Shown here: positions 1 to 64,000 of the stretch, in pieces
How positions within the stretch are numbered: the stretch's first letter is position 1
Layout of the letters: each line of letters begins with the position of its first letter
DNA from: Terrabacter sp. Root85
Lineage (GTDB): Bacteria > Actinomycetota > Actinomycetes > Actinomycetales > Dermatophilaceae
Direction of reading: 5' to 3'
Assembly: GCF_001429185.1 (NCBI RefSeq)
Contig: NZ_LMIW01000001.1
Location: 582,439-646,438 of the forward strand
Length of the DNA stretch: 64,000 bases
Made by a program: the position numbers and the translations under genes
The notes under the pieces: model-generated
Databases searched by the model: none
What the model saw: the letters and a program-made list of their open reading frames with translations, nothing else
What the model was told of the DNA's origin: nothing

Positions 1-57
1 GCGTCCCGAGGGACGGCCAGAGTCTATCGGGCGCCGTGCGGGCCACCGGACAGCGTC

Positions 58-711
58 TCAGCGCGACTGCAGGGCGTCGAGCGCGACGGCCATCGCCATG
101 CCGACGCGCCAGTCGATGGGCTTGCCGTCGGCGAGCGCCGGGAGGGTCACGTGGTAGACGTCCTTGACGCCGACCTTCTTCGTCGAGCTGAGCGCGACCG
201 ACCCGTCCTGGGCGGCGAAGTCGAAGTGGAAGAGGAAGGGCACGGGGATGTCGCCGACGACGGGGACGATGTCCCAGAGCCTGCGCACGACGGCGACCTT
301 GGCGTTGCGCTCCTTGCCGACGAACTCGCGTCCGTCGGGGAGGCCGAGCGTCCACGTCGAGTTCACGAGCGAGGCCTTGAACTGCTTCTTGAACCAGCCG
401 ATCGGCTGGCCCTGGCTGTCGGTGACGTCGTATCCGGAGCTCAGGTCGATGCGCTTGCGGGCCTTGAACCCGAAGAGCGGGTGGGTCTTGGCCGAGTCGG
501 TGTAGAAGGTCACCTGCTCCTTGGCGGCCATCCGCTTCTGCTCGGCGAAGCACAGCAGACCGAGCTCCTTGCCGAACTCGTCCTGACGGACGATCTCGTA
601 GCGGTTGACCATCATGGTCAGCTTCTGGCGGAGGAGGTAGCGCTCGGCAGGGGCGTCGGACGTGGCGTCGGCGACGGGCTCGGTCATGAGCCCAGCGTCC
701 CACAGCGGCAC
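58..711 (-). CDS. LURP-one-related / scramblase-like (tubby-fold) family protein
   Basis: 217-aa ORF with no internal stops. Sequence character resembles bacterial LOR/YxjI-like family members (MMVNRYEIVRQDEFGKELGLL..., FKARKRIDLSSGYDVTDSQGQPIGWFKK...). Assignment made from memory of the family, not from a search. Confidence 0.4.
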   Translation of the reverse strand: MPLWDAGLMTEPVADATSDAPAERYLLRQKLTMMVNRYEIVRQDEFGKELGLLCFAEQKRMAAKEQVTFYTDSAKTHPLFGFKARKRIDLSSGYDVTDSQGQPIGWFKKQFKASLVNSTWTLGLPDGREFVGKERNAKVAVVRRLWDIVPVVGDIPVPFLFHFDFAAQDGSVALSSTKKVGVKDVYHVTLPALADGKPIDWRVGMAMAVALDALQSR

Positions 712-816
712 CGCGCGACAGCGTGCGTATGCCGCCGGGCTCGGGAGGTGCCGACGCTCGCCGGGTGCCGGAAACGCATACGACAGCGGCCCTCCCGGCT
801 GGGTGGGACGGACGGC

Positions 817-1386
817 TCAGACGGGCGCGAGCCGGGCGTGGAGGTGCATGTCGTGCCATCCGTCGGGGTGGAGCAGGGCTGACCGGCGGGTGCCCTCGAG
901 ATCGAAGCCGTTCCTGACCGCCACACGACACGACGGCTCGTTGAGGACCGAGTGCATGAGCTCGACGCGGTGGAGCCCGAGCTCGAAGAGCCAGTCGGTC
1001 ATGGCGGTGAGCGCACGTCCGGCCACGCTGCGACCGCGACCCTCGGGCAGCACCCAGTAGCCGACCTCGGCGACACCTTCGTCCAGGTGCAGGACCGGGA
1101 GACCGACCCTGCCGACGACGACACCTGCTTCGACGACGGCCCACTCGGCCCCGGTCTCAGCCTGCCAGCGGTGCCACGCCCGCCCGCGGACCCACTCGAG
1201 GGCCTCCTCACGCGTCAAGGTGCGACGGTGCCAGCGCTCGATGGCCGGGTCGGCATACGCCCGGACGAGCACCTCGGCGTCGGCCTCGACGAACGGTCGC
1301 AGGCTGAGCCCCGCGCCTGCGTCGATGACCGGCTGGGGCTGACCACTGACCGCGCCGGCAGGGACGGCCACAGGAAGCGACGACAT
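817..1386 (-). CDS. GNAT family N-acetyltransferase (RimJ/RimL-like)
   Basis: ORF 817..1446. The internal Met (MSSLPVA...) gives about 190 aa. GNAT core-like pattern (VGRVGL..., GYWVLPEGRGRSVAGRAL). Start chosen at the ATG at 1386. Confidence 0.6.
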   Translation of the reverse strand: MSSLPVAVPAGAVSGQPQPVIDAGAGLSLRPFVEADAEVLVRAYADPAIERWHRRTLTREEALEWVRGRAWHRWQAETGAEWAVVEAGVVVGRVGLPVLHLDEGVAEVGYWVLPEGRGRSVAGRALTAMTDWLFELGLHRVELMHSVLNEPSCRVAVRNGFDLEGTRRSALLHPDGWHDMHLHARLAPV

Positions 1387-1497
1387 GCGCCCATCCTCGC
1401 AGGCGGCACCGACAGAGGCACCGAGGCGGGAGAAGCATTGGAGCACAAGTCAATTCGATGTGGACAAGCATTGTCGGTCGCACGATCTCCATCTAGA

Positions 1498-3267
1498 ATG
1501 GAACACATGTTCGGACGTGCGACGGATGCAGACGTGTGGAGAGCCGACCCGCTCGGCGACTCCGTCGACACGTCCGCCGCCACGTCCGCCCTGCTGCGAG
1601 AGGTGGCAGGCCTCGACGGTCGTGACCTCGACGACGCCGACCTCATCTCGGCCATCGACGCCCTCGAGCGGGCCAAGGCCGCGTGCGCGGCGGCCCAGGC
1701 ACGGTTGACGACGCGCTTCGTCGAGTCGCAGGCACGCACCGCGACGCGTCTCCGGGCGGAGGCGCAGGCGTGCTCCGACGCCGGCGACTTCGACGGCTGG
1801 GTGGCGGCACGCGACCGGGCGCGCACCCTCGAGCTCGAGCGGGTGCCGTTCGAGACGCCGGGCCGTCGACCTGGTCCGTCGCGGTCCGATCGCCGGACGA
1901 CGCTGTCGCGCACCGGGGTGTCGGCGCAGGTCGGCCTCGCGCGTCGGGAGTCACCGTCCCGGGGCGCTCGACTGGCGAACGCGTCGGTCGCCCTCGTGCA
2001 GCACCTGCACCACACGCTGGAGGCGCTGGGCGCCGGCGTCCTCAACGAGCGTCGCGCCGAGATCGTCGTGCGCTGCACGAGCCACCTCGACCCCGAGCTC
2101 AGGACGAAGGTCGACAGCGAGGTCATCGGGGCGCACCTCGACCTGTCCGACCCCACTGCCCCGTGCGGGGTCGGCTCCTGGGGTGACCGCGAGCTCGAGC
2201 GTCGCCTTCGCGCGTGCGCCGACCGCCTCGACGCGGCGGCCGCGGTCGAGCGGTGCCGCATCGCCGAGGGCGAGCGGCGGGTCACGATCCGACCGGTCCC
2301 CGACGCCATGGCTCTGGTCACTGCCCTGCTCCCCGTGGCCCAGGCCGTCGCGGTGCATGCCGCCCTGACGCGGGCCGCCCTGTCCGGCAAGGCAGCAGGC
2401 GACGAGCGCGGCAAGGGCCAGCTGATGGCCGACGCGCTCGTCGAGCTCGTCACCGGACAGTCCGTGGCCGACGACGTCCCGGTCGAGGTGCAGGTCGTCA
2501 TCACCGACCGGGCGATGCTCGCCGGAGACGAGACCCCCGCCCACGTGCCCGGCTACGGCCCGGTCCCGGCCGGCTGGGTCCGCGAGCTCCTCACCCGGCA
2601 TTCCGAGACGGAGACGGACGACCGTGCGGACCCCGCCACGACCGCGCTTCGCGCCGGAAAGTCGCGCCCCGGACAGTCGCGCCCCGGACAGGCCGACGCC
2701 CCGTCGGGCGTCCCGCCTGACTGCCGCGGCTCCAACGACTCGGAACCACGCCATTCCCCGAACGAGCACACCGCCAAGATCTGGGTGCGTCGACTCTTCA
2801 CCCACCCGTCCAGCGGGACCCTTGTGGCGATGGACAGCGCCCGGAGACTCTTCCCGGCAGCCCTCCGCCGCTTCGTCGTCGCGCGTGACGGCACGTGCCG
2901 CACGCCCTGGTGCGACGCGCCCATCGCGCACGCCGACCACGTCGAGCCGCACGCCGACGGCGGTCCGACGAGCGCGGCCAACGGCCAAGGCCTCTGTGTC
3001 CGCTGCAACCTCGTCAAGGAGGAGCCGGGCTGGTTCTCGGAGGTGCTGCACGACGGACTCGGTCCCACCGACGCTCGCCCGCACACCCTGCGCACCACGA
3101 CGCCGACCGGGCACCGCTACGGCTCGACTGCTCCCCCGCTGCTCCCGATGCCGCCACCTGCCGCTACACGGCCACGAGCGGACCGGCGGGCGCGCGACGG
3201 GCAGGCCGAGGTCATCCGGCTCGAGCTCTACCGGCGCGCCGACCTCGCGGTCGAGCTCACCGGTTGA
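1498..3267 (+). CDS. DUF222 (13E12-repeat) family protein with C-terminal HNH endonuclease motif
   Basis: ATG at 1498 (MEHMFGRATDADVW...). The N-terminal region has the typical DUF222 layout. The C-terminus carries HNH-like Cys/His spacing (DGTCRTPWCDAPIAHADHVEPHADGGPTSAANGQGLCVRCNLVKEE). The listed ORF 952..3267 has a 5' extension antisense to the GNAT gene and is probably not translated. Confidence 0.7.
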   Translation: MEHMFGRATDADVWRADPLGDSVDTSAATSALLREVAGLDGRDLDDADLISAIDALERAKAACAAAQARLTTRFVESQARTATRLRAEAQACSDAGDFDGWVAARDRARTLELERVPFETPGRRPGPSRSDRRTTLSRTGVSAQVGLARRESPSRGARLANASVALVQHLHHTLEALGAGVLNERRAEIVVRCTSHLDPELRTKVDSEVIGAHLDLSDPTAPCGVGSWGDRELERRLRACADRLDAAAAVERCRIAEGERRVTIRPVPDAMALVTALLPVAQAVAVHAALTRAALSGKAAGDERGKGQLMADALVELVTGQSVADDVPVEVQVVITDRAMLAGDETPAHVPGYGPVPAGWVRELLTRHSETETDDRADPATTALRAGKSRPGQSRPGQADAPSGVPPDCRGSNDSEPRHSPNEHTAKIWVRRLFTHPSSGTLVAMDSARRLFPAALRRFVVARDGTCRTPWCDAPIAHADHVEPHADGGPTSAANGQGLCVRCNLVKEEPGWFSEVLHDGLGPTDARPHTLRTTTPTGHRYGSTAPPLLPMPPPAATRPRADRRARDGQAEVIRLELYRRADLAVELTG

Positions 3268-3270
3268 CCG

Positions 3271-3738
3271 TCAGAGCACGAGCTTCATCCTCGGCGCACT
3301 CGTCAGGACAAAGCCGAGCCGTTCGTAGAGCCGTCGCCCGTCGGGAGTCGCGCTGAGATCCACGCGGTCCGCATCGATCGATCGGGCCCACTCGACCACG
3401 TCGCCGACGAGGAGGGTGCCGATCCCGTGCCCGCGATGCTCCGGCACGGTGATGACGTTGGCGAGCCGCACCGTGCGGCCGCGAGCGCAGTGCGGGTTGG
3501 GAACCCCGAGCTCGAGCGTGCCGACCGCCGTCGCGACGATGACGCCGTCCACCTCTACGACCGGGAACCGAGCCGTGGCACCGTCATCGACGACGCGGAC
3601 GAACCAGTCCCGCGCCGATTGCGCCCAGCCCTCACCCAAACCGCCCTCGTCGCCGCCCTCGTCGCCGTCGTACACGAGAGCCCACAGCGAGAGCAGGCGC
3701 GCGAGATCGGACTCGGTGGCCGGACGGAGACGTCCCAC
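3271..3738 (-). CDS. GNAT family N-acetyltransferase
   Basis: C-terminal GNAT motif (RLANVITVPEHRGHGIGTLLVGDVVEWAR...LYERLGF). Start placed at the GTG (VGRLRPATESDLARL) so that it does not overlap purC. The exact start is uncertain. Confidence 0.55.
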   Translation of the reverse strand: MGRLRPATESDLARLLSLWALVYDGDEGGDEGGLGEGWAQSARDWFVRVVDDGATARFPVVEVDGVIVATAVGTLELGVPNPHCARGRTVRLANVITVPEHRGHGIGTLLVGDVVEWARSIDADRVDLSATPDGRRLYERLGFVLTSAPRMKLVL

Positions 3739-3761
3739 CGACGCGCCGGCCCGGTTGCCGG

Positions 3762-4727
3762 TCAGAAGGTCTCTCCTGTCAGGCGCTCGTAGGCCTCGAC
3801 GTACTTCGCCCGCGTCTGGTCGACGACGTGCTGGGGCAGCTCGGGCGGAGGCCCACCCGCCTTGCGGTCCCAGCCCGACTCGGGCGAGGTCAGCCAGTCG
3901 CGGACGAACTGCTTGTCGTAGGACGGCTGCGGGTGTCCGGGCTCCCACCGCTCAGCCGGCCAGAAGCGCGACGAGTCCGGGGTCAGCACCTCGTCGGCGA
4001 GCACGAGCCCGCCCGTGCCGTCGGACGACAGGCCGAACTCGACCTTCGTGTCGGCGATGAGGATGCCGCGCTCGGCGGCGATCTCGTTGCCCCGCGCGAG
4101 GATCGCGCGCGTCAGGCGCGACACCTCGGCCGCGACCTCGGCACCGAGCTCCGCCTCGACCTCGTCGGGCGCCATCGGCAGGTCGTGCTCTCCCACGGGC
4201 GCCTTGGTCGTGGGCGTGAAGACCGGGTCGGGCAGCCGCGAGCCGTCGACGAGCCCGTCGGGCAGCACGACCCCGGAGACGGATCCCTTCTCGCGGTACT
4301 CCTCGAGCCCCCCGCCGGTCAGGTAGGCCCGCGCGATGGCCTCCACCTTGAGCATGTCGAGCCGGCGCACGAGCACCGCACGTCCTGCGACGGCGTCGGG
4401 GACCTCGGTCGAGATGACATGGTTGGGCACGAGGTCGGCGAGCTGGTCGAACCACCACAGCGACAGCCGGGTCAGCACGGCGCCCTTGTCGGGGATCTCC
4501 GGGGACATCATCCAGTCGTAGGCCGAGAGCCGGTTCGAGGCGACGAGCAGCAGCTGGTCCTCGACCACCTGGCCGTCGTCACCGACCGGCGCGTAGAGGT
4601 CACGCACCTTGCCGGAGTAGATGTGCTCGTAGCCAGGGAGGTCGATCGGTAGGTCGGTCACGCGCACAGCCTGCCACCTGCCCAACTGATCGGGCAGGGT
4701 GCGCTCGGGGGGAACGGGCAGGTTCAC
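3762..4727 (-). CDS. purC: phosphoribosylaminoimidazole-succinocarboxamide synthase (SAICAR synthetase)
   Basis: Strong PurC similarity throughout (IYSGKVRDLY, LVASNRLSAYD, ADTKVEFG). GTG start at 4727, preceded by GGAGG at a 7-nt spacing. This start overlaps the stop of the upstream sigma-factor gene in a GTGA arrangement. Confidence 0.85.
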   Translation of the reverse strand: MNLPVPPERTLPDQLGRWQAVRVTDLPIDLPGYEHIYSGKVRDLYAPVGDDGQVVEDQLLLVASNRLSAYDWMMSPEIPDKGAVLTRLSLWWFDQLADLVPNHVISTEVPDAVAGRAVLVRRLDMLKVEAIARAYLTGGGLEEYREKGSVSGVVLPDGLVDGSRLPDPVFTPTTKAPVGEHDLPMAPDEVEAELGAEVAAEVSRLTRAILARGNEIAAERGILIADTKVEFGLSSDGTGGLVLADEVLTPDSSRFWPAERWEPGHPQPSYDKQFVRDWLTSPESGWDRKAGGPPPELPQHVVDQTRAKYVEAYERLTGETF

Positions 4728-5359
4728 GACAGTGCCTCCTTGAGGGCATCGATCTCGATCACGGTGGACAGGCTCTGACGGGCCCGGTGGAGACGGGACT
4801 TCACGGTCCCCTCGGAGACACCGAGCGCGCCGGCCGCCTCGGCGATGGAGCAGTGCGACCAGACGACCAGCTCGATCGCCTCGCGCTGGACCTGCGGAAT
4901 GAGCCTCAGGGCTCGGCGCACCTCGCTCATCTGCAGCTCGTCGTCGACCCGCTCCGCCGTCGATCCGGCGTGGTCGGGCGAGACGGCACCACCGGAGTCG
5001 GCCTCGATGCGCCCGTGCAGCAGTCGCTGCCGCCGCGCCGTACGTGCGACGTTGGCGCACTCCTGCCCCGCCATGACGAGCAGCACGGCCCGCGCCGTCT
5101 CGGACCGCAGCGCGTCCACGGTGCCGGCACGAGCCCGTCGCCAGACGGCGGTGAAGGTCGCCTGCACCACGTCCTCGGCGGCCGCCCAGGACGCCGTGCG
5201 CCGGAACGCGAAGTTGTAGACGGCGTCGCAGTGTCGCCGGTACAGCTCGGTCAGCGCCGCATCGTCGGCTCCCGCCAGCCGCGACCACAGCACGCGGTCG
5301 TCCGCCACCATGGCGGCAGCGGACCTCGGCTCTCCTCGGCTCGTGGTCGTGGTGCTCAT
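4724..5359 (-). CDS. ECF (sigma-70 family) RNA polymerase sigma factor
   Basis: Region-2-like (DAVYNFAFRRT...AEDVVQATF) and region-4 HTH (REAIELVVWSHCSIAEAAGALGVSEGTVKSRLHRAR) are both present. The stop overlaps the purC start. Confidence 0.75.
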   Translation of the reverse strand: MSTTTTSRGEPRSAAAMVADDRVLWSRLAGADDAALTELYRRHCDAVYNFAFRRTASWAAAEDVVQATFTAVWRRARAGTVDALRSETARAVLLVMAGQECANVARTARRQRLLHGRIEADSGGAVSPDHAGSTAERVDDELQMSEVRRALRLIPQVQREAIELVVWSHCSIAEAAGALGVSEGTVKSRLHRARQSLSTVIEIDALKEALS

Positions 5360-5395
5360 GCCCAGGAGAGTCCGGCTCGGCCGGAACGGTTCGCC

Positions 5396-6682
5396 TCAGC
5401 CGACCGTGATCTCGCCGCGCTCGGCGCGGAGCGCGATGTCGGAGCGGTGGTGCGACCCCTCGAGCTCGATGACCGCGACGGCGTCGTATGCCGCCTGGCG
5501 CGCCTTCGACAGGGACGGCGCCACCGCGACGACGTCGAGCACACGCCCGCCTGCCGAGACGAGCGCACCCGACCCGTCGAGCGCCGTGCCTGCGTGGAGG
5601 ACGACGGTGCCGGGCACCTCGGCCGCGGCGTCGAGCCCGGTGATGAGGTCGCCGGTGCGGGGTGACGCGGGGTAGTCCGAGGCGGCGATGACGACGACGA
5701 CCGCGTGGTCCGACGACCAGCGCAGCCGGCCGAACTGGCCGAGCCCGCCCGTGGCCGCGGCGAGGAGCAGCTGCGCGAAGGGCGTCTCGAGGCGGGCGAG
5801 CGAGGCCTGCCCGTCGGGGTCGCCGAAGCGCGCGTTGAACTCGATGACCCGCGGCCCCCGCGACGTCAGGGCCAAGCCGACGTAGAGCACCCCGACGAAG
5901 GGCGCGCCACGGCGGCGCATCTCGTCGATGGTCGGCTGGGCCACGCGCCGCACGATGTCGTCGGCGAGACCGTCGGGCGCCCAGTCGAGGGGCGAGTAGG
6001 CGCCCATGCCACCGGTGTTGGGCCCGGCGTCGTCGTCGCCGACGCGCTTGAAGTCCTGGGCAGGCGCGAGCGCGACGACGGTCTCGCCGTCGCTGATGCA
6101 GAAGACCGACACCTCGGGCCCGTCGAGGAACTCCTCGACGACGAGCCGACCGTCGGGCTTGGCGAGGCAGGCTCGCGCGTGCTCGACGGCCACCTCACGC
6201 GAGTCGGTGACGACGACGCCCTTGCCGGCGGCGAGACCGTCGTCCTTGACGACGTGCGGTGCGCCGAGCGCGCCGAGGGCGGCCTCGACCTCGTCCATCG
6301 TCGTGCAGACGTGGGCCAGGGCGGTCGGCACGTCGGCCGCGGCCATGACCTCCTTGGCGAAGGACTTGCTGCCCTCGAGACGGGCGGCCTCCGCAGAGGG
6401 CCCGAAGACGGCGAACCCGGCCGCACGGCATACGTCGGCGACGCCCGCGACGAGCGGGGCCTCGGGTCCCACGACGACGAGGTCGACGTCGTGCTCACGG
6501 GCCAGCGCGGCGACGGCAGCGCCGTCGAGGATGTCGACGGGGACGCACAGCGCGGTCGCGTCGATGCCCGGGTTCCCCGGCGCGGCGATGACCGCGTCGA
6601 CCTCGGGGTCGGCAGCGACAGCCTTGACGAGAGCGTGTTCACGGGCGCCGGAGCCGAGGACGAGAACCTTCACGGCGCCCAC
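5396..6682 (-). CDS. purD: phosphoribosylamine--glycine ligase (GAR synthetase)
   Basis: Full-length PurD. N-terminus is VKVLVLGSGAREHAL. ATP-grasp motifs are present (GPNTGGMGAYSP). 428 aa. Confidence 0.9.
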   Translation of the reverse strand: MGAVKVLVLGSGAREHALVKAVAADPEVDAVIAAPGNPGIDATALCVPVDILDGAAVAALAREHDVDLVVVGPEAPLVAGVADVCRAAGFAVFGPSAEAARLEGSKSFAKEVMAAADVPTALAHVCTTMDEVEAALGALGAPHVVKDDGLAAGKGVVVTDSREVAVEHARACLAKPDGRLVVEEFLDGPEVSVFCISDGETVVALAPAQDFKRVGDDDAGPNTGGMGAYSPLDWAPDGLADDIVRRVAQPTIDEMRRRGAPFVGVLYVGLALTSRGPRVIEFNARFGDPDGQASLARLETPFAQLLLAAATGGLGQFGRLRWSSDHAVVVVIAASDYPASPRTGDLITGLDAAAEVPGTVVLHAGTALDGSGALVSAGGRVLDVVAVAPSLSKARQAAYDAVAVIELEGSHHRSDIALRAERGEITVG

Positions 6683-6683
6683 C

Positions 6684-7730
6684 CTATTGGCTCACCGGGC
6701 CGGCCCTGCCACGCTGTCTCGATGCCCGACACCCATCCGGCACCGGACCTCCTCGGACTCGTCCAGCACCTCGCCCACGTCGAGTTCGGATACCGACCTC
6801 TACCGCGCGGCCTGGCGGCACGGCGAGGGCACCATCGCCCTCGGTCTCGACACCAAGGGTCGCGTGCCGCACTGGCCGGAGGAGCGCGCCCATGTCGACG
6901 TCCGCTTCGTGCTCGGTCACCTCGTCGCCGAGACCGCACGGCACGCGGGGCACGCCGACATCCTGCGTGAGCAGCTCGACGGGGCGGTCGGACGCTTCCG
7001 CGACCGCGACAACATGCCCGGGGTCGACGCCGCCTGGTGGGCCGCCTACCTCACGCGCGTCCAGGCCGCCGCAGACGCGCACCGCTGAGGCCGCCCCTGA
7101 GCCGAGCCGCTCGAGCAGTCCGGCCCGCACCCGGGGCCACTCGTCGACGAGGATCGAGTGGACCGCCGAGTCGCGCCACGAGCCGTCGGCGCGCCTCACG
7201 TCGCGCCGCGTGATCCCCTCGAACGTCGCGCCGAGCTTGAGAATGGCGGCCCGCGAGCGCGCGTTGACGACGTCGGTCTGGATCTTGACCCGCCCGAAGC
7301 CGCACGTCTCGAACGCGTGCGCGAGCAGCAGGAACTTCGCCTCCGGGTTGACCTGCGTGCCCCACCAGCGCGAGCCGTACATCGTCCAGCCGAGGTGCAC
7401 GTGCTCGCGGTCGGTGTCTACGTCGCCGAGCGAGCTCGACCCGACGACGGTGCCCGCCGGGCCGAGGTCGCCGTCGGCGACGAGCCTGATCGTGTATGCC
7501 GTCCGGCCCGTCCCGTGGGCACCGCGCGCCGCGACGGCGGCCGCCACGAGGGCCTCGGTCTCGGCCACCGACGTGTGCGGTCGCATCATCACGAAGCCCT
7601 GCTCGGAGCACCGCGGGTCGGCGTAGACGGCGAACAGTCCGGGGGCGTCGTCGGGGGTCGTGACGTCGAGGCGGACGAAGCGGCCGACGAGCGGCGCGCC
7701 GGTGGGCGGGACACAGACCTCGATGGGCAT
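6684..7730 (-). CDS. GNAT family N-acetyltransferase with an unusual roughly 150-aa C-terminal extension
   Basis: ATG at 7730 (MPIEVCVPPTG...). RimJ/RimL-like GNAT domain of about 200 aa (GWTMYGSRWWGTQVNPEAKFLLLAHAFETCGFGRVKIQTDVVNARSRAAILKLGATFEG). The frame stays open to 6684, antisense to the DUF664 remnant. The 3' end is uncertain. Confidence 0.55.
   Translation of the reverse strand: MPIEVCVPPTGAPLVGRFVRLDVTTPDDAPGLFAVYADPRCSEQGFVMMRPHTSVAETEALVAAAVAARGAHGTGRTAYTIRLVADGDLGPAGTVVGSSSLGDVDTDREHVHLGWTMYGSRWWGTQVNPEAKFLLLAHAFETCGFGRVKIQTDVVNARSRAAILKLGATFEGITRRDVRRADGSWRDSAVHSILVDEWPRVRAGLLERLGSGAASAVRVCGGLDAREVGGPPGGVDPGHVVAVAEASDRPVELLTQDVGVPRVPCGLGDEVTEHEADVDMGALLRPVRHATLGVETEGDGALAVPPGRAVEVGIRTRRGRGAGRVRGGPVPDGCRASRQRGRAGPVSQ
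6722..7088 (+). pseudogene. DinB/DUF664 (mycothiol-dependent-enzyme-like) gene remnant, internally deleted and frameshifted
   Basis: One frame reads MPDTHPAPDLLGLVQHLAHVEFGY, matching the DUF664 motif LLGLVKHLAxVELGYF. Another frame reads LYRAAWRHGEGTIALGLDTKGRVPHWPEER...HLVAETARHAGHADILREQLDG, matching the DUF664 C-terminus. About 45-50 residues between the two blocks are missing and the frames differ. Confidence 0.5.
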
Positions 7731-7789
7731 GAACTGACAGTAGACTTGATGGTTCCCGCGCCACCCGGCGCGTCCCTCAGAGTCCTTGG

Positions 7790-10108
7790 ATGTCAGTGAG
7801 CACTTCGAACGCATCGTCCCAGCGGACCAGCGCGCCCGGATCGCGGGGCGCCTCGCCGGTGTCGACCAAGAGCATCCCCGACGAGCTCGCGCGCGAGATC
7901 GCGGTCGAGCAGGCCCACGTCGACCGCGTCCACGAGGAGCTGGAGAAGGCCGGCGTGCGCGCCGACAGCGTCCAGGCCGAGGGCCTGGCTCGCAGCCACT
8001 TCGGCCGTCAGGTCGAGGTCGGCGACGCCGAGGGCGCGGCCCTCTTCGAGCGCGACGCGCTGATGTTCCACGCCGCCAAGCGACGCACCGCCCTCGACAC
8101 GCAGTACGAAGGCCTCGTCTTCGGGCGCCTCGACATCGACCACGCGATGCTTCGTGCCGCAGCAGTCGAGTCCAACGGCAACGGCCACCGCCCCGCCGAC
8201 GGCAGCTCGGGCGGGGACCGCGAGATCCGCTACATCGGCCGCCTCGGCGTCCGCGACGACGACTACGAGCCGCTCGTCATCGACTGGCGCGCCCCGGCCG
8301 CCTCTGCCTTCTACCGCGCGACCCCGACGCAGCCGATGGGCGTCCTGCGCCGCCGCGTCCTACGCAGCCGCGGCACCGTCGTCATCGGCATCGAGGACGA
8401 CCTCATGGTCCCCGAGGCTCCCGACGACCTCGTCATCGTCGGTGACGGTGCACTCATGGCCGCCCTGACCCGCAGCCGCGGCGAGCGGATGCGCGACATC
8501 GTCGCCACGATCCAGGCCCACCAGGACGAGGCGATCCGGGCCAGCGCCCGCGGCATCACCGAGATCACGGGTGGCCCGGGCACCGGCAAGACCGTCGTCG
8601 CGCTGCACCGCGCGGCCTACCTGCTCTACTCCGACCGCCGCCGCTTCGAGTCCGGCGGCATCCTCGTCGTCGGCCCGTCCGGCGCCTACACCGCCTACAT
8701 CGAGCGTGTGCTCCCCTCGCTCGGCGAGGACAGCGTCATCCTGCGCGCCCTCGGCGACGTCCTCGACGTCGTGCACACCGAGCGGTTCGACCCGCCGGCC
8801 GTCGCGCGCACCAAGGGCTCGACCCGCATCCGGCCCCTGCTCGGCGCCGCCGCCCGTGGCCGCGTGCCGGGCACGCCGACCGAGTTCCGCGCCATGGTCG
8901 CGGGCCGCCCGGTCCGCCTCGAGATGCGCGAGCTCGACCGCGTGCGTGCCCGGGTGCTGCGCCAGCACCAGCGCAACACGGGCACGGCCGCCGCCCAGGA
9001 CGCCCTCGGCGAGGCCGCCTGGACCTCCCTCGGCATCACGGGCGACCGGGAGGCCAAGGAGGAGTTCCTCGACAAGTGGGAGGACCACCTCGACGTCGAG
9101 GCGTTCATGCAGGTCTGGTGGCCGCAGGTCGACCCCCGCGAGGTTCTCCTGTGGCTCGGCGACCCCGAGCTCGTGCGCCGGCACGCCCGCGGCACCCTGC
9201 GCGACGACGAGATCGAGCCCCTGGCTGCCTCGTTCCGGCTCGCGCTCGAGACCGGCACGTGGTCGGTGGCCGACGTCGCGCTCGTCGACGACATCGCCGC
9301 CCGCGTCGGCCCGGTCCAGGAGGCCCCCAAGGAGGAGCGCGGCTTCTACGAGATCGAGGAGCTCGAGGACCTCAGCCAGTACGGCGTCACCGAGGTGCAG
9401 CCCGTCGTCAGCGCGGCGCGCGACGCCGGTGCCCCGCGTGTGCTCACCGACCCGCGCGACAAGCTCCTCGCCGGCCGCATCGGCAAGCCCGACGAGTACG
9501 CCCACGTCCTCGTCGACGAGGCTCAGGACCTCTCGCCCATGCAGTGGCGGATGATCGGCCGTCGCGGTCGGTATGCGTCGTGGACCGTCGTCGGCGACGC
9601 CGCCCAGGCGTCGTGGCCCGACGCCGCCGAGGCCGCCGCCGCGCGCGAGGAGGCCTTCGGGTCGCAGGCGCGCCAGCAGTTCCACATGGACACCAACTAC
9701 CGCAACGCGCGCGAGATCTTCGACTACGCCGCCGAGGTCGTGCGCCGCGAGGTGCCGGACGCAGACATCCCCCAGGCCGTCCGCGAGACGGGCATCGACC
9801 CCGTGGAGGGCGTCCTCGGACCGGACGCCCTGGCCTCGGTCCGTGCCGCCGTCGAGTCGCTGCTCGAGCAGGTCGAGGGGGCCATCGCCGTCATCACCCC
9901 GGCCGTGCACGCCACCCTTCTCGAGCCGGTGGCCCAGCTCGGTGAGGGACGCGTCCAGGTCATCGACCCGATGTCGACGAAGGGCCTCGAGTACGACGCC
10001 ACCGTCGTCGTCGACCCCGACGAGATCACCCGCGAGTCGCCCGGCGGGATCCGGGTGCTCTACGTCGCCCTGACCCGTGCGGCGCACCGGATGACGATCC
10101 TGGCCTGA
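7790..10108 (+). CDS. helD: HelD/HelR-type UvrD-like helicase (RNA-polymerase-associated helicase IV family)
   Basis: 772 aa. Walker A (GGPGTGKT) and DExx (VLVDEAQD) are present. The C-terminus has the UvrD-like motif VLYVALTRAAHRMTI. The N-terminal domain is typical of the actinobacterial HelD/HelR family. Confidence 0.85.
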   Translation: MSVSTSNASSQRTSAPGSRGASPVSTKSIPDELAREIAVEQAHVDRVHEELEKAGVRADSVQAEGLARSHFGRQVEVGDAEGAALFERDALMFHAAKRRTALDTQYEGLVFGRLDIDHAMLRAAAVESNGNGHRPADGSSGGDREIRYIGRLGVRDDDYEPLVIDWRAPAASAFYRATPTQPMGVLRRRVLRSRGTVVIGIEDDLMVPEAPDDLVIVGDGALMAALTRSRGERMRDIVATIQAHQDEAIRASARGITEITGGPGTGKTVVALHRAAYLLYSDRRRFESGGILVVGPSGAYTAYIERVLPSLGEDSVILRALGDVLDVVHTERFDPPAVARTKGSTRIRPLLGAAARGRVPGTPTEFRAMVAGRPVRLEMRELDRVRARVLRQHQRNTGTAAAQDALGEAAWTSLGITGDREAKEEFLDKWEDHLDVEAFMQVWWPQVDPREVLLWLGDPELVRRHARGTLRDDEIEPLAASFRLALETGTWSVADVALVDDIAARVGPVQEAPKEERGFYEIEELEDLSQYGVTEVQPVVSAARDAGAPRVLTDPRDKLLAGRIGKPDEYAHVLVDEAQDLSPMQWRMIGRRGRYASWTVVGDAAQASWPDAAEAAAAREEAFGSQARQQFHMDTNYRNAREIFDYAAEVVRREVPDADIPQAVRETGIDPVEGVLGPDALASVRAAVESLLEQVEGAIAVITPAVHATLLEPVAQLGEGRVQVIDPMSTKGLEYDATVVVDPDEITRESPGGIRVLYVALTRAAHRMTILA

Positions 10109-10147
10109 CCCGCGCGGAGCGGTGGGGTCCTCGCCCTCCGGCCTCCC

Positions 10148-10174
10148 GGACGAACCGACGTGATCGGTTCGTCC
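10148..10174 (+). terminator. hairpin terminator candidate downstream of helD
   Basis: Perfect inverted repeat GGACGAACCGA-cgtga-TCGGTTCGTCC, beginning 40 bp after the helD stop. Confidence 0.45.
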
Positions 10175-10689
10175 TGATGTCGGGGCCGTTCGGCGCAGAC
10201 TTCGCCGTCTCGACGGTGCCCTGTCGTCCAATGTGGACCGGCAGCCTCGCCCGGGCGCAGGAAGGCTCGTTCCGGCCAGTTTTCTTTAGGTAAAGACTTG
10301 TTCAAGGATTCTGCGAACCGTCGACTGTGCCTCCACCCGGGGGGATGATTGCTACAACGTCAAGGCGCGCGAACCTACCCTCCCCGCCGCCTCCTCCCCC
10401 CTGAGGCCCTTGGCGTTCGGCGAAGTCCCGCCCCCAATGTGGACGACGCACCGGGCGAGGGACGAGATGCAACCCCCCTGCATCTCGCCCCTCGCCCGCT
10501 TCCATGCCCGGGGTCATCCCACCCGCTTCCTGAGAGAAGTCTGGGAACAGCCATCGGTCCGGTTCATTTCTTGTTCAAGCACCGGCAAACATTGACCCTG
10601 CCCTCTGGCGTCGCGCCCTCAAACCGACAAATGTGGCGGAACGGTCATCCGACCGCCCTCGGGGGCACCTCGGTAGCCAGGAGTACGCC

Positions 10690-12267
10690 TTGAAGAAGAG
10701 CTTCATCACGACGTCGGTCGCCACCGCAGCGATCGCCGCCACCGCCCTTGCGACGATCGCCACGAGCGGCGCGCAGGCAGCCACCCGGTCCGCCTCGGGA
10801 GCCGGCCTCGACCGGGCCGTCGCCGCGGCCAGGGCCCACGGTTCGGCCTTCGGCCTCGACCGGGACCAGGGCCTCACGTCCCGCAGCGTGGCCACCGACA
10901 AGGACGGCACCACGCACGTCCGCTTCGACCGCACGTTCAAGGGCCTGCCCGTCGTCGGTGGCGACCTCGTCGTCCACACCGACGAGGCGGGCGCCTGGAA
11001 GGGGGTCAACGCCGCGTCCACGTTGGTCCGGGTCGCGTCCACGACCCCCACCGTCGCCCCGGCCACGGCGGCCGCCACGGCTGCTCGCACCGTCGACTAC
11101 ACCGTGAGCGCATCGAAGCCGACCCTGGCCGTCTACGCGATGAGCGGCCCCGCCCGCCTCGTGTGGAAGACCCAGGTCGACGGTGTCGGCGCCCACGGTG
11201 AGCCAGCCGGCACGGTCGTCTTCGTCGACGCGCGCTCCGGCGCCGTCGTCGACCACTGGGCGACGGAGGTCAACGACGCCGGCACGGGCAACAGCCTCTA
11301 CCTCGGCACCGTGACACTCCAGACCACCGCGTCGGGCGGCCAGTGGCAGATGATCGACGCGACCCGCGGTGGGGCCCGCACCGAGGACGGCAACAACGGG
11401 TCGACGACCTCGACGACGGGCACCCTCTTCACCGACGCCGACAACGTCTGGGGCACCGCCGGATCCACCACGAACCGGCAGACCGCCGCCGTCGACGCGG
11501 ACTTCGGCGTCGGCGCGACGTGGGACTTCTACAAGAACACGTTCGGCCGCAACGGCATCAAGAACGACGGCAAGGGCGCCCGCAGCCTCGTCCACGTCGG
11601 CACGAACTGGGTCAACGCATCGTGGAGCGACACGTGCTTCTGCATGCGCTACGGCGACGGTGACGGCGCCAGCTACGGCCCGCTCGTCTCGCTCGACGTG
11701 GCCGGCCACGAGATGACGCACGGCGTCACCTCGGCGACGGCGGGGCTGACGTACGCTCGCGAGTCCGGCGGCCTCAACGAGTCGACCTCGGACGTCATGG
11801 GCACCATGGTCGAGTTCACCGCGAACACGAGCGGCGACCCGGGCGACTACCTCATCGGTGAGCGCTTCGCGAAGAACGGCGCGGGCCCGCTGCGCTACAT
11901 GGACAAGCCGAGCAAGGACGGCGCGTCCGCGGACTGCTGGAGCAAGCGGGTCGGCACCCTCGACGTGCACTACTCGTCGGGCGTCGGCAACCACCTGTTC
12001 TACCTGCTCTCCGAGGGCAGCGGCGCCAAGACGATCAACGGCGTCAGCTACAACAGCCCGACCTGCAACGGCGGCGCGGTGACCGGCATCGGTCACGACG
12101 CAGCGGCTGCGATCTGGTACCGCGCCCTGACGACGTACTGGACGTCGTCGACGAACTACGCCGGTGCCCGCGCCGGCATGCTCTCGGCCGCCACCGACCT
12201 CTACGGCGCCGGCAGCGCCCAGTACGCCGCCACTGCCACCGCCTGGTCGGCCGCCGGCGTCAACTGA
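10690..12267 (+). CDS. secreted M4 (thermolysin-like) zinc metalloprotease with propeptide
   Basis: HExxH zinc motif (VAGHEMTHGVT) and downstream Glu (GGLNESTSDVMG). N-terminal signal peptide (MKKSFITTSVATAAIAATALATIATSGAQAA). TTG start at 10690 with AGGAG 6 nt upstream. The listed ORF begins at 10633. Confidence 0.85.
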   Translation: MKKSFITTSVATAAIAATALATIATSGAQAATRSASGAGLDRAVAAARAHGSAFGLDRDQGLTSRSVATDKDGTTHVRFDRTFKGLPVVGGDLVVHTDEAGAWKGVNAASTLVRVASTTPTVAPATAAATAARTVDYTVSASKPTLAVYAMSGPARLVWKTQVDGVGAHGEPAGTVVFVDARSGAVVDHWATEVNDAGTGNSLYLGTVTLQTTASGGQWQMIDATRGGARTEDGNNGSTTSTTGTLFTDADNVWGTAGSTTNRQTAAVDADFGVGATWDFYKNTFGRNGIKNDGKGARSLVHVGTNWVNASWSDTCFCMRYGDGDGASYGPLVSLDVAGHEMTHGVTSATAGLTYARESGGLNESTSDVMGTMVEFTANTSGDPGDYLIGERFAKNGAGPLRYMDKPSKDGASADCWSKRVGTLDVHYSSGVGNHLFYLLSEGSGAKTINGVSYNSPTCNGGAVTGIGHDAAAAIWYRALTTYWTSSTNYAGARAGMLSAATDLYGAGSAQYAATATAWSAAGVN

Positions 12268-12288
12268 CGCGCACGCCTCTCTGAGTCG

Positions 12289-12325
12289 AAAGAGCAGCTC
12301 GCCCAGCTCGGGCGAGCTGCTCTTT
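12289..12325. terminator. bidirectional hairpin terminator between the convergent protease and lysS genes
   Basis: Perfect 16-bp stem: AAAGAGCAGCTCGCCC-agct-GGGCGAGCTGCTCTTT, flanked by T and A runs. Confidence 0.7.
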
Positions 12326-12332
12326 CGCTGCC

Positions 12333-14126
12333 TCAGTGGCCGACGAGGCTGCGGACCCGGTCGGCGCCCACGGCCAGCAGCAGCGTCGGCAGGCGGGGGC
12401 CGGTGTCCTTCGACACGAGCAGCCGGTAGACGAGCACGAAGAAGGCGCGCTGGGCGGCCGACAGCTCGGGGTCCTTGACCTTGGCCTCCGGGTCGATGCC
12501 GCGCTGGATCTTCGGCACGCCGTAGACGAGGTGGGTCAGGCCGTCGAGCGACCAGTGCCCGTCCAGTCCCTCGGCGAGCAGGCGCAGCGACTCCTGCTGC
12601 TGCTCGTCGAGGCTGCCGAGCAGCTCGGCGTCCGGCTCGGTGCGCACGATGGTGCGGTCCTCGGCGGGCACGTAGCCGAGCATCCAGCGCTCGGCGCAGT
12701 CGAGCCGGGGCCGCAGGTCGTCGGTGGAGGCCACGGGGTTGTCGGGCTCGAGCTCGCTGAGGATGCGGACGGCCTGCTCCTCGTCACCCTGCGTCACGTC
12801 GATGACCGACGCGATGGTGCGGAAGGACATCGGTCGCGGCGTCGAGGGCAGCGGACCCGCGGCCGTCGACGTGGCGCGCAGGTGCGCGGCGAGGTCGCCT
12901 GCCTGGGCCGAGCCGTCGGCGACCTTGCGGCCCAAGGCATCCCACTCGTCGTAGAGGCGCTGGAGCTCCGGACCGAAGGCGACGTCAAAGCTCTGGTTGG
13001 GCCGGCGCCGAGCGTAGAGCCAGCGCAGCACGGGCGCCTCCATGACCTCGAGCGCGTCGGTGGGGATCGGCACGCCGCCCTTGCTCGAGCTCATCTTGGC
13101 CATCCCGGCGATGCCGACGAAGGCGTACATCGGCCCGACGGGCCGCTCCCAGCCGAAGATCGGCGCGAGGTCCTTGCCGACGACGAAGCTGCTGCCCGGG
13201 CTCTGGTGGTCGACCCCCGACGGCTCGAACATCACGTGCTCGTGCCCCCAGCGCATCGGCCAGTCGACCTTCCACACGAGCTTGCCGTTCGTGAAGGTGT
13301 CGAGGTCGACGGTCTCGGTGTGCCCGCACTTCGTGCAGTCGTAGGTCAGCTCGTGGCTGTCGTCGTCGTAGGCCGTGACGGTCGTGAAGTCGGTGCCGCA
13401 CGAGGAGCAGAAGGGCTTGAAGGGGTAGTAGCCGGCCTTGCCCTCGCTGCCGTCGTCCTCGGACGCCGCGCCGGAGCCGCGCTCGGCCTCGGTCGCCGCG
13501 GCGGCCTGCTCCTCGGTGAGCTTCGCCGCCTTGCTGCCGCCACCACCGCCGCCGCCCCTGCCCTTGCCCTTGCCAGTGGACTTCTGGCGCGCCGCCTCGA
13601 CGGCCTCGAGCGTGCGGTACTGGTCGAGCACCTTGTCGATGGCGAAGCGCTCACGCATCGCGAGCAGCACCTGGTCGCGGTAGACGCCCGCGCGGTACTG
13701 CTCGGTCTGGCTGATCTGGCGCACCTCGATGCCCGTGGCCACCATGGCCTCGAGGAGTGGTGCCTTGAAGTGGTCGGCCCAGCTCGCGTGAGCGGAGCCC
13801 GCGGGCGCCGGCACCGAGGTCAGCGGCATACCGATGTACTGCTCCCACGAGTCGTCCACTCCCGCGAGGTTCTTCGGCACGCGGCGGAAGCGGTCGAAGT
13901 CGTCCCAGCTGAGGATGTGCTCGCAGTCGATCCCGCGCCGCTTGATCTCGTCGGCGACGAGGTGCGGCGTGATGAGCTCGCGGAAGTTGCCGAGGTGGAT
14001 CGGTCCGGACGGGCTGATGCCCGACGCGCAGACGATCGTCTCGCCGGGGTGGCGCTCCTGCGCCTCGGCGATCACGTCGTCGGCCAGACGCGTGACCCAG
14101 TCGAGCGGGGTGACCTCTTCAGTCAT
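12333..14126 (-). CDS. lysS: lysine--tRNA ligase, class I (archaeal-type)
   Basis: HIGH-type motif (PSGPIHLGNFRE) and KMSKS motif (KMSSSKG). Cys-rich zinc module (CSSCG...CTKCGH). 597 aa, including a Gly-rich insertion (KGKGRGGGGGGGSK). Confidence 0.9.
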   Translation of the reverse strand: MTEEVTPLDWVTRLADDVIAEAQERHPGETIVCASGISPSGPIHLGNFRELITPHLVADEIKRRGIDCEHILSWDDFDRFRRVPKNLAGVDDSWEQYIGMPLTSVPAPAGSAHASWADHFKAPLLEAMVATGIEVRQISQTEQYRAGVYRDQVLLAMRERFAIDKVLDQYRTLEAVEAARQKSTGKGKGRGGGGGGGSKAAKLTEEQAAAATEAERGSGAASEDDGSEGKAGYYPFKPFCSSCGTDFTTVTAYDDDSHELTYDCTKCGHTETVDLDTFTNGKLVWKVDWPMRWGHEHVMFEPSGVDHQSPGSSFVVGKDLAPIFGWERPVGPMYAFVGIAGMAKMSSSKGGVPIPTDALEVMEAPVLRWLYARRRPNQSFDVAFGPELQRLYDEWDALGRKVADGSAQAGDLAAHLRATSTAAGPLPSTPRPMSFRTIASVIDVTQGDEEQAVRILSELEPDNPVASTDDLRPRLDCAERWMLGYVPAEDRTIVRTEPDAELLGSLDEQQQESLRLLAEGLDGHWSLDGLTHLVYGVPKIQRGIDPEAKVKDPELSAAQRAFFVLVYRLLVSKDTGPRLPTLLLAVGADRVRSLVGH

Positions 14127-14185
14127 GGGTTTCCTTCAGTTACAGAGGCTTTCGTATGCCGTGTGCGTGCGACCGCGCGACCGCG

Positions 14186-15535
<1,350 letters not shown>

Positions 15536-15569
15536 TTATCGGTTCGAGACCCGTGCCCCGGACGCGGCT

Positions 15570-15712
15570 TCTCCGCCCCGGCCGAGTTGGGGTGGCGGAT
15601 CAGGCCCCCCGACCCCGATTCCTCCGCCCCGGCGGAGAAAGGTGAGGCGGATCGGGCCACCCGGCCCCGATTGCTCCGCCCCGGCGGAGTTGTGGCGGCG
15701 ACGATCGCCTCG
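15570..15712. repeat. three tandem copies of a roughly 51-bp unit, each carrying a CTCCGCC-CC-GGCGGAG palindrome, in the purA upstream intergenic region
   Basis: The units begin near 15571, 15622 and 15674 (tctccgccccggccgagttggggtggcgg / cctccgccccggcggagaaaggtgaggcgg / gctccgccccggcggagttgtggcggcg). Confidence 0.7.
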
Positions 15713-15767
15713 CCACCCAGCGTGCAGCGCGCAAGCGACGGGCCGATCCGGTCCAGCTGCGCACCGG

Positions 15768-16571
15768 TCAGTGCGAGGCGAGCCAGTCCTCCAGGTAGGC
15801 GGCGACGCCGTCCTCGCGGTGGTGGCCCGTGACGACCGTGGCCGCGTCGAGGGCCGGGTCGACGGCGTTGGCGACGGCGACCGCGGTGCCCGCCACGGCG
15901 AAGGCCGAGACGTCGTTGTGGTTGTCGCCGAAGAAGACCGTGTCGGAGACGTCGACGCCGAGCTCGTCGGCGAGGGCGCGCAGCCCGTCACCCTTGGAGC
16001 AGGCGGCGTTGGCGATCTCGAGGTAGGTCGCCTTGGAGCGGTAGGTCACGAGGCCGGCTCGACCCGTGAGCGCCGCCTCCAGCTCGTCGACGAGCGCCGG
16101 CTCGCCCATCGCCATGACCTTGTGCGGCGGCTGCACGTCGACGCGACCGCCCGACACGTAGTCGTGCGCCGACTCCGGGCTCGGGTCGACGGCGGTGATC
16201 GTCGCCTCGCGCTCGGTCCACTCGTCGGGACCCCAGGCGTACCAGTCGTCCCCGGCGAAGAAGCTCGCGTGGAGCGCGAGCCGCTCGCACACGGCATACG
16301 TGGCCCTCGCGTCGTCGGGCGTGATCGCGACGTCGGTGACGACCGAGCGGTCTGCACGCAGCACGAGCCCGCCGTTGTACGCGATGAGCGGGGTGGGCTC
16401 CACGCCGCAGAGACGCTCGAGACCCTCGAGGGACGCGGGCATGCGCGAGCTGCAGAGCACGAACGTGTGGCCGGCCTCCCGCACCGCCCGGATGGCGGCC
16501 ACGGTGCGGGAGGACAGCGTGCGTCGGTGGTCCAGCAGCGTGCCGTCGACGTCGGAGCAGAAGAGCGTCAT
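15768..16571 (-). CDS. Cof-type HAD-IIB family hydrolase (sugar-phosphate phosphatase-like)
   Basis: ATG at 16571 (MTLFCSDVDGTLLD, containing the DxDGT catalytic motif). C-terminal motif FGDNHND. The listed ORF has a 92-aa Arg/Pro-rich 5' extension that is unlikely to be real. Confidence 0.8.
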   Translation of the reverse strand: MTLFCSDVDGTLLDHRRTLSSRTVAAIRAVREAGHTFVLCSSRMPASLEGLERLCGVEPTPLIAYNGGLVLRADRSVVTDVAITPDDARATYAVCERLALHASFFAGDDWYAWGPDEWTEREATITAVDPSPESAHDYVSGGRVDVQPPHKVMAMGEPALVDELEAALTGRAGLVTYRSKATYLEIANAACSKGDGLRALADELGVDVSDTVFFGDNHNDVSAFAVAGTAVAVANAVDPALDAATVVTGHHREDGVAAYLEDWLASH

Positions 16572-16596
16572 GCGGTGCAGTGGCCGAGCAGGCCGG

Positions 16597-17004
16597 TCAG
16601 AGACCGAGCTCGCGCGCCGCCTCGGCCGAGCTGTCGCGCAGGAACTGCGTGCAGCGGGCCTCCTCGTCGCTCTCGCCGATGGCGCGCGCCGCCCGGGCGA
16701 GGGCCGCGAGCGCACGCAGGAAGCCGCGGTTGGGCTCGTGCGACCACGGCACCGGACCCTGGCCGCGCCAGCCGGACTTGCGCAGCGAGTCGAGCGCCCG
16801 GTGGTAGCCGGTGCGGGCGTACGCGTACGCCTCGACGTCGCGGTCACCGTCGGCGAGCGCGTCCTCGGCGAGGACGGCCCACGCGAGCGAGCTCGCGGGG
16901 TATGTCGCCGCCACCTGCACCGGGTCGACCCCGGCGTCGAGCTTCTCGGCGGCCGGGTCGACGGCGAGCCGGGTCTCGGGGATGCCGAGCAGGTTGTCGC
17001 TCAC
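16597..17004 (-). CDS. DUF3151 family protein
   Basis: 135 aa. Conserved synteny immediately downstream of class-II fba in actinobacteria, with a 4-bp overlap with the fba stop. Confidence 0.6.
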   Translation of the reverse strand: MSDNLLGIPETRLAVDPAAEKLDAGVDPVQVAATYPASSLAWAVLAEDALADGDRDVEAYAYARTGYHRALDSLRKSGWRGQGPVPWSHEPNRGFLRALAALARAARAIGESDEEARCTQFLRDSSAEAARELGL

Positions 17005-18029
17005 TGGTGCGTGCCCGCCGAGCGCAGCGCGTCACAGGCCTCGACGACGCGCTTGGCCATGGCCTCCTCGGCCGACTTGCCCCAGGCGCGGGGGTCGTAC
17101 TGCTTCTTGTTGCCGACCTCGCCGTCGATCTTGAGCACGCCGGCGTAGTTGCCGATCATCCAGCCGGCGATGTCGCGCGTGAAGGCGTACTGCGTGTCGG
17201 TGTCGACGTTCATCTTGATGACGCCGTTGTCGACGGCGGCCGAGATCTCCTCGGGCAGCGAGCCCGAGCCGCCGTGGAAGACGAGGTCGAAGGGGCGCGC
17301 ATCGTCCGTCAGGCCGAGCTCCGTGGCGGCGGCGTGCTGGGCCTGCAGGAGGATCTCGGGGCGCAGCTTGACGTTGCCCGGCTTGTAGACGCCGTGGACG
17401 TTGCCGAAGGTGAGGGCCGTCAGGTAGCGGCCGTTCTCGCCGGAGCCGAGGGCCTTGATCGTCGCGATGGCGTCCTCGGGGGTCGAGTAGAGCTTGTCGT
17501 CGATGGCTCCCTCGACGCCGTCCTCCTCGCCGCCGACGACGCCGACCTCGATCTCGAGGATGACGTTGGCGGCCTTGGCGAGGGCGAGCAGCTCCTGGGC
17601 GATCTGGAGGTTCTCGTCGAGCGGCACGGCCGAGCCGTCCCACATGTGCGACTGGAACCACGGCGTGCCGCCGGCCTGGACGCGCTCGGTGCTCGCCGCG
17701 AGGAGCGGGCGCACGAAGGAGTCGAGCTTGTCCTTGGGGCAGTGGTCGGTGTGCAGCGCGATGTTGACGGGGTAGTTCTTGGCCACCTCGTGCGCGTAGG
17801 CCGCGAAGGCCAGCGAGCCGCTCACCATGTTCTTGATGCTCGGGCCGGAGAGGTAGTCGGCCCCACCCGTCGAGACCTGGATGATGCCGTCGGAGCCGGC
17901 GTCGGCGAAGCCCTTGAGCGCGGCGTTCAGCGTCTGTGAGCTCGAGACGTTGATGGCGGGGTACGCGAAGGAGCCGGCCTTCGCGCGGTCGAGCATGTCG
18001 GCATACACCTCGGGGGTGGCGATGGGCAT
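17001..18029 (-). CDS. fba: fructose-bisphosphate aldolase, class II
   Basis: ATG at 18029 (MPIATPEVYADMLDRAKAG...), with AGGAG 6 nt upstream. Class II FBA motifs (HTDHC, GGEEDGV, FHGGSGS). Confidence 0.9.
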   Translation of the reverse strand: MPIATPEVYADMLDRAKAGSFAYPAINVSSSQTLNAALKGFADAGSDGIIQVSTGGADYLSGPSIKNMVSGSLAFAAYAHEVAKNYPVNIALHTDHCPKDKLDSFVRPLLAASTERVQAGGTPWFQSHMWDGSAVPLDENLQIAQELLALAKAANVILEIEVGVVGGEEDGVEGAIDDKLYSTPEDAIATIKALGSGENGRYLTALTFGNVHGVYKPGNVKLRPEILLQAQHAAATELGLTDDARPFDLVFHGGSGSLPEEISAAVDNGVIKMNVDTDTQYAFTRDIAGWMIGNYAGVLKIDGEVGNKKQYDPRAWGKSAEEAMAKRVVEACDALRSAGTHQ

Positions 18030-18131
18030 TGCTACTCCTGCTGTCTGGTGAGCGGGTTCACGATCCGCCGTGAATCCTGCCACGTATGCCGCCGCGTGCC
18101 CACGGGTGCCCACCCACCGGTGAGCGCCCGC

Positions 18132-18920
18132 TCAGAGAAGGCGCGCGACGAGCACTGCGAGGGCCCTCTGCTGCTCCCCCGGCTGCCACCCGCTGCCGTC
18201 GAGCGTGGCCCACACGAGGTGGGCTCCGCGGCGCAGCAGGACCACCTCGGCGGACCCGGCGCCGTACTCCGAGGGGACCGTCCCGATGCGGGCGCCGACC
18301 CCGGCCACCCGGCTCGGCGACGCCTTCGCGCAGGTCGTGAACGCGGCGTCGAGATAGGCGACGAGGCCTCCCGGGTCGCCTGCGGCGAGGTCGACGAGGC
18401 TGAAGGTGACGACCTTCGTGCCGGCCGAGCTCTCGGGCGGGGCCTGGTTGCCGGCCTGCTTGGGCATCGTCAGGAGGTAGCCCTCGACGACGCGTCGCGC
18501 CCGGCTCGCCGGGATGAACGCATCGTTGAGCAGGCCGGTCCACGGCACGAGGCCGTCGCACTGCGGTCGGGAGGGCAGCTCGCCGGGACACTGCGCCCGG
18601 TCGGCGGCGTCGGGACCCGGCACCGCCTCCTTGGGGGCGGAGAACGCGCTCGTCTCGGCGCCGGGGAAGACGGCGTCGAGGGGCACACGGCCCGTGCCGG
18701 TGAGCGGCCGCGTCGTGGTGCACCGCGGGGCGGCCTCGATGAAGGTCATCCCGGGATCGGGCTGGGCCGTCCCCGTCGTCGACGTGGCGCTGCGGACGGC
18801 GGGGTCGGCGCTCTCCGTGGTGCACGCGCCGAGGAGCGTGGTGGCCAGCGCCCCGACGGCCAGGGCGGCCAGGGCGGCCCGAGCGGCCGTGGCTGCGCGC
18901 CGCCGTGGCGCCCGCGTCAC
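18132..18920 (-). CDS. putative lipoprotein (sensor-domain-like, unknown function)
   Basis: Signal peptide and lipobox (RRRAATAARAALAALAVGALATTLLGAC). GTG start near 18920, chosen to avoid overlap with the upstream gene. The start is uncertain. Confidence 0.45.
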   Translation of the reverse strand: MTRAPRRRAATAARAALAALAVGALATTLLGACTTESADPAVRSATSTTGTAQPDPGMTFIEAAPRCTTTRPLTGTGRVPLDAVFPGAETSAFSAPKEAVPGPDAADRAQCPGELPSRPQCDGLVPWTGLLNDAFIPASRARRVVEGYLLTMPKQAGNQAPPESSAGTKVVTFSLVDLAAGDPGGLVAYLDAAFTTCAKASPSRVAGVGARIGTVPSEYGAGSAEVVLLRRGAHLVWATLDGSGWQPGEQQRALAVLVARLL

Positions 18921-18933
18921 CACCGTCGCCCCG

Positions 18934-19779
18934 TCAGGCCCTGGGATCGAAGACGTACGGGGTCGTCGTCGCGACGCGGTGCAGGCCGAGGCGACGGAGG
19001 ATCGGCTCGGAGTCGGGCGAGGCGTCGACGCGGACGTACTCCTTGCCGCGGTCGAGGCCGAGGCGGGCCCGGTGGAGCAGCGTGGCCCGGTAGAGCCCAC
19101 GGCCCCGCCACTCCGGCAGCGTCGAGCCACCCCAGAGGCCGGTGAACCCGCTCGCGTCGTACTCACCACGGGCCGCGCAGAGGACCGGCCCCTCGCGGGA
19201 CTCCTCGACGACGACGACGTCCATCGAGTCGGGCCGGGCGACCCACTCGGGATAGAGCGACTCGGTCACCCAGGCGTGGTCGTCGCCCCACACCGTCTCG
19301 GACATCGTGCGCATCCGGGCGAAGTCCTCGAAGCCGTCGGCAGCACGCACGACGACGCCCTCGGGCAGCGCGAGGTCCTGCGCCGCGAGTGGGCCGGCCT
19401 CGCCGAGGATCAGCGCCTCGTCGTCCTCGCGGACGAAGCCCGCAGCCTCGAGGCGCGCGCCGAGGTCGCTCGGCTCGTCGTAGTCGTAGGTCTTCCACTC
19501 GACCTTCTGGCCGCGCTGGGCGAAGAAGTCACGCACCCGGAGGACGAGACCGTCGGGGTCGTCACCGAGACCGTCCGGGCTCTCGACCATCGCGAAGTGG
19601 CCGGCCGGGTCGAGGTCGTAGTGCTTGCGCACCGGGCCGTCGAGCTCGAGCGGGCGCTCGGCCGTCCCGAGCGGGACGGGGGCGCGCGTCTGGTCGTGGA
19701 AGACCCGGAGCAGCTGCTCGGGCAGGGGCGCCGACGCCGGCGCGGCATCGCTCTGGAACGAACGGGGGTTCACAGGCAC
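18934..19779 (-). CDS. GNAT-fold acetyltransferase family protein
   Basis: C-terminal GNAT-like core (GLWGGSTLPEWRGRGLYRATLLHRARLGLDRGKEYVRVDASPDSEPILRRLG). GTG start at 19779. Confidence 0.45.
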   Translation of the reverse strand: MPVNPRSFQSDAAPASAPLPEQLLRVFHDQTRAPVPLGTAERPLELDGPVRKHYDLDPAGHFAMVESPDGLGDDPDGLVLRVRDFFAQRGQKVEWKTYDYDEPSDLGARLEAAGFVREDDEALILGEAGPLAAQDLALPEGVVVRAADGFEDFARMRTMSETVWGDDHAWVTESLYPEWVARPDSMDVVVVEESREGPVLCAARGEYDASGFTGLWGGSTLPEWRGRGLYRATLLHRARLGLDRGKEYVRVDASPDSEPILRRLGLHRVATTTPYVFDPRA

Positions 19780-19808
19780 CAGCCAAGCATGGTCTGATCC
19801 GTCTCGTC

Positions 19809-21221
19809 ATGCCTGTTTCCCCGCTCTCGCCCCGCGCCGCCACGGCTCTCGCCGACGCGCGCCCCGTCCCCTTCTGGACCGACCGTCCCGAGCGGCCCGA
19901 CCCGCGGGCGCCCCTGACGGGCGCAGCGCCCCGCACCGACCTGCTCGTCGTGGGCGGCGGGTTCACCGGGCTGTGGGCCGCGATCCAGGCCAAGGAGGCC
20001 GACCCGTCGCGCGACGTCGTCGTCGTCGAGGCCGGCCGGCTGGCCGACGGCGCGTCCGGGCGCAACGGCGGCTTCATGGCGCCCTCGCTGACCCACGGCC
20101 TCGCCCAGGGCGTCGGCTGCTGGCCCGACGAGATGGAGACCCTCGACCGGCTCGCGGCCGAGAACGTCGCGGGCATCGAGAGGACACTGACGGCCTACGG
20201 CATCGACGCCGACCACCACGTGCCCGGCGAGCTGACGCTGGCCCTCACCGAGCACCAGGTCCCTTCCGTCCGCGAGTCCTTCGAGCTGCACCGCGCCCAC
20301 GGCGTCCCGGTCGAGCTGCTCGACGCCGCGCAGGCGCGGGCCCGCGTCGACTCACCGCGCTACCTCGCCGGGATGTACGACCCCGAGGTCGCGCTCGTCG
20401 ACCCCGCGCGCCTGGTCTGGGGGCTGGCCCGCGCGGCCGAGTCGCTCGGCGTGCGGCTCCACGAGCACACGCGTGCAACGGGGTTCGACACCGAAGGCGA
20501 CGGCGTGAGGGTGACGCTCGACGAGGGCTCGATCCACGCGCGACGCGTCGTCATCGGGACGAACGCGTCGCAGGGCGTGCTCAAGCGCTTCAGCGCGTGG
20601 GTGCTGCCCGTCTACGACCACGTCCTCATGACCGAGCCCCTGACGCCGGCCCAGCTCGACGCCATCGGCTGGAAGGGGCGCGAGGGACTGACCGACGCGG
20701 GCAACCAGTTCCACTACTACCGAAGGACGCTCGACGACCGGGTGCTCTTCGGCGGCTACGACGCGAACTACCACTTCCCCGGACGCATCGACCCGGCGCT
20801 CGAGCAGTCGGATGCCTCGCACGGGCTGCTCGCCGACCACTTCCTCGACCTCTTCCCGCAGCTCGAGGGCATCCGTTTCACGCACCGCTGGGCCGGCGTC
20901 ATCGACACGACGTCCCGTTTCACGCCGGTCTTCGGCACGGCGCTCGGCGGGCGGATGGCGTATGCCGTCGGCTACACCGGGCTGGGCGTCGCCTCGACCC
21001 GCTTCGGCGCGGCCGTCGCCCTCGATCTCGTCGACGGCAAGGACACCGAGCTGACCCGCCTCGGGATGGTGCGGCGCAAGCCGATCCCCTTCCCGCCCGA
21101 GCCGATCCGGTATGCCGCCGTGCGGGCCACGCGGTCCTCGCTCGCCGCCGAGGACCGCACCGGCCGGCGCAACCTGTGGCTCCGCGCGCTCGACCGGATC
21201 GGCGTGGGCTTCGACTCCTGA
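19809..21221 (+). CDS. FAD-dependent oxidoreductase (DAO family)
   Basis: ATG at 19809 (MPVSPLSP...). Rossmann FAD motif (DLLVVGGGFTGLWAAIQA). About 470 aa. The listed ORF has a 5' extension. Confidence 0.75.
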   Translation: MPVSPLSPRAATALADARPVPFWTDRPERPDPRAPLTGAAPRTDLLVVGGGFTGLWAAIQAKEADPSRDVVVVEAGRLADGASGRNGGFMAPSLTHGLAQGVGCWPDEMETLDRLAAENVAGIERTLTAYGIDADHHVPGELTLALTEHQVPSVRESFELHRAHGVPVELLDAAQARARVDSPRYLAGMYDPEVALVDPARLVWGLARAAESLGVRLHEHTRATGFDTEGDGVRVTLDEGSIHARRVVIGTNASQGVLKRFSAWVLPVYDHVLMTEPLTPAQLDAIGWKGREGLTDAGNQFHYYRRTLDDRVLFGGYDANYHFPGRIDPALEQSDASHGLLADHFLDLFPQLEGIRFTHRWAGVIDTTSRFTPVFGTALGGRMAYAVGYTGLGVASTRFGAAVALDLVDGKDTELTRLGMVRRKPIPFPPEPIRYAAVRATRSSLAAEDRTGRRNLWLRALDRIGVGFDS

Positions 21222-21236
21222 CCTGCTCCGGGCTCG

Positions 21237-22364
21237 TCAGAGGACGACGAGGTCGGTGGGTCTCGTGTTGAAGCGCTCGACACCGTCGTCGGTCACCGCG
21301 ACGATGTCCTCGATGCGTGCGCCCCAGCGGCCCGCGAGGTAGACGCCCGGCTCGATGCTGAAGGTCATGCCCGGCTCGACCGGGAGGTCGTTGCCGGCGA
21401 CGATGTAGGGCTCCTCGTGGCCGTCGAGCCCGATGCCGTGGCCGGTGCGGTGGATGAAGTGCTCCGCGAGACCGGCCGCCGCGAGCACCTCGCGGGCGGC
21501 GCGGTCGATGGCCTCGCACGTCACGCCGGGACGCACGGACTCGACGGACGCCTGCTGCGCCGCCTGCAGCGCGGCATACGCCTCGGCCACGTCGGGCTCG
21601 CGGGGCGACCCGACGGCATACGTGCGCGTGCTGTCGGAGCCGTAGCCCGAGGGCAGCGGGCCGCCGATGTCGACGACGACGACGTCGCCGTCCTCGATGA
21701 CACGGTCGCTGACGGAGTGGTGCGGACTCGCGCCATTGGGTCCCGACCCGACGATGACGAATTCGGCTGTGGCGTGGCCCTCCTCGACGATCGCAGCGGC
21801 GATGTCGGCCGCCACGTCGGCCTCGGTGCGGCCCGCGCGCAGCCACTCCCCGACCCGGGCGTGCACGCGGTCGATGGCGGCGCCGGCCGCGCGCAGCTCC
21901 GCGAGCTCGGCCGCGTCCTTGCGCATCCGCAGCTCGCGGAGGACCGGGCCGGCGAGCTGCTGGTCCGCCGCCCCGGCGTCACGCAGCCGCAGCAGGTGCA
22001 GGGCCGGTGTCATGTCGGACACCGCGACGCGACCGGTCGGCACTCCGCCGAGCGCCAGGGCGTAGGGGTCCTCGCCGTCGACCCACGTGCGCACCTCGAC
22101 GCCGAGCTCGCCGAGCGGCACGTGACCGAGACCGGCGTACTCGAGCGCAGGAGAGACGAAGACGGGGGCGACCGCGGCGTCGCTCGGCACGACGAGCGCC
22201 GTGAGCCGCTCGAACGACGAGCCCGCGATGCCGGTGAGGTAGCGCAGGTCGGAGCCGGGTGACACGACGGTCGCCGCGACGCCTGCATCTGCCGCGTGGT
22301 GTCGCAGCCGGTCGAGCCGGGAGCGCATCGTCGGGACGTCGAGGACGGAGGAGGTGACACCCAT
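21237..22364 (-). CDS. M24 family metallopeptidase (Xaa-Pro dipeptidase/aminopeptidase P-like)
   Basis: M24 metal-binding motifs (DIGGPLPSGYGSDSTRT, HRTGHGIGLDGHEEP, FSIEPGVY). Start at 22364. Start uncertain. Confidence 0.8.
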   Translation of the reverse strand: MGVTSSVLDVPTMRSRLDRLRHHAADAGVAATVVSPGSDLRYLTGIAGSSFERLTALVVPSDAAVAPVFVSPALEYAGLGHVPLGELGVEVRTWVDGEDPYALALGGVPTGRVAVSDMTPALHLLRLRDAGAADQQLAGPVLRELRMRKDAAELAELRAAGAAIDRVHARVGEWLRAGRTEADVAADIAAAIVEEGHATAEFVIVGSGPNGASPHHSVSDRVIEDGDVVVVDIGGPLPSGYGSDSTRTYAVGSPREPDVAEAYAALQAAQQASVESVRPGVTCEAIDRAAREVLAAAGLAEHFIHRTGHGIGLDGHEEPYIVAGNDLPVEPGMTFSIEPGVYLAGRWGARIEDIVAVTDDGVERFNTRPTDLVVL

Positions 22365-22443
22365 GCGCCCGAACCTACCGCCGCCAGGCCCTCCACCTCG
22401 AGGGGGAACCGGCACGGGCACCGGTCTGCCTAGGCTGGCCCCC

Positions 22444-23832
22444 ATGGACGGCCGGTGGACTGCCCTCGTGGCGCGGGTGAGGGCCTACTTCGGTGTCGAC
22501 ACCGACTGGGAGCGGGTCCCCGACGACTCGCCGCGCCAGCGGCGTGCCGACCTCTGGGTCGCCCTCGGCTTCCTCGTCGCGGGGTCGCTCGGCGTCGAGC
22601 TGCTGCGCAGCATCGACTCACTCGGCGCGCAGCAGGACTCGTGGGTCTGGCCGCACGTCGCCGTGGCCCTCGGCACGCTCCCGCTCATCTGGCGTCACCG
22701 GTGGCCCCTGCTCGTCGCGGCCGGGCTGTCGCTGCACCTCTTCGTCTTCGGCCTGCTCATGCCGGCGGTCGCGGTGTCGATGCCGATGCAGGTCGTCTAC
22801 TTCCTCGCCCTCTTCACCGGCGTCGCCTGGGCACGTGACCGGCAGGCGATGCTCGGCGTCGTCGCCGGTGTCGTGCTGCTGATGTTCGGCTGGCTCGCCT
22901 GGCAGCTCGCGGTGGGCAGCGGCGTCGAGGAGGCGATGAGCCGCGGCGACGAGCCCCTCGTCCACCAGGGCCTCTTCAGCCCGGCCGGCGCCTACGTCGT
23001 CTACACCCTGCTCATCAACGTCTTCTACTTCGGCGGCGCCATCATCGGCGGCCAGGCCGCCTGGCGCGCCGCGCTCCAGCGCGACCGCCTCGCCGCCCAG
23101 GCCCGCACCATCGACGCCCAGGCCACGAGCCTCCAGAGGCAGGCCGTCGTCGAGGAGCGGCTGCGGATCGCCCGTGAGCTCCACGACGTCGTCGCCCACC
23201 ACGTCTCGGTCATCGGGATCCAGGCCGCCGCGGCCCGTCGCGTGCTGCGACGCGACGCGGATGCCGCCGAGGGTGCTCTGCGCTCGGTCGAGACGTCGTC
23301 GCGCGACGCCGTGGCCCAGATGCGAGGGCTGCTCGGCACGCTGCGCGCCGACGACCACGAGGGGACGTCGGACGGGTCTGGACCGGGGGGCCGCACCCGG
23401 GCGCCCGAGCCCGGGCTCGCGGACGTGACGACCCTGGCCCGTGAGGCCTCGACCCACGGCCTCGAGGTCGAGTGCCACGTCGTCGAGGACGTGCCCGGCG
23501 CGGCCGCCTCCGTCCCGGCACCACTCGGGCTCTCGCTCTACCGCACCGCGCAGGAGGCGCTCGCCAACGTGCGGCGGCACTCGACGGCCTCGTCCGCGAC
23601 GGTCTTCGTCCGCGTCGACCGGCGACCCGAGCACGGCTTCGCGCACGGCTACGCCGAGGTCGAGGTGCTCGACGGCGGGCGACCGCGGTCGGGCACGTCG
23701 GGGACCGGCCTGGGTCTCCTCGGCGTCCGCGAGCGCCTGTCGACGCACGGCGGCGTGAGCGAGATCGGGCCCCGGGTCACCGGCGGCTACCGGGTCCGCG
23801 TGCGCATGCCGCTGCCCGAGCAGGCCTCGTGA
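22444..23832 (+). CDS. sensor histidine kinase (HisKA_3/DesK-LiaS type) with multiple N-terminal TM helices
   Basis: ATG at 22444. H-box (ERLRIARELHDVVAHHVSVIGIQ). HATPase_c (VEVLDGGRPRSGTSGTGLGLLGVRERL). Confidence 0.85.
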   Translation: MDGRWTALVARVRAYFGVDTDWERVPDDSPRQRRADLWVALGFLVAGSLGVELLRSIDSLGAQQDSWVWPHVAVALGTLPLIWRHRWPLLVAAGLSLHLFVFGLLMPAVAVSMPMQVVYFLALFTGVAWARDRQAMLGVVAGVVLLMFGWLAWQLAVGSGVEEAMSRGDEPLVHQGLFSPAGAYVVYTLLINVFYFGGAIIGGQAAWRAALQRDRLAAQARTIDAQATSLQRQAVVEERLRIARELHDVVAHHVSVIGIQAAAARRVLRRDADAAEGALRSVETSSRDAVAQMRGLLGTLRADDHEGTSDGSGPGGRTRAPEPGLADVTTLAREASTHGLEVECHVVEDVPGAAASVPAPLGLSLYRTAQEALANVRRHSTASSATVFVRVDRRPEHGFAHGYAEVEVLDGGRPRSGTSGTGLGLLGVRERLSTHGGVSEIGPRVTGGYRVRVRMPLPEQAS

Positions 23833-24533
23833 GGGCACCCGTCCGCGTGCTGCTCGTCGACGACCAGCTGCTCGTCCGGTCCGGCTTCTCGCTCATCCTC
23901 TCGGTGGAGGACGACATCGAGGTCATCGGGCAGGCGAGCGACGGCGAGGAGGCCGTGCGGCTCACCCGCGAGCTGCGACCCGACGTCGTGCTCATGGACG
24001 TGCAGATGCCGGTCATGGACGGCATCGAGGCGACCCGGCGCATCGTCGCCGACGACCTGGCCAGGGTCGTCATCCTCACGACCTTCGACCGGGACGACTA
24101 CGTCTTCGCCGGCCTCACCGCCGGAGCGAGCGGCTTCCTGCTCAAGAACGCCGACGCCGACCACCTCATCGAGGCGGTGCGGGCCGTCTCGGGTGGCCAC
24201 GCCCTGCTCGCTCCGGAGGTGACGCGGCGCGTCATCGAGCAGATGACGAACGGGCCGGTCGTCGACGCCCAGGCCGCCCCACGGCGGGACGACCGCGACC
24301 CGCGGCTCGACGACCTGACGCCGCGAGAGCTCGAGGTGCTCGGTCTCGTCGGTCGAGGCCTCTCCAACGCCGAGATCGCCGGACGGCTCTTCGTCGGTGA
24401 GGCGACGGTCAAGACGCACCTGTCCAACGTCTTCGCCAAGCTGCACCTGCGCGACCGCGTCCAGGCGGTCGTGCTGGCCTACGAGGCAGGTCTCATCCTC
24501 CGGGGGGACCCCGAGGATCAGCCGAACGGCTGA
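23829..24533 (+). CDS. NarL/LuxR-family response regulator
   Basis: GTG start overlapping the kinase stop (GTGA). Receiver domain (VLLVDDQLLVR...VVLMDVQMPVMDG). LuxR HTH (LTPRELEVLGLVGRGLSNAEIAGRLFVGEATVKTHLSNVFAKL). Confidence 0.85.
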   Translation: MRAPVRVLLVDDQLLVRSGFSLILSVEDDIEVIGQASDGEEAVRLTRELRPDVVLMDVQMPVMDGIEATRRIVADDLARVVILTTFDRDDYVFAGLTAGASGFLLKNADADHLIEAVRAVSGGHALLAPEVTRRVIEQMTNGPVVDAQAAPRRDDRDPRLDDLTPRELEVLGLVGRGLSNAEIAGRLFVGEATVKTHLSNVFAKLHLRDRVQAVVLAYEAGLILRGDPEDQPNG

Positions 24534-24559
24534 TCCTGTGCACCCCCGCGCGGCCTAGC

Positions 24560-25495
24560 GTGGGTGGCATGAGCGAACACGGGGACCGCCTGACCAGACC
24601 ACGCGCCACGGCCGACATCGAGCTGCGGCACCTGACCCGCACCTTCGGCGAGATCCGGGCCGTCGACGACATCAGCTTCACGGTCGGGGCCGGCCGGCTG
24701 ACCGGCTTCGTCGGCGGCAACGGCGCCGGCAAGACCACGACGATGCGCATGGTCATGGGGGTCCTGTCGCCCAGCGGCGGCGAGGTGCTCTGGGACGGTC
24801 GCCCGATCACCGCCCTCGACCGGCGGCAGTTCGGCTACATGCCCGAGGAGCGCGGGCTCTATCCCAAGCAGGCGGTGGTCGACCAGCTCGTCTACCTCGG
24901 ACGGCTCCGCGGCCTGAGCGCCTCGGCGGCCAAGGCCTCGGTGACGACCCACCTCGAGCGCCTCGGTCTCGCCGAGCGCGCCAAGGACCACGTCGAGAAG
25001 CTCTCGCTCGGCAACCAGCAGCGGGTCCAGATCATCGCCGCGCTCATGGGCCGGCCGCGGGCGCTCGTGCTCGACGAGCCGTTCAGCGGCCTCGACCCCG
25101 CCGCCGTCGACAACATGGCCGACCTCTTGCGCGAGCACACCGCACGCGGAGTTCCGGTCCTCTTCTCCTCCCACCAGCTCGACCTCGTCGAGCGGCTCTG
25201 CGAGCGCCTCGTCGTGCTCGCCAAGGGTCGGGTCGTCGCGTCGGGCAGCCCGGACGAGCTGCGCGCGACCTCCGTCTCGCGGCACCGGCTCGTCCTCTCG
25301 GTCGATGCCGGGTGGGTGCGCGGTGTCGGTGGCGTGCACGCCGTCGACGTCGAGGGACACACGGCCCTGCTCGAGATCGTCGAGCACGGCGCCGAACGGG
25401 CTCTCCTCGAGGAGGCCCTGAGACGCGGCGAGGTGCACGAGTTCTCGCCGCAGCGACCCACCCTGGCCCAGATCTACCGTGAGGTGACGGCATGA
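24560..25495 (+). CDS. ABC transporter ATP-binding protein
   Basis: Walker A (GGNGAGKTT), ABC signature (LSLGNQQR) and Walker B (LVLDEPFSGLD). Confidence 0.9.
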   Translation: MGGMSEHGDRLTRPRATADIELRHLTRTFGEIRAVDDISFTVGAGRLTGFVGGNGAGKTTTMRMVMGVLSPSGGEVLWDGRPITALDRRQFGYMPEERGLYPKQAVVDQLVYLGRLRGLSASAAKASVTTHLERLGLAERAKDHVEKLSLGNQQRVQIIAALMGRPRALVLDEPFSGLDPAAVDNMADLLREHTARGVPVLFSSHQLDLVERLCERLVVLAKGRVVASGSPDELRATSVSRHRLVLSVDAGWVRGVGGVHAVDVEGHTALLEIVEHGAERALLEEALRRGEVHEFSPQRPTLAQIYREVTA

Positions 25496-26742
25496 CCACC
25501 CTCCAGCACCGACCGGACCCCGACACCGCCGGCGCCGGCGAGGCCTCCGGGCCCGCCGACGAGCAGACGTCCGGGGGCGGGCGTCCGTGGCTCATCGTGG
25601 CCGTGCGCGAGGTCGTCGTCCGCGTCACGAACCGCACGTTCCTCTTCTCCACGCTCTTCACGCTCGTCTTCATCGCCGGTTTCGCGGCCTTCTCGGCGTG
25701 GCAGGCGGGGAAGACGACGACCTACACCGTCGCCGTGTCGTCGGCCGAGGGCACACGCCTCGTCGAGCAGGCCGCGTCGACCGCGCGCTCGACGAGCGAC
25801 ACCGTCGTCATCACCCCGAGCACGGTCCCGGGCGAGGACGCGGCGCGCGCCGCCGTCGACCGGGGCGACGTCGACGCGTGGCTGCACGAGACGTCGGCCG
25901 GCTGGACGCTGACGTCCGGCGACGACGTGGAGGCGTCGCTGCGGACACCCCTCGAGGGAGCCGTGCGCGACGCCGCGCTCGACCGCAACGCGGCTGCGGC
26001 CGGCACGACGGTCGAGGCCCTCGAGCGCGGGGCGACCCTGGGCGCCGACCGCTTCGACGGGCAGACGACGAACCGCGGCTTCGTGCAGGCCGCCACCTTC
26101 GCCTTCGCGCTGCTCTTCTTCATGGGCGCCCTGATGTTCGGGCAGCAGATCGCCGCGAGCGTCGTCGAGGAGAAGCAGTCGCGGCTCGTCGAGATCATCG
26201 CGACGGCGATCCCGCTGCGCGCCCTGCTCGCGGGCAAGGTCGTCGGGAACTCCGTCATCGCGATGGGCCAGGTGGTGCTCTTCGCCGGGGTCGGGCTCGT
26301 GGCGGTGTCGTTCACCGAGTGGTCGTCGCTGCTGCCCGCGCTCTCGACGGCGGTCGTGTGGTTCGTCCTCTTCTTCGCGGTCGGCTTCTTCGCCCTGGCC
26401 TGTCTCTTCGCCGTCGCGGGCGCGCTGGCCTCGCGCACCGAGGACCTCCAGTCGACGACCTCGCCCCTGACGACCCTGCTCATGCTCGTCTACTTCGCAA
26501 GCTTCGCCCTGAGCGGCACGGCCCTCAAGGTCGCCTCTTTCGTGCCGATCGTGTCCGTCGTGGCGATGCCGGGGCGGATCATCGCGGGCGACGCCGCCTG
26601 GTGGGAGCCCGTCGTGTCCCTCCTGCTCATGGCGGCCTTCTCCGCGGTGGCCGTCGTCATCGGCGAGAAGGTCTACCGACGGTCGCTCATGCAGACCCGG
26701 GGCCGGATGTCGTGGAAGCAGGCCCTGCGCACGGCGGACTGA
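25492..26742 (+). CDS. ABC-2 family transporter permease
   Basis: N-terminal TM helix, large extracytoplasmic loop, then about 5 TM helices. 4-bp overlap with the ATPase gene. Confidence 0.75.
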   Translation: MTTLQHRPDPDTAGAGEASGPADEQTSGGGRPWLIVAVREVVVRVTNRTFLFSTLFTLVFIAGFAAFSAWQAGKTTTYTVAVSSAEGTRLVEQAASTARSTSDTVVITPSTVPGEDAARAAVDRGDVDAWLHETSAGWTLTSGDDVEASLRTPLEGAVRDAALDRNAAAAGTTVEALERGATLGADRFDGQTTNRGFVQAATFAFALLFFMGALMFGQQIAASVVEEKQSRLVEIIATAIPLRALLAGKVVGNSVIAMGQVVLFAGVGLVAVSFTEWSSLLPALSTAVVWFVLFFAVGFFALACLFAVAGALASRTEDLQSTTSPLTTLLMLVYFASFALSGTALKVASFVPIVSVVAMPGRIIAGDAAWWEPVVSLLLMAAFSAVAVVIGEKVYRRSLMQTRGRMSWKQALRTAD

Positions 26743-26744
26743 CC

Positions 26745-28013
26745 TCAGGCGCGGCCCTGCGCCCGGCGCTGCACCGGGCGCTCACCCGGCGCCGTCACGT
26801 GGCGGTACGGCGAGCTCCAGAGCAGCAGGGCTGCGACCGCGAGCCCGACCACCCCGATGGCGATGGCGACCCGGTTGCCCCACGTCGCGGCGACGAGGCC
26901 CCCGAGGGGAGCCGCGACGGCGATCGAGCCCCAGTTGAGCGACCGGATCGTCGCGTTCATCCGTCCGCGCAGCCGGTCGGGTGTCACGAGGTTGCGGTAG
27001 CTCATGTCGAGCGGGTCGCGCAGCCCCATCGCCAGGCCGAAGAGCGCGTTCGCGACGAGCGGCCACACGATGGCATACGGCCCGGCCTGCGCGAGCAGCA
27101 GGAGGGCGTATGCCGCCGGGCTCAGCCACTCCGTCGTCGTGATCACCCGGCCGGTGCCGAAGCGCACGCCGAGTCGCGGGGACAGGCCCGCTCCGAGGAC
27201 GCCGGTCACGCCGGTCGCCGCGAGGACGAGCCCGACCGCGAGCGGGTCGAGGTGCAGCTCGGTCGTGGCGAAGTAGACGAGGACCGTCGTGACCATGGCG
27301 TTGGCGAAGAACCAGAGGTGCAGCGAGATGGCGTACGGGCGCAGCACCCTGTGCCGGTAGACCCAGCCGGCGCCCTCGCGCAGCTCGCGCCACACGTGCC
27401 GCTCGGGGGTGCGCTCGGGAGCCCGCTCCTCGACGCGGACCGTCATGAGCACGACGGCCGACACGGCATACGACACGGCGTCGACGAGCACCGCGACGGG
27501 CGCGGACAGCAGCCGCACCAGCGCACCGCCGACGAGCGGACCGAGCGACTGCGTCGCGGCGTAGGTCTGGGCGAGCCGGGCGTTCGCCGAGGCGAGGCGC
27601 GTCTCCGGCACGACCGTCGGCAGGAACGACAGGTGGGCGGCGCTGAAGAACATAGAGGCGGAGCCGGCACAGAAGACGAGGACGGCGACGAGCGGCACCG
27701 TCAGGTGGCCGGTCAGGGCGAGCACCCCGATCGTGCCGACGAGCAGGGCGCACAGCAGGTCGGCCGCGACGAGCAGCGGCCGGCGCCGCACCCGGTCGAC
27801 GACGACGCCGGCGAGCATGCCGAAGAGGAGGTAGGGCAGCCACGTCGCCGCCCGGACGATCCCCAGCTCGGTCTGGTCGGCGTGGAGGGTCTCGATGAGG
27901 AGCAGCTGGAGGGCGAGCGCCGAGACGAAGGTGCCCAGGTTGGAGACGGCGTCGGCGACCCAGAACCGGACGAATGCCGCATTACCGGGCGATTCGACCG
28001 ACGTTCGTGACAC
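26745..28013 (-). CDS. MFS transporter (EntS/YbdA-like)
   Basis: 12 predicted TM helices. GTG start at 28013 (VSRTSVESPGNAAFVRFWVADAVSNLG). The listed ORF has a 5' extension. Confidence 0.75.
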   Translation of the reverse strand: MSRTSVESPGNAAFVRFWVADAVSNLGTFVSALALQLLLIETLHADQTELGIVRAATWLPYLLFGMLAGVVVDRVRRRPLLVAADLLCALLVGTIGVLALTGHLTVPLVAVLVFCAGSASMFFSAAHLSFLPTVVPETRLASANARLAQTYAATQSLGPLVGGALVRLLSAPVAVLVDAVSYAVSAVVLMTVRVEERAPERTPERHVWRELREGAGWVYRHRVLRPYAISLHLWFFANAMVTTVLVYFATTELHLDPLAVGLVLAATGVTGVLGAGLSPRLGVRFGTGRVITTTEWLSPAAYALLLLAQAGPYAIVWPLVANALFGLAMGLRDPLDMSYRNLVTPDRLRGRMNATIRSLNWGSIAVAAPLGGLVAATWGNRVAIAIGVVGLAVAALLLWSSPYRHVTAPGERPVQRRAQGRA

Positions 28014-28176
28014 CCCGAGCCCCCTCCTTACGCGATGCCTACCCTTCCTTGACACCACCTTGTCGAGTCCTGACCTGAACGTCGACCCGAGACTCCGATT
28101 CTGTCCTACCGTGGACGTGACGTTCGGAGGGCTCCGGGCGACCACCAGCGACCGGATGCTCCCCCGGTCGCGCCGA

Positions 28177-28210
28177 GCAGGCCCCGGCAACCGGATGCGT
28201 CGGGGCCTGC
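28177..28210 (-). terminator. hairpin terminator candidate downstream of the citrate synthase gene
   Basis: GCAGGCCCCG-N14-CGGGGCCTGC perfect 10-bp stem, 18 bp after the stop. A second 7-bp hairpin CGACCGG-N8-CCGGTCG lies at 28151-28172. Confidence 0.5.
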
Positions 28211-28227
28211 TCGATGCCCTCCCCCGG

Positions 28228-29400
28228 TCAGGCCGGTTGCGGGGCGCGCGTGCCGGTGGGCACCGGCTGGGGCGGCGGCGGCCCGACGTAGCGTGCGGCC
28301 GGCCGGATGATCTTCGGGTCGCGGCTCTGCTCGAGGACGTTGGACGTCCAGCCGACGACGCGCGCGACGCAGAAGGTCGGCGTGAACATCGACGGGTCGA
28401 GCCCCGCGAGCTTCATGACGACGCCGGCGTAGAACTCGACGTTGGCGTGCAGCTCGCGCCCCGGCTTCAGCTCGGCCAGCGCACGCTCGATGGCGTCCTC
28501 GACCCCGACCGCGAGGTCGACGAGCGGGTCGTCCCAGCCGCGGGCGATCTGTTTGAGCATCTCCGAGCGCGGGTCGCGCGTGCGGTAGACGGCGTGGCCG
28601 AAACCCATGATCCGGTCGCCGGACCCGATGCGGTCGCGCACCCAGCCGTCGGCCCGGTCCAGGGTGCCGATCTCGTCGAGGGCCTCGAGCGCCCGGCTCG
28701 GCGCGCCGCCGTGCTTCGGGCCCGAGAACGAGCCGATGGCCCCGACGAGGCAGGCCGCGAGGTCGGCGCCGGTGCTCGCGATGACCCGCGCGGTGAAGGT
28801 CGAGGCGTTGAAGCCGTGGTCCATCGTCGCGACGAGGTACTGCTCGACGGCGCGGGCGTCTCGCGCCGAGGGCAGCCGCCCCGTCACCATCCGCAGGTAG
28901 TCCTCGGCGTGGCCGAGGGTCGGGTCTGCCGGCACCGGCTCGAGCCCGTGGTGGAGACGGTGCGCGGCCGCGAGGATCGTCGGCGTGACGGCGACGGCCG
29001 CCAGGGCGGCCGCGGCCTTCTCGTCCTCGTCGCAGTCGTAGAGCGGACGCAGGCCGGCGATGCCGCCCCACGCCGACAGCGTCGTGCGCAGCACCTGGAG
29101 CGAGTCGGTGGTCGTCGCGCAGATGGCGGGGAGCAGGTCGGCGAGGCCGGGCGGCAGGACGCGTAGTCGCCCCACCTCTGCGGTGAAGGCCGCCAGCTCC
29201 GCGTCGTCGGGCAGGTGGCCGCGCTCGAGCAGGTGCCAGGCCTGCTCGAAACCGACCTGCTCGGCGAGCTCGACGGCGGAGTACTGCCGGTAGTGGAAGA
29301 AGCCCTCGTCGCCGCGGACGTCGCCGAGCTCGGTGTCGGTGACGACGACCTTGGCGAGACCCTTCGGGACCGTGATGAATCCGGTGGGAGTGGTGGACAT
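28228..29400 (-). CDS. citA: citrate synthase (citrate synthase 2 / CitA-like)
   Basis: 390 aa. Citrate-synthase signature (GFGHAVYRTRDPR). Strong RBS (AAAGGAGGA). Confidence 0.85.
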   Translation of the reverse strand: MSTTPTGFITVPKGLAKVVVTDTELGDVRGDEGFFHYRQYSAVELAEQVGFEQAWHLLERGHLPDDAELAAFTAEVGRLRVLPPGLADLLPAICATTTDSLQVLRTTLSAWGGIAGLRPLYDCDEDEKAAAALAAVAVTPTILAAAHRLHHGLEPVPADPTLGHAEDYLRMVTGRLPSARDARAVEQYLVATMDHGFNASTFTARVIASTGADLAACLVGAIGSFSGPKHGGAPSRALEALDEIGTLDRADGWVRDRIGSGDRIMGFGHAVYRTRDPRSEMLKQIARGWDDPLVDLAVGVEDAIERALAELKPGRELHANVEFYAGVVMKLAGLDPSMFTPTFCVARVVGWTSNVLEQSRDPKIIRPAARYVGPPPPQPVPTGTRAPQPA

Positions 29401-29436
29401 GGGGTCCTCCTTTCAGGTTCACTCGTCACTCTCAGC

Positions 29437-29491
29437 GATGTTGATCAACATCGTCAATGTTGATCTCGTCAACGGTTGACCCGATCAACCC
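29437..29491. promoter_or_regulatory. palindromic operator array in the divergent citA / HTH-citrate-synthase intergenic region
   Basis: Perfect 16-bp palindrome GATGTTGATCAACATC (29437-29452). Repeated half-site ATGTTGATC at 29456-29464. Palindrome GTCAAC-G-GTTGAC at 29468-29480. A further GATCAAC at 29484-29490. Confidence 0.7.
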
Positions 29492-29518
29492 CATCGACCA
29501 GACCCGCCCGGAGGCGAC

Positions 29519-30697
29519 GTGACGACCGCACGAGGCACGTGGATCACGACGACGGAGGCCGCCCAGCGACTCGGCGTCAAACGGGCGACCCTCTACGCGT
29601 ACGTCAGCCGCGGGCTGCTGCGGAGCGAGCGCCGGCCGGGCCAGCAGGAGAGCCTCTTCGACCGGGCGCAGATCGACGCCATGGCCTCGGCGACCCGTCC
29701 CCCGGGCGGACCGCAGCCGGTCCTGCGCTTCCGGAGCATCGCCACCGCCGTGAGCCGACAGGCAGAAGGGGAGCTCTTCTACCGCGGCCGCGCGTTGAGC
29801 GACGTCGTCGCCCTGCGGTCGCTCGAGGAGGCAGCGGGGGTCGTGCTGGGGACGACGGTGCCGCAAGGCTTCTCGGGGTTGCCGGAGACGGCCGTCATCG
29901 ACCTGACGAGTCTGCCGCTCGAGCGGCGGATGCCCGTGGCCGTGCAGCTGCTCGCGGCGGCCGACCCCTTCTCCTCGGACACGGACCCCGAGCGGGTCCG
30001 GCACGCGGCGCTGCCCGCGGTCCGGGCCGCGGTCGCCCTGGCGGGGGCCTCGTCGCTCGGTCAGGCGGCCCGCGCCCGGTCCGGCGACCTCACGGCCCTG
30101 ACGCTGACCGCCCTCGGCGGCGACCCGACGGCCGGCGGCGACGTCGCCGTGCTCCGGGTGCTGCTCGTGGCCCTCCTCGACCACGGCCTCACCGCCTCGA
30201 CCGTCGCCGCGCGCGTCGCGGCCTCGACACGCGCCGGGCTCCACGACTGCCTGTCGGCCGCGTACGCCGCGATGGCCGGCCCGCTCCACGGCGCGGCCCC
30301 GGTGGCCGCCCACGCGCTGCTCGCCGAGGGCGTCGACCCCGCCGTGCTCGTGGCGCGGTCGCTGCGCGAGCGGAGCGTGGTGGCCGGCTTCGGACACTTC
30401 CTCTACCCCGAAGGCGACCCGCGCGCCGACGTCGTGCTCGAGGCCCTGTGGCGTCGGCCCGGCACCACCCGGCTGCGGCGGCGCGTCGACGCGCTCGCGG
30501 CGCTCGTCGCCGAGCGCACGGGAGCGCTGCCCAACATCGACCTCGCGAGCGCCGCCGTGCTCCACGCCCTCGGCCTGCCCGCCGAGTCGGGCGAGGTGGT
30601 CTTCCAGGTCGCGAGGTCGGTCGGCGTCGCCGCCCACGTCGTCGAGGAGTATGCCGAGGAGCCCTTGCGCTGGCGCGGTCGCGACCCGCAGGGCTGA
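29519..30697 (+). CDS. helix-turn-helix (MerR/excisionase-type) domain fused to a citrate-synthase-like domain; putative transcriptional regulator
   Basis: GTG start with GGAGG upstream. N-terminus is WITTTEAAQRLGVKRATLYAYVSRGLL (HTH_17-like). The remainder has citrate-synthase fold features (GFGHFLYPEGDPR). Confidence 0.7.
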   Translation: MTTARGTWITTTEAAQRLGVKRATLYAYVSRGLLRSERRPGQQESLFDRAQIDAMASATRPPGGPQPVLRFRSIATAVSRQAEGELFYRGRALSDVVALRSLEEAAGVVLGTTVPQGFSGLPETAVIDLTSLPLERRMPVAVQLLAAADPFSSDTDPERVRHAALPAVRAAVALAGASSLGQAARARSGDLTALTLTALGGDPTAGGDVAVLRVLLVALLDHGLTASTVAARVAASTRAGLHDCLSAAYAAMAGPLHGAAPVAAHALLAEGVDPAVLVARSLRERSVVAGFGHFLYPEGDPRADVVLEALWRRPGTTRLRRRVDALAALVAERTGALPNIDLASAAVLHALGLPAESGEVVFQVARSVGVAAHVVEEYAEEPLRWRGRDPQG

Positions 30698-30698
30698 G

Positions 30699-31367
30699 CT
30701 ACACCCGCTGGTCGAAGACGTGCCGGCGCACCCAGGCGTGCATCGCGATGGCCGCGGCCGCGCCGGCGTTGATCGAGCGGGTCGAGCCGAACTGCTCGAT
30801 GTGGAGCACGGCCGTGCACTCGGCCCGCATCGGCTCGGACAGCCCGGGGCCCTCCTGGCCGAAGACGAGGACGCACCGGCGCGGCAGGTCGAACGTCTCG
30901 ATGGGCACCGAGCCGGGCAGGTTGTCGACACCGACGAGGGCAAGCCCCTCGCCCCGCGCCCACGCGGCGAGCGCGGCGGCGTCCGGGTGGTGGTGCTCGT
31001 GCTGGTAGCGGTCGGTGACCATGGCCCCGCGTCGGTTCCACCGCCGCTTGCCGACGATGTGGAACGCGCGGGCGCCCATGGCGTTCGCCGTGCGGATGAC
31101 CGACCCGATGTTGAAGTCGTGGCCCCAGTTCTCGACGGCGACGTGGAAGTCGTGGCGTCGGGCGTCGAGGTCGGCGACGATCGCGTCGTGGCGCCAGTAC
31201 CGGTAGGCGTCGACGACGTTGCGCCGGTCGCCGTGCTCGAGCAGCTCGGGGTCCCAGTGGTCGCCGGACGGGCGCGGGCCCTGCCACGGGCCGACCCCGA
31301 CCGCGACGGTCGGGCCGTTCGGTGCGTCCGGCCCGTTCGGGGTCTCACCCCCTTCAGGCGATGCCAC
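30699..31367 (-). CDS. TrmH/SpoU family RNA 2'-O-methyltransferase
   Basis: SpoU motifs (NIGSVIRTANAMGA, LVFGQEGPGLS, IEQFGSTRSINAGAAAAIAMH). Start uncertain. Confidence 0.75.
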   Translation of the reverse strand: MASPEGGETPNGPDAPNGPTVAVGVGPWQGPRPSGDHWDPELLEHGDRRNVVDAYRYWRHDAIVADLDARRHDFHVAVENWGHDFNIGSVIRTANAMGARAFHIVGKRRWNRRGAMVTDRYQHEHHHPDAAALAAWARGEGLALVGVDNLPGSVPIETFDLPRRCVLVFGQEGPGLSEPMRAECTAVLHIEQFGSTRSINAGAAAAIAMHAWVRRHVFDQRV

Positions 31368-31543
31368 GGGTCCCCTTCCGGTTCAGTCTGGAGTCACATC
31401 GGATGCCCGGAAGACTAACGACCGGGCGAACGGCCGGACGACCCACCGGGGCGGTCCGGTGGCGACAGGAGACCTGCCATGCGTTCCACGACCCCGGCGA
31501 CCGGCTCGGTCACCACGCTCGCCGCGACCGGCCGGAGCCGGTC

Positions 31544-32458
31544 ATGAGCACCGCCGCCACCGTGATCCTCGTCGTGCTCCTCGTGCCGATCCTCGCGATC
31601 TTCGCGTGGATGGTGGTCACGGCCTCGATGATCAAGGTGCCGGCCGGCGCCCTCGGCCTCGTGCTCAAGAACGGCCGGGCGACCGACCACTCCCTGACGC
31701 CCGGCCGGCACTGGGTGCCGCTCCTGCGCAAGACGATGGTCGTCGAGTACCCGTCGGTGGAGATGGCCTACCGCGCCGGCGAGGACGCGTCGTCGGCGGT
31801 GTCGCAGCTCGACCGCACCGGCCCCAGCCTCAGCTGCGCCCTCGGTGACCGGGCCCTGGCCGACGTCGCGTACACGGTGCGCTACGCGATCATCCCCGAG
31901 CGGCTGCGCACGGTCCACGAGCGGTTCGGGCCCGAGGGCGTCCACGGACTGGTCCGGGACGAGAGCGGCCGGGCGATCAGCCGGGCCCTGAGCGACCCCG
32001 CCGTCACGGTCGAGACCCTCTTCGGGCGCGCCCGCTCCGACACCGAGACCCGGCTCGCGGAGGCCGTCACCGCCGCGCTGGAGGAGCACGGCCTCCGCGT
32101 CACCGGCTTCGTGCTCGGGCCGGTCGACCTGGGCCGGACGGGGGAGGTCATCCAGGCCACGGTGCGCGCCACGTTCGAGCTCGCTCTCGAGGAGGCCGAG
32201 GCCGCCACGCGGATCGCCCAGGCCCAGAACGACGGCCGGCTCGAGCAGGAGATCACGACCGCACGCGAAGACGCCTGGCGCTACCGCGAGACCGACCTGT
32301 GGCGCGACCTCGTGCAGCGTTCGGACGGCGTTCAGGTGGGCCGTCGCCGTCCCGGCTACGGTCCCGGCCGGATGGGGCTCACGGTCCGCGAGGACCCTGC
32401 CGCTGGCCAGGGCGCCGCCGCGGCGGCCGACCAGCCTCCGGGCACTGAGCAGCAATGA
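31544..32458 (+). CDS. SPFH/band-7 (stomatin/prohibitin-like) domain membrane protein
   Basis: ATG at 31544. N-terminal TM helix (ATVILVVLLVPILAIFAWMVV), then a band-7 domain and a C-terminal coiled-coil. The listed ORF has a 74-aa 5' extension. Confidence 0.7.
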   Translation: MSTAATVILVVLLVPILAIFAWMVVTASMIKVPAGALGLVLKNGRATDHSLTPGRHWVPLLRKTMVVEYPSVEMAYRAGEDASSAVSQLDRTGPSLSCALGDRALADVAYTVRYAIIPERLRTVHERFGPEGVHGLVRDESGRAISRALSDPAVTVETLFGRARSDTETRLAEAVTAALEEHGLRVTGFVLGPVDLGRTGEVIQATVRATFELALEEAEAATRIAQAQNDGRLEQEITTAREDAWRYRETDLWRDLVQRSDGVQVGRRRPGYGPGRMGLTVREDPAAGQGAAAAADQPPGTEQQ

Positions 32459-33081
32459 ACCGCGAGGGCTCCTTCGTCGATCGTCTCATCGAGATGGTCA
32501 CGGTGCTCGTCCTCGGGCTCGCGACGGTCGGGACGGCCTGGTGCGGCTACCAGGCGTCCCAGTGGAGCGGGGCGCAGAGCACCGCGACGAGCACCTCGAC
32601 CGACCAGCGCGTCGAGGCCAGCCGGCTGTTCGGCGTCGCGACCCAGAAGGTCAGCTACGACAGCAGCATGATCGCGCAGTACGCGCAGGCGGTGCAGGCG
32701 AAGAACACCCAGCTCGTGGCGTTCTACCGCGCGACCCTGATCCGCGAGGAGCTGCTCCCGGTCATCGACCGGTGGGAGGCCGAGATCCGGGCCGGCGGCA
32801 CCCCGACGAGGCTCGTCGACGACACGAGCTACATGGACGACCAGCTCGGGCCCTACCAGGCGGCCACCGCGAAGGCGGACGCCTCGGGCAAGCAGGCGCT
32901 CCAGGCCGGGGAAACGGCGCACGACTACGTCATCAACACCATCCTGCTCGCGGTCGCACTCTTCTTCTCCGGCGTCCTGTCGAGCTTCCGCTACCGGCCG
33001 GCGCGCCTGCTGCTCGTCGTGGCCGCCATCGCGACCGTGGCCGTGGCCGCCGTGAACCTCGCGGACCTGCCCATCGCCTGA
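32455..33081 (+). CDS. membrane protein (DUF4337-like), coupled to the SPFH gene
   Basis: ATGA overlap with the SPFH stop. N- and C-terminal TM helices flank a soluble helical domain. Family assignment is tentative. Confidence 0.5.
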   Translation: MNREGSFVDRLIEMVTVLVLGLATVGTAWCGYQASQWSGAQSTATSTSTDQRVEASRLFGVATQKVSYDSSMIAQYAQAVQAKNTQLVAFYRATLIREELLPVIDRWEAEIRAGGTPTRLVDDTSYMDDQLGPYQAATAKADASGKQALQAGETAHDYVINTILLAVALFFSGVLSSFRYRPARLLLVVAAIATVAVAAVNLADLPIA

Positions 33082-33339
33082 CGACGCGACCGCACGCGCA
33101 ACGGGATCAGGAGGAGGACGGCACGCGCGCCGTCGTGGGCGCCGCAGCGTCCTCGACCCCGAGTGTCCGGCAGGTGCCGCCACTCCTCCTTCGCTCCCGC
33201 GTCCATCGTGAACCGGGTCCGCGCGCCGACGGAAGGGACGTCGTCCCATCGATATCCCTTCGAGACCCGCTCGAGACCCCACAGCGCGCTGACAGCGCGG
33301 ATTCAGGCGCTCCCGGGCACACGGCATACCCTGTCACCC

Positions 33340-34068
33340 ATGCACGCACTCGCCTCCGTCCTGCCGGCCATCGCGCCGGCCCTCGGCCCCAAGTGGATGG
33401 ACCCCACCTACCTGCTCCAGCAGTACGGCGAGGCCTTCTTCTGGATCGCCGTCGCCATCGTCTTCATCGAGTGCGGACTCCTCTTCCCGATCCTGCCCGG
33501 CGACTCCCTCCTCTTCGCGGTGGGTCTGTTCATCGCCACCGGCCAGGTGCACGTCAACCTCGGCGTGGCGATCGTGATCCTGTGCGCGTCGGCCTTCCTC
33601 GGCAACGTCGTCGGCTACGAGATCGGTCGGGCCCTCGGCACACCGCTCTATGCACGCGACGGCAAGGTGCTCAAGAAGAAGTACTTCGACCAGACGACGG
33701 ACTTCTTCGACCGGCACGGCAACAAGGCCCTCGTCATCGGGCGGTTCGTCCCGATCGTGCGCACCTACATCACCGTCGTCGCCGGCGTCAGCCGGATGGA
33801 GCGCCGCCGCTTCTTCACGTGGAGCGCCGTCGGCGCCGTCCTGTGGGCGGCTGGCATCACCCTGCTCGGCTACTTCCTCGGCCAGGCCTTCCCGTGGCTC
33901 ACCGACAAGCTCGAGGTCGCGATCCTGCTCGTCGTCGCCGTGTCGCTGCTGCCGATGGTCTACGAGTTCGTCAAGCACCGCCGCCGGGCCAAGGCCCTCG
34001 CCGCCGAGACCGCCGACGCCGCGGGCGACATCGCGGGCCACGCGACGGGCAGCGATCGCGCCTCCTGA
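33340..34068 (+). CDS. DedA/VTT (SNARE-associated) family membrane protein
   Basis: ATG at 33340. DedA signature region (FFWIAVAIVFIECGLLFPILPGDSLLFAVG...GRFVPIVRTYITVVAG). Confidence 0.8.
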   Translation: MHALASVLPAIAPALGPKWMDPTYLLQQYGEAFFWIAVAIVFIECGLLFPILPGDSLLFAVGLFIATGQVHVNLGVAIVILCASAFLGNVVGYEIGRALGTPLYARDGKVLKKKYFDQTTDFFDRHGNKALVIGRFVPIVRTYITVVAGVSRMERRRFFTWSAVGAVLWAAGITLLGYFLGQAFPWLTDKLEVAILLVVAVSLLPMVYEFVKHRRRAKALAAETADAAGDIAGHATGSDRAS

Positions 34069-34159
34069 CCGCGCCTCCTGACCGCGTCTTGACGTGATGT
34101 CCTGACGCGCCTCCCGAGCCCGGGGCACACTGGTGCTGCAGGGGTGATGGGAGGACGTC

Positions 34160-35110
34160 ATGGAGGCAACGACCGAGACCCCGCACACCGGGTCCGACCT
34201 CGGCGGCGCGTACCGCCGCAGCGTGCAGTGGTGGTCGCAGCAGGTCGCCTCGGTGGCCGACGACCAGTGGGGCCTGCCGACGCCGTGCAGCGAGTGGACG
34301 GTGCGGGACCTCGTCAACCACGTGACGGGCGAGGACCTCTGGACCTCGCCGCTGATGCGCGGCCGCACCATCGCCGACGTCGGCAGCCGCCTCGACGGCG
34401 ACCTCCTCGGTGAGGACGCCCGGGACGCCGCGGCGTCGGCCGCGACCGAGGCCCTCGGCACCGTCGCCGAGAGGCTCCCCTCGCACGGCACCGTGCAGCT
34501 GTCCTACGGCGAGGAGTCGATGGACGAGTACGTCCGCCAGCTCGTGGCCGACCACCTCGTGCACGGCTGGGACCTCGCCGCGGCGATCGGGCAGGACCGC
34601 GCGCTCGATCCGGGGCTCGTGGCCGACGTGGCGACGTGGTTCGACCGCATGGAGGAGGCCTACCGCTCCGGCGGGGCCGTCGGACCGCGTATGCCGTCCG
34701 GCGGCGACGCGCAGACCGACCTCCTCGCGCGCTTCGGACGGGATGCCACGTGGGGTCCGAACCATGCGGGTTTCACCGCCTTCGTCGCGGCGTTCGGACG
34801 GGGCGACGTCGACGCGATCATGTCGCTCATGACCGACGACTGCGTCTTCGAGGCCACCGGACCGGCGCCGGACGGTCTACGCCATGAGGGCGCGACCGAC
34901 GTGCGCTCGGTGTGGGAGTCGCTCTTCACCGAGACGGGCAGCCCGCTCTTCACGGCCGAGGAGTCCTTCGTCGCCGGCGACCGCGGGGTGCTGCGCTGGC
35001 GCTTCTCCTGGGTCGCCCCGGACGGCTCGCCCGGCCACGTGCGCGGCATCGACGTCGTGCGCCTGCGCGACGGCAAGGTCTGCGAGAAGCTCTCGTACGT
35101 CAAGGGCTGA
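34160..35110 (+). CDS. fusion protein: mycothiol-dependent-enzyme (DinB/MDMPI_N, TIGR03086-like) N-domain plus SnoaL/NTF2-like C-domain
   Basis: N-terminus has WGLPTPCSEWTVRDLVNHVTGED (TIGR03086-like). C-terminal half is NTF2-like. Confidence 0.6.
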   Translation: MEATTETPHTGSDLGGAYRRSVQWWSQQVASVADDQWGLPTPCSEWTVRDLVNHVTGEDLWTSPLMRGRTIADVGSRLDGDLLGEDARDAAASAATEALGTVAERLPSHGTVQLSYGEESMDEYVRQLVADHLVHGWDLAAAIGQDRALDPGLVADVATWFDRMEEAYRSGGAVGPRMPSGGDAQTDLLARFGRDATWGPNHAGFTAFVAAFGRGDVDAIMSLMTDDCVFEATGPAPDGLRHEGATDVRSVWESLFTETGSPLFTAEESFVAGDRGVLRWRFSWVAPDGSPGHVRGIDVVRLRDGKVCEKLSYVKG

Positions 35111-35129
35111 CGCCCCGAACACCCTCCGG

Positions 35130-35879
35130 TCAGGCGCCGGACGTGCCCGGGCCGGCAGAGTCGGCCGAGTCGGACGTCGGGTCGGGCTGGGTGGCACCGG
35201 GGGCCTGGGCCTGCGGCAGCGCGCCGGGCGCGCCACCCGGCTGGGTCGACGAGCCGCCGACGGCACCGGGCTGGGTGGACGCCGAGACGGCCGGGGTGCC
35301 GGAGCCCCCGACGGCGCTGTCGCCCCCGAAGGAGACGCTCGGGGCGACGGCCTCGGTCGCGGGGGTCTCGAAGTACTCGGCGCGCTTGACGCCCGCCAGG
35401 TTGGCGACGATGTTCGAGGGGACGGACTCGACCTTGGTGTTGAGCTCGCGCACGAGGGCGTTGTAGTAGCGGCGCGAGCTCGCGATGCGGTCCTCGGTGC
35501 TCGTCAGCTCCTGCTGGAGGGCGAGGAAGTTCTGGTTGGCCTTGAGGTCGGGGTAGGCCTCGGCGACGGCCATGAGGCGACCGAGCGCCTGGCTCAGCTG
35601 GCCCTCGGCCTGCGCCGCCGCGGCGGGGGTCGACGCGCCCGACATCGCGGCGGACCGGGCCTGCATGACCTCCTCGAGCGTGCCGCGCTCGTGCGACGCG
35701 TAGCCCTTGACCGTCTCGACGAGGTTGGGGATGAGGTCGTGGCGACGCTTCAGCTCGACGTCGATCTGGCGCCAGCCCTCCTCGACCTTGTTGCGCAGGC
35801 CGATGAGGCCGTTGTACATGACGACGCCGACGACGGCGAGGAGCACGACGAGGCCGAGCAGGATCCAGACGATGATCAT
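35130..35879 (-). CDS. LemA family protein
   Basis: N-terminal TM helix followed by the LemA signature (YNGLIGLRNKVEEGWRQIDVELKRRHDLIPNLVETVKGYASHE...AYPDLKANQNF). Pro/Gly/Ala-rich C-terminal tail. Confidence 0.85.
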   Translation of the reverse strand: MIIVWILLGLVVLLAVVGVVMYNGLIGLRNKVEEGWRQIDVELKRRHDLIPNLVETVKGYASHERGTLEEVMQARSAAMSGASTPAAAAQAEGQLSQALGRLMAVAEAYPDLKANQNFLALQQELTSTEDRIASSRRYYNALVRELNTKVESVPSNIVANLAGVKRAEYFETPATEAVAPSVSFGGDSAVGGSGTPAVSASTQPGAVGGSSTQPGGAPGALPQAQAPGATQPDPTSDSADSAGPGTSGA

Positions 35880-36022
35880 GGGTTCTCCCGATAGAGGGCG
35901 GCGGGTCGGTGTGCCGATCGAGCCGATCCTAGTGCTGGGCGCACGCGTGCGGACCGGGTCGCGGGTGCGACGCAGGCGCTGCTCGCCCGGTTCCTGTCGG
36001 TGCCGGGCTCTAGCGTGGACGC

Positions 36023-36316
36023 ATGACGACGCTCCGGTTCACGGCCGACCTGTGGCGCTGGGAGGCGCAGACGGGATGGTTCTTCGTGACGGTCGGCGAC
36101 GACGCGTCGGCACGCATCCGCGAGGTCCCGCGGCCGCCGCGGGGCTTCGGCTCGGTGCGCGTCCGGGCGACCGTCGGAGCCACGTCGTGGACGACGTCCG
36201 TCTTCCCGGACGCGAGCCGGGGCGCCTACGTGCTGCCGGTCAAGAAGGCGGTCCGCCACGCCGAGGGTCTCGGCGAGGGCGACCCCGCCGACGTCGTCCT
36301 CGAGGTCCTCGAGTGA
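36023..36316 (+). CDS. DUF1905 domain-containing protein
   Basis: 97 aa (WFFVTVGDDASARIRE...WTTSVFPDASRGAYVLPVKKAVRHAEGL), typical of DUF1905. Confidence 0.65.
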   Translation: MTTLRFTADLWRWEAQTGWFFVTVGDDASARIREVPRPPRGFGSVRVRATVGATSWTTSVFPDASRGAYVLPVKKAVRHAEGLGEGDPADVVLEVLE

Positions 36317-36993
36317 GCGGCCTCGACGCACCGGCCCGCAACCGGGTCGACCCCTTCGGCGACGTCGTCGCCGCCCCAGGGCGCGGCGACCTCATGGGCA
36401 ACCGGGGCCGCCTCCACGACGGCGCCGGCACGCGCGACGTCCGCCGGCACCACGTCGGACGCGCGTGGATCACGTGCCTGCTCGAGTTCCGCGACCGCCG
36501 CGTGCGGCAGTGGGACCCCAGCCACTACACGCCGCTCTTCTTCCTCGACGAGGCGCTCGCCCTCGCGGCCGGGCATCGTCCGTGCGCCGAGTGCCGTCGC
36601 GCCGACTTCAGCCGGTTCCGCGACCTCGTCGCGGCGAGCCACCGCACGACCCACCTGCCGGCGCCCGGTCTCGACCGGCTGCTCCACGACGAGCGCTGGG
36701 ACCCGCGGCGGCGCACCCGCCGGCTGCATGCCTACGCCTGGGGTGACGTGCCCGACGGCACCTACGTGCTGCTGGGTTCGGGTCCTGCCGTCGTCACCAG
36801 CGGCGGCCTGCTGCCGTGGCTGCCCGACAACACGTATGCCGCCACGCCCGTCGAGCGCCCGCGCGCCGGCGTCGCGACGGTGATCACGCCACCGTCGTCC
36901 GTCGAGGCGCTGCGGGCGGGGTTCGAGGTGCGCGTCGGGCGGCGCCCGGGAGGCCCTCAGGCGAGCCCGAGCTCCTCGAGCGAGAAGGCGTAG
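36313..36993 (+). CDS. hypothetical protein (Cys-x2-Cys containing)
   Basis: GTG overlapping the DUF1905 stop (GTGA). 226 aa. Contains HRPCAECRR. No family recognised. Confidence 0.4.
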   Translation: MSGLDAPARNRVDPFGDVVAAPGRGDLMGNRGRLHDGAGTRDVRRHHVGRAWITCLLEFRDRRVRQWDPSHYTPLFFLDEALALAAGHRPCAECRRADFSRFRDLVAASHRTTHLPAPGLDRLLHDERWDPRRRTRRLHAYAWGDVPDGTYVLLGSGPAVVTSGGLLPWLPDNTYAATPVERPRAGVATVITPPSSVEALRAGFEVRVGRRPGGPQASPSSSSEKA

Positions 36994-37520
36994 CGGTACT
37001 CCACGCCGGCCTCGGCGGTGATCCGGTCGCCGGCGCCGGTGGCGCGGTCGGCGATGGTGGCGACGGCGACGACCTCGGCGCCGTCCTCACGGGCTGCCTC
37101 GACGGCGGCGAGCGGCGACGCACCGGTCGTCGTCGTGTCCTCGACGACGAGCACCCGTCGACCCGTGATCGACGGCCCCTCGATGCGCTGCTGGAGGCCG
37201 TGCGCCTTGCCGGCCTTGCGCACGACGAAGGCGTCGAGGCGCTCACCGGCGGCCGCGGCCGCGTGCAGCATCGAGGTCGCGACGGGGTCGGCGCCGAGCG
37301 TCAGGCCACCGACGGCGGCATACGTGAGGTCCTTGGTCAGCTCGCGCATGACGATCCCGACGAGGGGCGCGGCCTCCCCGTCGAGGGAGATGCGGCGCAG
37401 GTCGACGTAGTAGTCGGCCTCCTTGCCGGAGCTGAGGGTCACGCGACCGTGGACGATCGCCTTCTCTCGGATGATCTCGAGCAGGCGGGCACGGGCAGCG
37501 GCGGTGTCAGTGACGGTCAC
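36957..37520 (-). CDS. pyrE: orotate phosphoribosyltransferase
   Basis: 187 aa. PRTase motif (VLVVEDTTTTGASP). N-terminal region typical of PyrE. Confidence 0.9.
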   Translation of the reverse strand: MTVTDTAAARARLLEIIREKAIVHGRVTLSSGKEADYYVDLRRISLDGEAAPLVGIVMRELTKDLTYAAVGGLTLGADPVATSMLHAAAAAGERLDAFVVRKAGKAHGLQQRIEGPSITGRRVLVVEDTTTTGASPLAAVEAAREDGAEVVAVATIADRATGAGDRITAEAGVEYRYAFSLEELGLA

Positions 37521-37601
37521 GAGGCTCCATCGTAGGGCCCCACGTCAGTCGGACCGGAAAAGCGCTGTCGGGCGGCCGCGCCCGGGTGGTAGACATCCGG
37601 C

Positions 37602-38375
37602 GTGACGAGCGAGCTCGAGTTCCCCGACCTGCTGCGCCTCATCGACGAGCGGTCGCGGGCCTTCCGCTCGGCCGTCTCGACGGCGGCCAGCCTCGACGTG
37701 CCGGTCCCGACCTGTCCCGAGTGGACGCTGCTCGACCTGGTGCACCACCTGGGCGAGGGCCGTCGGTCGTGGGCCGCCACGGTCGCGGCCGGCCCTGCCG
37801 CCACCTCCCGGGTCCGGCCACCGTCGGACGGCGACGCGGCGGCGCCGAGCGAGCCCGACGCGCTGGACGGCTGGCTGGCGGCGTCCACCGGACAGCTCCT
37901 CGACGCGCTGCGCGAGGCCGGGCCGGAGCGCGGCTGCTGGACGTGGTGGGGCGACTCGCAGTCGCCCGGGACGTGCGGCGCGGTCGCGCGGCACCAGCTC
38001 CAGGAGATCGCGGTGCACACGTACGACGCCCAGCTCACGGTCGGTACGCCTCAGCCGCTCCCCGACGCCGTGGCCCTCGACGGTGTCGAGGAGTTCCTCT
38101 CCACGTGCTGCGCGACGACGAGCCCGTGGCCGCACGAGCCCGCCGTCGTCGACTACGCGGCGACCGAAGGACGCTCGTGGCGGCTCTGGGTCTCCGCCGA
38201 CGGCGCACGCACCGCCCCCCGGCCCGAGACCGCCGGGCCGGTCGATGCCCGCGTCACCGGCACGGCGAGCGAGATCGTCCTCGCCGCGTTCTACGGCCGC
38301 CGTCCGCTGGAGGCACTGACGATCGAGGGCGACCGAGAGGTCATCGACCGGCTCATCGCCTGGGAGCCCGAGTAG
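37602..38375 (+). CDS. maleylpyruvate-isomerase-family mycothiol-dependent enzyme (TIGR03083-like)
   Basis: GTG start. N-terminus has CPEWTLLDLVHHLG, matching MDMPI_N. Confidence 0.65.
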   Translation: MTSELEFPDLLRLIDERSRAFRSAVSTAASLDVPVPTCPEWTLLDLVHHLGEGRRSWAATVAAGPAATSRVRPPSDGDAAAPSEPDALDGWLAASTGQLLDALREAGPERGCWTWWGDSQSPGTCGAVARHQLQEIAVHTYDAQLTVGTPQPLPDAVALDGVEEFLSTCCATTSPWPHEPAVVDYAATEGRSWRLWVSADGARTAPRPETAGPVDARVTGTASEIVLAAFYGRRPLEALTIEGDREVIDRLIAWEPE

Positions 38376-38497
38376 CCCGACCGGGCGCGCCCTCGTGCAA
38401 TGGGCGTATGCCGTCCTCCCACTTTCGGTGGGGGTGATCGTGCGGGCCGGTCGACAAACTGGAGGATCAGGCAGCCGCAGGATGGGAAGGACGAGTC

Positions 38498-39958
38498 ATG
38501 GCCCCCCCGCACACCCCCGCTCGACGAGCCGTCCTCGCCCTCAGCACCCTCGTGGCCGGCCTGGGCCTCGCGGTCAGCTCCGTCGGGGCCGCGGCAGGCG
38601 CCGCCGCCTACCTCTACGTGGGCGGCGGCGGCTGCTCGGACACCGGTGCAGGCACGGCCGCGGTGCCGTTCTGCACCATCGCCAAGGCCGCGAAGGTCGC
38701 CGTCGCGGGGCAGACGGTGCTCGTGTCCTCGGGGACGTACACCGACGAGGTGTTCCCCTGGCACTCCGGCACCGCCGGCTCCCCCATCATCTTCCAGCCG
38801 GCCGCGGGCGCGGTCGTCACCATCGCGGGGGCCAAGCACGGTTTCACGATCTCCAACCAGAGCTGGATCACCGTGTCGGGCTTCACCGTCCGGGACACCA
38901 CGAGCAACGCGTTCTACGTCTTCAACGCGACCGGCGTCCGGCTGTCGAACAACACGGCGCGGGGGTCGGGTAGCCCCGTGGCGGGCGCCACGGCATACGG
39001 CATGTACCTCAACTCGATGACCGGCTCGGTCGTCACCGGCAACCTCGTCACGGACAACTCGGCCTCCGGCATCTACCTGACGAACGGCTCGACCGGCAAC
39101 CAGATCACGGGCAACGAGAGCTCGTGGAACGCGTACGGCTACGTGCGCAACGCGGTCGGGATCGACCTGCGGGCGCCCGGCAACCTCGTGAGCGGGAACC
39201 GCGTCCACGACAACGAGGACTCCGGCATCCAGTCCTACCCGGGCGGCGACCGCAACACGATCGTCGACAACGTCAGCTACCACAACAAGGGGTTCACGAC
39301 CGCGGCCCTGACGAACTGCAGCGCCCCGCCGACCGGCAACACGGCCGGGTGCATCACCGGCGACCACGGCATCGACGACTTCGGCGTCACCGGCAGCTCG
39401 GTCGTCGGCAACACCGTCTACGACAACGTGGCGGCCGGCATCAACCTCGAAGGCGTGGCGTCGGGCACCCCGAGCGGGTTCACGTTCGCCGACAACATCT
39501 CGGTCGACAACGCCGCCTCGTGCCCCGACGGCGCGGGCGGCACGGTGAAGTGTCCCCGGACGAGAGGTGACATCCGCGTCGACGCGACGTCGCAGCTCGG
39601 CACGAGACTCGACTACGACCTCGTCAACCTCAGTGTCAGCGGCACGATGATGGTCTGGGGATCGACGTCCTACACGTCCTTGGCGGCGTTCCAGGCGGCG
39701 AGCGGACAGGAGTCGCACGCACGGCAGGCCGACCCTCGCTGGAACGGACCGGCGCAGGCCGACTTCAGCCTCCGCGCAGGGTCGCCGGCGATCGACTCGG
39801 CCGACTCGGGCGCGCCCGGCCAGCCGGCGCTCGATGCCGCCGGCCGTCCTCGGGTCGACGACCCGAGCACCCCGAACAGCGGGATCGGCGTGCGCTCCTA
39901 CGACGACCGCGGCGCCTTCGAGTACCAACCTCCGACCACGAGAGGGGCGACATCATGA
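38498..39958 (+). CDS. secreted right-handed parallel beta-helix repeat protein (pectin-lyase-fold / NosD-like)
   Basis: Signal peptide (MAPPHTPARRAVLALSTLVAGLGLAVSSVGAAAG). Multiple beta-helix repeats of the form xNxxxGNxxxxN (NNTARGS, VTGNLVTDN, ITGNESSWN, VSGNRVHDN, IVDNVSYHN, VVGNTVYDN, FADNISVDN). Confidence 0.7.
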   Translation: MAPPHTPARRAVLALSTLVAGLGLAVSSVGAAAGAAAYLYVGGGGCSDTGAGTAAVPFCTIAKAAKVAVAGQTVLVSSGTYTDEVFPWHSGTAGSPIIFQPAAGAVVTIAGAKHGFTISNQSWITVSGFTVRDTTSNAFYVFNATGVRLSNNTARGSGSPVAGATAYGMYLNSMTGSVVTGNLVTDNSASGIYLTNGSTGNQITGNESSWNAYGYVRNAVGIDLRAPGNLVSGNRVHDNEDSGIQSYPGGDRNTIVDNVSYHNKGFTTAALTNCSAPPTGNTAGCITGDHGIDDFGVTGSSVVGNTVYDNVAAGINLEGVASGTPSGFTFADNISVDNAASCPDGAGGTVKCPRTRGDIRVDATSQLGTRLDYDLVNLSVSGTMMVWGSTSYTSLAAFQAASGQESHARQADPRWNGPAQADFSLRAGSPAIDSADSGAPGQPALDAAGRPRVDDPSTPNSGIGVRSYDDRGAFEYQPPTTRGATS

Positions 39959-40413
39959 GCGCGTCGACGACCTCCACCCACCGCTGGCAGCTCCTGCTCG
40001 GCGTCGCTCTGACGATTGTCGTCGCGCTCGGGTCAGCCTTCGTCCTCACCGGCGCCACACGCGGGGCCGCCCCTGCCGCGCAGAGCGCCGCAGCCCAGCC
40101 GCTCGGCGGTGACTGCCCCGACATCGGGTCGCTCGTCGCGGCCGCCTCGACGACGACCGCGTCGACGACCGCGACGACGCACGGCGCGTCCGCGGCGGCC
40201 GTCCGTGCCGGGCTCGACACCGTTCTCTCCCGGGCCAGGGGCCTCGCGAGGACGACGGCCTCCGACGACGCCCGCGAGTCCGTGCAGAACCTCGCCGACG
40301 ACCTGGCCGCCTACCGGCTCAGTATGACCCGACCGGCCACCGACCGCCACGCCGACATCGCCGCGACCGTCCGCGCCGACCTGACCGCCCTGCGTCGGCT
40401 CTGCGGACACTGA
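39955..40413 (+). CDS. hypothetical membrane-anchored protein
   Basis: ATGA overlap with the beta-helix gene. N-terminal TM helix (WQLLLGVALTIVVALGSAFVL). 152 aa. Confidence 0.5.
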   Translation: MSASTTSTHRWQLLLGVALTIVVALGSAFVLTGATRGAAPAAQSAAAQPLGGDCPDIGSLVAAASTTTASTTATTHGASAAAVRAGLDTVLSRARGLARTTASDDARESVQNLADDLAAYRLSMTRPATDRHADIAATVRADLTALRRLCGH

Positions 40414-40490
40414 GGCTCCGTCAAACGACGTAGACGCGGGTCAGGCCCACGCGGGTGTCCAGCGGACGCGCGGCAGCGGATCGTCGAGGC

Positions 40491-42080
40491 ATGAACGGAC
40501 CACTCGTCACCTCCCTCGGCCACGCCGGTCTGCGCATCGACGCGCCCGGCATGCGGATGCTGTGCGACCCGTGGATGTCGCCACGCGGCGCGTTCCTCGG
40601 GTCCTGGTTCCCGTTCCCCGACAACGCGCACGTGCGGACACCGCAAATGCTCGATGCCGACTGGGTCGCCATCTCGCACGAGCACCTCGACCACTTGGAT
40701 CTGCCGCTGCTGCAGGGCCTTTCGCCATCGACGCGTCTCGTCATACCGCGCTACCCCTCGAGGGAGATGCGCAACCGCATCGCGGGTGCGGGCATCTGCA
40801 ACGTCGTCATCGAGCTCGACGCGTGGGAGCGGCTGGCCCTGAACGACCGCGGCGACTGGGTCACCGTCATCCCCGAGCTGAGCCCGATGTGCCACGACGC
40901 CGCGATCCTCGTCCACGTCGACGGGCACGCCGTGCTGCACACCAACGACGCGCGTCTCAGCGTCAGCCAGCTCCGCCGGGCCGCCGAGGAGTGCGGGCGT
41001 CCCCTCGACGTCATGGGGGTGCAGATGTCCGGGGCCTCGTGGCACCCCATCTGCTACGACTACCCGCGCGAGGTCGTCGAGCGGATCAGCTCCGAGAAGC
41101 GCTTGGGCAAGTTCCGCGCGGTGACCCGCCTGCTGCGGTCGGCGCCGCCGAAGATCGTCATGCCCTATGCCGGCCCGCCCGCCTTCCTCGACCCCGCCCT
41201 CGCGCACCACAACGCCGCGGTGCAGGCCCCCGGCATCTTCCCCGACCAGGCCCAGGCGCTGGCGTTCCTGCGCGACCGGCTCCCGGGCCAGACCTCGCTC
41301 TACCTGCTGCCCGGCGACCGCCTCCACGTCGGGCCCGGTGACGTCGAGCGCGACCCGAGGTGGGCCGACTTCTCCTTCGACGACACCTCCGAGTACCTCA
41401 GGGCGTATGCCGCCCGGCGCGCCGACGAGATCGCCGCGGTGTACGCAGAGCTGCCGGACCCCCCTCCGGAGAGCCGGATGGGCGAGCGCTTCCGCGACCA
41501 CTTCCTCGCGCTCGGAGCCCTGTCCGGCTACTTCCTGCAGAGGATCGGCATGACGGTGCGGTTCGAGGTCGTCGGCCGAGCGGGCGGCACGTGGGACGTG
41601 CGGCTGGGGCCCGAGACGACGGAGGTGGACCTGTCCCCCGTCGGTGGGACGCCCGGCTACCACCTGACGGTCGAGGCCCGCTGGCTCGACGCGGTGCTCA
41701 CGGGTCGCATCCGGTGGGAGGACCTCTTCCTCTCGCTGCGCATCCGCGCCAGCCGGGATCCCGACGTCTACAACGACTACCTCGTCGGCCTGCTCAAGCA
41801 CGCGGACCGGGACGCCCTCGAGGCCGTCGAGGGGTACGAGACGAGCCGCGACCCGGCCGAGACGGTCGTGCTCTCCGACGGCCGGACGGACTACGTCGTG
41901 AGCCGCTACTGCCCCCACGCCGGCGAGGACCTCCAGTACGGCGGCGTCGTCCGCGACGGGAGACTCCGGTGCCTCGGGCACAACTTCGAGTTCGACCTCG
42001 AGACCGGGACCTGCCTCAACGCCAGGTGCGACCCGCTCCAGGTGACCCGGGCGCCGGCGCCGCTGCCGGCCGGTCGCTGA
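40491..42080 (+). CDS. MBL-fold metallo-hydrolase domain fused to C-terminal Rieske [2Fe-2S] domain
   Basis: ATG at 40491. MBL HxHxDH motif (ISHEHLDHLD). C-terminal Rieske CxH...CxxH (CPHAGEDL...17 aa...CLGHNFEFD). Confidence 0.7.
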   Translation: MNGPLVTSLGHAGLRIDAPGMRMLCDPWMSPRGAFLGSWFPFPDNAHVRTPQMLDADWVAISHEHLDHLDLPLLQGLSPSTRLVIPRYPSREMRNRIAGAGICNVVIELDAWERLALNDRGDWVTVIPELSPMCHDAAILVHVDGHAVLHTNDARLSVSQLRRAAEECGRPLDVMGVQMSGASWHPICYDYPREVVERISSEKRLGKFRAVTRLLRSAPPKIVMPYAGPPAFLDPALAHHNAAVQAPGIFPDQAQALAFLRDRLPGQTSLYLLPGDRLHVGPGDVERDPRWADFSFDDTSEYLRAYAARRADEIAAVYAELPDPPPESRMGERFRDHFLALGALSGYFLQRIGMTVRFEVVGRAGGTWDVRLGPETTEVDLSPVGGTPGYHLTVEARWLDAVLTGRIRWEDLFLSLRIRASRDPDVYNDYLVGLLKHADRDALEAVEGYETSRDPAETVVLSDGRTDYVVSRYCPHAGEDLQYGGVVRDGRLRCLGHNFEFDLETGTCLNARCDPLQVTRAPAPLPAGR

Positions 42081-42123
42081 GGCAGGGACCGGAGGGGCGG
42101 GTCGTCGCGTCGTCGGCGGCGGT

Positions 42124-42768
42124 TCACTGGGGGTGGAGCAGGTAGACCGCGGTCTCGAGCAGCAAGGCCACGGTGCGCGACAGCGACGGAGCGCAGAGGT
42201 AGCCGGCATCGAGGTCCACCCGGCGCGGGACGACGTGCTCCAGGTACCACGTCTCGGGGTCCGGGGCGGGCGCGGAGGAGACCGCGGCGAGCGGTGGCTC
42301 GAGCACCCGTGAGTCGCGCATCCTGATCTGCGCCGGTCCAGTCAGTCCCGGTGTGGCCTCGAGCACCCAGCGGCACCCGGACGGGTAGCGGCGCGCCAAC
42401 GCGACCGTCTCGGGCCTGGGGCCGACGAGGGTCATCTCGCCGCGAAGGACGTTGAGCAGCTGCGGCAGCTCGTCGAGCGAGGTGCGCCGGAGCAGGGCCC
42501 CGACCCTCGTGACGCGAGGGTCGCGCCCCATCGTGATGTCGAGACCCTCGCCACCCGAGGTCATGGTGCGCAGCTTGAGGATGGTGAAGGGGCGTCCGCC
42601 CGCGCCGACCCGCTCCTGGCGGAACAGCACGGGCCCCGGGCTCGTCGTGCGGATCGCGACCGCCGCCGCCACGACGACCGGCGCGCTCAGCACGAGGGCC
42701 ACCGCGGCGACCACGACGTCAAGTGCCCGACGAGCGCGGCTGACCCGAGTGGATTCCGTCGTGCTCAG
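42124..42768 (-). CDS. sugar transferase (Bac_transf / polyprenyl-phosphate hexose-1-phosphate transferase, small type)
   Basis: Bac_transf signature (RALDVVVAAVALVLSAPVVVAAAVAIRTTSPGPVLFRQERVGAGGRPFTILKLRTM...DELPQLLNVLRGEMTLVGPRP). Start ambiguous: CTG overlapping the upstream stop, or a GTG 18 codons in. The 566-aa listed ORF is a two-gene read-through artefact. Confidence 0.65.
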   Translation of the reverse strand: MSTTESTRVSRARRALDVVVAAVALVLSAPVVVAAAVAIRTTSPGPVLFRQERVGAGGRPFTILKLRTMTSGGEGLDITMGRDPRVTRVGALLRRTSLDELPQLLNVLRGEMTLVGPRPETVALARRYPSGCRWVLEATPGLTGPAQIRMRDSRVLEPPLAAVSSAPAPDPETWYLEHVVPRRVDLDAGYLCAPSLSRTVALLLETAVYLLHPQ

Positions 42769-43775
42769 CCGGTCCCGGCCGCGACGAAGACGACGTCGAA
42801 CTGGCTCGTCACCGCGCGGACGTCGTGTCCCCGGTCCACCACGTAGGCCGACGGCGTCATGTGTGTCCACAGCCGCGCTCCCTTCTTCCGCCTCTGCTCC
42901 AGCGCCCTGGTCAGCGCGTTCGGGACGTCCCCCGGGTCGACGAGGGTGACGAGCTGGCCGCGGTAGTGCTGCGCCCAGGTCCAGATGTCGACCGCTCTCG
43001 CCCCCTCGGCGAGGGGGATGTCCACGTAGGTGTGCACGTCGGCCTCGGCGCGCGCGACGTCGCCGGGATACGCCCCGGGGTGAGCCAGTGCCTTGCGCGC
43101 CTGGAGGGTCACCCGGGTGCCCCACCGGCGTACGGCCTCGCGCCAGCTCTGCTGCATCGCGTCGTCGCGGGAGCTGCCCTGGGAGGCGTACCAGGCATCG
43201 TCCTGCAGACCCGGGCTGAGGTCGATGACGTCCACCCCGGAGGCGGCGTAGCCGTCGACCGCGGCGAGGCTCGCTCCGGGGCTCGTGCTCGCGGAGCCGG
43301 CACCGCACATGCGCATGACCGCCGTGGACGAGGCGGTCCACGACAGGCAGCCCAGCTCGGGGACGACCACGTCGATGAGCACCTTCGTGCCGGGCGAGGA
43401 GGCGTGGATGTCGGCGACGGTGCGCCTCAGCATGTCCGCCGCCTGTTCCGGGGTCGTGCCGTCGTGGTAGCCGAGCTCGTCGGCGACCTTGATGCCGGCC
43501 ACCCCTCGGCGGCGCGCGAGAGCGAGGGCGGTGCCGAGAACCTGGCGGTAACGGGTCGGTCCTGCGAGGTAGGCCTTGACGACGTCGGACTCGACCCAGA
43601 CGCCGGTCCCCGTCGCGCTGAGGTCGTCGACGAGCTCGGCGTACCGTCCGTCCGTCGGCGTCTGGGTGCCGAGGACGCTCGCCGCCCGTGGGGTCGCGCT
43701 CGGGGCCGGCGCACCGCAGCCGCCGGCGAGAAGGGCCGACGCCGCGACGACCGAGGCCAGCACGCGCCTGGTCAT
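42765..43775 (-). CDS. lipoprotein of unknown function (possible polysaccharide-processing protein)
   Basis: ATG at 43775 (MTRRVLASVVAASALLAGGCG, signal peptide plus lipobox). 336 aa. ATGA overlap with the flippase stop. Confidence 0.55.
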   Translation of the reverse strand: MTRRVLASVVAASALLAGGCGAPAPSATPRAASVLGTQTPTDGRYAELVDDLSATGTGVWVESDVVKAYLAGPTRYRQVLGTALALARRRGVAGIKVADELGYHDGTTPEQAADMLRRTVADIHASSPGTKVLIDVVVPELGCLSWTASSTAVMRMCGAGSASTSPGASLAAVDGYAASGVDVIDLSPGLQDDAWYASQGSSRDDAMQQSWREAVRRWGTRVTLQARKALAHPGAYPGDVARAEADVHTYVDIPLAEGARAVDIWTWAQHYRGQLVTLVDPGDVPNALTRALEQRRKKGARLWTHMTPSAYVVDRGHDVRAVTSQFDVVFVAAGTG

Positions 43776-45058
43776 CGCGGGGTGCCTGCCGTGAGCCGTC
43801 GCACGACGAGCACGGTGCTGACATCGGTGACGAGGTAGGCGACGGCGCTGGCCACGGCTGCCCCGGTCACCCCGAACGACGGGATGAGGGCGAGGTCGAG
43901 TCCGAGTGTCGCGAGCAGGCCGACGGCCTGCAGCACCGAACCGGTGCCGGGACGCCGGGTCCCCAGCAGGTAGCCGCCGGCCAGGCCCCCCGCGGGTGAG
44001 GCGCAGAGGCCGACGGCGATGATGGCGGCCGGCACGACGGACGCGACGAACTCCTGACCGTAGAGGGCCGGCAGCAGGGGTCCCGCGGCGAGCGCCAGCA
44101 CGACGGCACCGACGATGCCCACGCCACCGAGCCACGGCAGCTGTCGACGCACGACCGTCGCGGAGGCCTCCGGCCCGAGGCGGGCGATCCGCGGATAGCT
44201 GACCCAGGTCACCGCGAGCGACGGCAGCCTGACGAGCTCGGCGAACTTCGAGGCCACGGCATACACGCCCAGCGGTGCCGGACCGGCGATGGAGCCCAGG
44301 ACGAGGAAGTCCAGGCGCAGGTTGAGCAGGTTGACCAGGCCGCCGACCTGACCGAGCAGGCCGAACGACACGATGCTGCGGCCGAGCGGGCGGTCGGGAC
44401 GCCCGGTCATCCGCATCCCCCGGCCGTGCACCTGGCGCACGAGACGGGCCCACCCCGCCCCGGCGACGACGACGTCGGCGACGATGAGCACGACGACGAG
44501 CAGCAGGGGCCCGCGCAGTCCGAGCAGCCAGGCGACACCGAAGGCGGGGAGGAAGGCTGCTTCCTCCCCGGCAGTGACCGCGTTGGACCCCTTCCGGTCG
44601 TCGAGCCCCTGGAGGCTCGACTTGGCGACGGCGAGCGGCAGCTGGGTCGCGACACTGACGCCGGCGAGGAGCATGACCAGCGGGCTCGCCGTCGGGAGCA
44701 GGACCGCATGGATGACGGGAACGAGCAGCAGCCACACCGCGGTGCCGATCCCCATGCCGGCGCCGAGCAGCACGAGGATCGTGGGCCACAGCCGCGGGTG
44801 CCCGGCGTGGGGGCCGGCGAGGAAGTAGCCCATCGCACCCGGCAGACCACAGGCGGCGAGGACGCCGACCAGACCCGGCAGGACGCGCAGCAGGGCGAGG
44901 ACCCCGACGTCCTCGGCGCCTCCGACCCGCGCGACGAGGATCGTGCCGATCCCGAGCGCGACCACGGCGACGAGCCGGGCGCCGAGGTTGTCGAGGACGG
45001 CCCGCCCCGGGATGCGGAGGCGACGGGAGGCGTGGCTCGGGTTGAGACGCACCGACAC
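43772..45058 (-). CDS. Wzx-like polysaccharide/oligosaccharide flippase (MOP superfamily)
   Basis: GTG at 45058 with GGGGAGG 7 nt upstream. About 12-14 TM helices, of the 'polysaccharide biosynthesis protein' type. Confidence 0.6.
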   Translation of the reverse strand: MSVRLNPSHASRRLRIPGRAVLDNLGARLVAVVALGIGTILVARVGGAEDVGVLALLRVLPGLVGVLAACGLPGAMGYFLAGPHAGHPRLWPTILVLLGAGMGIGTAVWLLLVPVIHAVLLPTASPLVMLLAGVSVATQLPLAVAKSSLQGLDDRKGSNAVTAGEEAAFLPAFGVAWLLGLRGPLLLVVVLIVADVVVAGAGWARLVRQVHGRGMRMTGRPDRPLGRSIVSFGLLGQVGGLVNLLNLRLDFLVLGSIAGPAPLGVYAVASKFAELVRLPSLAVTWVSYPRIARLGPEASATVVRRQLPWLGGVGIVGAVVLALAAGPLLPALYGQEFVASVVPAAIIAVGLCASPAGGLAGGYLLGTRRPGTGSVLQAVGLLATLGLDLALIPSFGVTGAAVASAVAYLVTDVSTVLVVRRLTAGTPR

Positions 45059-45059
45059 G

Positions 45060-46451
45060 TCATCGCCTCCCCGGAACGGAGGCGGGCAGGACCTCCGGAG
45101 CCGGTCGCCGCGACACGGCCACATCGGCGAGGATCAGGTCGAGACCGGCGACGAGGCCCAGGACCGCCCACAGGTGCCGGAAGTGCAGCACCTCGTAGAA
45201 GAGGCCCGACATGAGGAACGCCGCGCCGAGGGCGGCGAGGAAGTGCGGCGACGGGACGAGCCGCGTCACCGGCCCCGGGTCGCCGCTGCGTCCCCGACCT
45301 CCCTCGGCCACGCCACGTCCCCGGCGTCCCGCGACGCGCGCCAGCCGTGCCGCCACGGACGCGAGCAGGACGACGAGGCCGACGCCTCCGATGAGGCCGA
45401 GCTCGACGAGCGTCGCCACGTAGTCGTTGTGCGCCTCCTTGACGTAGGGAGCAGGGATCGACGCCAGGGCCTCCTTCGTCCGCCCGGGACCGACACCGAC
45501 CAGGGTCCCGTCCCAGAAGAGCCGGACGCCTTCGGAGAAGAGGACCTGCCGGTCCTGGCTCGACGAGTCCCCCCGACCGAACGAGTCGTGCAGGACCGGA
45601 CCACCGGCGGCGGCGCTCGCCTGCACCGACCCCCAGTCGACCGAGGTGACGACCAACCCGGCGGCCGCCGCCAGGACGCACGCGAGCCCGGTCGCGGCGA
45701 TGGCACCATGCGACCGCCATGACCCGACGACGACCCCGACGCCGAGGCCCACCAGCATGCCGAGCATGGCGCCGTTCGACCCGGTGAGGACGGTCGCGAC
45801 GACGAGGAGGAGCACGGTCGCAGCGCGCGCGAGGCGGCGGCGCGGGTGTCGCGAGGCGAGGACGACGAACAGGCAGGCGACGAAGTAGTTGCCGGCGAGG
45901 TTGGGGTCGCCGAAGGTCAGGGCGGACCGCGAGCCGTCCCGGGTGGTCTGGCCGGCGAGCCACGGGATCCCGGCGAGGCGACCGGCCACCAGCAGGCCGG
46001 CGCTGACGATCCCGCTCCAGCACCACGTGACGCACACGAGTCGGACGAGGGAGTGGTCGGCACGCACGGCGTTGGCGATGGTGGCGGCCCAGAGCAGGAG
46101 GAACAGGTCCTGTCCGAGGACCGTCGTCGAGAGGAGGTCCCGGCTGGCGAGCGCGGCGACGGCACCGGCCAGGACCAGGAGCCACATGCCTGCGGCGTAC
46201 GGCACGTGGAGGCGTACGCCGTTGCTCGACAGCCAGAGGAGCACCCCACCCATCGCGAGGAGGATGGGCAGGTCCGCAGGTGAGGTGTTGCCGGGACCGG
46301 TGGGCGTGAGGACCGGCATGCACGCGATGGCTGCGGCGATGAGGAGGCGCACGGACCGTGACGCCGGCACCACGGTCCGGCGCGCCGGCAGCGGTGCGGA
46401 CGCAGCGGCCCGTCCTGTCGTCGTGGGCGCAGCGGCCGCCGTCGTCGTCAC
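45060..46451 (-). CDS. O-antigen ligase / Wzy-like polymerase family membrane protein
   Basis: Wzy_C-type signature (EAHNDYVATLVELGLIGGVGLVVLL) within a polytopic membrane protein. GTG at 46451 with GGAGG upstream, in a GTGA overlap with the upstream stop. Confidence 0.65.
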   Translation of the reverse strand: MTTTAAAAPTTTGRAAASAPLPARRTVVPASRSVRLLIAAAIACMPVLTPTGPGNTSPADLPILLAMGGVLLWLSSNGVRLHVPYAAGMWLLVLAGAVAALASRDLLSTTVLGQDLFLLLWAATIANAVRADHSLVRLVCVTWCWSGIVSAGLLVAGRLAGIPWLAGQTTRDGSRSALTFGDPNLAGNYFVACLFVVLASRHPRRRLARAATVLLLVVATVLTGSNGAMLGMLVGLGVGVVVGSWRSHGAIAATGLACVLAAAAGLVVTSVDWGSVQASAAAGGPVLHDSFGRGDSSSQDRQVLFSEGVRLFWDGTLVGVGPGRTKEALASIPAPYVKEAHNDYVATLVELGLIGGVGLVVLLASVAARLARVAGRRGRGVAEGGRGRSGDPGPVTRLVPSPHFLAALGAAFLMSGLFYEVLHFRHLWAVLGLVAGLDLILADVAVSRRPAPEVLPASVPGRR

Positions 46452-47449
46452 GACCCCACCTCCGCGAGGAGGGACGCGTGGGCGCGGGCGAACGGCGGTG
46501 AGTCGCTCGTCGTCGCCACCTCGCCGAGACCCACGAGCACGGCGTCCCGCCAGGCCGTGGTGCTCGGGTCGCGCCCGAGCGCGGGCGCGATGAAGTCGGC
46601 CACACCGGCGGCATACCACCCCTCGCCCCTCAGCAGATGCCGCACGGGGTCACCCCATGCACCCGCGCGGAGGCCCGCGTGCCCGTGGACCCGGGCACCG
46701 CTCGGGGTGTGCCGGTCGAGGTAGAGCGTGTAGGCGAGGGCGAAACGCACGCGGTCCCACAGTGGGGATCCACCGAAGCGAGCGTGCTCCCAGTCGACGA
46801 CGCCGGTGACCCGACGACCCGTCCGCAGGAGGTTGCCGCACCAGAAGTCGCCGTGGGTGACGTGACCCGTGTCGAGGTCGCCCACCCGAGCCCTGGCGCG
46901 CCGGCACGCCTGCGCCGCCGCCATCCCGGCCTCGTCCGGCCAGCGGCTCTCGAGCGCAGCGGCGCCGTCGACCTCCGGCTGCGGCGGGACCGTGAGGCCG
47001 TGCAGCTGGGAGAGCCACCCGGCCGCCGCGTCGAAGTCGGCCCGCACGTCACGGCGACGGCCCGTGTGGTGCCAGCGGTGGTAGTCGACCGAGAACGGAC
47101 GACCCGACGAGACCGTCGTGACGAGGAACGTGCCGGCCACGGTCTCGTGCAGGGCGAGCAGGCGGGGGACCGTCCCGCCGACGAGACCGGGGTCGAGCTG
47201 CCCCAGCTGATCGAGTGCGGCGGCCTCGGCACGGACCGACCGGGCGGCCCCACCGGTCAGGGCCACCTTCACCGCGAGGACCGGCGTCGTCGCACCGGAG
47301 GGTGTCGCCATGACGACCGCCTTGGGATGGTCGTCCCGCGACATGGCCACGACCGCGAGCCGGACCGTCCGGTCGTCCAGGTGCCGCCGCAGGACGTCCT
47401 CGACGGCCCCGAGGTCGGGGAACGCCGTCTGCCTCGTCGACGTGGTCAT
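46448..47449 (-). CDS. phosphotransferase enzyme family protein (APH/choline-kinase-like kinase fold)
   Basis: ATG at 47449 (MTTSTRQTAFPDL...). Catalytic motif HGDFWCGNLL...VVDWEHARFG (HGDxxxxN...D). ATGA overlap with the upstream stop. Confidence 0.65.
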   Translation of the reverse strand: MTTSTRQTAFPDLGAVEDVLRRHLDDRTVRLAVVAMSRDDHPKAVVMATPSGATTPVLAVKVALTGGAARSVRAEAAALDQLGQLDPGLVGGTVPRLLALHETVAGTFLVTTVSSGRPFSVDYHRWHHTGRRRDVRADFDAAAGWLSQLHGLTVPPQPEVDGAAALESRWPDEAGMAAAQACRRARARVGDLDTGHVTHGDFWCGNLLRTGRRVTGVVDWEHARFGGSPLWDRVRFALAYTLYLDRHTPSGARVHGHAGLRAGAWGDPVRHLLRGEGWYAAGVADFIAPALGRDPSTTAWRDAVLVGLGEVATTSDSPPFARAHASLLAEVGS

Positions 47450-47868
47450 GGTCGGTGGACGATGACCATGCGCCCGGCCACGAGCGGACCGACCCAGCGG
47501 ACGAGGTGGCGGTTCCGGCCGAGGCACGTCGTGGCCGTGATGAGCAGGGATCCGCGGGACCGCCCCGGGGGGACGGTCGCGAAGGCGTTCCAGAACCACG
47601 TCAGGCTCTCGACCGAGTCCTCGACGACGAAGGCTGCCGTCCTCAGGCCCGGCAGCACGACGAGCTCACGGTCGACGACGAGGCCGGCGTCCCGTGCGAG
47701 ACGTGTCAGGCGCCTGGCGCTGAGCCGCCGCCCGTCGAGGAGGACGAGCCGCTTCGCCGACGACACTCCCGCGATCGCCGCCGCCGAGCCCCGTCGGGAG
47801 CCGCGGACCTCGACCACCGGCGTGCCACCCGGCACGAGCAGGGCCAGCGCGGCCTCGAGGGCGCTCAC
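47446..47868 (-). CDS. hypothetical protein (140 aa)
   Basis: GTG at 47868 with GGGGAGGG upstream, in a GTGA overlap with the GT4 stop. No recognisable family. The listed ORF 47446..48681 has a long antisense-like extension. Confidence 0.4.
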   Translation of the reverse strand: MSALEAALALLVPGGTPVVEVRGSRRGSAAAIAGVSSAKRLVLLDGRRLSARRLTRLARDAGLVVDRELVVLPGLRTAAFVVEDSVESLTWFWNAFATVPPGRSRGSLLITATTCLGRNRHLVRWVGPLVAGRMVIVHRP

Positions 47869-49040
47869 GACGCCCTCCCCCACCCGGGCACCGACGTCAG
47901 CAGCGGCCGGCGGACCTCGGGGTCGCCGGTGTAGACCTCCTGCAGGGTCGCGCCCAGGGTGCTCGCGTCGTAGCGGGTGCCGAGCTGGGCCCTGGCCCGC
48001 TCCGCCCAGGCAGCGGCCTGTCTCGGGTGGGTGAGTGCGTGGTCGAGCGCCCGGGCCAGCTGGTCCGGGTCCTGGGGCGCCACGAGCAGACCGGTCACTC
48101 CGGGGACCACGACGTCGGAGACCGCGTTCACCGACGTCGCGACCACGGGTATGCCGCACGCCTGGGCTTCGACGATGGCGCACGGCAAGCCCTCGTAGCG
48201 GCTCGACATGGCGAAGACGTCGAACGCCGGCAGCAGCTCGGCCACGTCCGTGCGGTGACCGAGCAGCAGCACGCGACGTTCGAGGCCCGACGCCTGCGCT
48301 CGACGGGCGGTCTCCTCCAGGAGGGGACCGCCACCGACCCAGACGAGCACGGCCGGCGTCGCCATCCGGGCCAACGCCTCGAGCATGACCTCCGGCGCCT
48401 TCTGGAAGTCCATCCGTCCGACCGTGCCGACGACCGTCGCGTCGGCGGGCAGCCCGAGCAGCGCCCGCGCGCGCAAGCGTGACGCCGGCGACGCGGTGAC
48501 CGACGCGGGCTCGACCGCCGGACCGATCGTGACGAGCTGCTCGGGGCGGACCACCTTCCGCCGCAGCGCCTCGACCGCGACGCCGGTGCCGATGGCGAGA
48601 TAGGCGTCCGTGACGTGCGAGAGCTCGCGCTCGGTACGGATGTAGGCGTGCCGCACGGCAGCGGACTGGAAGTCGTGCCAAGGGAATCCGTGCAAGGTGT
48701 GCACGATGCGGGGCACGCCTGCTCTCGAGGCCGCCACGCGTCCCAGGACGCCCGCCTTGGCGCTGTGGGTGTGCACGACGTCGAAGCCCTCGGCCCTGAG
48801 CAGCCGCGAGATCGACCGGAAGGCCCTGGCGTCCTGGGCCGGGTTGATCGGTGAGACGAGCTCCGGCACGACGACCACGTCGACGCCGCTCGAGCGGGCG
48901 ACGTCGAGGAGAGCGTCACCCGAGCCGACGACGAGAGTGCTCGCGTACAGCTCTCGGGGCAGGCTCACCGCCCCGCGCACGGCGACCCCGCCGGCCCCGG
49001 CGACGCACCGGGTGATGATGTGCGCGACACGCTGCGTCAT
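47865..49040 (-). CDS. glycosyltransferase family 4 (GT-B fold)
   Basis: ATG at 49040 (MTQRVAHIITR...). C-terminal GT4 motif (EGLPCAIVEAQACGIPVVATSVNAVSDVV). ATGA overlap with the upstream stop. Confidence 0.8.
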   Translation of the reverse strand: MTQRVAHIITRCVAGAGGVAVRGAVSLPRELYASTLVVGSGDALLDVARSSGVDVVVVPELVSPINPAQDARAFRSISRLLRAEGFDVVHTHSAKAGVLGRVAASRAGVPRIVHTLHGFPWHDFQSAAVRHAYIRTERELSHVTDAYLAIGTGVAVEALRRKVVRPEQLVTIGPAVEPASVTASPASRLRARALLGLPADATVVGTVGRMDFQKAPEVMLEALARMATPAVLVWVGGGPLLEETARRAQASGLERRVLLLGHRTDVAELLPAFDVFAMSSRYEGLPCAIVEAQACGIPVVATSVNAVSDVVVPGVTGLLVAPQDPDQLARALDHALTHPRQAAAWAERARAQLGTRYDASTLGATLQEVYTGDPEVRRPLLTSVPGWGRAS

Positions 49041-50095
49041 GCCCGCGCTCCTGTCATCCCCGGGTTCGTCGCTCGCCCGGCTCGCGCGGCCTGCTCGGCG
49101 CGGTCGACGAGCTCGACGAGGGACGTCCCCGGACGTGCCGGGAGGACGACCTCGACGCAGTGGAGGGACCGGGCGAGGCGCTCCGACTCGCCCACGATCG
49201 ACGGATGCGCCGGGCCGAGGCCGGTGCCCAGTGCCAGCGTCGCGGCGAAGGCCCAGTACCGGCGCAGCTCGCCCGCGGCGTACGTGCCCGTGGCGAGGGC
49301 TCTCGCGGCGACCACCGGCGGGACCGGCCTCACCGAGGGTCGCGCCCCGGAGCCACGTCGGAGCACGAGGAGCAGGGACGGCGTCATGGCGGGCAGCGTG
49401 CCGTCCCACGGCTGCTCCACCCGGCCGTGGGGCATCGACCGACGGCCGGCCCGGACCGGGCCCGCGTCGACGCGTCGGGGCTCACGCAGCCCGTAGATCA
49501 TCGCCCCGTCGTAGGTGCAGAGGTTGTCGCTGACCGACGCGCCCTGGTCCGGCCCGAGGCCGGCGACGAGCGTCGACTTGCCCACGCCCCCCGGCCCGGC
49601 GAGGAGCACGCCCAGACCTGCGACCTGCGCCGCCGAGACGTGCAGCGGAACGGCTCCCCCGACACCGGCCCACCACAGGGTCGGGTACTGCAGGAGCGCG
49701 GCACGCCAGAGCAGCTCGGTGCGCCCGGGAGCCACGAGGCGCAGGGCGCGGTGGGAGGGCCCCGGGCGGGAGCGTGCCGTCACCGAGACTGCCCTCGGCG
49801 ACGGCTCGACGAGCAGGTCCAGACCGCTCGCGCAGGCGTCGGTGAGCACGACGCGACGGCCGTCTGCGAAGGCACCGCGGGTGAGCGGCGTCAGGCCGTG
49901 CACCTCGAACGGCTCGCGAGAGGACTCCAGCTGCACGACGACATCGGCGTCCCGGCCCGGCTGCGGCACCTCGGCCCGGTGCGGCGCCTCCGCTCGAGGA
50001 GGGTCGCCGAGGGCGCGGTCGATGACCTGCGACCAGCCGCGTGGCACCGACCGGACCTCCAGGGTCAGGCCGCAGGACTTGGCGCGCCGGCTCAC
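49037..50095 (-). CDS. HprK-like / P-loop (Walker A) putative kinase
   Basis: GTG at 50095 with GGAGG 5 nt upstream, overlapping the Wzz-like stop (GTGA). Walker A LLAGPGGVGKSTLVAGL embedded in an HPr-kinase-C-domain-like context. Family assignment tentative. Confidence 0.5.
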   Translation of the reverse strand: MSRRAKSCGLTLEVRSVPRGWSQVIDRALGDPPRAEAPHRAEVPQPGRDADVVVQLESSREPFEVHGLTPLTRGAFADGRRVVLTDACASGLDLLVEPSPRAVSVTARSRPGPSHRALRLVAPGRTELLWRAALLQYPTLWWAGVGGAVPLHVSAAQVAGLGVLLAGPGGVGKSTLVAGLGPDQGASVSDNLCTYDGAMIYGLREPRRVDAGPVRAGRRSMPHGRVEQPWDGTLPAMTPSLLLVLRRGSGARPSVRPVPPVVAARALATGTYAAGELRRYWAFAATLALGTGLGPAHPSIVGESERLARSLHCVEVVLPARPGTSLVELVDRAEQAARAGRATNPGMTGARA

Positions 50096-51444
50096 GGCAT
50101 CCTCCACATCTTGTGGCTGCTCAGGGCCCCGTGGTCGACGCGACGTGGCTCGGGGACGCCGTCGGCCGGATCCACCGGGATCTCGGGGGTGACCTCCGTG
50201 AGGGGGGTGATGGGGGGACGGTGGACCCGGCCACCCTCCGCGAGCGTCTGCCGGTCGATGAGCCACCGGCGCCGGAAGGTGAGCACGCCGACGACGGGCC
50301 AGTCCATCACCGCGGCGGTGCGGGCCAGCTCCTCGAGGCGGCGCTGCGCCTCGACGGTCGGGCTGAGCACGATCACGACGGGGTCGGCAGGGCGACCGAC
50401 GTCCTCGGCCGGCCGCGCGACCGTCGCGTCGGGGGCGTGGTCGACATGCAGGCCGGTGAGCGCCTCGAGCTCGGCGCAGACGCGCGCAGCCCACCGGTCG
50501 TGCTTCCTCTCGACCGGGAGCAGCAGCAACGGCCGCCCGGTGAACCGGGCGGCGAGCACGGCTGCAGCACCGCCGAACTCACGCAGGGCGCGGGCACCCC
50601 GTGGTCCCCCGAGGTCGAGCGTGGGCAGGTGCCCGAGGAGCGGGGCGTGCAGCTCGGCCGCCACCCACCGACGGCCCCGGACCCGGGGGTGGAGTGCCTC
50701 GAGGATCGCCACGAGGCCCAGCGCGAGGATCAGCGCGGCCAGACCCGCCAGAGCCACGAGCTGGCCGACCTTTGGGCCGACCGGATCAGAGGACGCCGTC
50801 GCGGGATCGAGCAAGCCGATGCTCGATCGCTCCGACGCCGCCAGGACGAGGTCGGAGCGCTGCCGCAGCAGGTCCGTGAGGGTCGGCGCGTCCGCCGCGA
50901 TCCGCGCCTGCAGCTCGAGTACCGCGCCCGGGGCAGCCGCCGCCAGCTGGTGGATCAGGCCGTCTCGCTCCTTCGTGAAGCGGCTGATCTGGTGGTCGAG
51001 AGCGGTCATCTTCACGGCGTCGCTCTGGTGAGCGGTGTTGGCGTACTTGAGAGCCTGCTGGACGAGCGAGTTCGCGACGATGACCGAACGGTCCGCGTTG
51101 CCCGTGGTGACGAGGACGTCGTTGACCGTGGAGACGCCCACTCGGTTCACGACGATCGAGTGGGTGGCGAAGGGAGTCGGGTCGCCCTCGAGCCCAGCTG
51201 CAGCCATGGCGTGACGCACCGTGTTGGGGGTCGTGATCACACCCTGGAGCCACTGTGTCGCAGCGTCCGCCTGGACATTGGTGCTGGCGAGACCACCGGA
51301 CATCTGGACCCGCGCCGAGGCCTGGTACTGCAGGTCCTGGTTGGTGGCGTAGACGCCCGCCGCCAATGACGCCACCAGGACCAGCAACCCGATCAGCCAC
51401 CAGTAACCACCGATCATGCGGCGGAAGGCTTCATCGATGCGCAT
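50092..51444 (-). CDS. Wzz-like polysaccharide co-polymerase (chain-length determinant family) with a non-kinase C-terminal domain
   Basis: N-terminal TM helix (WWLIGLLVLVASLAAGVYA), a periplasmic helical region, a second TM helix (LVALAGLAALILALGLVAILEAL), then a 170-aa cytoplasmic domain with no Walker A. Confidence 0.6.
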   Translation of the reverse strand: MRIDEAFRRMIGGYWWLIGLLVLVASLAAGVYATNQDLQYQASARVQMSGGLASTNVQADAATQWLQGVITTPNTVRHAMAAAGLEGDPTPFATHSIVVNRVGVSTVNDVLVTTGNADRSVIVANSLVQQALKYANTAHQSDAVKMTALDHQISRFTKERDGLIHQLAAAAPGAVLELQARIAADAPTLTDLLRQRSDLVLAASERSSIGLLDPATASSDPVGPKVGQLVALAGLAALILALGLVAILEALHPRVRGRRWVAAELHAPLLGHLPTLDLGGPRGARALREFGGAAAVLAARFTGRPLLLLPVERKHDRWAARVCAELEALTGLHVDHAPDATVARPAEDVGRPADPVVIVLSPTVEAQRRLEELARTAAVMDWPVVGVLTFRRRWLIDRQTLAEGGRVHRPPITPLTEVTPEIPVDPADGVPEPRRVDHGALSSHKMWRMP

Positions 51445-51472
51445 GTCTTCTCTCTCTCAAGACGTCCGGGAA

Positions 51473-52936
51473 TCAGTGCAGGACGGCGAACGGCCGCATC
51501 CGCGCCACCGGGCGGATGATCCGGTGCGAGGACAGGACCGACATCGCCGCGTTGACGCCGGCGTCGTCGAGGTGCGCCGTCTCGCTCGGAGCGGTGTCGT
51601 CGTAGCGGAACCGGAGCGTGGAGCGCCCCGCGGGATCGGGCTGGGAGGCCCCGCTCGTCGCGAACTGGTCGATGACGGTGCCCGCCCCGTGGCAGGCGGA
51701 GTGGAGGCTCTGGCCGCTGGACGGGCCGGCGACCGCGAGGTACGACGACGTCCGGTGCGTCCCGGGCAGCAGGACCGCCTGACCCGTCTGCGCGAAGGTG
51801 GTCCCGGGCACCATGAGGTGCGCCGGGTAGGCGCGGCACGAGTTGTGGCGGTGCACGACGGCACGTTCGCCGGCGACGTCCTCCTCGTAGATCGAGTTGT
51901 GGGGCGAGTCGACGACGAGCCTGCCCGGGGCGCCGCCGAAGGCGTCCGCCGCCAGCTGCCGGAGTGCCTGGTAGGTCGCCATGCGGAAGGCGAAGCCGTA
52001 GTTCATCGCCGCCGCGTTGGCGAGCATGAGCCGCTTCCCCTCGTCCGAGTCGAGACCGACCGGCGGGCACGCCGAGCTGAAGAAGAGGCGCATCCGCTCG
52101 CGGACCTGCTGGGTGGATCGCGCCGTGGCGAGGTGGAACAACGGCTTCTGGACCGCCATCGCCGCCCTCATGACGCGGGCGGTGTCACGCCGGCGGGCGA
52201 ACAGGTGACCGATCTCGCCCGTCAGCACGCCGCCGCCGGCGTGGTACTGCAGCGTCACCTGGCCCTCGTGGACGCCGAGCTGCCGGGCGGCGACCGGGTC
52301 GAGGATCTCCTCGACCACCTGCAGCTCGACGAAGTGGTTCGTCGGACCCACGGTGCCGAAGCGGAGCCGGGCCAGCTGCCACGTGAGCGCGGGGACCTCG
52401 GCGACGAGACGCTCGCTGCCGCCCCACGCCGCGAGGTCGATCCGGCCGCTCTCCTCCACCCGCTCGAGCTCGGCGGGGTCGACCCCGTTCCGCTCGACGG
52501 CGAAGCCGGCGCCCTCGGTGGCGGCGGCGACCACGTCCCGATACGACAGGTCGCGCCGGTTGGTCGTGGGATAGGGGTAGCGCTCGCGCACCCGGCGGTA
52601 GAAGTCGCTGACGGCGGCATCGCTCGGTCGGTCGCAGCCCAGGGCGATGAGCGCCATGCCGCAGTTGACCGAGGAGCTCGTCAGCGTCGGTCGGATCGTC
52701 CCTGCCGTCGCCACGGCGATGCTCGAGGGCATCTCCATGGCCGACTTGTGGTGGAAGTCGGGAAGCACGACCGGTGGCGCCACGAGGTCCATCCCGAGCG
52801 TGGCGGAGTTCAGCGACGCGACGAGGTCTCGGTCCGCCGGGACGCGGTCGCTGTCGAACACGCGTGCCTCGTGGTGGCCTGCCGGCCGGACCGACGTCGG
52901 CTCCGCGGCGCGACCGGCGATGACGGTGATCTTCAT
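51473..52936 (-). CDS. RtcB-family (RNA-splicing ligase-like) protein
   Basis: RtcB hallmark motifs are present: SVNCGMALI (metal-binding Cys), GPTNHFVELQ (the GxxNHFxE motif), VVHRHNSCRA (cf. HRKGA) and ACHGAGTV (cf. the HGAGR nucleotidyl-His motif). 487 aa. Confidence 0.6.
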   Translation of the reverse strand: MKITVIAGRAAEPTSVRPAGHHEARVFDSDRVPADRDLVASLNSATLGMDLVAPPVVLPDFHHKSAMEMPSSIAVATAGTIRPTLTSSSVNCGMALIALGCDRPSDAAVSDFYRRVRERYPYPTTNRRDLSYRDVVAAATEGAGFAVERNGVDPAELERVEESGRIDLAAWGGSERLVAEVPALTWQLARLRFGTVGPTNHFVELQVVEEILDPVAARQLGVHEGQVTLQYHAGGGVLTGEIGHLFARRRDTARVMRAAMAVQKPLFHLATARSTQQVRERMRLFFSSACPPVGLDSDEGKRLMLANAAAMNYGFAFRMATYQALRQLAADAFGGAPGRLVVDSPHNSIYEEDVAGERAVVHRHNSCRAYPAHLMVPGTTFAQTGQAVLLPGTHRTSSYLAVAGPSSGQSLHSACHGAGTVIDQFATSGASQPDPAGRSTLRFRYDDTAPSETAHLDDAGVNAAMSVLSSHRIIRPVARMRPFAVLH

Positions 52937-52970
52937 GGGGCGAACCTGTCCTCGTGGGGTGCGGGCTGCA

Positions 52971-54464
52971 TCAGTAGTCGTCCGGGTACGGGGCGGACGT
53001 CTGGAGGGCGAACACGTCGCCGGGTTCGGGGCGGTAGACCGGCAGCACCGCAGCGAGGGCGCGGCGCACGTCGTCCGCCGCGTTCCGCCGGGCGGCGTCG
53101 TAGAGCGCGAGCATCAGGGCGTCGAAGTGCTCGTGCACGGGGACGGCCTGCGCGCCGAAGATGCGTGGATGACTCGTGGGGAGGCATTCCTCGTCGTCGC
53201 TGAACAGCGACTCGTGGAGCTTCTCCCCGGGACGGAGCCCGGTGAACCGGATGTGGACGTCGCGGACGCCGAGCTGCCGTGCGAAGTTGGCCACGAGGTC
53301 GACGATCCGGACGGGTGAGCCCATGTCGAGCACGAACGTCTCCGAGCCGGTCGTCAGGTGCGCGGCCTCGAGCACGAGCCCGACCGCCTCCTCGATCGTC
53401 ATGAAGTACCTCGTGACGTCCGGATGCGTCACGGTCACGTCCCGTCCGGCCGCCATCTGGGCCACGAGCACGGGAAGGAGCGAGCCGCGGCTGCCGAGCA
53501 CGTTGCCGAAGCGTACGGCCGAGACCACGGTGCGGCCCCCCGCGTGCTTCTTGACCACCTGCTCGGCCAGGGCCTTGGTCGCTCCCAGGACGGAGGTCGG
53601 GTCAGCGGCCTTGTCGGTGGAGATGGCGACGAAGCGCTCGACTCCCGCCTCGACCGCGGCGACCAGCACGTTCTCGGTGCCCTGGACGTTCGACTTCACG
53701 CCCTCGCACGGATGCTCCTCGAGCATCGGCAGGTGCTTGAGCGCCGCCGCGTGGAAGACGACCTGCGGCTTGTACTGCCCCATGACCTGCCGCATGCGTT
53801 CGGCGTCGCGGATGTCGGCCACGACGGTGTCGTGCGACTCGAGGAACGCCTCTCCCCGCAGCTCGAGCTGGAGGCGGTGGAGGTTGGACTCGTCGTGGTC
53901 GAGCATGACGAGGCGGTGGGGCACGAAGCCGTTGACCTGGCGGCACAGCTCGCTGCCGATCGAGCCACCGGCCCCGGTCACGAGCACCGTTCTGCCCGTG
54001 ATGATCTCGGCAACCTCCGGTGACGCGACGTGGAGCTCGCAGCGGCCGATCAGGTTGGCGACGTCGAGCGAGCACATGTCCGTGCCCACGACGTCGCGTC
54101 GCAGCAGGGCCACGAAGGACGGCAGCCTGCGGACACTCGCCCCGACGCGGGCGGCGGCGGTGGCCAGCCTCGTCACCTCGGCCTCGGGAAGCCCCGGGAT
54201 CGCGAGGACGACGACGTCGATCCGCTCGGCCGTCGCGACCCGCAGGACGTCGGCCAGCCGGCCGAGCACGGGGAGGTGGCGAACCCGGCGCTTGTCGGGG
54301 TCGTCGTCGAGGAAGCCCACGGGACACAGCCCGAAGTCGTCGACTCGCTGCAGGTCCCGCGCGAGAGCCTTGCCTGCTGCCCCGGCTCCGACGATGAGGG
54401 TCCGGAGGCTGAGTCCCGGACCGGCGCTGCCGAGCCCCGGCAGGGTGACCAGCTGTGACGTCAT
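52971..54464 (-). CDS. polysaccharide biosynthesis protein CapD/PglF-like (membrane-associated NDP-sugar 4,6-dehydratase)
   Basis: N-terminal CoA-binding-like domain. SDR core VLVTGAGGSIGSELCRQ...FHAAALKHLPMLEEHP. 497 aa. Confidence 0.85.
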   Translation of the reverse strand: MTSQLVTLPGLGSAGPGLSLRTLIVGAGAAGKALARDLQRVDDFGLCPVGFLDDDPDKRRVRHLPVLGRLADVLRVATAERIDVVVLAIPGLPEAEVTRLATAAARVGASVRRLPSFVALLRRDVVGTDMCSLDVANLIGRCELHVASPEVAEIITGRTVLVTGAGGSIGSELCRQVNGFVPHRLVMLDHDESNLHRLQLELRGEAFLESHDTVVADIRDAERMRQVMGQYKPQVVFHAAALKHLPMLEEHPCEGVKSNVQGTENVLVAAVEAGVERFVAISTDKAADPTSVLGATKALAEQVVKKHAGGRTVVSAVRFGNVLGSRGSLLPVLVAQMAAGRDVTVTHPDVTRYFMTIEEAVGLVLEAAHLTTGSETFVLDMGSPVRIVDLVANFARQLGVRDVHIRFTGLRPGEKLHESLFSDDEECLPTSHPRIFGAQAVPVHEHFDALMLALYDAARRNAADDVRRALAAVLPVYRPEPGDVFALQTSAPYPDDY

Positions 54465-55648
54465 CGCGTGCCCCCGATCCGCCAGAGCGCCGCACAGACC
54501 TCGTCGACGTCGTCATCGGTGAGGTTCTGGTCGAAGGGCAGCGACAGGGTGGTGGCGAAGACGGCGTCGGCGCCGGGAAGCCCGCCGGCAGGCACGACGC
54601 AGTGCTCGACGTGCCACGTCAGCCGGTGCAGGGGGATGAAGTGCACCGAGGTCCCGATGCCCTGGTCGTTGAGCCGGTCGATGAGCTCGTCGCGGGCGAC
54701 CGGGAAGCCTGAGTGGACCCGCACCGCGTAGAGGTGCCAGGCGTGTCGGCCCTCGACCGGGCGCGGCGGCAGGCTGACCCAGGGGAGGCTGCTGAGCTGC
54801 GCGTCGTAGCGCGCCGCCACCTCGCGACGGCGTGCCTGGTCGGTGTCGAACCGGCGCAGCTGCGCACGACCGATCGCTGCCTGGACGTCCGTGAGGTTCG
54901 CCTTGAGGCCGTCGTCGGCCACGTCGTAGCGCCAGCTCGCCCCGGGCGAGTAGCGGCGCCAGGCGTCGCGGGACATCCCGTGCAGCCGGGTGCGGGCCAT
55001 GACCTCGGCGAAGTCCTCGTCGAGGGTCGTCACCATGCCGCCCTCCCCGATCGCCAGGTTCTTCGTGGCGTAGAAGCTGAAGCAGGTCGCGCGGGAGATC
55101 GACCCGACCGGTCGCGTCCCGACGCACGTGCCGAGCGCGTGCGCGGCGTCCTCGATGACGTGGTCGAGTCCGATCCCGGCTGCCGCGGCGGCGGCCTCCA
55201 CGTCGACCGGGTTGCCGCCGAGGTGCATGACGACCATGGCCGACACGCCACCGACGTCGCGCACGGCAGCGCGGATGTGCTCCTCGGCCGGGACGGCCGT
55301 CCAGGGGTCGACATCGACGAGGACCGGCACGAGGCCGGCATGGGTGATGGCTCCGGCTGCGCCGCAGAACGTGTTCGTCGACATCAGCACGCGCGACCCA
55401 CGGGCCAGACCCAGGCCCCGCAGAGCGAGCTCCAGTCCCGCGGTGCATGAGCTGACCGCGACGCCCCGGGCGGCACCGACGTGGTCGGCGAACTCTCGCT
55501 CGAAGTCGGCGACCTGCTGCCCCGTCGTCACCCACCCCGACTCGAGGACCTGGGCGACGGCGGAGCGGGCATCGGGACCGATCACCGTGCGCGCGAAGGG
55601 AATCGAGCGAGCCGCGGCCACTCGTGGTGCGGATGTGTGGACCGTCAT
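54461..55648 (-). CDS. DegT/DnrJ/EryC1/StrS family aminotransferase (sugar aminotransferase)
   Basis: ATG at 55648. PLP-Lys region (SFYATKNLAIGEGGM). 395 aa. ATGA overlap with the CapD start. Confidence 0.85.
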   Translation of the reverse strand: MTVHTSAPRVAAARSIPFARTVIGPDARSAVAQVLESGWVTTGQQVADFEREFADHVGAARGVAVSSCTAGLELALRGLGLARGSRVLMSTNTFCGAAGAITHAGLVPVLVDVDPWTAVPAEEHIRAAVRDVGGVSAMVVMHLGGNPVDVEAAAAAAGIGLDHVIEDAAHALGTCVGTRPVGSISRATCFSFYATKNLAIGEGGMVTTLDEDFAEVMARTRLHGMSRDAWRRYSPGASWRYDVADDGLKANLTDVQAAIGRAQLRRFDTDQARRREVAARYDAQLSSLPWVSLPPRPVEGRHAWHLYAVRVHSGFPVARDELIDRLNDQGIGTSVHFIPLHRLTWHVEHCVVPAGGLPGADAVFATTLSLPFDQNLTDDDVDEVCAALWRIGGTR

Positions 55649-55740
55649 GGCTACCCCTGGACGTGAAGAGACTGCGAACGTGGGCGCGGGTGGTGCCCGC
55701 TCCCTCGACGGTAGGAACAGGGCGGCAGCCCCACACCCGC

Positions 55741-56454
55741 TCAGCGCCCGAGTCCGCCTACGCCATTCGCGGTAGACGCTCCCTCGGCACTCCGACCGAG
55801 GAGCCCACCGCGGCGGGCCTCCGCCACGGCCGCGAGCGTCGAGTGGACCTGGAGCCGCCGCAGGATGGCTCCCACGTGCGTGCGGACGGTGTTGGGCGAC
55901 ATGTCGAGCAGCCGTCCCGTCTCGTCCCGCGAGCACCCGTCCATGAGGCAGCGCAGGACGTCCTGCTGACGCGGAGTCAGGCGCAGGAGAAGGCGGTTCG
56001 ACGCGTCCGACGTCGTCGGGACGCTCTGTGGGGCCAGCACGGCGGTCATCCGGGACACCGGCATGAACACCTCGTGCGCCCCGACCTCGCGAACGGCGGC
56101 CACGAGTCGGTCGAGCGACTCGTCGCTGCACACCCATCCACGGATGCCGGACTCGAGGGCGTCACGCACGAGGTCGGCCGCGCCCGCCTCGGTCAGGAGC
56201 ACGATCCCCAGGTCGTGATCGCGTGCGAGTGCAGTGCGCACGAGGTCGGACGACAGCTCCTGGCGCGTGACCGCGTGCAGGACGAGCACGTCCACCCGGC
56301 CCGAGCCGAGGAGCTGGGGCAGACCCGCCGACGTGCTCGTGCGGCCCACCACCCGCATGCCGGGTCGCGTCTCGAGGGCCTCCGCCAACGCCTCCAGTAC
56401 CAGCTGCTGTCGGGCGAAGACCGCAACCCGAACAGGTTGGGGCGCCATCGACAC
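55741..56454 (-). CDS. LuxR-family regulator with atypical (probably non-phosphorylatable) receiver domain
   Basis: C-terminal LuxR HTH (LTPRQQDVLRCLMDGCSRDETGRLLDMSPNTVRTHVGAILRRL). Receiver-like N-domain with the acidic pocket replaced (VAVFARQQ..., DVLVLHAVT). Confidence 0.6.
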   Translation of the reverse strand: MSMAPQPVRVAVFARQQLVLEALAEALETRPGMRVVGRTSTSAGLPQLLGSGRVDVLVLHAVTRQELSSDLVRTALARDHDLGIVLLTEAGAADLVRDALESGIRGWVCSDESLDRLVAAVREVGAHEVFMPVSRMTAVLAPQSVPTTSDASNRLLLRLTPRQQDVLRCLMDGCSRDETGRLLDMSPNTVRTHVGAILRRLQVHSTLAAVAEARRGGLLGRSAEGASTANGVGGLGR

Positions 56455-56533
56455 AGCATCGTTCGGGACGGTGCCTCGCGCACCCGCCGTCTGGACGACC
56501 TCCGGCTACGTCACATGGCCGACCGTGTCGTCC

Positions 56534-57184
56534 TCAGGCGCGCAGTCGCGCCGGCCAGATCGCCGCGCTCCCGTGGTCGGCGAGCAGCGCTGCAGCCTCG
56601 AGCCGGGAGTGGACCCCGAGCTTGGTGAGCAGGTTCTGCACGTGCGTGCGCGCCGTGCTGTTCTGTACGCCGAGCCGGTGGGCGATCTGCTGCGTCGCCA
56701 GTCCCCTCGTGATGCACCACAGCACGTCCCACTCCCGGTCGGTCAGGAAGCGGAGGGCCCAGAGCGGGTCGTGGGCGGACGGAGGCAGGAAGGCGCGCTG
56801 CAGCAGCGTCGCCTCCACGGCGACCTGCCCCTCGACGGCCCGGTCGAGCATGAGGCAGATCGCATCGAGGGACATCGCCTTGCAGAGGAAGCCGGCAGCA
56901 CCGACGGAGAGGGCCCCGACGACCGCCTGGGGGTCGGCCGTCGCCGAGAGGACGACGACCTTGGTGCCCGGATGGCGTGCCGTCAGGACGCGCACCGCCT
57001 CGAGGCTCGTCCCGTCCGGGAAGTGCAGGTCGATGAGGCACACGTCGGGTGCGTACTCGGCGACCGCGGCGACGGCGGCGTCGGGCGCCAGGGTCAGCGC
57101 CACGACGTCGTGGCCGCGGGCCTCGAGGGAGGCGCCGAGAGCCTCGAGCAGGAGGCGATGGTCGTCGCAGACCACGATCCTCAT
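56534..57184 (-). CDS. NarL/LuxR-family response regulator
   Basis: ATG at 57184 (MRIVVCDDHRLLLEAL...CLIDLHFPDG). LuxR HTH (LTDREWDVLWCITRGLATQQIAHRLGVQNSTARTHVQNLLTKL). ATGA overlap with the kinase stop. Confidence 0.8.
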   Translation of the reverse strand: MRIVVCDDHRLLLEALGASLEARGHDVVALTLAPDAAVAAVAEYAPDVCLIDLHFPDGTSLEAVRVLTARHPGTKVVVLSATADPQAVVGALSVGAAGFLCKAMSLDAICLMLDRAVEGQVAVEATLLQRAFLPPSAHDPLWALRFLTDREWDVLWCITRGLATQQIAHRLGVQNSTARTHVQNLLTKLGVHSRLEAAALLADHGSAAIWPARLRA

Positions 57185-57861
57185 CGCGCCTCGGCCCACG
57201 GCAGGAGTGGCAGCTCGACCGTCGCGACAGCGCCCCCGTGGACACCGTTCTCGAGCCGGAGCCGTCCACGACACTCCTCGAGGACAGCTGCCACCGTCAC
57301 GAGACCGATGGAGTGCTGGGGCACGAGGCGCCCCAGCCCCGGCCCGTCGTCGACGACGGTCAGCACGGCCCACGGGGCGTTCGCACCGACGGCGACCGCC
57401 ACGTGCCCGTCCGTTCCTGCGGCCCGAGCAGCGTTGTCCAGCAAGCAGATCAACGCGCGGACGAGCGAGATGCGCGACGCGAGCACGGGCACGGGCCCCT
57501 CCGCCTCGATCGTGACCGTGGACGACGTGACGAGGGCACAGCACGACACCGCGTACGTCGCGACGTCCCTCAGGTCGAGCAGTCCCGGGTCGTCTCCGGG
57601 TGCGTCCCCCAGGACGGATCCCACGAGCTCGGTGAGCCAGGCGACCTCGTGCTGGATCCGGCTCAGGCGCTCCTTGCTGTCGAGGACCTGCGGGTCGGCG
57701 AGCAGGCTGATCGTGGCCAACGGCTGGATGAGGTCGTGGCACAGCGCGCGCATCGCGTCATCGCCACCCGGACGACGCGGCGCCCGGTGACCACCCTCGA
57801 TGAGTACGTCGCGACGAGGCTGCGCCTCACGACGGATGTAGTCCGACTTTCGGTTCGACAT
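57181..57861 (-). CDS. cytoplasmic (sensor-less) histidine kinase
   Basis: H-box (MRALCHDLIQPLATI). HATPase_c (LLDNAARAAGTDGHVAVAV...VVDDGPGLG...GLVTVAAVLEECRGRLRLE). No TM helices and no sensor domain. 226 aa. Confidence 0.7.
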   Translation of the reverse strand: MSNRKSDYIRREAQPRRDVLIEGGHRAPRRPGGDDAMRALCHDLIQPLATISLLADPQVLDSKERLSRIQHEVAWLTELVGSVLGDAPGDDPGLLDLRDVATYAVSCCALVTSSTVTIEAEGPVPVLASRISLVRALICLLDNAARAAGTDGHVAVAVGANAPWAVLTVVDDGPGLGRLVPQHSIGLVTVAAVLEECRGRLRLENGVHGGAVATVELPLLPWAEAR

Positions 57862-58306
57862 GCGGTCCCCCCGGACTTGTCTTGTGTACTCAGGCCGAGA
57901 ACCCCGCTCGGCCCGGGTCAGGCGGTGACACGGCAGAGCACCGTCGCGTCCGGCGACGGATCATCACCCATCCCAACGGGTGACGTGACGGGATCTGACC
58001 GACGCGGCGGCAGCCGCCGGGCGCCCCAGCACCCGACGCACATCCGACCCCCCAGGTCGGAAGGCTGCCGTCTCACTGTCATCACTCAGGTCCAGAACTG
58101 TAGGAGCCAAGGCCCACTCCCGGCCCTCCGCCGGTCGTGGACCTAGTGGTGAGGAGTCGGCGACCTCCTGCCGTTTCACGGTAACACCGGGTGACGGCGA
58201 CTGAGCACGATCGAGCGAGGATCGCCGAGTTCCCTTGCACGAACTGGACATCCGACACAACTCTCCCGTTCGCAGGCGCAAGAACGCCGACGAGGAGATC
58301 CTCGGC

Positions 58307-59083
58307 TCAGCGGCGGACGAGACGCGCCCGGCGGCGCACGACCGACCGAGGCACGACGCGGAGCAGCCCGACGATCGCCTTGTACTGCAGGCCAGGGACC
58401 GAGACGACCCGGCCCTTGTCGACGTCGTCGAGGCAGTCGGAGACGAGCCGCGTCGGGTCGAGCCACATGAAGTCGGGGCCCGGCTTGCTGATCCCCGCGC
58501 GCTGCTGGAACTCGGTGTTGGTGAAGCCGGGGCACAGGGCCGTCACCGTGACCCCCGAACCGGCGAGCTCGCTCGCGAGCCCCTCGCTGAAGGTCGTGAC
58601 CCACGCCTTGGCTGCGGAGTAGGACCCGGAGGCGATGAAGCCGGCCACCGACGAGACGTTGACGATGCGGCCCCGGCCGCGCTCGCGCATCGCGACACCG
58701 GCCGCGTGCGAGAGGACGAGCACCGCCCGCGTCAGCACGTCGAAGGCGGCCTCCTCGACGGCGACGTCGTTGCGCAGGAAGCTGCGGCGCTGGCCGTAGC
58801 CGGCATTGTTGACGAGCACGTCGACGGGACGCTCGGGGTCGGCGACGCGGTCGGCGACCGTCTGCAGGGCCGACCGGTCCGAGAGGTCGGCGACGAGCAC
58901 CTCGGCCGTGACGGCGTACCTGCTCGTCAGCTCGGCGGCGACGGCGTCGAGGCGCTCACGGTCGCGCGCGACGAGGACCAGGTCGTGCTGGCGGGCGGCG
59001 AGCTGCCGCGCGAACTCGTGTCCGATGCCGGCGCTCGCGCCGGTGACGAGGGCCGTGGGTCGCGTCGTGCGCGGTGCAGTCAT
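58307..59083 (-). CDS. SDR family oxidoreductase (short-chain dehydrogenase)
   Basis: ATG at 59083. Cofactor motif TGASAGIG, NNAG, and the catalytic tetrad region (S...YSAAK). Confidence 0.85.
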   Translation of the reverse strand: MTAPRTTRPTALVTGASAGIGHEFARQLAARQHDLVLVARDRERLDAVAAELTSRYAVTAEVLVADLSDRSALQTVADRVADPERPVDVLVNNAGYGQRRSFLRNDVAVEEAAFDVLTRAVLVLSHAAGVAMRERGRGRIVNVSSVAGFIASGSYSAAKAWVTTFSEGLASELAGSGVTVTALCPGFTNTEFQQRAGISKPGPDFMWLDPTRLVSDCLDDVDKGRVVSVPGLQYKAIVGLLRVVPRSVVRRRARLVRR

Positions 59084-59135
59084 GTGGCTCACCCTAGGGA
59101 TCGGCCGTCGGCGCGGCGGTCTAGGGTGGCCGACT

Positions 59136-59960
59136 GTGCGCATCGCCACCTGGAACGTCAACTCCATCCGATCCCGCGTCGACCGCGTCGCCGCCTGGCT
59201 CGAGCGCAGCGACGTCGACGTGCTCGCGATCCAGGAGACCAAGGCGCGCGCCGACCAGTTCCCGCTCGAGCGGTTCGAGGCTCTCGGCTACGAGGTCGCC
59301 CACCACGGGCTGAGCCAGTGGAACGGCGTCGCCGTCGTCTCGCGCGTCGGTCTCGAGGACGTGCAGGTCGGGTTCGACGGGATGCCGGGCTGGGGCGACC
59401 CGGTCGCGCCCGAGGCGCGCGCCATCAGCGCGCTGTGCGACGGCGTACGCGTGTGGTCCCTCTACGTCCCGAACGGCCGCTCGCTCGACGACCCGCACCT
59501 CGCGTACAAGCTGGGCTGGCTCGAGGCGCTGGCGGCTGCCGGTCGCGGATGGCTGGCCGACGACCCCGGGGCGCAGATCGCCCTGCTCGGCGACTGGAAC
59601 ATCGCGCCGACCGACGCCGACGTGTGGAGCGTCCCGTACTACGAGGACAAGACCCACACCTCGCCCGGTGAGCGCGCCGCCTTCCAGGGCGTCGTCGACG
59701 CCGGCTTCAGCGACGTCGTGCGCCCGCACACGAGCGAGCCCGGCACCTTCACCTACTGGGACTACACGCAGCTGCGCTTCCAGAAGCGGCAGGGCATGCG
59801 CATCGACTTCGCGCTGTGCTCCCCCGCCCTCGCCGACCGCGTCGTCGGTGCCGCCATCGACCGCGAGGAGCGCAAGGGCAAGGGTGCCTCCGACCACGCG
59901 CCCGTCGTCTTCCAGGTCGGCAACGCCGAGCCCGTCGGGACGACGGGGTCCGACGCGTGA
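59136..59960 (+). CDS. xthA: exodeoxyribonuclease III
   Basis: GTG at 59136 (VRIATWNVNSIRSR...). ExoIII motifs (LAIQETK, LLGDWNIAPTDADVW, SDHAPV). Confidence 0.85.
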   Translation: MRIATWNVNSIRSRVDRVAAWLERSDVDVLAIQETKARADQFPLERFEALGYEVAHHGLSQWNGVAVVSRVGLEDVQVGFDGMPGWGDPVAPEARAISALCDGVRVWSLYVPNGRSLDDPHLAYKLGWLEALAAAGRGWLADDPGAQIALLGDWNIAPTDADVWSVPYYEDKTHTSPGERAAFQGVVDAGFSDVVRPHTSEPGTFTYWDYTQLRFQKRQGMRIDFALCSPALADRVVGAAIDREERKGKGASDHAPVVFQVGNAEPVGTTGSDA

Positions 59961-60847
59961 GGCGCCACGACCGCCGCGGCATCGTCACGCCGGACGGCGC
60001 CATCCTGTCGGTGCACACCCACGTCGACCCGGAGCTGCCGTCGGACGCGCCGACGCTCGTCCTTGCCCACGGGTGGGCCGTCGACCACGAGAACTGGATG
60101 CCGGTCGTCGAGCAGCTCGCCGACGAGCCGATCCGGGTCGTGCTGTGGGACCAGCGGGGGCACGGACGCTCGACGCTCGGGCTGCGTCGGGCCGAGATCG
60201 CGTCGATGTCGGTCGGGCACACGGGACGCGACCTCGAGGTCGTGCTGCGCAGTGTCGTGCCGCCCGCCTCCCCGGTGCTGCTCGCCGGACACTCGATGGG
60301 CGGCATGACCGTCATGGCGCTCGCCGAGCAGCGGCCCGACCTCTTCGGCACACGCGTGCGGGCGGCGCTCCTCGTCGCGACCGCGGCCTCCCACGTCGCC
60401 CTCGGCGAACGCACCGGTGAGGCGGCCGTCATGCGGCTGGCCGCCCGCGGCCTGCCCCTTCCCCCCGGCGGCAACGCCAGGATCCGCGCCCTCGTGCGCG
60501 GCCTCTTCGGCGAGGACGCCGACCCGGCGGACGTGGAGACCGCCTGCGAGCAGGTGGCCGCCACGAAGCTGACGACGTTCGCCGCCTTCTACGGTGCGCT
60601 GCTCACCGTCGACCAGCGGGCCGGCTTCCCCGCCCTCGAACGCGTGCGTGTCGCCATCGTCGCCGGCCGCCTGGACCCGCTCATGCCGGTGACGCGGGCG
60701 CGCGCGCTGCGCGTCGCCCTGCCGCACGCGACGTTCGTCGACATCCCCCGCGCCGGCCACATGCTGCCGTGGGAGGCGACCGACGTCGTCGCCGACGAGG
60801 TACGCGGTCTGCTCGCCGAGCTGCGCGCCCGGCCCGCCACCGTCTGA
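59957..60847 (+). CDS. alpha/beta hydrolase
   Basis: GTG overlapping the xthA stop (GTGA). Nucleophile elbow (GHSMGG). C-terminal motif (RAGHMLPWE). Confidence 0.75.
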   Translation: MRRHDRRGIVTPDGAILSVHTHVDPELPSDAPTLVLAHGWAVDHENWMPVVEQLADEPIRVVLWDQRGHGRSTLGLRRAEIASMSVGHTGRDLEVVLRSVVPPASPVLLAGHSMGGMTVMALAEQRPDLFGTRVRAALLVATAASHVALGERTGEAAVMRLAARGLPLPPGGNARIRALVRGLFGEDADPADVETACEQVAATKLTTFAAFYGALLTVDQRAGFPALERVRVAIVAGRLDPLMPVTRARALRVALPHATFVDIPRAGHMLPWEATDVVADEVRGLLAELRARPATV

Positions 60848-60966
60848 GTCCCGGGCAGGACGTCCGAGCGGCGTCGCCTCAGAGGGCGACGAAGCGGGGC
60901 CCGCCACCGTCTGAGTCCCGGGCAGGACGTCCGAGCGGCGTCGCCTCAGAGGGCGACGAAGCGGGG
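60833..60966. repeat. perfect 67-bp tandem duplication spanning the convergent gene ends
   Basis: Bases 60833-60899 and 60900-60966 are identical (CCCGCCACCGTCTGAGTCCCGGGCAGGACGTCCGAGCGGCGTCGCCTCAGAGGGCGACGAAGCGGGG). Each copy contains the hairpin GTCGCC-tcagag-GGCGAC. Confidence 0.8.
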
Positions 60967-62697
60967 TGCGTCGGCGTCTGCAGGCTCGGCAGCGCTCGTC
61001 CGGCGGCCCACCCCCAGGGTGAACGCCACGCCGGCCCCGAGCAGGGCGGCGATCGCGCCCCCGAGGAAGACCGTCTGCACCTGCACGACGCCGGCCCCGA
61101 TGAGCGCGTCCGTGTCGAGCTGGTCCGGCAGCCGGCGCACCGCGTCGAAGTAGCGGTTGAGCCCGATCGACGTGAGGAGCGCGAGCCCGACGACCATGCC
61201 GACCATCCGGGCCACGACGACGAGCGAGCTCGCGACCCCGTGCGCGTCGGCCGGGGAGTCTGCGAGCGCCGCGTTGTTGACCGGTGCGAGCGCGAGGCCC
61301 ATGCCCAGGCCGACGACGACCAGGACGACGGTCGCCGGGACGGTGTCGCCGACCGACGCGAGCGTCCAGCGCGACATGACGACGAGGCCGACCCCGGCGA
61401 GGAGCAGCCCGGCGCCGGCGACGGCACCGTCACCGAGGCGGCGCAGCGACCAGCCGCCGACGAGGGCCCCGACGGGCACGGCGAGGAGGAAACGGACGAG
61501 GACGAGCGCCGCACCGGTCTCGTCGTAGGTGTCGGTGAGCCGCGCGAGGAGCGGCACGTCGACGACGACCGAGACGAGGGCCGCCCCGACGAGGAGGCTG
61601 ACGACGAGCGAGCGGCTGCCACGGGCCCCGACGACGCCACGAGGGATGAGCGGGTCGGCCGCGTGACGGTGCCACCACACGAGGGCGACGAGGGCGACGG
61701 CGCCGACGGGCAGCAGGCTGTAGCCGAGTGGGCCGACGACCTCCTTCTCCGGGTCGGAGGACGCGAAGGTCAGCACCAGGCTGCCGAGCGCGACGGCCAC
61801 GAGCAGTGCGCCCACGAGGTCGGCCCGCCGCAGGACGGCCCACCACCGGGGCGCCGTCAGCACCGCGACGACGACGAGCAGCGCGAGGCCGACGACACCG
61901 ACCGGGGTCAGCACGCGCGAGCTGCCGGCGAAGGGCACGAAGGGCGCGCCGAGGGTCACGTCGGTGACGAGCGCCTCAGGAGCCGCGAGCGCGAGCCCGG
62001 TCACGGCGAGACCGACGACGAGCAGCACGGCCGTGATCGCCGACAGGACGCGGCGGCTACCGGAGGGCGTGGGGCGCGGCACGTCAGCCGACCCCTGCGT
62101 GCCCGCGCGGGGACCGAGGAGGTGGATGACGGCATACAGCACGAGGGCAGCGGCGACGTTGAGCCAGAAGATCGCCCGCCATCCGGACCACGCCAGCACG
62201 ACCGCGCCGAGGACCGGCCCGAGCACCGAGCCGAGCTCCTGCACGGCGCCGACGACCCCGAGTGGCGTCCCACGACGGTGCGGCGGCCAGAGGTCCGCGA
62301 CAAGGGCGAGGGTGGCCGGGACGAGACCGCCGCCACCGATGCCCTGGAGCACCCGACCGGTCACGAGCACCGGCATCTCGACGGCGAGCGCCGTGACGGC
62401 CGAGCCGGCGACGAAGACGAGGAGGCACCCGAGCAGGATGCGCCGGCGGTCGAGCAGGTCGGAGAGCCGGCCGATGAGGGGCAGCACCGCGATGTAGCCG
62501 AGGAGGAAGCCGGAGATGATCGGTGTCGCCCGCTGGAGGGCGTCGATGCCGATGCCGACGCCGGCCATCATGTCGGTGAGCGCGAGGACGACGACGTACG
62601 TGTCGGCGGCGGCCAGCGCGACCGCGGCGGACGCGGCCGAGAGCAGCGCGAGGCGATGCGTGCCGGCAGCGGCCCCGGACGGGTGTGGTGTCGTCAC
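60946..62697 (-). CDS. MFS transporter, DHA2 (14-TMS) family
   Basis: 583 aa, about 14 TM helices. MFS motif (GRLSDLLDRRRILL). Located downstream of an LprG-like lipoprotein gene. Confidence 0.8.
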   Translation of the reverse strand: MTTPHPSGAAAGTHRLALLSAASAAVALAAADTYVVVLALTDMMAGVGIGIDALQRATPIISGFLLGYIAVLPLIGRLSDLLDRRRILLGCLLVFVAGSAVTALAVEMPVLVTGRVLQGIGGGGLVPATLALVADLWPPHRRGTPLGVVGAVQELGSVLGPVLGAVVLAWSGWRAIFWLNVAAALVLYAVIHLLGPRAGTQGSADVPRPTPSGSRRVLSAITAVLLVVGLAVTGLALAAPEALVTDVTLGAPFVPFAGSSRVLTPVGVVGLALLVVVAVLTAPRWWAVLRRADLVGALLVAVALGSLVLTFASSDPEKEVVGPLGYSLLPVGAVALVALVWWHRHAADPLIPRGVVGARGSRSLVVSLLVGAALVSVVVDVPLLARLTDTYDETGAALVLVRFLLAVPVGALVGGWSLRRLGDGAVAGAGLLLAGVGLVVMSRWTLASVGDTVPATVVLVVVGLGMGLALAPVNNAALADSPADAHGVASSLVVVARMVGMVVGLALLTSIGLNRYFDAVRRLPDQLDTDALIGAGVVQVQTVFLGGAIAALLGAGVAFTLGVGRRTSAAEPADADAPRFVAL

Positions 62698-62704
62698 CGG
62701 CGCG

Positions 62705-63415
62705 TCAGGGCTTGGTGATGGTGACGGGCTGGCCGTACTGGTCGAGCGTCAGGGTGTAGGTCGACGTCGTGCCGGCGCCGAAGAACGGGCCCGTGATGAC
62801 GACCTGGCGCAGCTCCTGGGAGTCCGTGAGGCCGTAGGTCGCCTGGAACGTGCCGTTGGGGTCGCCGATGAGGAAGAGGTCGGTGACGGCCTTGCCGGGC
62901 ACGGTGCCCTTGATCGTCGTCAGCACCTCGGAGCCCTGGCGCACCTTCTCGCCCGCGACCGGGGAGGTCGTCGCGGTGAGGAGCGTCGTCAGCCCCTTGT
63001 CGGGTGAGAAGAGGACGGCCGGGTCGGGAAGGCCGAAGGTCTTGGGGTCGATCTTGTTGGTGCCCGGGACGAGCGGCAGCTTGGCGTAGACTTCGCCGTC
63101 GAGCGAGGTGATCTCGGCGTCGGCCTGGATACCGTTGAGCGTCACCTTGAAGGTGCCCTTGAAGGCCGGTGGGTGCTTGCCCCAGCCGTCCGCCGACACG
63201 ACACCGCTCGCACCCTGCGGGACGTTGCTGCTCGCGAGCCCCAGGTGCACGGACGGTGCGGCGTCGACCGTGGCCTTGGCGGCCGCGAGCTGCTGGGCCG
63301 GCGAGAGCTGCGACGCGCTCGGCGTCGACCCGTCCGGGCTGCTCGAGCAGGAGGCCACCCCGACGACGCAGAGCGCCGAGAGGGCAGCGGCGGCGAGCGT
63401 TCCCGTGATGCGCAT
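62705..63415 (-). CDS. LppX/LprAFG family lipoprotein (LprG-like lipid-binding lipoprotein)
   Basis: Lipobox (ALCVVGVASCSSS). 236 aa. Sequence resembles LprG/LppX (TFKVTLNGIQADAEITSLDGEVYAKLPLVPG). Adjacent to the MFS gene, as in the mycobacterial lprG-p55 arrangement. Confidence 0.65.
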   Translation of the reverse strand: MRITGTLAAAALSALCVVGVASCSSSPDGSTPSASQLSPAQQLAAAKATVDAAPSVHLGLASSNVPQGASGVVSADGWGKHPPAFKGTFKVTLNGIQADAEITSLDGEVYAKLPLVPGTNKIDPKTFGLPDPAVLFSPDKGLTTLLTATTSPVAGEKVRQGSEVLTTIKGTVPGKAVTDLFLIGDPNGTFQATYGLTDSQELRQVVITGPFFGAGTTSTYTLTLDQYGQPVTITKP

Positions 63416-63535
63416 GGGGGTCAGGCTAACCGAGGAGGCTCCTCCCCTCGGTCCGCCACGGCAATGTGGGTATGGCTAGGGTCGGGGACGATCACGGCGG
63501 GACAACCCTGCCACCAGACGAAGGAGCACGAACCC

Positions 63536-64000
63536 ATGGCCCTGCTCGGAGTGATCCTGCTGCTCGTCGGCGCCGGAGTCGGCGTCGTCTCCTACCTGGC
63601 GACCCACGCCGCCGCCGGGACGGTCGCCGTCACGGCCTTCGGCTTCACGCGCAACGCGACGCCGCTCGAGCTCGTCGTCTACGGCGCCGCCGCGGTCCTG
63701 CTCTTCGCGCTCGGCTGGGCCATGGTCTCGGCCGCCGCCCGCCGCCGTGCCCGCCTGCGCCGCGAGGACAAGGAGGCGACCCACGTCACCGAGCTCGAGG
63801 AGAACGCCGAGGCCGCACGCCTCGACCACGAACGCCGCTTCGAGGAGGCCGGCCTGCGGGACGAGGACCTGCGCCGCCGCGAGAGCGAGCTGTCGGCCCG
63901 CCACGAGGGCCTCGACACCCGTGAGGCCGAGCTGTCGCGCCGCGAGGCGGAGTGGCGCGAGCGCGAGGGCCCGTCGGTCGCCGACGTCGTGACCGGCCGC
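63536..64000 (+). CDS. membrane protein with coiled-coil region (partial, continues beyond window)
   Basis: ATG at 63536 with GAAGGAG upstream. Two TM helices, then an Arg/Glu-rich coiled-coil. The ORF runs off the window end. Confidence 0.5.
   Translation, partial: MALLGVILLLVGAGVGVVSYLATHAAAGTVAVTAFGFTRNATPLELVVYGAAAVLLFALGWAMVSAAARRRARLRREDKEATHVTELEENAEAARLDHERRFEEAGLRDEDLRRRESELSARHEGLDTREAELSRREAEWREREGPSVADVVTGR

Follow-up and report, generated by a model that had tools for sequence, protein, structure and literature searches.

The window analyzed here, a stretch of 64,000 nucleotides from the genome of Terrabacter sp. Root85, encodes a divergent RtcB homolog that is best read as a cytoplasmic enzyme dedicated to glycopolymer synthesis of the Wzx/Wzy type and not as an RNA repair ligase. 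To our knowledge, the only activity known for RtcB is the joining of RNA/DNA ends, in which a His-GMP adduct activates a phosphate monoester, and no report linking it to polysaccharide or glycan synthesis was found in the literature searched. The homolog belongs to a clade that we refer to as S-type. These proteins keep the catalytic core, have lost the residues that hold RNA and are fixed in a glycan gene cluster, and thus probably carry out phosphate-joining chemistry on a sugar intermediate. The substrate and the reaction are ones that we infer: in our judgment the chances are evenly balanced that S-type RtcB is neofunctionalized and applies His-GMP chemistry to a phosphate that a kinase has placed on a lipid-linked glycan intermediate.

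A divergent RtcB homolog lies in a glycan assembly operon

A first-pass annotation had called an RtcB-family gene in the window. The ORF proved to be real: it lies on the minus strand, encodes 487 amino acids, and its ATG is preceded by a GAGGA-like ribosome-binding site. The Pfam RtcB profile (PF01139) matches the protein with E=4.2e-47 (161.8 bits for a cut-off of 27) over profile positions 12-424 of 426, and the nearest solved structure is that of P. horikoshii RtcB (E=7e-31). All four motifs quoted in the annotation were found (VNCGM at residues 90-94, GPTNHFVE at 197-204, HRHN at 362-365 and CHGAG at 415-419). Membership in the family was further confirmed by an AlphaFold2 model (pLDDT 72.3, pTM 0.75), which at E<=1e-3 matches RtcB structures only (16 chains, E 1e-16 to 1e-19, TM 0.48-0.64). 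The model is of moderate confidence as a whole, and two stretches close to the active-site entrance are of low confidence: residues 45-71, with Asp60, His62 and Lys64 (one of the new invariants described below), and residues 235-265, with Gly236. No transmembrane segment was found in the protein. Its scores fall below the NCBIfam equivalog cut-offs for RNA-ligase RtcB (NF007153, 69.9 vs 407 bits; TIGR03073, 46.2 vs 271.8 bits).

The operon is tight, its genes lie on the same strand, and RtcB is flanked in it by a PglF-type dehydratase gene and a Wzz-like gene (Table 1). Both neighbors had been named in the annotation; the dehydratase upstream is well supported, and the Wzz-like gene downstream is indeed present, its assignment being weak. 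The locus contains the set expected of Wzx/Wzy-dependent assembly, that is, a phosphoglycosyl transferase, Wzx, Wzy and a chain-length regulator, the last weakly assigned. The conserved locus revealed no dedicated sugar-1-phosphate nucleotidyltransferase, nor was a CDP-OH_P_transf gene seen in the window locus.

Two of the start sites deserve comment. The DegT ORF runs on to position 56137, and the start given in Table 1 was inferred from the length of homologs; the mechanically called APH ORF extends to 47599, and its likely start is the ATG at 47449. The APH-family protein has HGDFWCGN as its catalytic loop as well as a DWE motif, and its gene also occurs in three of the distant contexts described below (L083, L086, L092). 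In L081 and L082, the small ORF coupled to it is matched by a called gene of 139-145 amino acids that overlaps the start of APH, and a Pfam search of this ORF and its homologs gave no match. Likewise, the 341-aa protein has no match in Pfam or NCBIfam, and its homologs have none in Pfam. Giant beta-helix/PKD versions of the beta-helix protein adjoin RtcB in L081, L085 and L047.

Table 1. Genes of the RtcB-containing glycan locus, with positions in the window; fractions give the actinobacterial loci with full flanks in which the gene is present
Feature	Position	Strand	Evidence
S-type RtcB-family protein, 487 aa	51473..52936	-	Pfam, PDB alignment, fold match, residue conservation
PglF/CapD/PseB-like UDP-HexNAc 4,6-dehydratase (Polysacc_synt_2), upstream of RtcB	52971..54464	-	Pfam E=1.7e-101; NCBIfam PseB E=2e-57, below cut-off; 47/51
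DegT/PglE/PseC-like sugar aminotransferase	54461..55600	-	Pfam E=5.9e-99; NCBIfam PseC E=2e-84, below cut-off; 49/51
Wzz/PCP-like chain-length determinant (weak assignment), downstream of RtcB	50092..51444	-	GNVR E=2e-4; NCBIfam chain-length models E=3.5e-7; all below cut-offs; 44/51
P-loop kinase-like partner, ScmC-like, PEPCK/HPr-kinase fold, 352 aa	49037..50095	-	Walker A GPGGVGKST, aa 167-175; 50/51
GT4 glycosyltransferase	47865..49040	-	Glycos_transf_1 E=9e-34; 50/51
Small ORF, ~140 aa, translationally coupled upstream of the APH gene	47446..47868	-	tblastn; 34/51
APH-family (aminoglycoside/hygromycin-kinase-like) phosphotransferase	46448..47449	-	Pfam APH E=2.8e-11; hygromycin-B 4-O-kinase E=7e-4; 49/51
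Wzy_C-type polymerase or O-antigen-ligase-like membrane protein	45060..46619	-	Pfam E=2.2e-15; 46/51
Wzx-type flippase (Polysacc_synt)	43772..45124	-	Pfam E=8e-9; 41/51
Conserved 341-aa protein	42765..43790	-	38/51; same position in L082
Small PglC-type polyprenyl-phosphate phosphoglycosyl transferase (Bac_transf)	42124..42780	-	Pfam E=1.3e-49; 38/51
Metallo-beta-lactamase / SCP2 / Rieske fusion, edge of locus	40455..42080	+	Pfam; 541-aa gene also in L082; 19/51
Right-handed beta-helix protein, likely secreted glycan-active enzyme	38498..39958	+	Beta_helix E=2.7e-16; 31/51
Regulatory genes: LuxR-type; response regulator; histidine-kinase ATPase domain protein	55741..56454; 56534..57190; 57181..57861	-	Pfam; 38-42/51

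The linkage to glycan genes is conserved across the clade

A genome scan recovered 80 RtcB loci (62-98% identity) from Intrasporangiaceae, Dactylosporangium, Nonomuraea/Streptosporangiaceae, Kribbella/Nocardioidaceae, Jatrophihabitans, Pseudonocardiales and Kineosporiaceae. Gene-presence counts were restricted to the 51 actinobacterial loci with full flanks, and the 19/51 obtained for the metallo-beta-lactamase fusion is partly limited by flank length. Around RtcB the set of genes stays the same while their order varies, with at least four arrangements observed; in the other common order, DegT and PglF separate Wzz from the kinase-fold partner. RtcB is a fixed member of this glycan locus of ~15 genes and the best-conserved one, with a median identity of 65% compared to 28-57% for every other gene (loci from L013 onward). 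One copy, L047, appeared to stand alone, but it retains the histidine kinase, response regulator and beta-helix/PKD genes of the locus, and we therefore rejected the idea that it is a free-standing paralog without glycan context.

More distant members of the clade show the same association. A profile built on distant S-type sequences scores the clade at 341-617 bits and canonical RtcB at no more than 295 bits, and in a neighbor-joining tree a single clade holds 78 of the 79 S-type sequences and none of the 61 canonical ones. All eight distant S-type members examined, one of them from a Thermoflexia (Chloroflexota) MAG, are found in glycan-assembly loci, whose genes are drawn from a set comprising glycosyltransferases, Wzx or an ABC exporter, Wzy, Bac_transf, PMT_2, UbiA, CDP-OH_P_transf, PAP2 and Sulfatase/Phosphodiest. 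In these lineages RtcB usually also adjoins a gene for a lipid-linked-glycan exporter. The CDP-alcohol phosphotransferase gene, which begins 4 bp after the RtcB genes of L091, was seen in one of the eight contexts. Some of these loci also encode peptide-type enzymes (Mur ligase, ATP-grasp, radical SAM/SPASM, Asn synthase), radical SAM/SPASM genes being present in four. Neither of two canonical RtcB loci taken as controls was a glycan locus, and RNA-repair genes, be it RtcA, archease, PrfH or another, were absent within ~10 kb in every S-type context. The synteny survey and the clade-wide contexts led us to reject chance co-location of RtcB and glycan genes.

The catalytic core is kept while contacts to the RNA strand are lost

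We compared 79 S-type with 61 canonical sequences; figures for the subfamily refer to 81 close relatives. Canonical residues follow P. horikoshii numbering (Asp95, Cys98 etc.), and those of the window protein its own (Ser89, Cys92 etc.). Residues D65, H67, N97, C98, N202, H203, E206, H234, H329, N330, S385, H404, G405, A406 and G407 are conserved at 80% or more in both groups. All 81 close relatives keep D65, H67, C98, N202, H203, E206, H234, H329, N330, S385, H404, G405 and G407, and 80 of them A406; across the clade, D65, H67, C98, N202, H203, E206, H234, H329, N330, S385 and H404 are each found in 73-79 of 79 sequences. The nucleophile, His416 in the window protein (= His404; His337 in E. 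coli), lies in the CHGAG motif and is present in all 81 close relatives and in 74/79 of the clade. The M1 ligands Cys92, His232 and His346 (= Cys98, His234 and His329) are invariant in the subfamily, and clade-wide are kept in 73, 79 and 79 of 79 sequences. At the M2 site, His203 is conserved as His201 and Cys98 as Cys92. The shared fold, nucleophilic His, M1 ligands and M2 His, together with Asn202, Asn330, Glu206 and Ser385, suggest that the same His-NMP activation of a phosphomonoester probably takes place.

The first-pass annotation had taken the metal and GMP ligands to be intact, an expectation that the alignment bears out for five of the six, namely Cys98, His203, His234, His329 and His404. 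The M2 ligand Asp95 (PMC9745838) is Ser89 in the window protein and Ser in 81/81 close relatives; the position is Ser, Ala or Gly in 79/79 S-type sequences and Asp in 61/61 canonical ones. The D119A variant of human RTCB shows weak guanylylation and no ligation (PMC10944509). Any nucleotidylation by S-type RtcB may be impaired by the change of Asp95 to Ser. Glu206, Ser385 and Lys480 make guanine-specific contacts, Lys480 to the guanine O6 (PMC9745838, PMC8668186). The first two are kept as Glu204 and Ser398. Lys480 is found in 65/79 S-type sequences; its position is taken by the C-terminal His487 in the window protein and by His (61), Asn (17) or Thr (2) among the 81 close relatives, so that the nucleotide could be a different one in the actinobacterial subfamily.

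Further losses concern the 5'-OH strand. In crystal structures of P. horikoshii RtcB, Arg238, Arg190, Gln194 and His242 contact the 5'-OH polynucleotide strand and Asn202 touches the attacking 5'-OH; in E. coli RtcB, replacing Arg189, the counterpart of a 5'-OH strand residue, by alanine makes sealing 200-fold slower (PMC8051266). The four strand contacts are 82-100% conserved in the 61 canonical sequences (His242 in 50). In S-type proteins, Arg238 is replaced by Gly (81/81 in the subfamily, 62/79 in the clade), Arg190 by Leu or Ile, Gln194 is variable, and His242 is Gly/Ala or variable; Asn202 is kept in 78/79. The full list of positions that are invariant or nearly so in canonical RtcB and swapped in the S-type clade comprises D95, R101, R190, Q194, R238, K351 (to H), Y451 and K452. 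Tyr451 and Lys452 belong to the canonical E-x-P-x-A-Y-K motif and are present in 61/61 canonical sequences; in 81/81 relatives this motif gives way to an L-D-D-x-G segment that is four residues shorter. Arg408 and Arg412, invariant in canonical RtcB, are kept in only 22/79 and 32/79 S-type sequences, and the window protein has Thr420 and Gln424 at these sites.

New invariant residues accompany these losses: K64 and R249 (79/79), H364 and N365, as well as K264 and H268 in a clade-specific insertion of ~27 amino acids. Judging from the alignment, K64, R249, K264, H268, H364 and N365 are consistent with a remodeled anion-binding site. The conserved core, the strongest conservation in the locus and the new charged invariants thus indicate that the active site has been changed and not abandoned. 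A minority of members depart from this pattern, with Cys98 replaced by Asp in 6/79 and His404 by Pro in 5/79, and part of the clade may therefore not use His-NMP chemistry. Of the tandem RtcB genes in L091, copy a is intact and copy b has Pro at His404. A first motif scan had hinted at complementary motif losses between the two copies, which the alignment ruled out, only copy b being without the nucleophilic His.

A kinase-fold protein frequently accompanies RtcB

In the window, the gene for the kinase-fold partner directly follows the Wzz-like gene. Homologs of this protein are encoded directly upstream of RtcB in six of the eight distant contexts, with an overlap of 4-8 bp in five and a gap of 23 bp in L088. 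None was found within 9 kb of RtcB in the other two (L085 and L091), and the pairing is thus frequent, not universal. The model of the partner from the window matches PEPCK and HPr kinase, and the protein has a Walker A motif. We had also considered a MinD/ParA-type BY-kinase, as in CpsC/CpsD pairs, which these matches led us to reject. HPr-kinase relatives are protein kinases that act on protein serine, and the substrate of PEPCK is a small acid. Nothing relevant to ScmC or HprK-related proteins was found in the literature searched.

A possible reaction and its alternatives

The kinase-like genes that co-occur with RtcB could supply a phosphomonoester. In the scheme that we propose, the kinase-fold partner and/or the APH-family kinase would place a phosphomonoester on a sugar within the undecaprenyl-PP-linked repeat unit or else on a precursor. 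The RtcB homolog would self-nucleotidylate His416 with GTP and a divalent metal, then move GMP onto the sugar phosphate to give sugar-O-P-P-G, an analog of RNA(3')pp(5')G. Attack by a hydroxyl is predicted to release GMP and leave a phosphodiester-linked substituent or bridge; this hydroxyl might belong to a second sugar, to a small alcohol or to the phosphorylated sugar itself, and one could also conceive of the 4-amino group that DegT makes as the nucleophile. Wzx would then flip the modified unit. The reaction may also end with sugar-O-P-P-G, the enzyme then being a maker of a GDP-activated phospho-compound. A more specific and more tentative proposal, to which we give less than an even chance, is that S-type RtcB and the PEPCK/HPr-kinase-fold kinase work as a module of two enzymes: a lipid-linked glycan intermediate would be phosphorylated, its phosphate activated as glycan-ppG and then joined to a hydroxyl or amine. 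S-type proteins would then be the first members of the RtcB family to act on a substrate other than nucleic acid.

Other functions have to be weighed against this scheme. The enzyme could act solely as an activating nucleotidyltransferase, making a GDP-linked donor from a phospho-sugar or phospho-alcohol and leaving the final bond to a separate transferase. Such a role would suit a conserved locus without its own sugar-1-phosphate nucleotidyltransferase, the CDP-alcohol phosphotransferase gene placed 4 bp behind the RtcB genes of L091, and the loss of Arg238, which positions the incoming 5'-OH strand in canonical RtcB. We nevertheless consider it unlikely, given that canonical RtcB holds its ppG intermediate without releasing it, that the transferase gene is limited to one of eight distant contexts and absent from the window locus, and that Asn202, a contact of the 5'-OH (PMC8051266), persists in 78/79 S-type sequences. 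It is quite unlikely that S-type RtcB truly joins or caps RNA (or DNA) ends and merely shares an operon with envelope polysaccharide genes, for instance for co-regulated stress protection: the linkage to glycan genes survives repeated rearrangement throughout the clade, RNA-repair genes are missing within ~10 kb of every S-type context, the strand contacts Arg238, Arg190, Gln194 and His242 are lost along with Asp95, and the RNA-ligase equivalog scores are far under their cut-offs. What speaks for such an enzyme is a full-length RtcB whose nucleophilic His, M1 ligands and guanine contacts Glu and Ser are intact, and the divergent end-capping activities reported for RtcB paralogs of Myxococcus xanthus (cited in PMC10630183).

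A phosphoprotein substrate would be a further possibility, in which a protein of the pathway, such as a carrier or the Wzz-like co-polymerase, would be phosphorylated on serine by the HPr-kinase-like partner, and RtcB would then nucleotidylate this phosphate or ligate something to it, for example in chain-length control or glycan-protein attachment. The HPr kinase/PEPCK fold of the partner, its position directly behind the Wzz-like gene in the window, the phosphorylation of protein serine by HPr kinases and the peptide-type enzymes of some distant loci are in line with this idea. However, adjacency to Wzz is not conserved, as DegT and PglF intervene in the other common gene order, and no candidate substrate protein co-varies with the kinase-RtcB pair, making this reading decidedly unlikely. 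Finally, the loss of the Asp95 metal ligand and of several residues essential in canonical RtcB, and the few members without Cys98 or His404, such as copy b of L091, could point to a catalytically dead scaffold kept for the assembly of a biosynthetic complex. With core residues invariant in 81/81 close relatives (A406 in 80/81) and kept in 73-79 of 79 sequences clade-wide, with RtcB the most strongly conserved protein of the locus, and with new clade-specific invariant charged residues around the site, a pseudoenzyme is very improbable.

We favor an active enzyme of glycan assembly. The suggestion in the first-pass annotation of a coupling to the glycan pathway, and perhaps of action on something other than RNA, gains support from three independent lines, the conserved linkage, the lost contacts to the 5'-OH strand and the co-occurring kinase-like genes. 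Its more specific idea, a glycan phosphate being joined to an acceptor, stays a proposal, and its assumption of intact ligands fails at Asp95. If our reading is correct, RtcB-family chemistry would reach beyond nucleic acids, and sugar polymers with phosphate bridges could be made by an enzymatic route that is new. It would represent an unrecognized route to phosphodiester, cyclic-phosphate or phosphoramidate decorations of bacterial surface polymers, in Actinomycetota and at least one Thermoflexia MAG. Three widespread partners now labeled hypothetical would also acquire a function: the PEPCK/HPr-kinase-fold protein, the 341-aa protein, and the APH-like kinase together with the small ORF coupled to it. 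The automatic label "tRNA-splicing ligase" would be corrected for many database entries of the S-type clade, which numbers more than 1,000 proteins.

Comparison with known systems

With canonical RtcB RNA ligases (P. horikoshii PH1602, E. coli RtcB and human RTCB), S-type proteins share the fold, the family and the nucleophilic His in HGAG, as well as the M1 Cys/His/His, the M2 His, Asn202, Asn330, Glu206 and Ser385, the window protein being ~24% identical to the solved structures. They differ by Ser in place of Asp95, by replacement of Arg101, Arg190, Gln194, Arg238, Lys351, Tyr451 and Lys452, and by the additional insertion of ~27 amino acids. Arg408 and Arg412 are also replaced in the window protein and most of the clade, and Lys480 by His in the subfamily. 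The genomic context of the S-type is glycan assembly, whereas that of canonical RtcB is RtcA, archease, RtcR or PrfH.

The RNA 3'-phosphate cyclase RtcA forms a covalent His-NMP that activates a terminal phosphomonoester by linking it to the NMP through a pyrophosphate, which is then attacked by a neighboring hydroxyl; His-NMP chemistry can thus give cyclic or intramolecular phosphodiesters. RtcA is a mechanistic analog of our proposal, but it has an unrelated fold, uses ATP and is absent from S-type loci. Within the RtcB family, Myxococcus xanthus encodes RtcB1-3, of which RtcB3 is reported to cap DNA/RNA 5'-phosphates (cited in PMC10630183). These paralogs are a precedent for divergence in the phosphate end that is nucleotidylated; unlike the enzyme that we propose, they still act on nucleic acids.

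The kinase-fold partner shares fold and P-loop with the HPr kinase/phosphorylase and PEP carboxykinase superfamily and with ScmC (PF27840 / TIGR04249), although its sequence matches to them are weak and below cut-off. Unlike HPr kinase, it has no HPr or PTS context, and unlike ScmC, which is named after a radical-SAM peptide cassette, it sits in glycan loci beside RtcB.

The closest parallels to the predicted product, a sugar-phosphate-alcohol phosphodiester formed via an NDP-activated phosphate, are the CDP-alcohol phosphotransferases, TagF-type polymerases, LicD and Stealth phosphotransferases. Their folds are unrelated to RtcB and they use a pre-made CDP- or UDP-activated donor, whereas in S-type RtcB activation would take place on the enzyme itself, via His-GMP, starting from a monophosphate made by a kinase.

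An RtcB homolog inside a glycopolymer locus

The 487-aa RtcB-family protein (nucleophile His416) is encoded among genes that all lie on its strand, with short spacers or 4-bp overlaps between them. These genes form a Wzx/Wzy-type glycopolymer locus whose starting sugar is of the 4-amino-4,6-dideoxy-HexNAc type. The first-pass annotation had placed the gene between a sugar dehydratase and a Wzz-like gene; the dehydratase, of PglF type, lies upstream, and the Wzz-like assignment of the downstream gene is weak.

Features of the window locus (numbered in transcription order) and of related loci (L-handles)
Position	Feature	Coordinates	Strand	Remarks
1-3	Histidine kinase, response regulator, LuxR-type protein	55741-57861	-	
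4	DegT aminotransferase		-	
5	PglF-type 4,6-dehydratase		-	
6	RtcB-family protein	51473..52936	-	Pfam PF01139, solved-structure relative, fold match
7	Wzz-like protein		-	weak assignment
8	352-aa partner	49037-50095	-	no family match
9	GT4 glycosyltransferase		-	
10	Small ORF, ~140 aa	47446-47868	-	no family match
11	APH-family kinase		-	
12	Wzy_C polymerase		-	
13	Wzx flippase		-	
14	341-aa protein	42765-43790	-	no Pfam/NCBIfam match
15	Small Bac_transf phosphoglycosyl transferase		-	
	Metallo-beta-lactamase/SCP2/Rieske protein	40455-42080	+	beyond operon, opposite strand
	Beta-helix protein	38498-39958	+	beyond operon, opposite strand
	Giant beta-helix/PKD gene	L081:11581-16080		
	Giant beta-helix/PKD gene	L085:10482-17726		
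	Giant beta-helix/PKD gene	L047:11666-14314		
	Tandem S-type RtcB genes and CDP-alcohol phosphotransferase gene	L091:7563-10395		
	S-type RtcB, Cys98 to Asp	L085:9001-10464		His404 kept

The RtcB ORF has a third-position G+C of 0.93, as expected for a real gene in this genome (the window is ~72% G+C), and a ribosome-binding site precedes its ATG. All four RtcB motifs quoted in the first-pass annotation are present, and the family it proposed, rather than an unrelated one, is the best supported, with a near full-length match to PF01139 (E=4.2e-47). The nearest homolog is from the Intrasporangiaceae actinobacterium Terracoccus sp. 273MFTsu3.1 (98% identity) and the top solved-structure relative is Pyrococcus horikoshii RtcB (E=7e-31). 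The AlphaFold2 model and structure search suggested earlier returned RtcB structures as the only matches; the model is of moderate confidence (pLDDT 72, pTM 0.75), and confidence is low in two stretches close to the entrance of the active site, residues 45-71 (containing window Asp60, His62 and Lys64) and 235-265 (containing window Gly236). The protein falls far under the cut-offs of the NCBIfam equivalog models for RNA ligase RtcB.

Several neighbors can be described further. The regulators opening the locus are conserved with it and comprise two tandem LuxR-type proteins, one of which matches a receiver domain only weakly, and a short histidine-kinase fragment (HATPase_c only), which suggests dedicated two-component control. 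Translational coupling links the ~140-aa ORF to the APH-like kinase gene; gene calling recovers it in the related loci L081 and L082, and tblastn matches it in 34/51 related loci. The 341-aa protein, encoded between flippase and phosphoglycosyl transferase, is kept in 38/51 loci, including in Dactylosporangium. At the edge of the locus, an unusual, conserved fusion joins a metallo-beta-lactamase fold, an Rv3818-like SCP2 domain and a Rieske [2Fe-2S] domain; the same 541-aa gene is found in L082.

The linkage is conserved among close relatives

Scanning one genome per species gave 218 relatives, and 80 loci (RtcB identity 62-98%) were retained, from Intrasporangiaceae, Dactylosporangium, Nonomuraea/Streptosporangiaceae, Kribbella/Nocardioidaceae, Jatrophihabitans, Pseudonocardiales and Kineosporiaceae. 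By tblastn of the window neighbors, the same gene set surrounds RtcB in at least four orders: LuxR-DegT-PglF-RtcB-Wzz-partner-GT4-APH-Wzy-Wzx; LuxR-Wzz-DegT-PglF-partner-GT4-RtcB-small-APH-Wzy-Wzx; an arrangement with a ~5-kb beta-helix/PKD gene inserted after RtcB; and one with the GT4-PglF-DegT block inverted. Pfam-labelled gene calls in L081 and L082 confirm two of these. Full 10-kb flanks are available for 51 loci; of these, the partner and GT4 are each found in 50, APH and DegT in 49, PglF in 47, Wzy in 46 and Wzz in 44. The sole apparent exception with long flanks, L047, retains the histidine kinase, response regulator and beta-helix/PKD genes. Within the set, no gene is as well conserved as RtcB, whose median identity is 65% against 28-57% for the other locus genes (loci L013 onward, RtcB identity 63-76%). 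Its placement in the glycan locus is not accidental.

In several loci, giant secreted-type beta-helix/PKD-repeat proteins (882-2414 aa) are encoded directly downstream of RtcB; the window counterpart is the smaller beta-helix gene.

A distinct clade within the RtcB family

Full-length relatives among 1.84 billion representative proteins reached down to 25-47% identity, and their alignment separated a broad group sharing the unusual residues of the window protein, hereafter S-type, from canonical-looking, RNA-ligase-type sequences. A profile built from 23 distant members (A2) scored the S-type set at 341-617 bits, followed by a gap, with canonical RtcB at no more than 295 bits and eukaryotic RTCB at ~263. 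In a neighbor-joining tree, 78/79 S-type and 0/61 canonical sequences fell in one clade. Databases label many S-type proteins "tRNA-splicing ligase".

We compared these 79 S-type and 61 canonical sequences in P. horikoshii numbering. Invariant or at least 80% conserved in both groups are Asp65, His67, Asn97, Cys98, Asn202, His203, Phe204, Glu206, His234, His329, Asn330, His349, Arg350, Ser385, His404 (window His416), Gly405, Ala406 and Gly407. Conservation of the six metal/GMP ligands, raised in the first-pass annotation, thus holds for Cys98, His203, His234, His329 and His404 and fails for Asp95 (window Ser89).

Residues that differ between canonical and S-type RtcB
Residue	Canonical	S-type
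Asp95	61/61	Ser 67, Ala 11
Arg101	61/61	Ala/Gly/Ser
Arg190	60/61	Ile/Leu and others
Gln194	60/61	variable
Arg238	61/61	Gly 62
His242	50/61	variable
Lys351	61/61	His 72
Arg408	61/61	Arg 22/79; window Thr420
Arg412	61/61	Arg 32/79; window Gln424
Tyr451-Lys452	61/61	acidic residues

In the published structures, Arg238 forms hydrogen bonds with the first two phosphodiesters of the 5'-OH strand, and mutation of its E. coli counterpart (R189A) slows sealing 200-fold; the next phosphate is bound by Arg190 and Gln194, His242 packs on the first base, and Asn202 contacts the 5'-OH (PMC8051266). Asp95 coordinates metal M2, the ion that holds the beta and gamma phosphates of GTP (PMC9745838), and human RTCB D119A shows weak guanylylation and no ligation (PMC10944509). 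Glu206, Ser385 and Lys480 recognise guanine (PMC9745838, PMC8668186); the first two are kept in S-type proteins and Lys480 in most of them, but the actinobacterial subfamily to which the window protein belongs has His, Asn or Thr in place of Lys480. It is conservation that points to functional importance of Arg408, Arg412 and Tyr451; alignment of the close subfamily to solved structures also shows a Tyr451-Lys452 segment shortened by four residues.

S-type proteins have also gained invariant residues: Lys64 and Arg249 (79/79), Glu68, Pro70, Ser71-Ser72, His364 and Asn365. A specific insertion of ~27 residues, absent from canonical RtcB (window residues ~252-280, DNA ~52097-52183, its start inside the low-confidence stretch 235-265), carries near-invariant Lys264, Pro265 and His268. 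Overall, the S-type clade preserves the His-nucleotide core and has rebuilt the polynucleotide-binding surface and M2 site.

Two variants stand apart. In L091, a distant S-type locus, copy 1 of a tandem pair keeps all core residues and copy 2 has Pro for His404, suggesting an active/inactive pair; a CDP-alcohol phosphotransferase gene follows 4 bp on. In L085, also distant, and in 6/79 S-type sequences, the metal-bridging Cys98 is Asp although His404 stays, possibly reflecting altered metal chemistry.

Distant contexts and kinase-like companions

All eight distant S-type members sampled on long contigs, one of them a Thermoflexia (Chloroflexota) MAG contig, lie in glycan-assembly loci, against neither of two canonical controls; one control sits near LigT, Macro and tRNA synthetase genes, yet has two polysaccharide-deacetylase-family genes downstream. 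The distant contexts include GT4 and GT2 glycosyltransferases, a Wzx flippase or PglK/MsbA-like ABC exporter, Wzy_C, Bac_transf, PMT_2 (GT-C), UbiA plus geranylgeranyl reductase, epimerases and dehydratases. Phosphate-chemistry genes occur in some, namely APH (L083, L086, L092), the CDP-alcohol phosphotransferase of L091 and, in L092, PAP2 and Sulfatase/Phosphodiest genes. Radical SAM/SPASM genes recur in L083, L084, L086 and L087 and Asn-synthase-like amidotransferase genes in L083, L084 and L086, echoing the peptide-modification cassette that names ScmC, the partner's nearest family.

Immediately upstream of RtcB, 6/8 distant contexts carry a gene for a 349-385-aa homolog of the window partner, with a 4-8 bp overlap onto the start of RtcB in five of them and a 23-bp gap in L088. 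The window APH-family protein keeps the kinase catalytic loop HGDFWCGN and the DWE motif, and the closest relative of known structure is hygromycin-B 4-O-kinase, an enzyme that phosphorylates a hydroxyl group on the aminoglycoside hygromycin B. RtcB is therefore accompanied by one or two kinase-like proteins, and RtcB chemistry starts from a phosphomonoester.

A possible reaction and its alternatives

The window RtcB has no hydrophobic segment and would therefore work in the cytoplasm, where lipid-linked repeat units are assembled before flipping, which fits the frequent adjacency of flippase or exporter genes. A kinase would add a phosphomonoester to a sugar of the undecaprenyl-PP-linked unit, or to a precursor; the RtcB homolog would form His416-GMP and move GMP onto that phosphate, giving sugar-ppG, an analogue of RNA(3')pp(5')G; and a hydroxyl, or possibly the DegT-made 4-amino group, would displace GMP to leave a phosphodiester-type linkage. 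The amine is listed because the locus (window 38000-58000) contains no Pfam-recognisable N-acetyl- or acyltransferase for it; an ORF without family match may acylate the PglF/DegT-made 4-amino sugar, or the amine may be free or otherwise used.

The lost strand contacts, together with clade-wide synteny that includes no RNA-repair partner within about 10 kb, contradict the view that the protein is a true nucleic-acid ligase merely sharing an operon with glycan genes. The catalytic core is invariant and no other gene of the locus is as conserved as RtcB, which contradicts a dead scaffold. The HPr-kinase fold of the partner suggests activity on a phosphoprotein, but a co-varying protein substrate is missing. 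The phosphotransferase gene beside RtcB in L091 hints that the reaction may halt at a GDP-linked intermediate, a separate transferase completing the linkage. The window RtcB is probably a dedicated glycan-pathway enzyme rather than an RNA ligase; the specific kinase-then-ligate scheme is tentative and open to real doubt, and our best explanation as a whole stands at about even chances.

Our search found no literature linking RtcB to glycan synthesis. RtcB and RtcA both activate phosphate through a His-NMP adduct, and the window protein, which both sequence and fold place in the RtcB family, should resemble them in this mechanism; in outcome it should resemble the CDP-alcohol, TagF, LicD or Stealth phosphotransferases. 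From the canonical RNA ligase RtcB it differs in having no M2 Asp, 5'-OH strand contacts or Tyr-Lys motif, and in failing the equivalog models.

Follow-up and report, generated by a model that had tools for sequence, protein, structure and literature searches.

Organisation of the locus

Within a 64,000-nt stretch of the Terrabacter sp. Root85 genome (a soil actinobacterium; GCF_001429185.1 NZ_LMIW01000001.1:582439-646438; hereafter the window, with positions counted from its first letter) we analysed a three-gene regulatory cassette on the minus strand, placed before a cell-surface glycan cluster. The cassette encodes a minimal soluble histidine kinase (57181-57861; 226 aa; assigned from its ORF, Pfam, profile comparison and AlphaFold modelling), a canonical NarL/FixJ-type response regulator (RR; 56534-57184; 216 aa; assigned by Pfam and pocket alignment), and an atypical, aspartate-less NarL-type regulator with a predicted pseudo-receiver (55741-56448; 235 aa from a conserved ATG). 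These are followed on the same strand by a Wzx/Wzy-type glycan cluster (42124-55648; identified by Pfam and synteny), whose first part encodes a DegT aminotransferase, a CapD/PglF-like dehydratase, an RtcB-like protein and two products without a Pfam match, and whose remainder encodes a GT4 glycosyltransferase, an APH-like kinase, a Wzy_C polymerase/ligase, a flippase and a Bac_transf initiating transferase. The conserved distal end of the cluster is an MBL-Rieske gene on the plus strand, which together with its promoter occupies 40427-42080 (box scan and synteny). The cluster is conserved across several actinobacterial orders, always with the RtcB-like ligase included, and is uncharacterised; within the literature searched, nothing specific turned up on this cluster or on the kinase family. 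We also considered an MBL-fold partner for the kinase and rejected it, with the 223-aa MBL gene beside the Pedococcus cassette being unrelated to MBL-Rieske (E = 0.99).

Upstream of the kinase lies a 445-bp non-coding region (57862-58306, minus strand), in which the ribosome-binding site and ATG are conserved, as is a box, CCCGGTGTTACCGTGAA, the window copy of which is TACCGTGAA (58183-58175). There is little conservation of this region outside close relatives. Neither here nor in the other gaps did we find a riboswitch or known RNA, with no credible Rfam family and all matches far below gathering thresholds, and a pattern scan of the 445 bp found no copy of the composite promoter element described below.

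A histidine kinase family reduced to its core

HATPase_c was the sole Pfam match of the kinase (34.7 bits; cutoff 26.4 bits), with no match to Pfam HisKA or HisKA_3, and NCBIfam gave a weak match of its H-box region to ChpT. Of the HisKA plus HATPase_c architecture proposed in a first-pass annotation of this DNA, the HATPase_c domain is thus confirmed, while the DHp region is seen by profile and fold only. The family profile matched the DHp and CA regions of EnvZ, CpxA, KdpD and HK853 (E = 1e-19) and aligned H42 with the EnvZ H box. In an alignment of 23 homologues the phospho-accepting histidine (H42, motif CHDLIQPL), the N-box N143 and the G1 box DDGPG (171-175) were all invariant. AlphaFold modelled a disordered, basic tail (residues 1-32), helices 33-54 and 62-83 forming a hairpin, and an alpha/beta CA domain, and the top Foldseek matches of this model were the HK853, DivL, YycG and EnvZ cores.

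Examined for the features of a class-I histidine kinase, the protein has the histidine in helix 1 of a two-helix DHp hairpin, together with the N-box Asn and G1 DxGxG of a Bergerat fold, and it lacks the F box, a full-length ATP lid and the G2 GxGxG. Only ~8 residues separate G1 from HSIGL, and the ATP lid and F box are therefore missing; the lid is ~17 residues shorter than that of EnvZ, and the G1-to-G2 gap, which is 23 residues in EnvZ, is 6-8 in the kinase family (8 in 52 of 70 loci). G2 itself is degenerate in the window kinase (HSIGL), with G186-L187 alone being invariant, and the full G2 GTGHGL is kept in Kribbella members. The H+4 position is Gln in 66 of the 70 loci.

The kinase had also been described as free of transmembrane (TM), PAS and GAF segments, and this held on closer inspection. 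No TM segment was detected (top 19-residue Kyte-Doolittle score of 1.73, from an Arg-containing stretch running into the N box), and as only 41 residues precede the histidine there is no room for a PAS or GAF domain. The ORF cannot be extended upstream, and orthologues keep its ATG and a GGGGGG ribosome-binding site; taken with the hydropathy and the AlphaFold model, this argues against a hidden sensor or TM segment. Relatives are likewise short: among 410 cluster representatives at E <= 1e-30, the best 150 were nearly all 180-290 aa, and the median distance from the preceding stop to the histidine was 50 residues (70 loci). The sensor-less state is therefore a family trait and not a truncation. 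Relatives are encoded at 193 genome loci, and, judged by sequence, this is a large, uncharacterised family of histidine kinases that measure ~220 aa, have a shortened ATP lid and carry no input domain. The earlier suggestion that the operon is probably controlled by an intracellular signal follows only from the kinase being cytoplasmic, as no feature of the sequence points to a signal.

The conserved H, N and G1 motifs and the gene coupling to a canonical RR suggest that the kinase autophosphorylates H42 and serves that RR, and its short ATP lid and degenerate G2 mean that it could be weak or mainly a phosphatase. Taken further, the protein may be chiefly a phosphatase, or a ChpT-type histidine phosphotransfer protein which relays or drains phosphate for both regulators, with the true sensor kinase located elsewhere. 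The short G1-G2 gap, absent F box, HSIGL form of G2 and weak ChpT match agree with this, and ChpT has the same size and DHp-plus-CA-like layout as the window kinase. However, the N-box Asn and the DDGPGxG form of G1 are invariant in the family, and to our knowledge ChpT-type proteins lack both; Kribbella retains its G2, no second kinase is conserved beside the cassette, and lid-poor kinases of the NarX/DesK class are active. We therefore consider such a role unlikely. Redox sensing through the Cys beside H42 was also considered, with Cys at this position in 45 of 70 loci, as well as in Kribbella, and Leu in 23; the idea is kept only as a weak one because this Cys is not family-wide.

A canonical response regulator and an aspartate-less partner

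The kinase stop overlaps the ATG of the middle RR as ATGA (57184-57181), in agreement with the first-pass description of a 226-aa kinase translationally coupled to a NarL-type RR. This RR matched Pfam Response_reg (67 bits) and GerE (57 bits), and its pocket is DDDSK (D7 D8 / D / S / K), as in 70 of 79 loci; it has the DD, D, S/T and K receiver and the C-terminal GerE/LuxR helix-turn-helix (HTH) of the NarL/FixJ family, with its match to the NCBIfam NarL equivalog model (E = 1.5e-28) lying under that model's cutoff.

For the second LuxR-type regulator, originally placed at 55741-56454, the stop (55741-55743) stands, but the ATG at 56448, which is conserved and used in the public annotation, is a more probable start than the GTG at 56454. 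Its product matched Pfam GerE with 46 bits and Response_reg with 22 bits, under the 30-bit cutoff, and matches to NCBIfam CsgD and EpsA were weak, with scores far under the cutoffs. Alignment with NarL and CheY showed that NarL D13, D14, D59, S87 and K109 correspond to A12, R13, His, Thr and Ser, giving a pocket of A,R / H / T / S versus D,D / D / S-T / K; the acidic pocket had been reported as replaced, and it is, with only the Thr kept. AlphaFold (pLDDT 83.6) predicted a complete (beta-alpha)5 receiver fold and a four-helix HTH, and Foldseek matched this model to full-length LiaR, VraR, RcsB, DesR and NarL (probability 1.00). Using published definitions (PMC12632262, PMC4395418), the missing acceptor Asp makes this an aspartate-less regulator, and the receiver fold retained in the model would also make it a pseudo-receiver. 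Residues 219-235 form a disordered tail, the codons of which carry the GGCGTAG box of the next promoter. With DD, D and K missing, phosphorylation is very unlikely, and from the missing acceptor and metal ligands we infer that the regulator would act independently of phosphorylation.

VpsT structures were also among the fold matches of this regulator, and LuxR/CsgD-type pseudo-receivers of polysaccharide-gene regulators can bind c-di-GMP. The pseudo-receiver could accordingly be controlled by a ligand, either c-di-GMP, the ligand of VpsT, or a pathway intermediate, as for JadR1, with the ligand and not the kinase being the real input to the cluster; a review names ligand binding among the possible pseudo-receiver mechanisms (PMC12632262). 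Nevertheless, the VpsT-type W[F/L/M][T/S]R c-di-GMP motif is absent, with the sole Trp lying in GWVCSDE, no conserved pocket or ligand-related gene was found, and no feature separates ligand control from constitutive activity. Ligand control thus appears very unlikely.

Three promoters share a composite element

The promoters of the atypical regulator, the first glycan gene and the distal MBL-Rieske gene share the arrangement GRCGTAG (M1)-N18/19-CGGGTG (M2)-N20/21-'-10', with M1 and M2 spaced 25-26 nt start to start and M2 20-21 nt from the '-10'. The composite CGTAG-N17-20-GGGTG was found 3 times in the window, where 0.31 copies are expected, a count of 3 being reached in 0 of 100 shuffles, and all three occurrences are cluster promoters, oriented as their genes. 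Single motifs were uninformative alone (TGRCGTAG: 9 versus 1.5 expected, with many matches in coding DNA; TACSGTSRA: 3 versus 1.05; CGGGTGYG: 16 versus 20), and so weight is given to the composite pattern and its positions only. A simple scan found no sigma-70 consensus promoter, and a terminator scan gave terminator-like matches solely on the opposite (+) strand.

In the promoter region of the atypical regulator (56449-56533, minus strand) M1 is GACGTAG (56512-56506), M2 is CGGGTG (56486-56481), and a -10-like GATGCT (56460-56455) lies only 6 nt before the ATG at 56448; the absence of a Shine-Dalgarno sequence makes a leaderless transcript probable. Most Dermatophilaceae loci keep the GRCGTAG box ahead of the third gene. 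This gene is set apart by a conserved promoter-like gap of 85-250 bp. The promoter and 5' UTR of the glycan operon (55649-55765, minus strand) begin within the regulator gene itself, with M1 (GGCGTAG, 55764-55758) falling in the regulator codons N-G-V-G, followed by M2 (CGGGTG, 55739-55734), a -10-like TACCGT(CGAGG) (55713-55708), a GC hairpin (55700-55686), a GGGG ribosome-binding site and the DegT ATG at 55648. The first-pass distance of 92 bp between the regulator stop and this first biosynthetic gene was correct; its candidate regulator site in that gap (55649-55740) was only partly so, since M2 lies within the gap but M1 is in the last codons of the regulator. Within this box the Val codon is GTA in 13 of 13 orthologues, and GTA makes up 1.5% of Val codons in 24 window genes. 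The box is also found upstream of DegT in Kribbella and Nostocoides, at an equal 44-nt distance to TAsCGTCG. At the MBL-Rieske promoter (plus strand) we located M1 GACGTAG (40427-40433), M2 CGGGTG (40452-40457) and a -10-like GATCGT (40479-40484), and with its ATG at 40491 this transcript is probably leaderless as well.

The GRCGTAG box accompanies the glycan cluster into other actinobacterial orders and is also present in the promoter gaps of two loci (L086 and L087) that have no middle RR. The CGGGTG box is present in taxa with a middle RR and is not found in these two loci.

Conservation of the cassette and degeneration of its third gene

We extracted the kinase and adjacent RR from 79 loci, and in 67 of these a third LuxR-type gene follows in the same order, so that, as in CmrRST-like systems, the three genes are encoded together and co-inherited. 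The pocket of this third gene is DDDTK/DDDSK in 49 loci and degenerate in 18. All 16 degenerate copies with recognisable downstream genes adjoin DegT-CapD, with the remaining two lying at a contig end (L080) and in an apparently disrupted gene (L056). The cassette is found in many Dermatophilaceae and in Kribbella, and its third gene is usually canonical, as in Pedococcus, Phycicoccus and Kribbella; the degenerate form occurs in the Terrabacter/Intrasporangium lineage and a few others only.

The order HK-RR-RR3-DegT-CapD-RtcB was found in Terrabacter, Terracoccus, Humibacillus, Intrasporangium, Nostocoides, a Phycicoccus MAG and Kribbella. In Dactylosporangium and Jatrophihabitans a single RR3-like canonical RR precedes the cluster and a small HATPase_c gene lies beyond MBL-Rieske, which in Jatrophihabitans encodes a 229-aa minimal kinase. 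Most Pedococcus, Phycicoccus and Knoellia genomes carry the cassette between uvrB and uvrA with no glycan genes alongside, at least one such genome having the glycan cluster on another contig, so that the link between cassette and cluster is not a strict one. The uvrA/uvrB synteny is absent from the window. It could be argued from these ~45 Pedococcus-/Phycicoccus-/Knoellia-type loci, with the cassette between uvrB...MBL and MDMPI-GH15-uvrA, and from the different chromosomal position of the window copy, that the cassette came to lie beside the glycan cluster through genome rearrangement alone and has other targets. We regard this as extremely improbable, as the adjacency occurs in two orders, the uvr-side MBL gene, the cassette and the cluster follow one another in one locus (L061), the borders of the cluster still hold an RR3-like regulator and a minimal kinase in distant actinobacteria, and the promoter architecture of the regulator is repeated at two cluster promoters. 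Synteny from Terrabacter to Kribbella, together with this common promoter architecture, supports the regulatory link of the cassette to the glycan operon made in the first-pass annotation.

Degenerate copies within the clade are 46-61% identical to the window copy, and their receiver half has diverged faster: its identity falls to 30% against 56% for the adjacent RR, the corresponding figures in a canonical pair (L035-L061) being 44% and 56%. The acceptor position also varies within the clade (H, S, A, D or V). Such fast and variable evolution could mean that the atypical regulator is a decaying or neutral remnant, or else a repressor or anti-activator, and that the phosphorylated middle RR alone switches the cluster directly, which would also accommodate the presence of CGGGTG in taxa with a middle RR and its absence from L086 and L087. 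However, every orthologue has an intact gene, preceded by a conserved promoter of its own, and conservation is strong in the HTH and in the beta5-alpha5 region (GWVxSDEP, LVAAV..V.AH). The predicted fold has high confidence, and GRCGTAG goes with the RR3-lineage regulator in genomes that lack a middle RR, so that this account is improbable. The specificity residues of helix alpha1 (2-3 of 5 in common with the middle RR in degenerate copies and mostly 1 of 5 in canonical ones) were too weak a signal to be used.

A model for regulation of the glycan cluster

With moderate confidence, we favour a model in which the cluster is activated by the atypical regulator, which would be autoregulated and independent of phosphorylation, with the kinase-RR pair supplying the remaining signal input. 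The kinase would be a soluble class-I enzyme pared down to DHp and CA, autophosphorylating at H42 and serving its coupled RR. The third gene would descend from a phosphorylatable NarL-type 'RR3 lineage' that accompanies the glycan cluster across Actinobacteria, and in the Terrabacter/Intrasporangium lineage it has lost four of five pocket residues, a loss from which we infer that it can no longer be switched by phosphorylation. Expressed from its own, probably leaderless, promoter, the atypical regulator would most likely bind GRCGTAG at that promoter (about -64), at the first glycan gene and at the MBL-Rieske promoter, giving positive autoregulation and activation of the cluster. It is the favoured binder because this box follows the RR3-lineage regulator into genomes without the middle RR, although GRCGTAG could also be bound by the middle RR, by both regulators or by neither. 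More speculatively, the kinase-RR input may arrive at CGGGTG, which overlaps the -35 position, or via a mixed complex of the RR and the atypical regulator.

A possible, if rather doubtful, elaboration is an AND gate, in which the kinase phosphorylates only the middle RR and the pseudo-receiver occupying GRCGTAG either brings in the phosphorylated RR at the adjacent CGGGTG or is completed by it there, or docks on the kinase DHp to set its activity. If so, a regulator with no phospho-site of its own would stay under kinase control through its paralogue, and, because sister genera have canonical and degenerate cassettes, the locus would offer a natural comparison of the states before and after a phosphorylation-dependent regulator became a pseudo-receiver. 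The switching of bacterial pseudo-receiver regulators is recognised as an open question (PMC12632262), and this locus is a tractable case, offering canonical and degenerate cassettes, candidate operator boxes and an easily scored glycan output; should it prove ordinary, a usable regulon prediction for the glycan cluster would still result. The loss of most of the ATP lid, the lineage-specific degeneracy, the separate promoter of the atypical regulator and the box within its codons had all been missed in the first-pass annotation.

Comparison with known systems

The kinase HDLxQPL resembles the HisKA H box (HExxT/NPL) of the EnvZ, HK853 and CpxA cores, and its N box, G1 box and fold match theirs, but the whole window protein corresponds to the core only, with no TM, HAMP or PAS segment, and has Gln in place of Thr/Asn at H+4 of class-I cores. 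Its short G1-G2 distance and NarL-type partner resemble the DesK/NarX class.

Among regulators of surface polysaccharides, RcsB and RcsA are a phosphorylatable NarL-type protein and a LuxR-type partner that activate the enterobacterial capsule operon from a box upstream of the -35. The Terrabacter locus likewise places a NarL-type and a second LuxR-type regulator at a surface-polysaccharide operon, and RcsB was among the fold matches, but the relationship in sequence goes no further than the family; a receiver-like domain is missing from RcsA, and the Rcs input is a complex phosphorelay with membrane sensors. VpsT and CsgD also combine a receiver-like domain lacking a working phospho-pocket with a LuxR HTH and control matrix polysaccharide genes, whereas the Terrabacter regulator has no c-di-GMP motif and no c-di-GMP genes nearby, and lies inside a kinase-RR cassette.

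BldM and WhiI of Streptomyces, typical and atypical NarL-type regulators which act as a homodimer and a mixed dimer (PMC4125116), are likewise an actinobacterial NarL/FixJ pair with one typical and one atypical pocket. In contrast to the Terrabacter pair, they are non-adjacent orphans with no kinase link and control development, not a glycan cluster. The spacing of GRCGTAG and CGGGTG, 25-26 bp apart in three promoters, is suggestive of composite sites of the BldM/WhiI type, with any heterodimer being hypothetical.

Similarly, CmrRST of Clostridioides difficile encodes a kinase, a typical RR and an aspartate-less RR in one operon, as the Terrabacter cassette encodes such proteins together; its atypical regulator is thought to be phosphorylation-independent, and both mixed dimers and control by expression level have been proposed (PMC12548384, PMC12632262). 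CmrR and CmrT are OmpR-family proteins, whereas the Terrabacter regulators belong to the NarL/FixJ family, and T and K remain in CmrT together with a phosphomimetic Glu, whereas four of the five pocket residues are replaced here (A, R, H, S). The Terrabacter kinase also differs in having no input domain, and the atypical regulator in having its own promoter and canonical orthologues in sister lineages. The locus is thus a well-conserved, unstudied variant of known two-component signalling and not a new kind of system.

A three-gene cassette precedes the glycan cluster

The window belongs to a Terrabacter genome (GCA_001429655.1, contig LMSX01000001.1). With frames chosen by third-position G+C in this ~72% G+C stretch, gene calls and Pfam analysis reproduced the locus layout of the first-pass annotation, comprising a kinase, a response regulator (RR), a GerE regulator, a 92-bp gap and glycan genes, which proved accurate. 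On the minus strand, a 226-aa HATPase_c protein (57181-57861) is followed by a Response_reg plus GerE protein (56534-57184), the ATG of which overlaps the kinase stop in ATGA, and by what is here termed the atypical regulator, a GerE protein (55741-56448 or 56454) whose receiver match stays below threshold. DegT (54461-55648) lies 92 bp past this gene, next to a CapD/PglF-like dehydratase, and the minus-strand cluster continues with an RtcB-like protein (51473-52936; Pfam 162 bits), two proteins with no Pfam match (50092-51444 and about 49037-50100) and, further along, a GT4 glycosyltransferase, an APH-like kinase, Wzy_C, a flippase and a Bac_transf initiating transferase. At the distal border stands the gene for an MBL-fold plus Rieske [2Fe-2S] protein, together with its promoter (40427-42080, plus strand).

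Third-position G+C was 0.85-0.88 in the three regulatory genes (55741-57861) compared with 0.92-0.96 in flanking biosynthetic and housekeeping genes. The window also holds a further NarL-type regulator-like ORF (23817-24503, plus strand), sharing about 29-30% identity with the regulators of the cassette, with no kinase of the minimal type adjacent to it.

The kinase is short and sensor-less

Pfam detected HATPase_c alone in the kinase, and NCBIfam gave weak CreC, EnvZ and PhoR matches over the H-box-to-G1-box stretch. A 23-homologue profile matched the DHp and CA cores of EnvZ, KdpD, ZraS, CpxA and HK853 (E = 1e-19 to 1e-12), with H42-D43, N143, DNAxRAAG and DDGPGxG invariant in the alignment. 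The AlphaFold model (pLDDT 73), in which a basic disordered tail (1-32) leads into a short helical hairpin followed by a CA domain, retrieved HK853, DivL, YycG and EnvZ cores with Foldseek. The earlier description as HisKA plus HATPase_c thus holds for HATPase_c by Pfam and for a DHp by profile and fold, but HisKA itself is not called by Pfam. The G1-to-G2 stretch covers 6 positions compared with 23 in EnvZ, with the profile alignment interrupted there, so that the protein lacks the F box and the greater part of the ATP lid, with only HSIGL left of G2; Kribbella members carry a full G2 (GTGHGL). A lid-less protein might have a non-kinase role, a rival reading against which the invariant N-box Asn and G1 motif and the full G2 in Kribbella speak. 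From sequence and models we conclude that the 226-aa protein is a true kinase core, presumably active, whose lid is unusual.

No hydrophobic segment in the kinase qualifies as a TM helix, and the short form is kept in a family of 410 representatives (E <= 1e-30), nearly all of the best 150 of which are 180-290 aa, bearing out the claim that the kinase lacks a sensor. Across 70 genome loci the upstream stop precedes the His by a median of 50 codons, Gln occupies H+4 in 66/70, and 8 residues separate G1 from G2 in 52/70. The short sensor-less architecture is thus a family trait. Orthologues also keep the ATG and its GGGGGG ribosome-binding site, which identifies the short form as the true gene product. 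The proposal that an intracellular signal controls the operon follows solely from the solubility of the kinase, the sequence pointing to no particular signal.

Kinase residues 1-36 (57751-57861, minus strand) are disordered and variable, although a basic pattern, MS-x-x-K ... RRR, is kept in many homologues and might serve as a short motif for interaction or localisation. The 445-bp non-coding stretch 5' of the kinase (57862-58306, minus strand) matches no Rfam family, contains no convincing ORF, and may represent either a long leader or a promoter acting from a distance; CCCGGTGTTACCGTGAA, conserved about 314 nt before the ATG, resembles TACCGTCGA of the DegT promoter.

The atypical regulator has lost its phospho-pocket

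The middle gene encodes a NarL-type regulator of canonical form, with a DDDSK pocket. Alignment of the third gene to NarL placed A, R, H and S at the positions of D13, D14, D59 and K109, with Thr alone retained, so the reported loss of the acceptor Asp and DD pair (A, R, H) is confirmed. Its AlphaFold model (pLDDT 83.6) has a complete receiver fold and a four-helix HTH, and matches full-length LiaR, VraR, RcsB, DesR and NarL. By published definitions (PMC12632262, PMC4395418) it is a pseudo-receiver, or aspartate-less atypical response regulator. The close homologues that carry organism names, full-length and at least 48% identical, belong to Terrabacter, Terracoccus, Intrasporangium and Humibacillus, and the Pfam receiver call is missing in nearly all close homologues. 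Within the Terrabacter-Intrasporangium clade the acceptor position is H, S, A, D or V, as expected if it is out of use.

A genome scan found 193 loci with kinase relatives, of which 80 were retained; the kinase and adjoining RR were extracted in 79, and a third LuxR-type gene comes next in 67 of these. The third-gene pocket is canonical (DDDTK or DDDSK) in 49 loci, among them Pedococcus, Phycicoccus, Knoellia and Kribbella, and degenerate in 18. All 16 degenerate loci with recognisable downstream genes lie directly upstream of DegT-CapD, the remaining two being at a contig end (L080) or apparently disrupted (L056). The atypical regulator is 37-39% identical to canonical third genes compared with 29% to its own neighbouring RR. 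Between the window and Pedococcus, the receiver half of the third gene shares 30% identity compared with 56% for the RR, the values for a canonical pair being 44% and 56%; the receiver half has thus diverged faster than expected. The canonical third genes, the identities and this divergence together make the pocket loss a lineage-specific, derived change in a normally phosphorylatable second regulator.

Paired boxes mark the cluster promoters

Across 13 orthologues, footprinting picked out three conserved elements in the 92-bp gap: CGGGTGTG right behind the regulator stop, then TTCCTAnnGTCGAG, and a small GC hairpin ahead of the ribosome-binding site. Conservation is stronger still in the gap between the RR and atypical-regulator genes, which reads TGACGTAG, TCGTCCAGAC, GGGTG(T/C)G and GATGCT, the last six bases before the ATG; no Shine-Dalgarno precedes this ATG in the gap, and together these suggest a leaderless transcript. 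Three copies of the composite CGTAG-N17-20-GGGTG are present in the 64-kb window compared with 0.31 expected (at least three in 0/100 shuffles), upstream of the atypical regulator, DegT and, at the distal end of the cluster, the MBL-Rieske gene, each oriented with its own gene. At these sites box-to-box distance is 25-26 nt (start to start) and box to -10-like element 20-21 nt. The MBL-Rieske promoter carries the pair as GACGTAG/CGGGTG, and the gene start (40491), confirmed by alignment with the Dactylosporangium orthologue (56% identity), lies six bases past GATCGT, again suggesting a leaderless transcript.

In most Dermatophilaceae loci GRCGTAG is conserved around -64 of the third gene, canonical or degenerate alike; it also lies upstream of DegT in Kribbella and Nostocoides (44 nt to TAsCGTCG, as in the window), and within promoter gaps of Dactylosporangium and Jatrophihabitans, genomes without the middle RR. 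The third-gene lineage has a conserved recognition helix (S-x-NTVRTH) unlike that of the middle RR, and the most economical assignment makes GRCGTAG its predicted operator. CGGGTG overlaps the -35 position and, speculatively, belongs to the middle RR or to polymerase.

The atypical regulator ends in a stretch of 17 residues (55741-55800, minus strand) that are disordered in the AlphaFold model yet conserved in the clade. The DegT-promoter box GGCGTAG falls within tail codons N-G-V-G, with the Val codon GTA in 13/13 orthologues compared with 1.5% of Val codons in the window, so tail conservation is at least partly due to the ORF apparently overprinting the DegT promoter.

The box-to-'-10' pattern, as CGTAS-N42-46-TASCGTCG, also occurs downstream of RtcB, just before the next cluster gene, in a Phycicoccus MAG (L061, 8385-8442) and in locus L071 (6398-6455), suggesting a putative internal promoter there; the corresponding window gap is only 28 bp.

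A minimal kinase and the third-gene lineage accompany the cluster

The order HK-RR-third gene-DegT-CapD-RtcB is conserved from Terrabacter to Nostocoides and Kribbella, the last belonging to another taxonomic order. In about 45 Pedococcus-type loci the cassette instead sits between uvrB-TerC-EamA-MBL and MDMPI-GH15-uvrA, an observation that an accidental adjacency would accommodate. In one Pedococcus MAG cassette and cluster are on separate contigs. In the Phycicoccus MAG, the uvr-side MBL gene, cassette and cluster are consecutive, and the cluster therefore looks like a block inserted or deleted immediately after the cassette. In Dactylosporangium and Jatrophihabitans the cluster (DegT, CapD, GT4, RtcB, APH, Wzy_C, flippase, Bac_transf and divergent MBL-Rieske) is preceded by one canonical regulator of the third-gene type, with no middle RR. 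Past MBL-Rieske, which is 56% identical in Dactylosporangium and a conserved distal border, both carry a divergent small HATPase_c gene, that of Jatrophihabitans being a 229-aa minimal kinase with its H box (FHDIQHEV) at about residue 24. A minimal kinase and the third-gene regulator lineage are thus old companions of the cluster, which argues against accidental adjacency.

The RtcB-family protein is the best-conserved cluster gene product (63-98% identity, Terracoccus to Kribbella), with >1600 homologues at E <= 1e-30, an intact metal-binding Cys motif and an intact SACHGAG motif with the nucleotidylated His. Dactylosporangium, Jatrophihabitans and Pedococcus (L086, L087, L088) likewise carry its gene within the cluster, placing an RNA-ligase-type enzyme in a Wzx/Wzy setting. 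The 50092-51444 protein shares 29% identity with the N-terminal 160 residues of the membrane protein opening the Dactylosporangium cluster and may be a chain-length or co-polymerase-type component.

Proposed regulation and relation to known systems

We lean, at slightly better than even confidence, towards the atypical regulator being an autoregulated activator that would switch on the cluster and its own promoter without phosphorylation, while the rest of the signal would reach these promoters from the kinase-RR pair. The role of the atypical regulator could otherwise be neutral or repressive, readings that its complete fold and its own conserved promoter speak against; control by a ligand is a further rival, but the VpsT motif is absent. 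The locus offers a natural canonical/degenerate regulator pair for comparison and a predicted operator, and brings to light a family of sensor-less, lid-poor kinases. The mechanism of embedded pseudo-receivers is unknown according to a review (PMC12632262). CmrRST (PMC12548384) and BldM/WhiI (PMC4125116) make expression-level control and mixed dimers both realistic. The cassette is real and the structural claims made for it are right; it is an unstudied, well-conserved variant of two-component systems and not a new kind of system.
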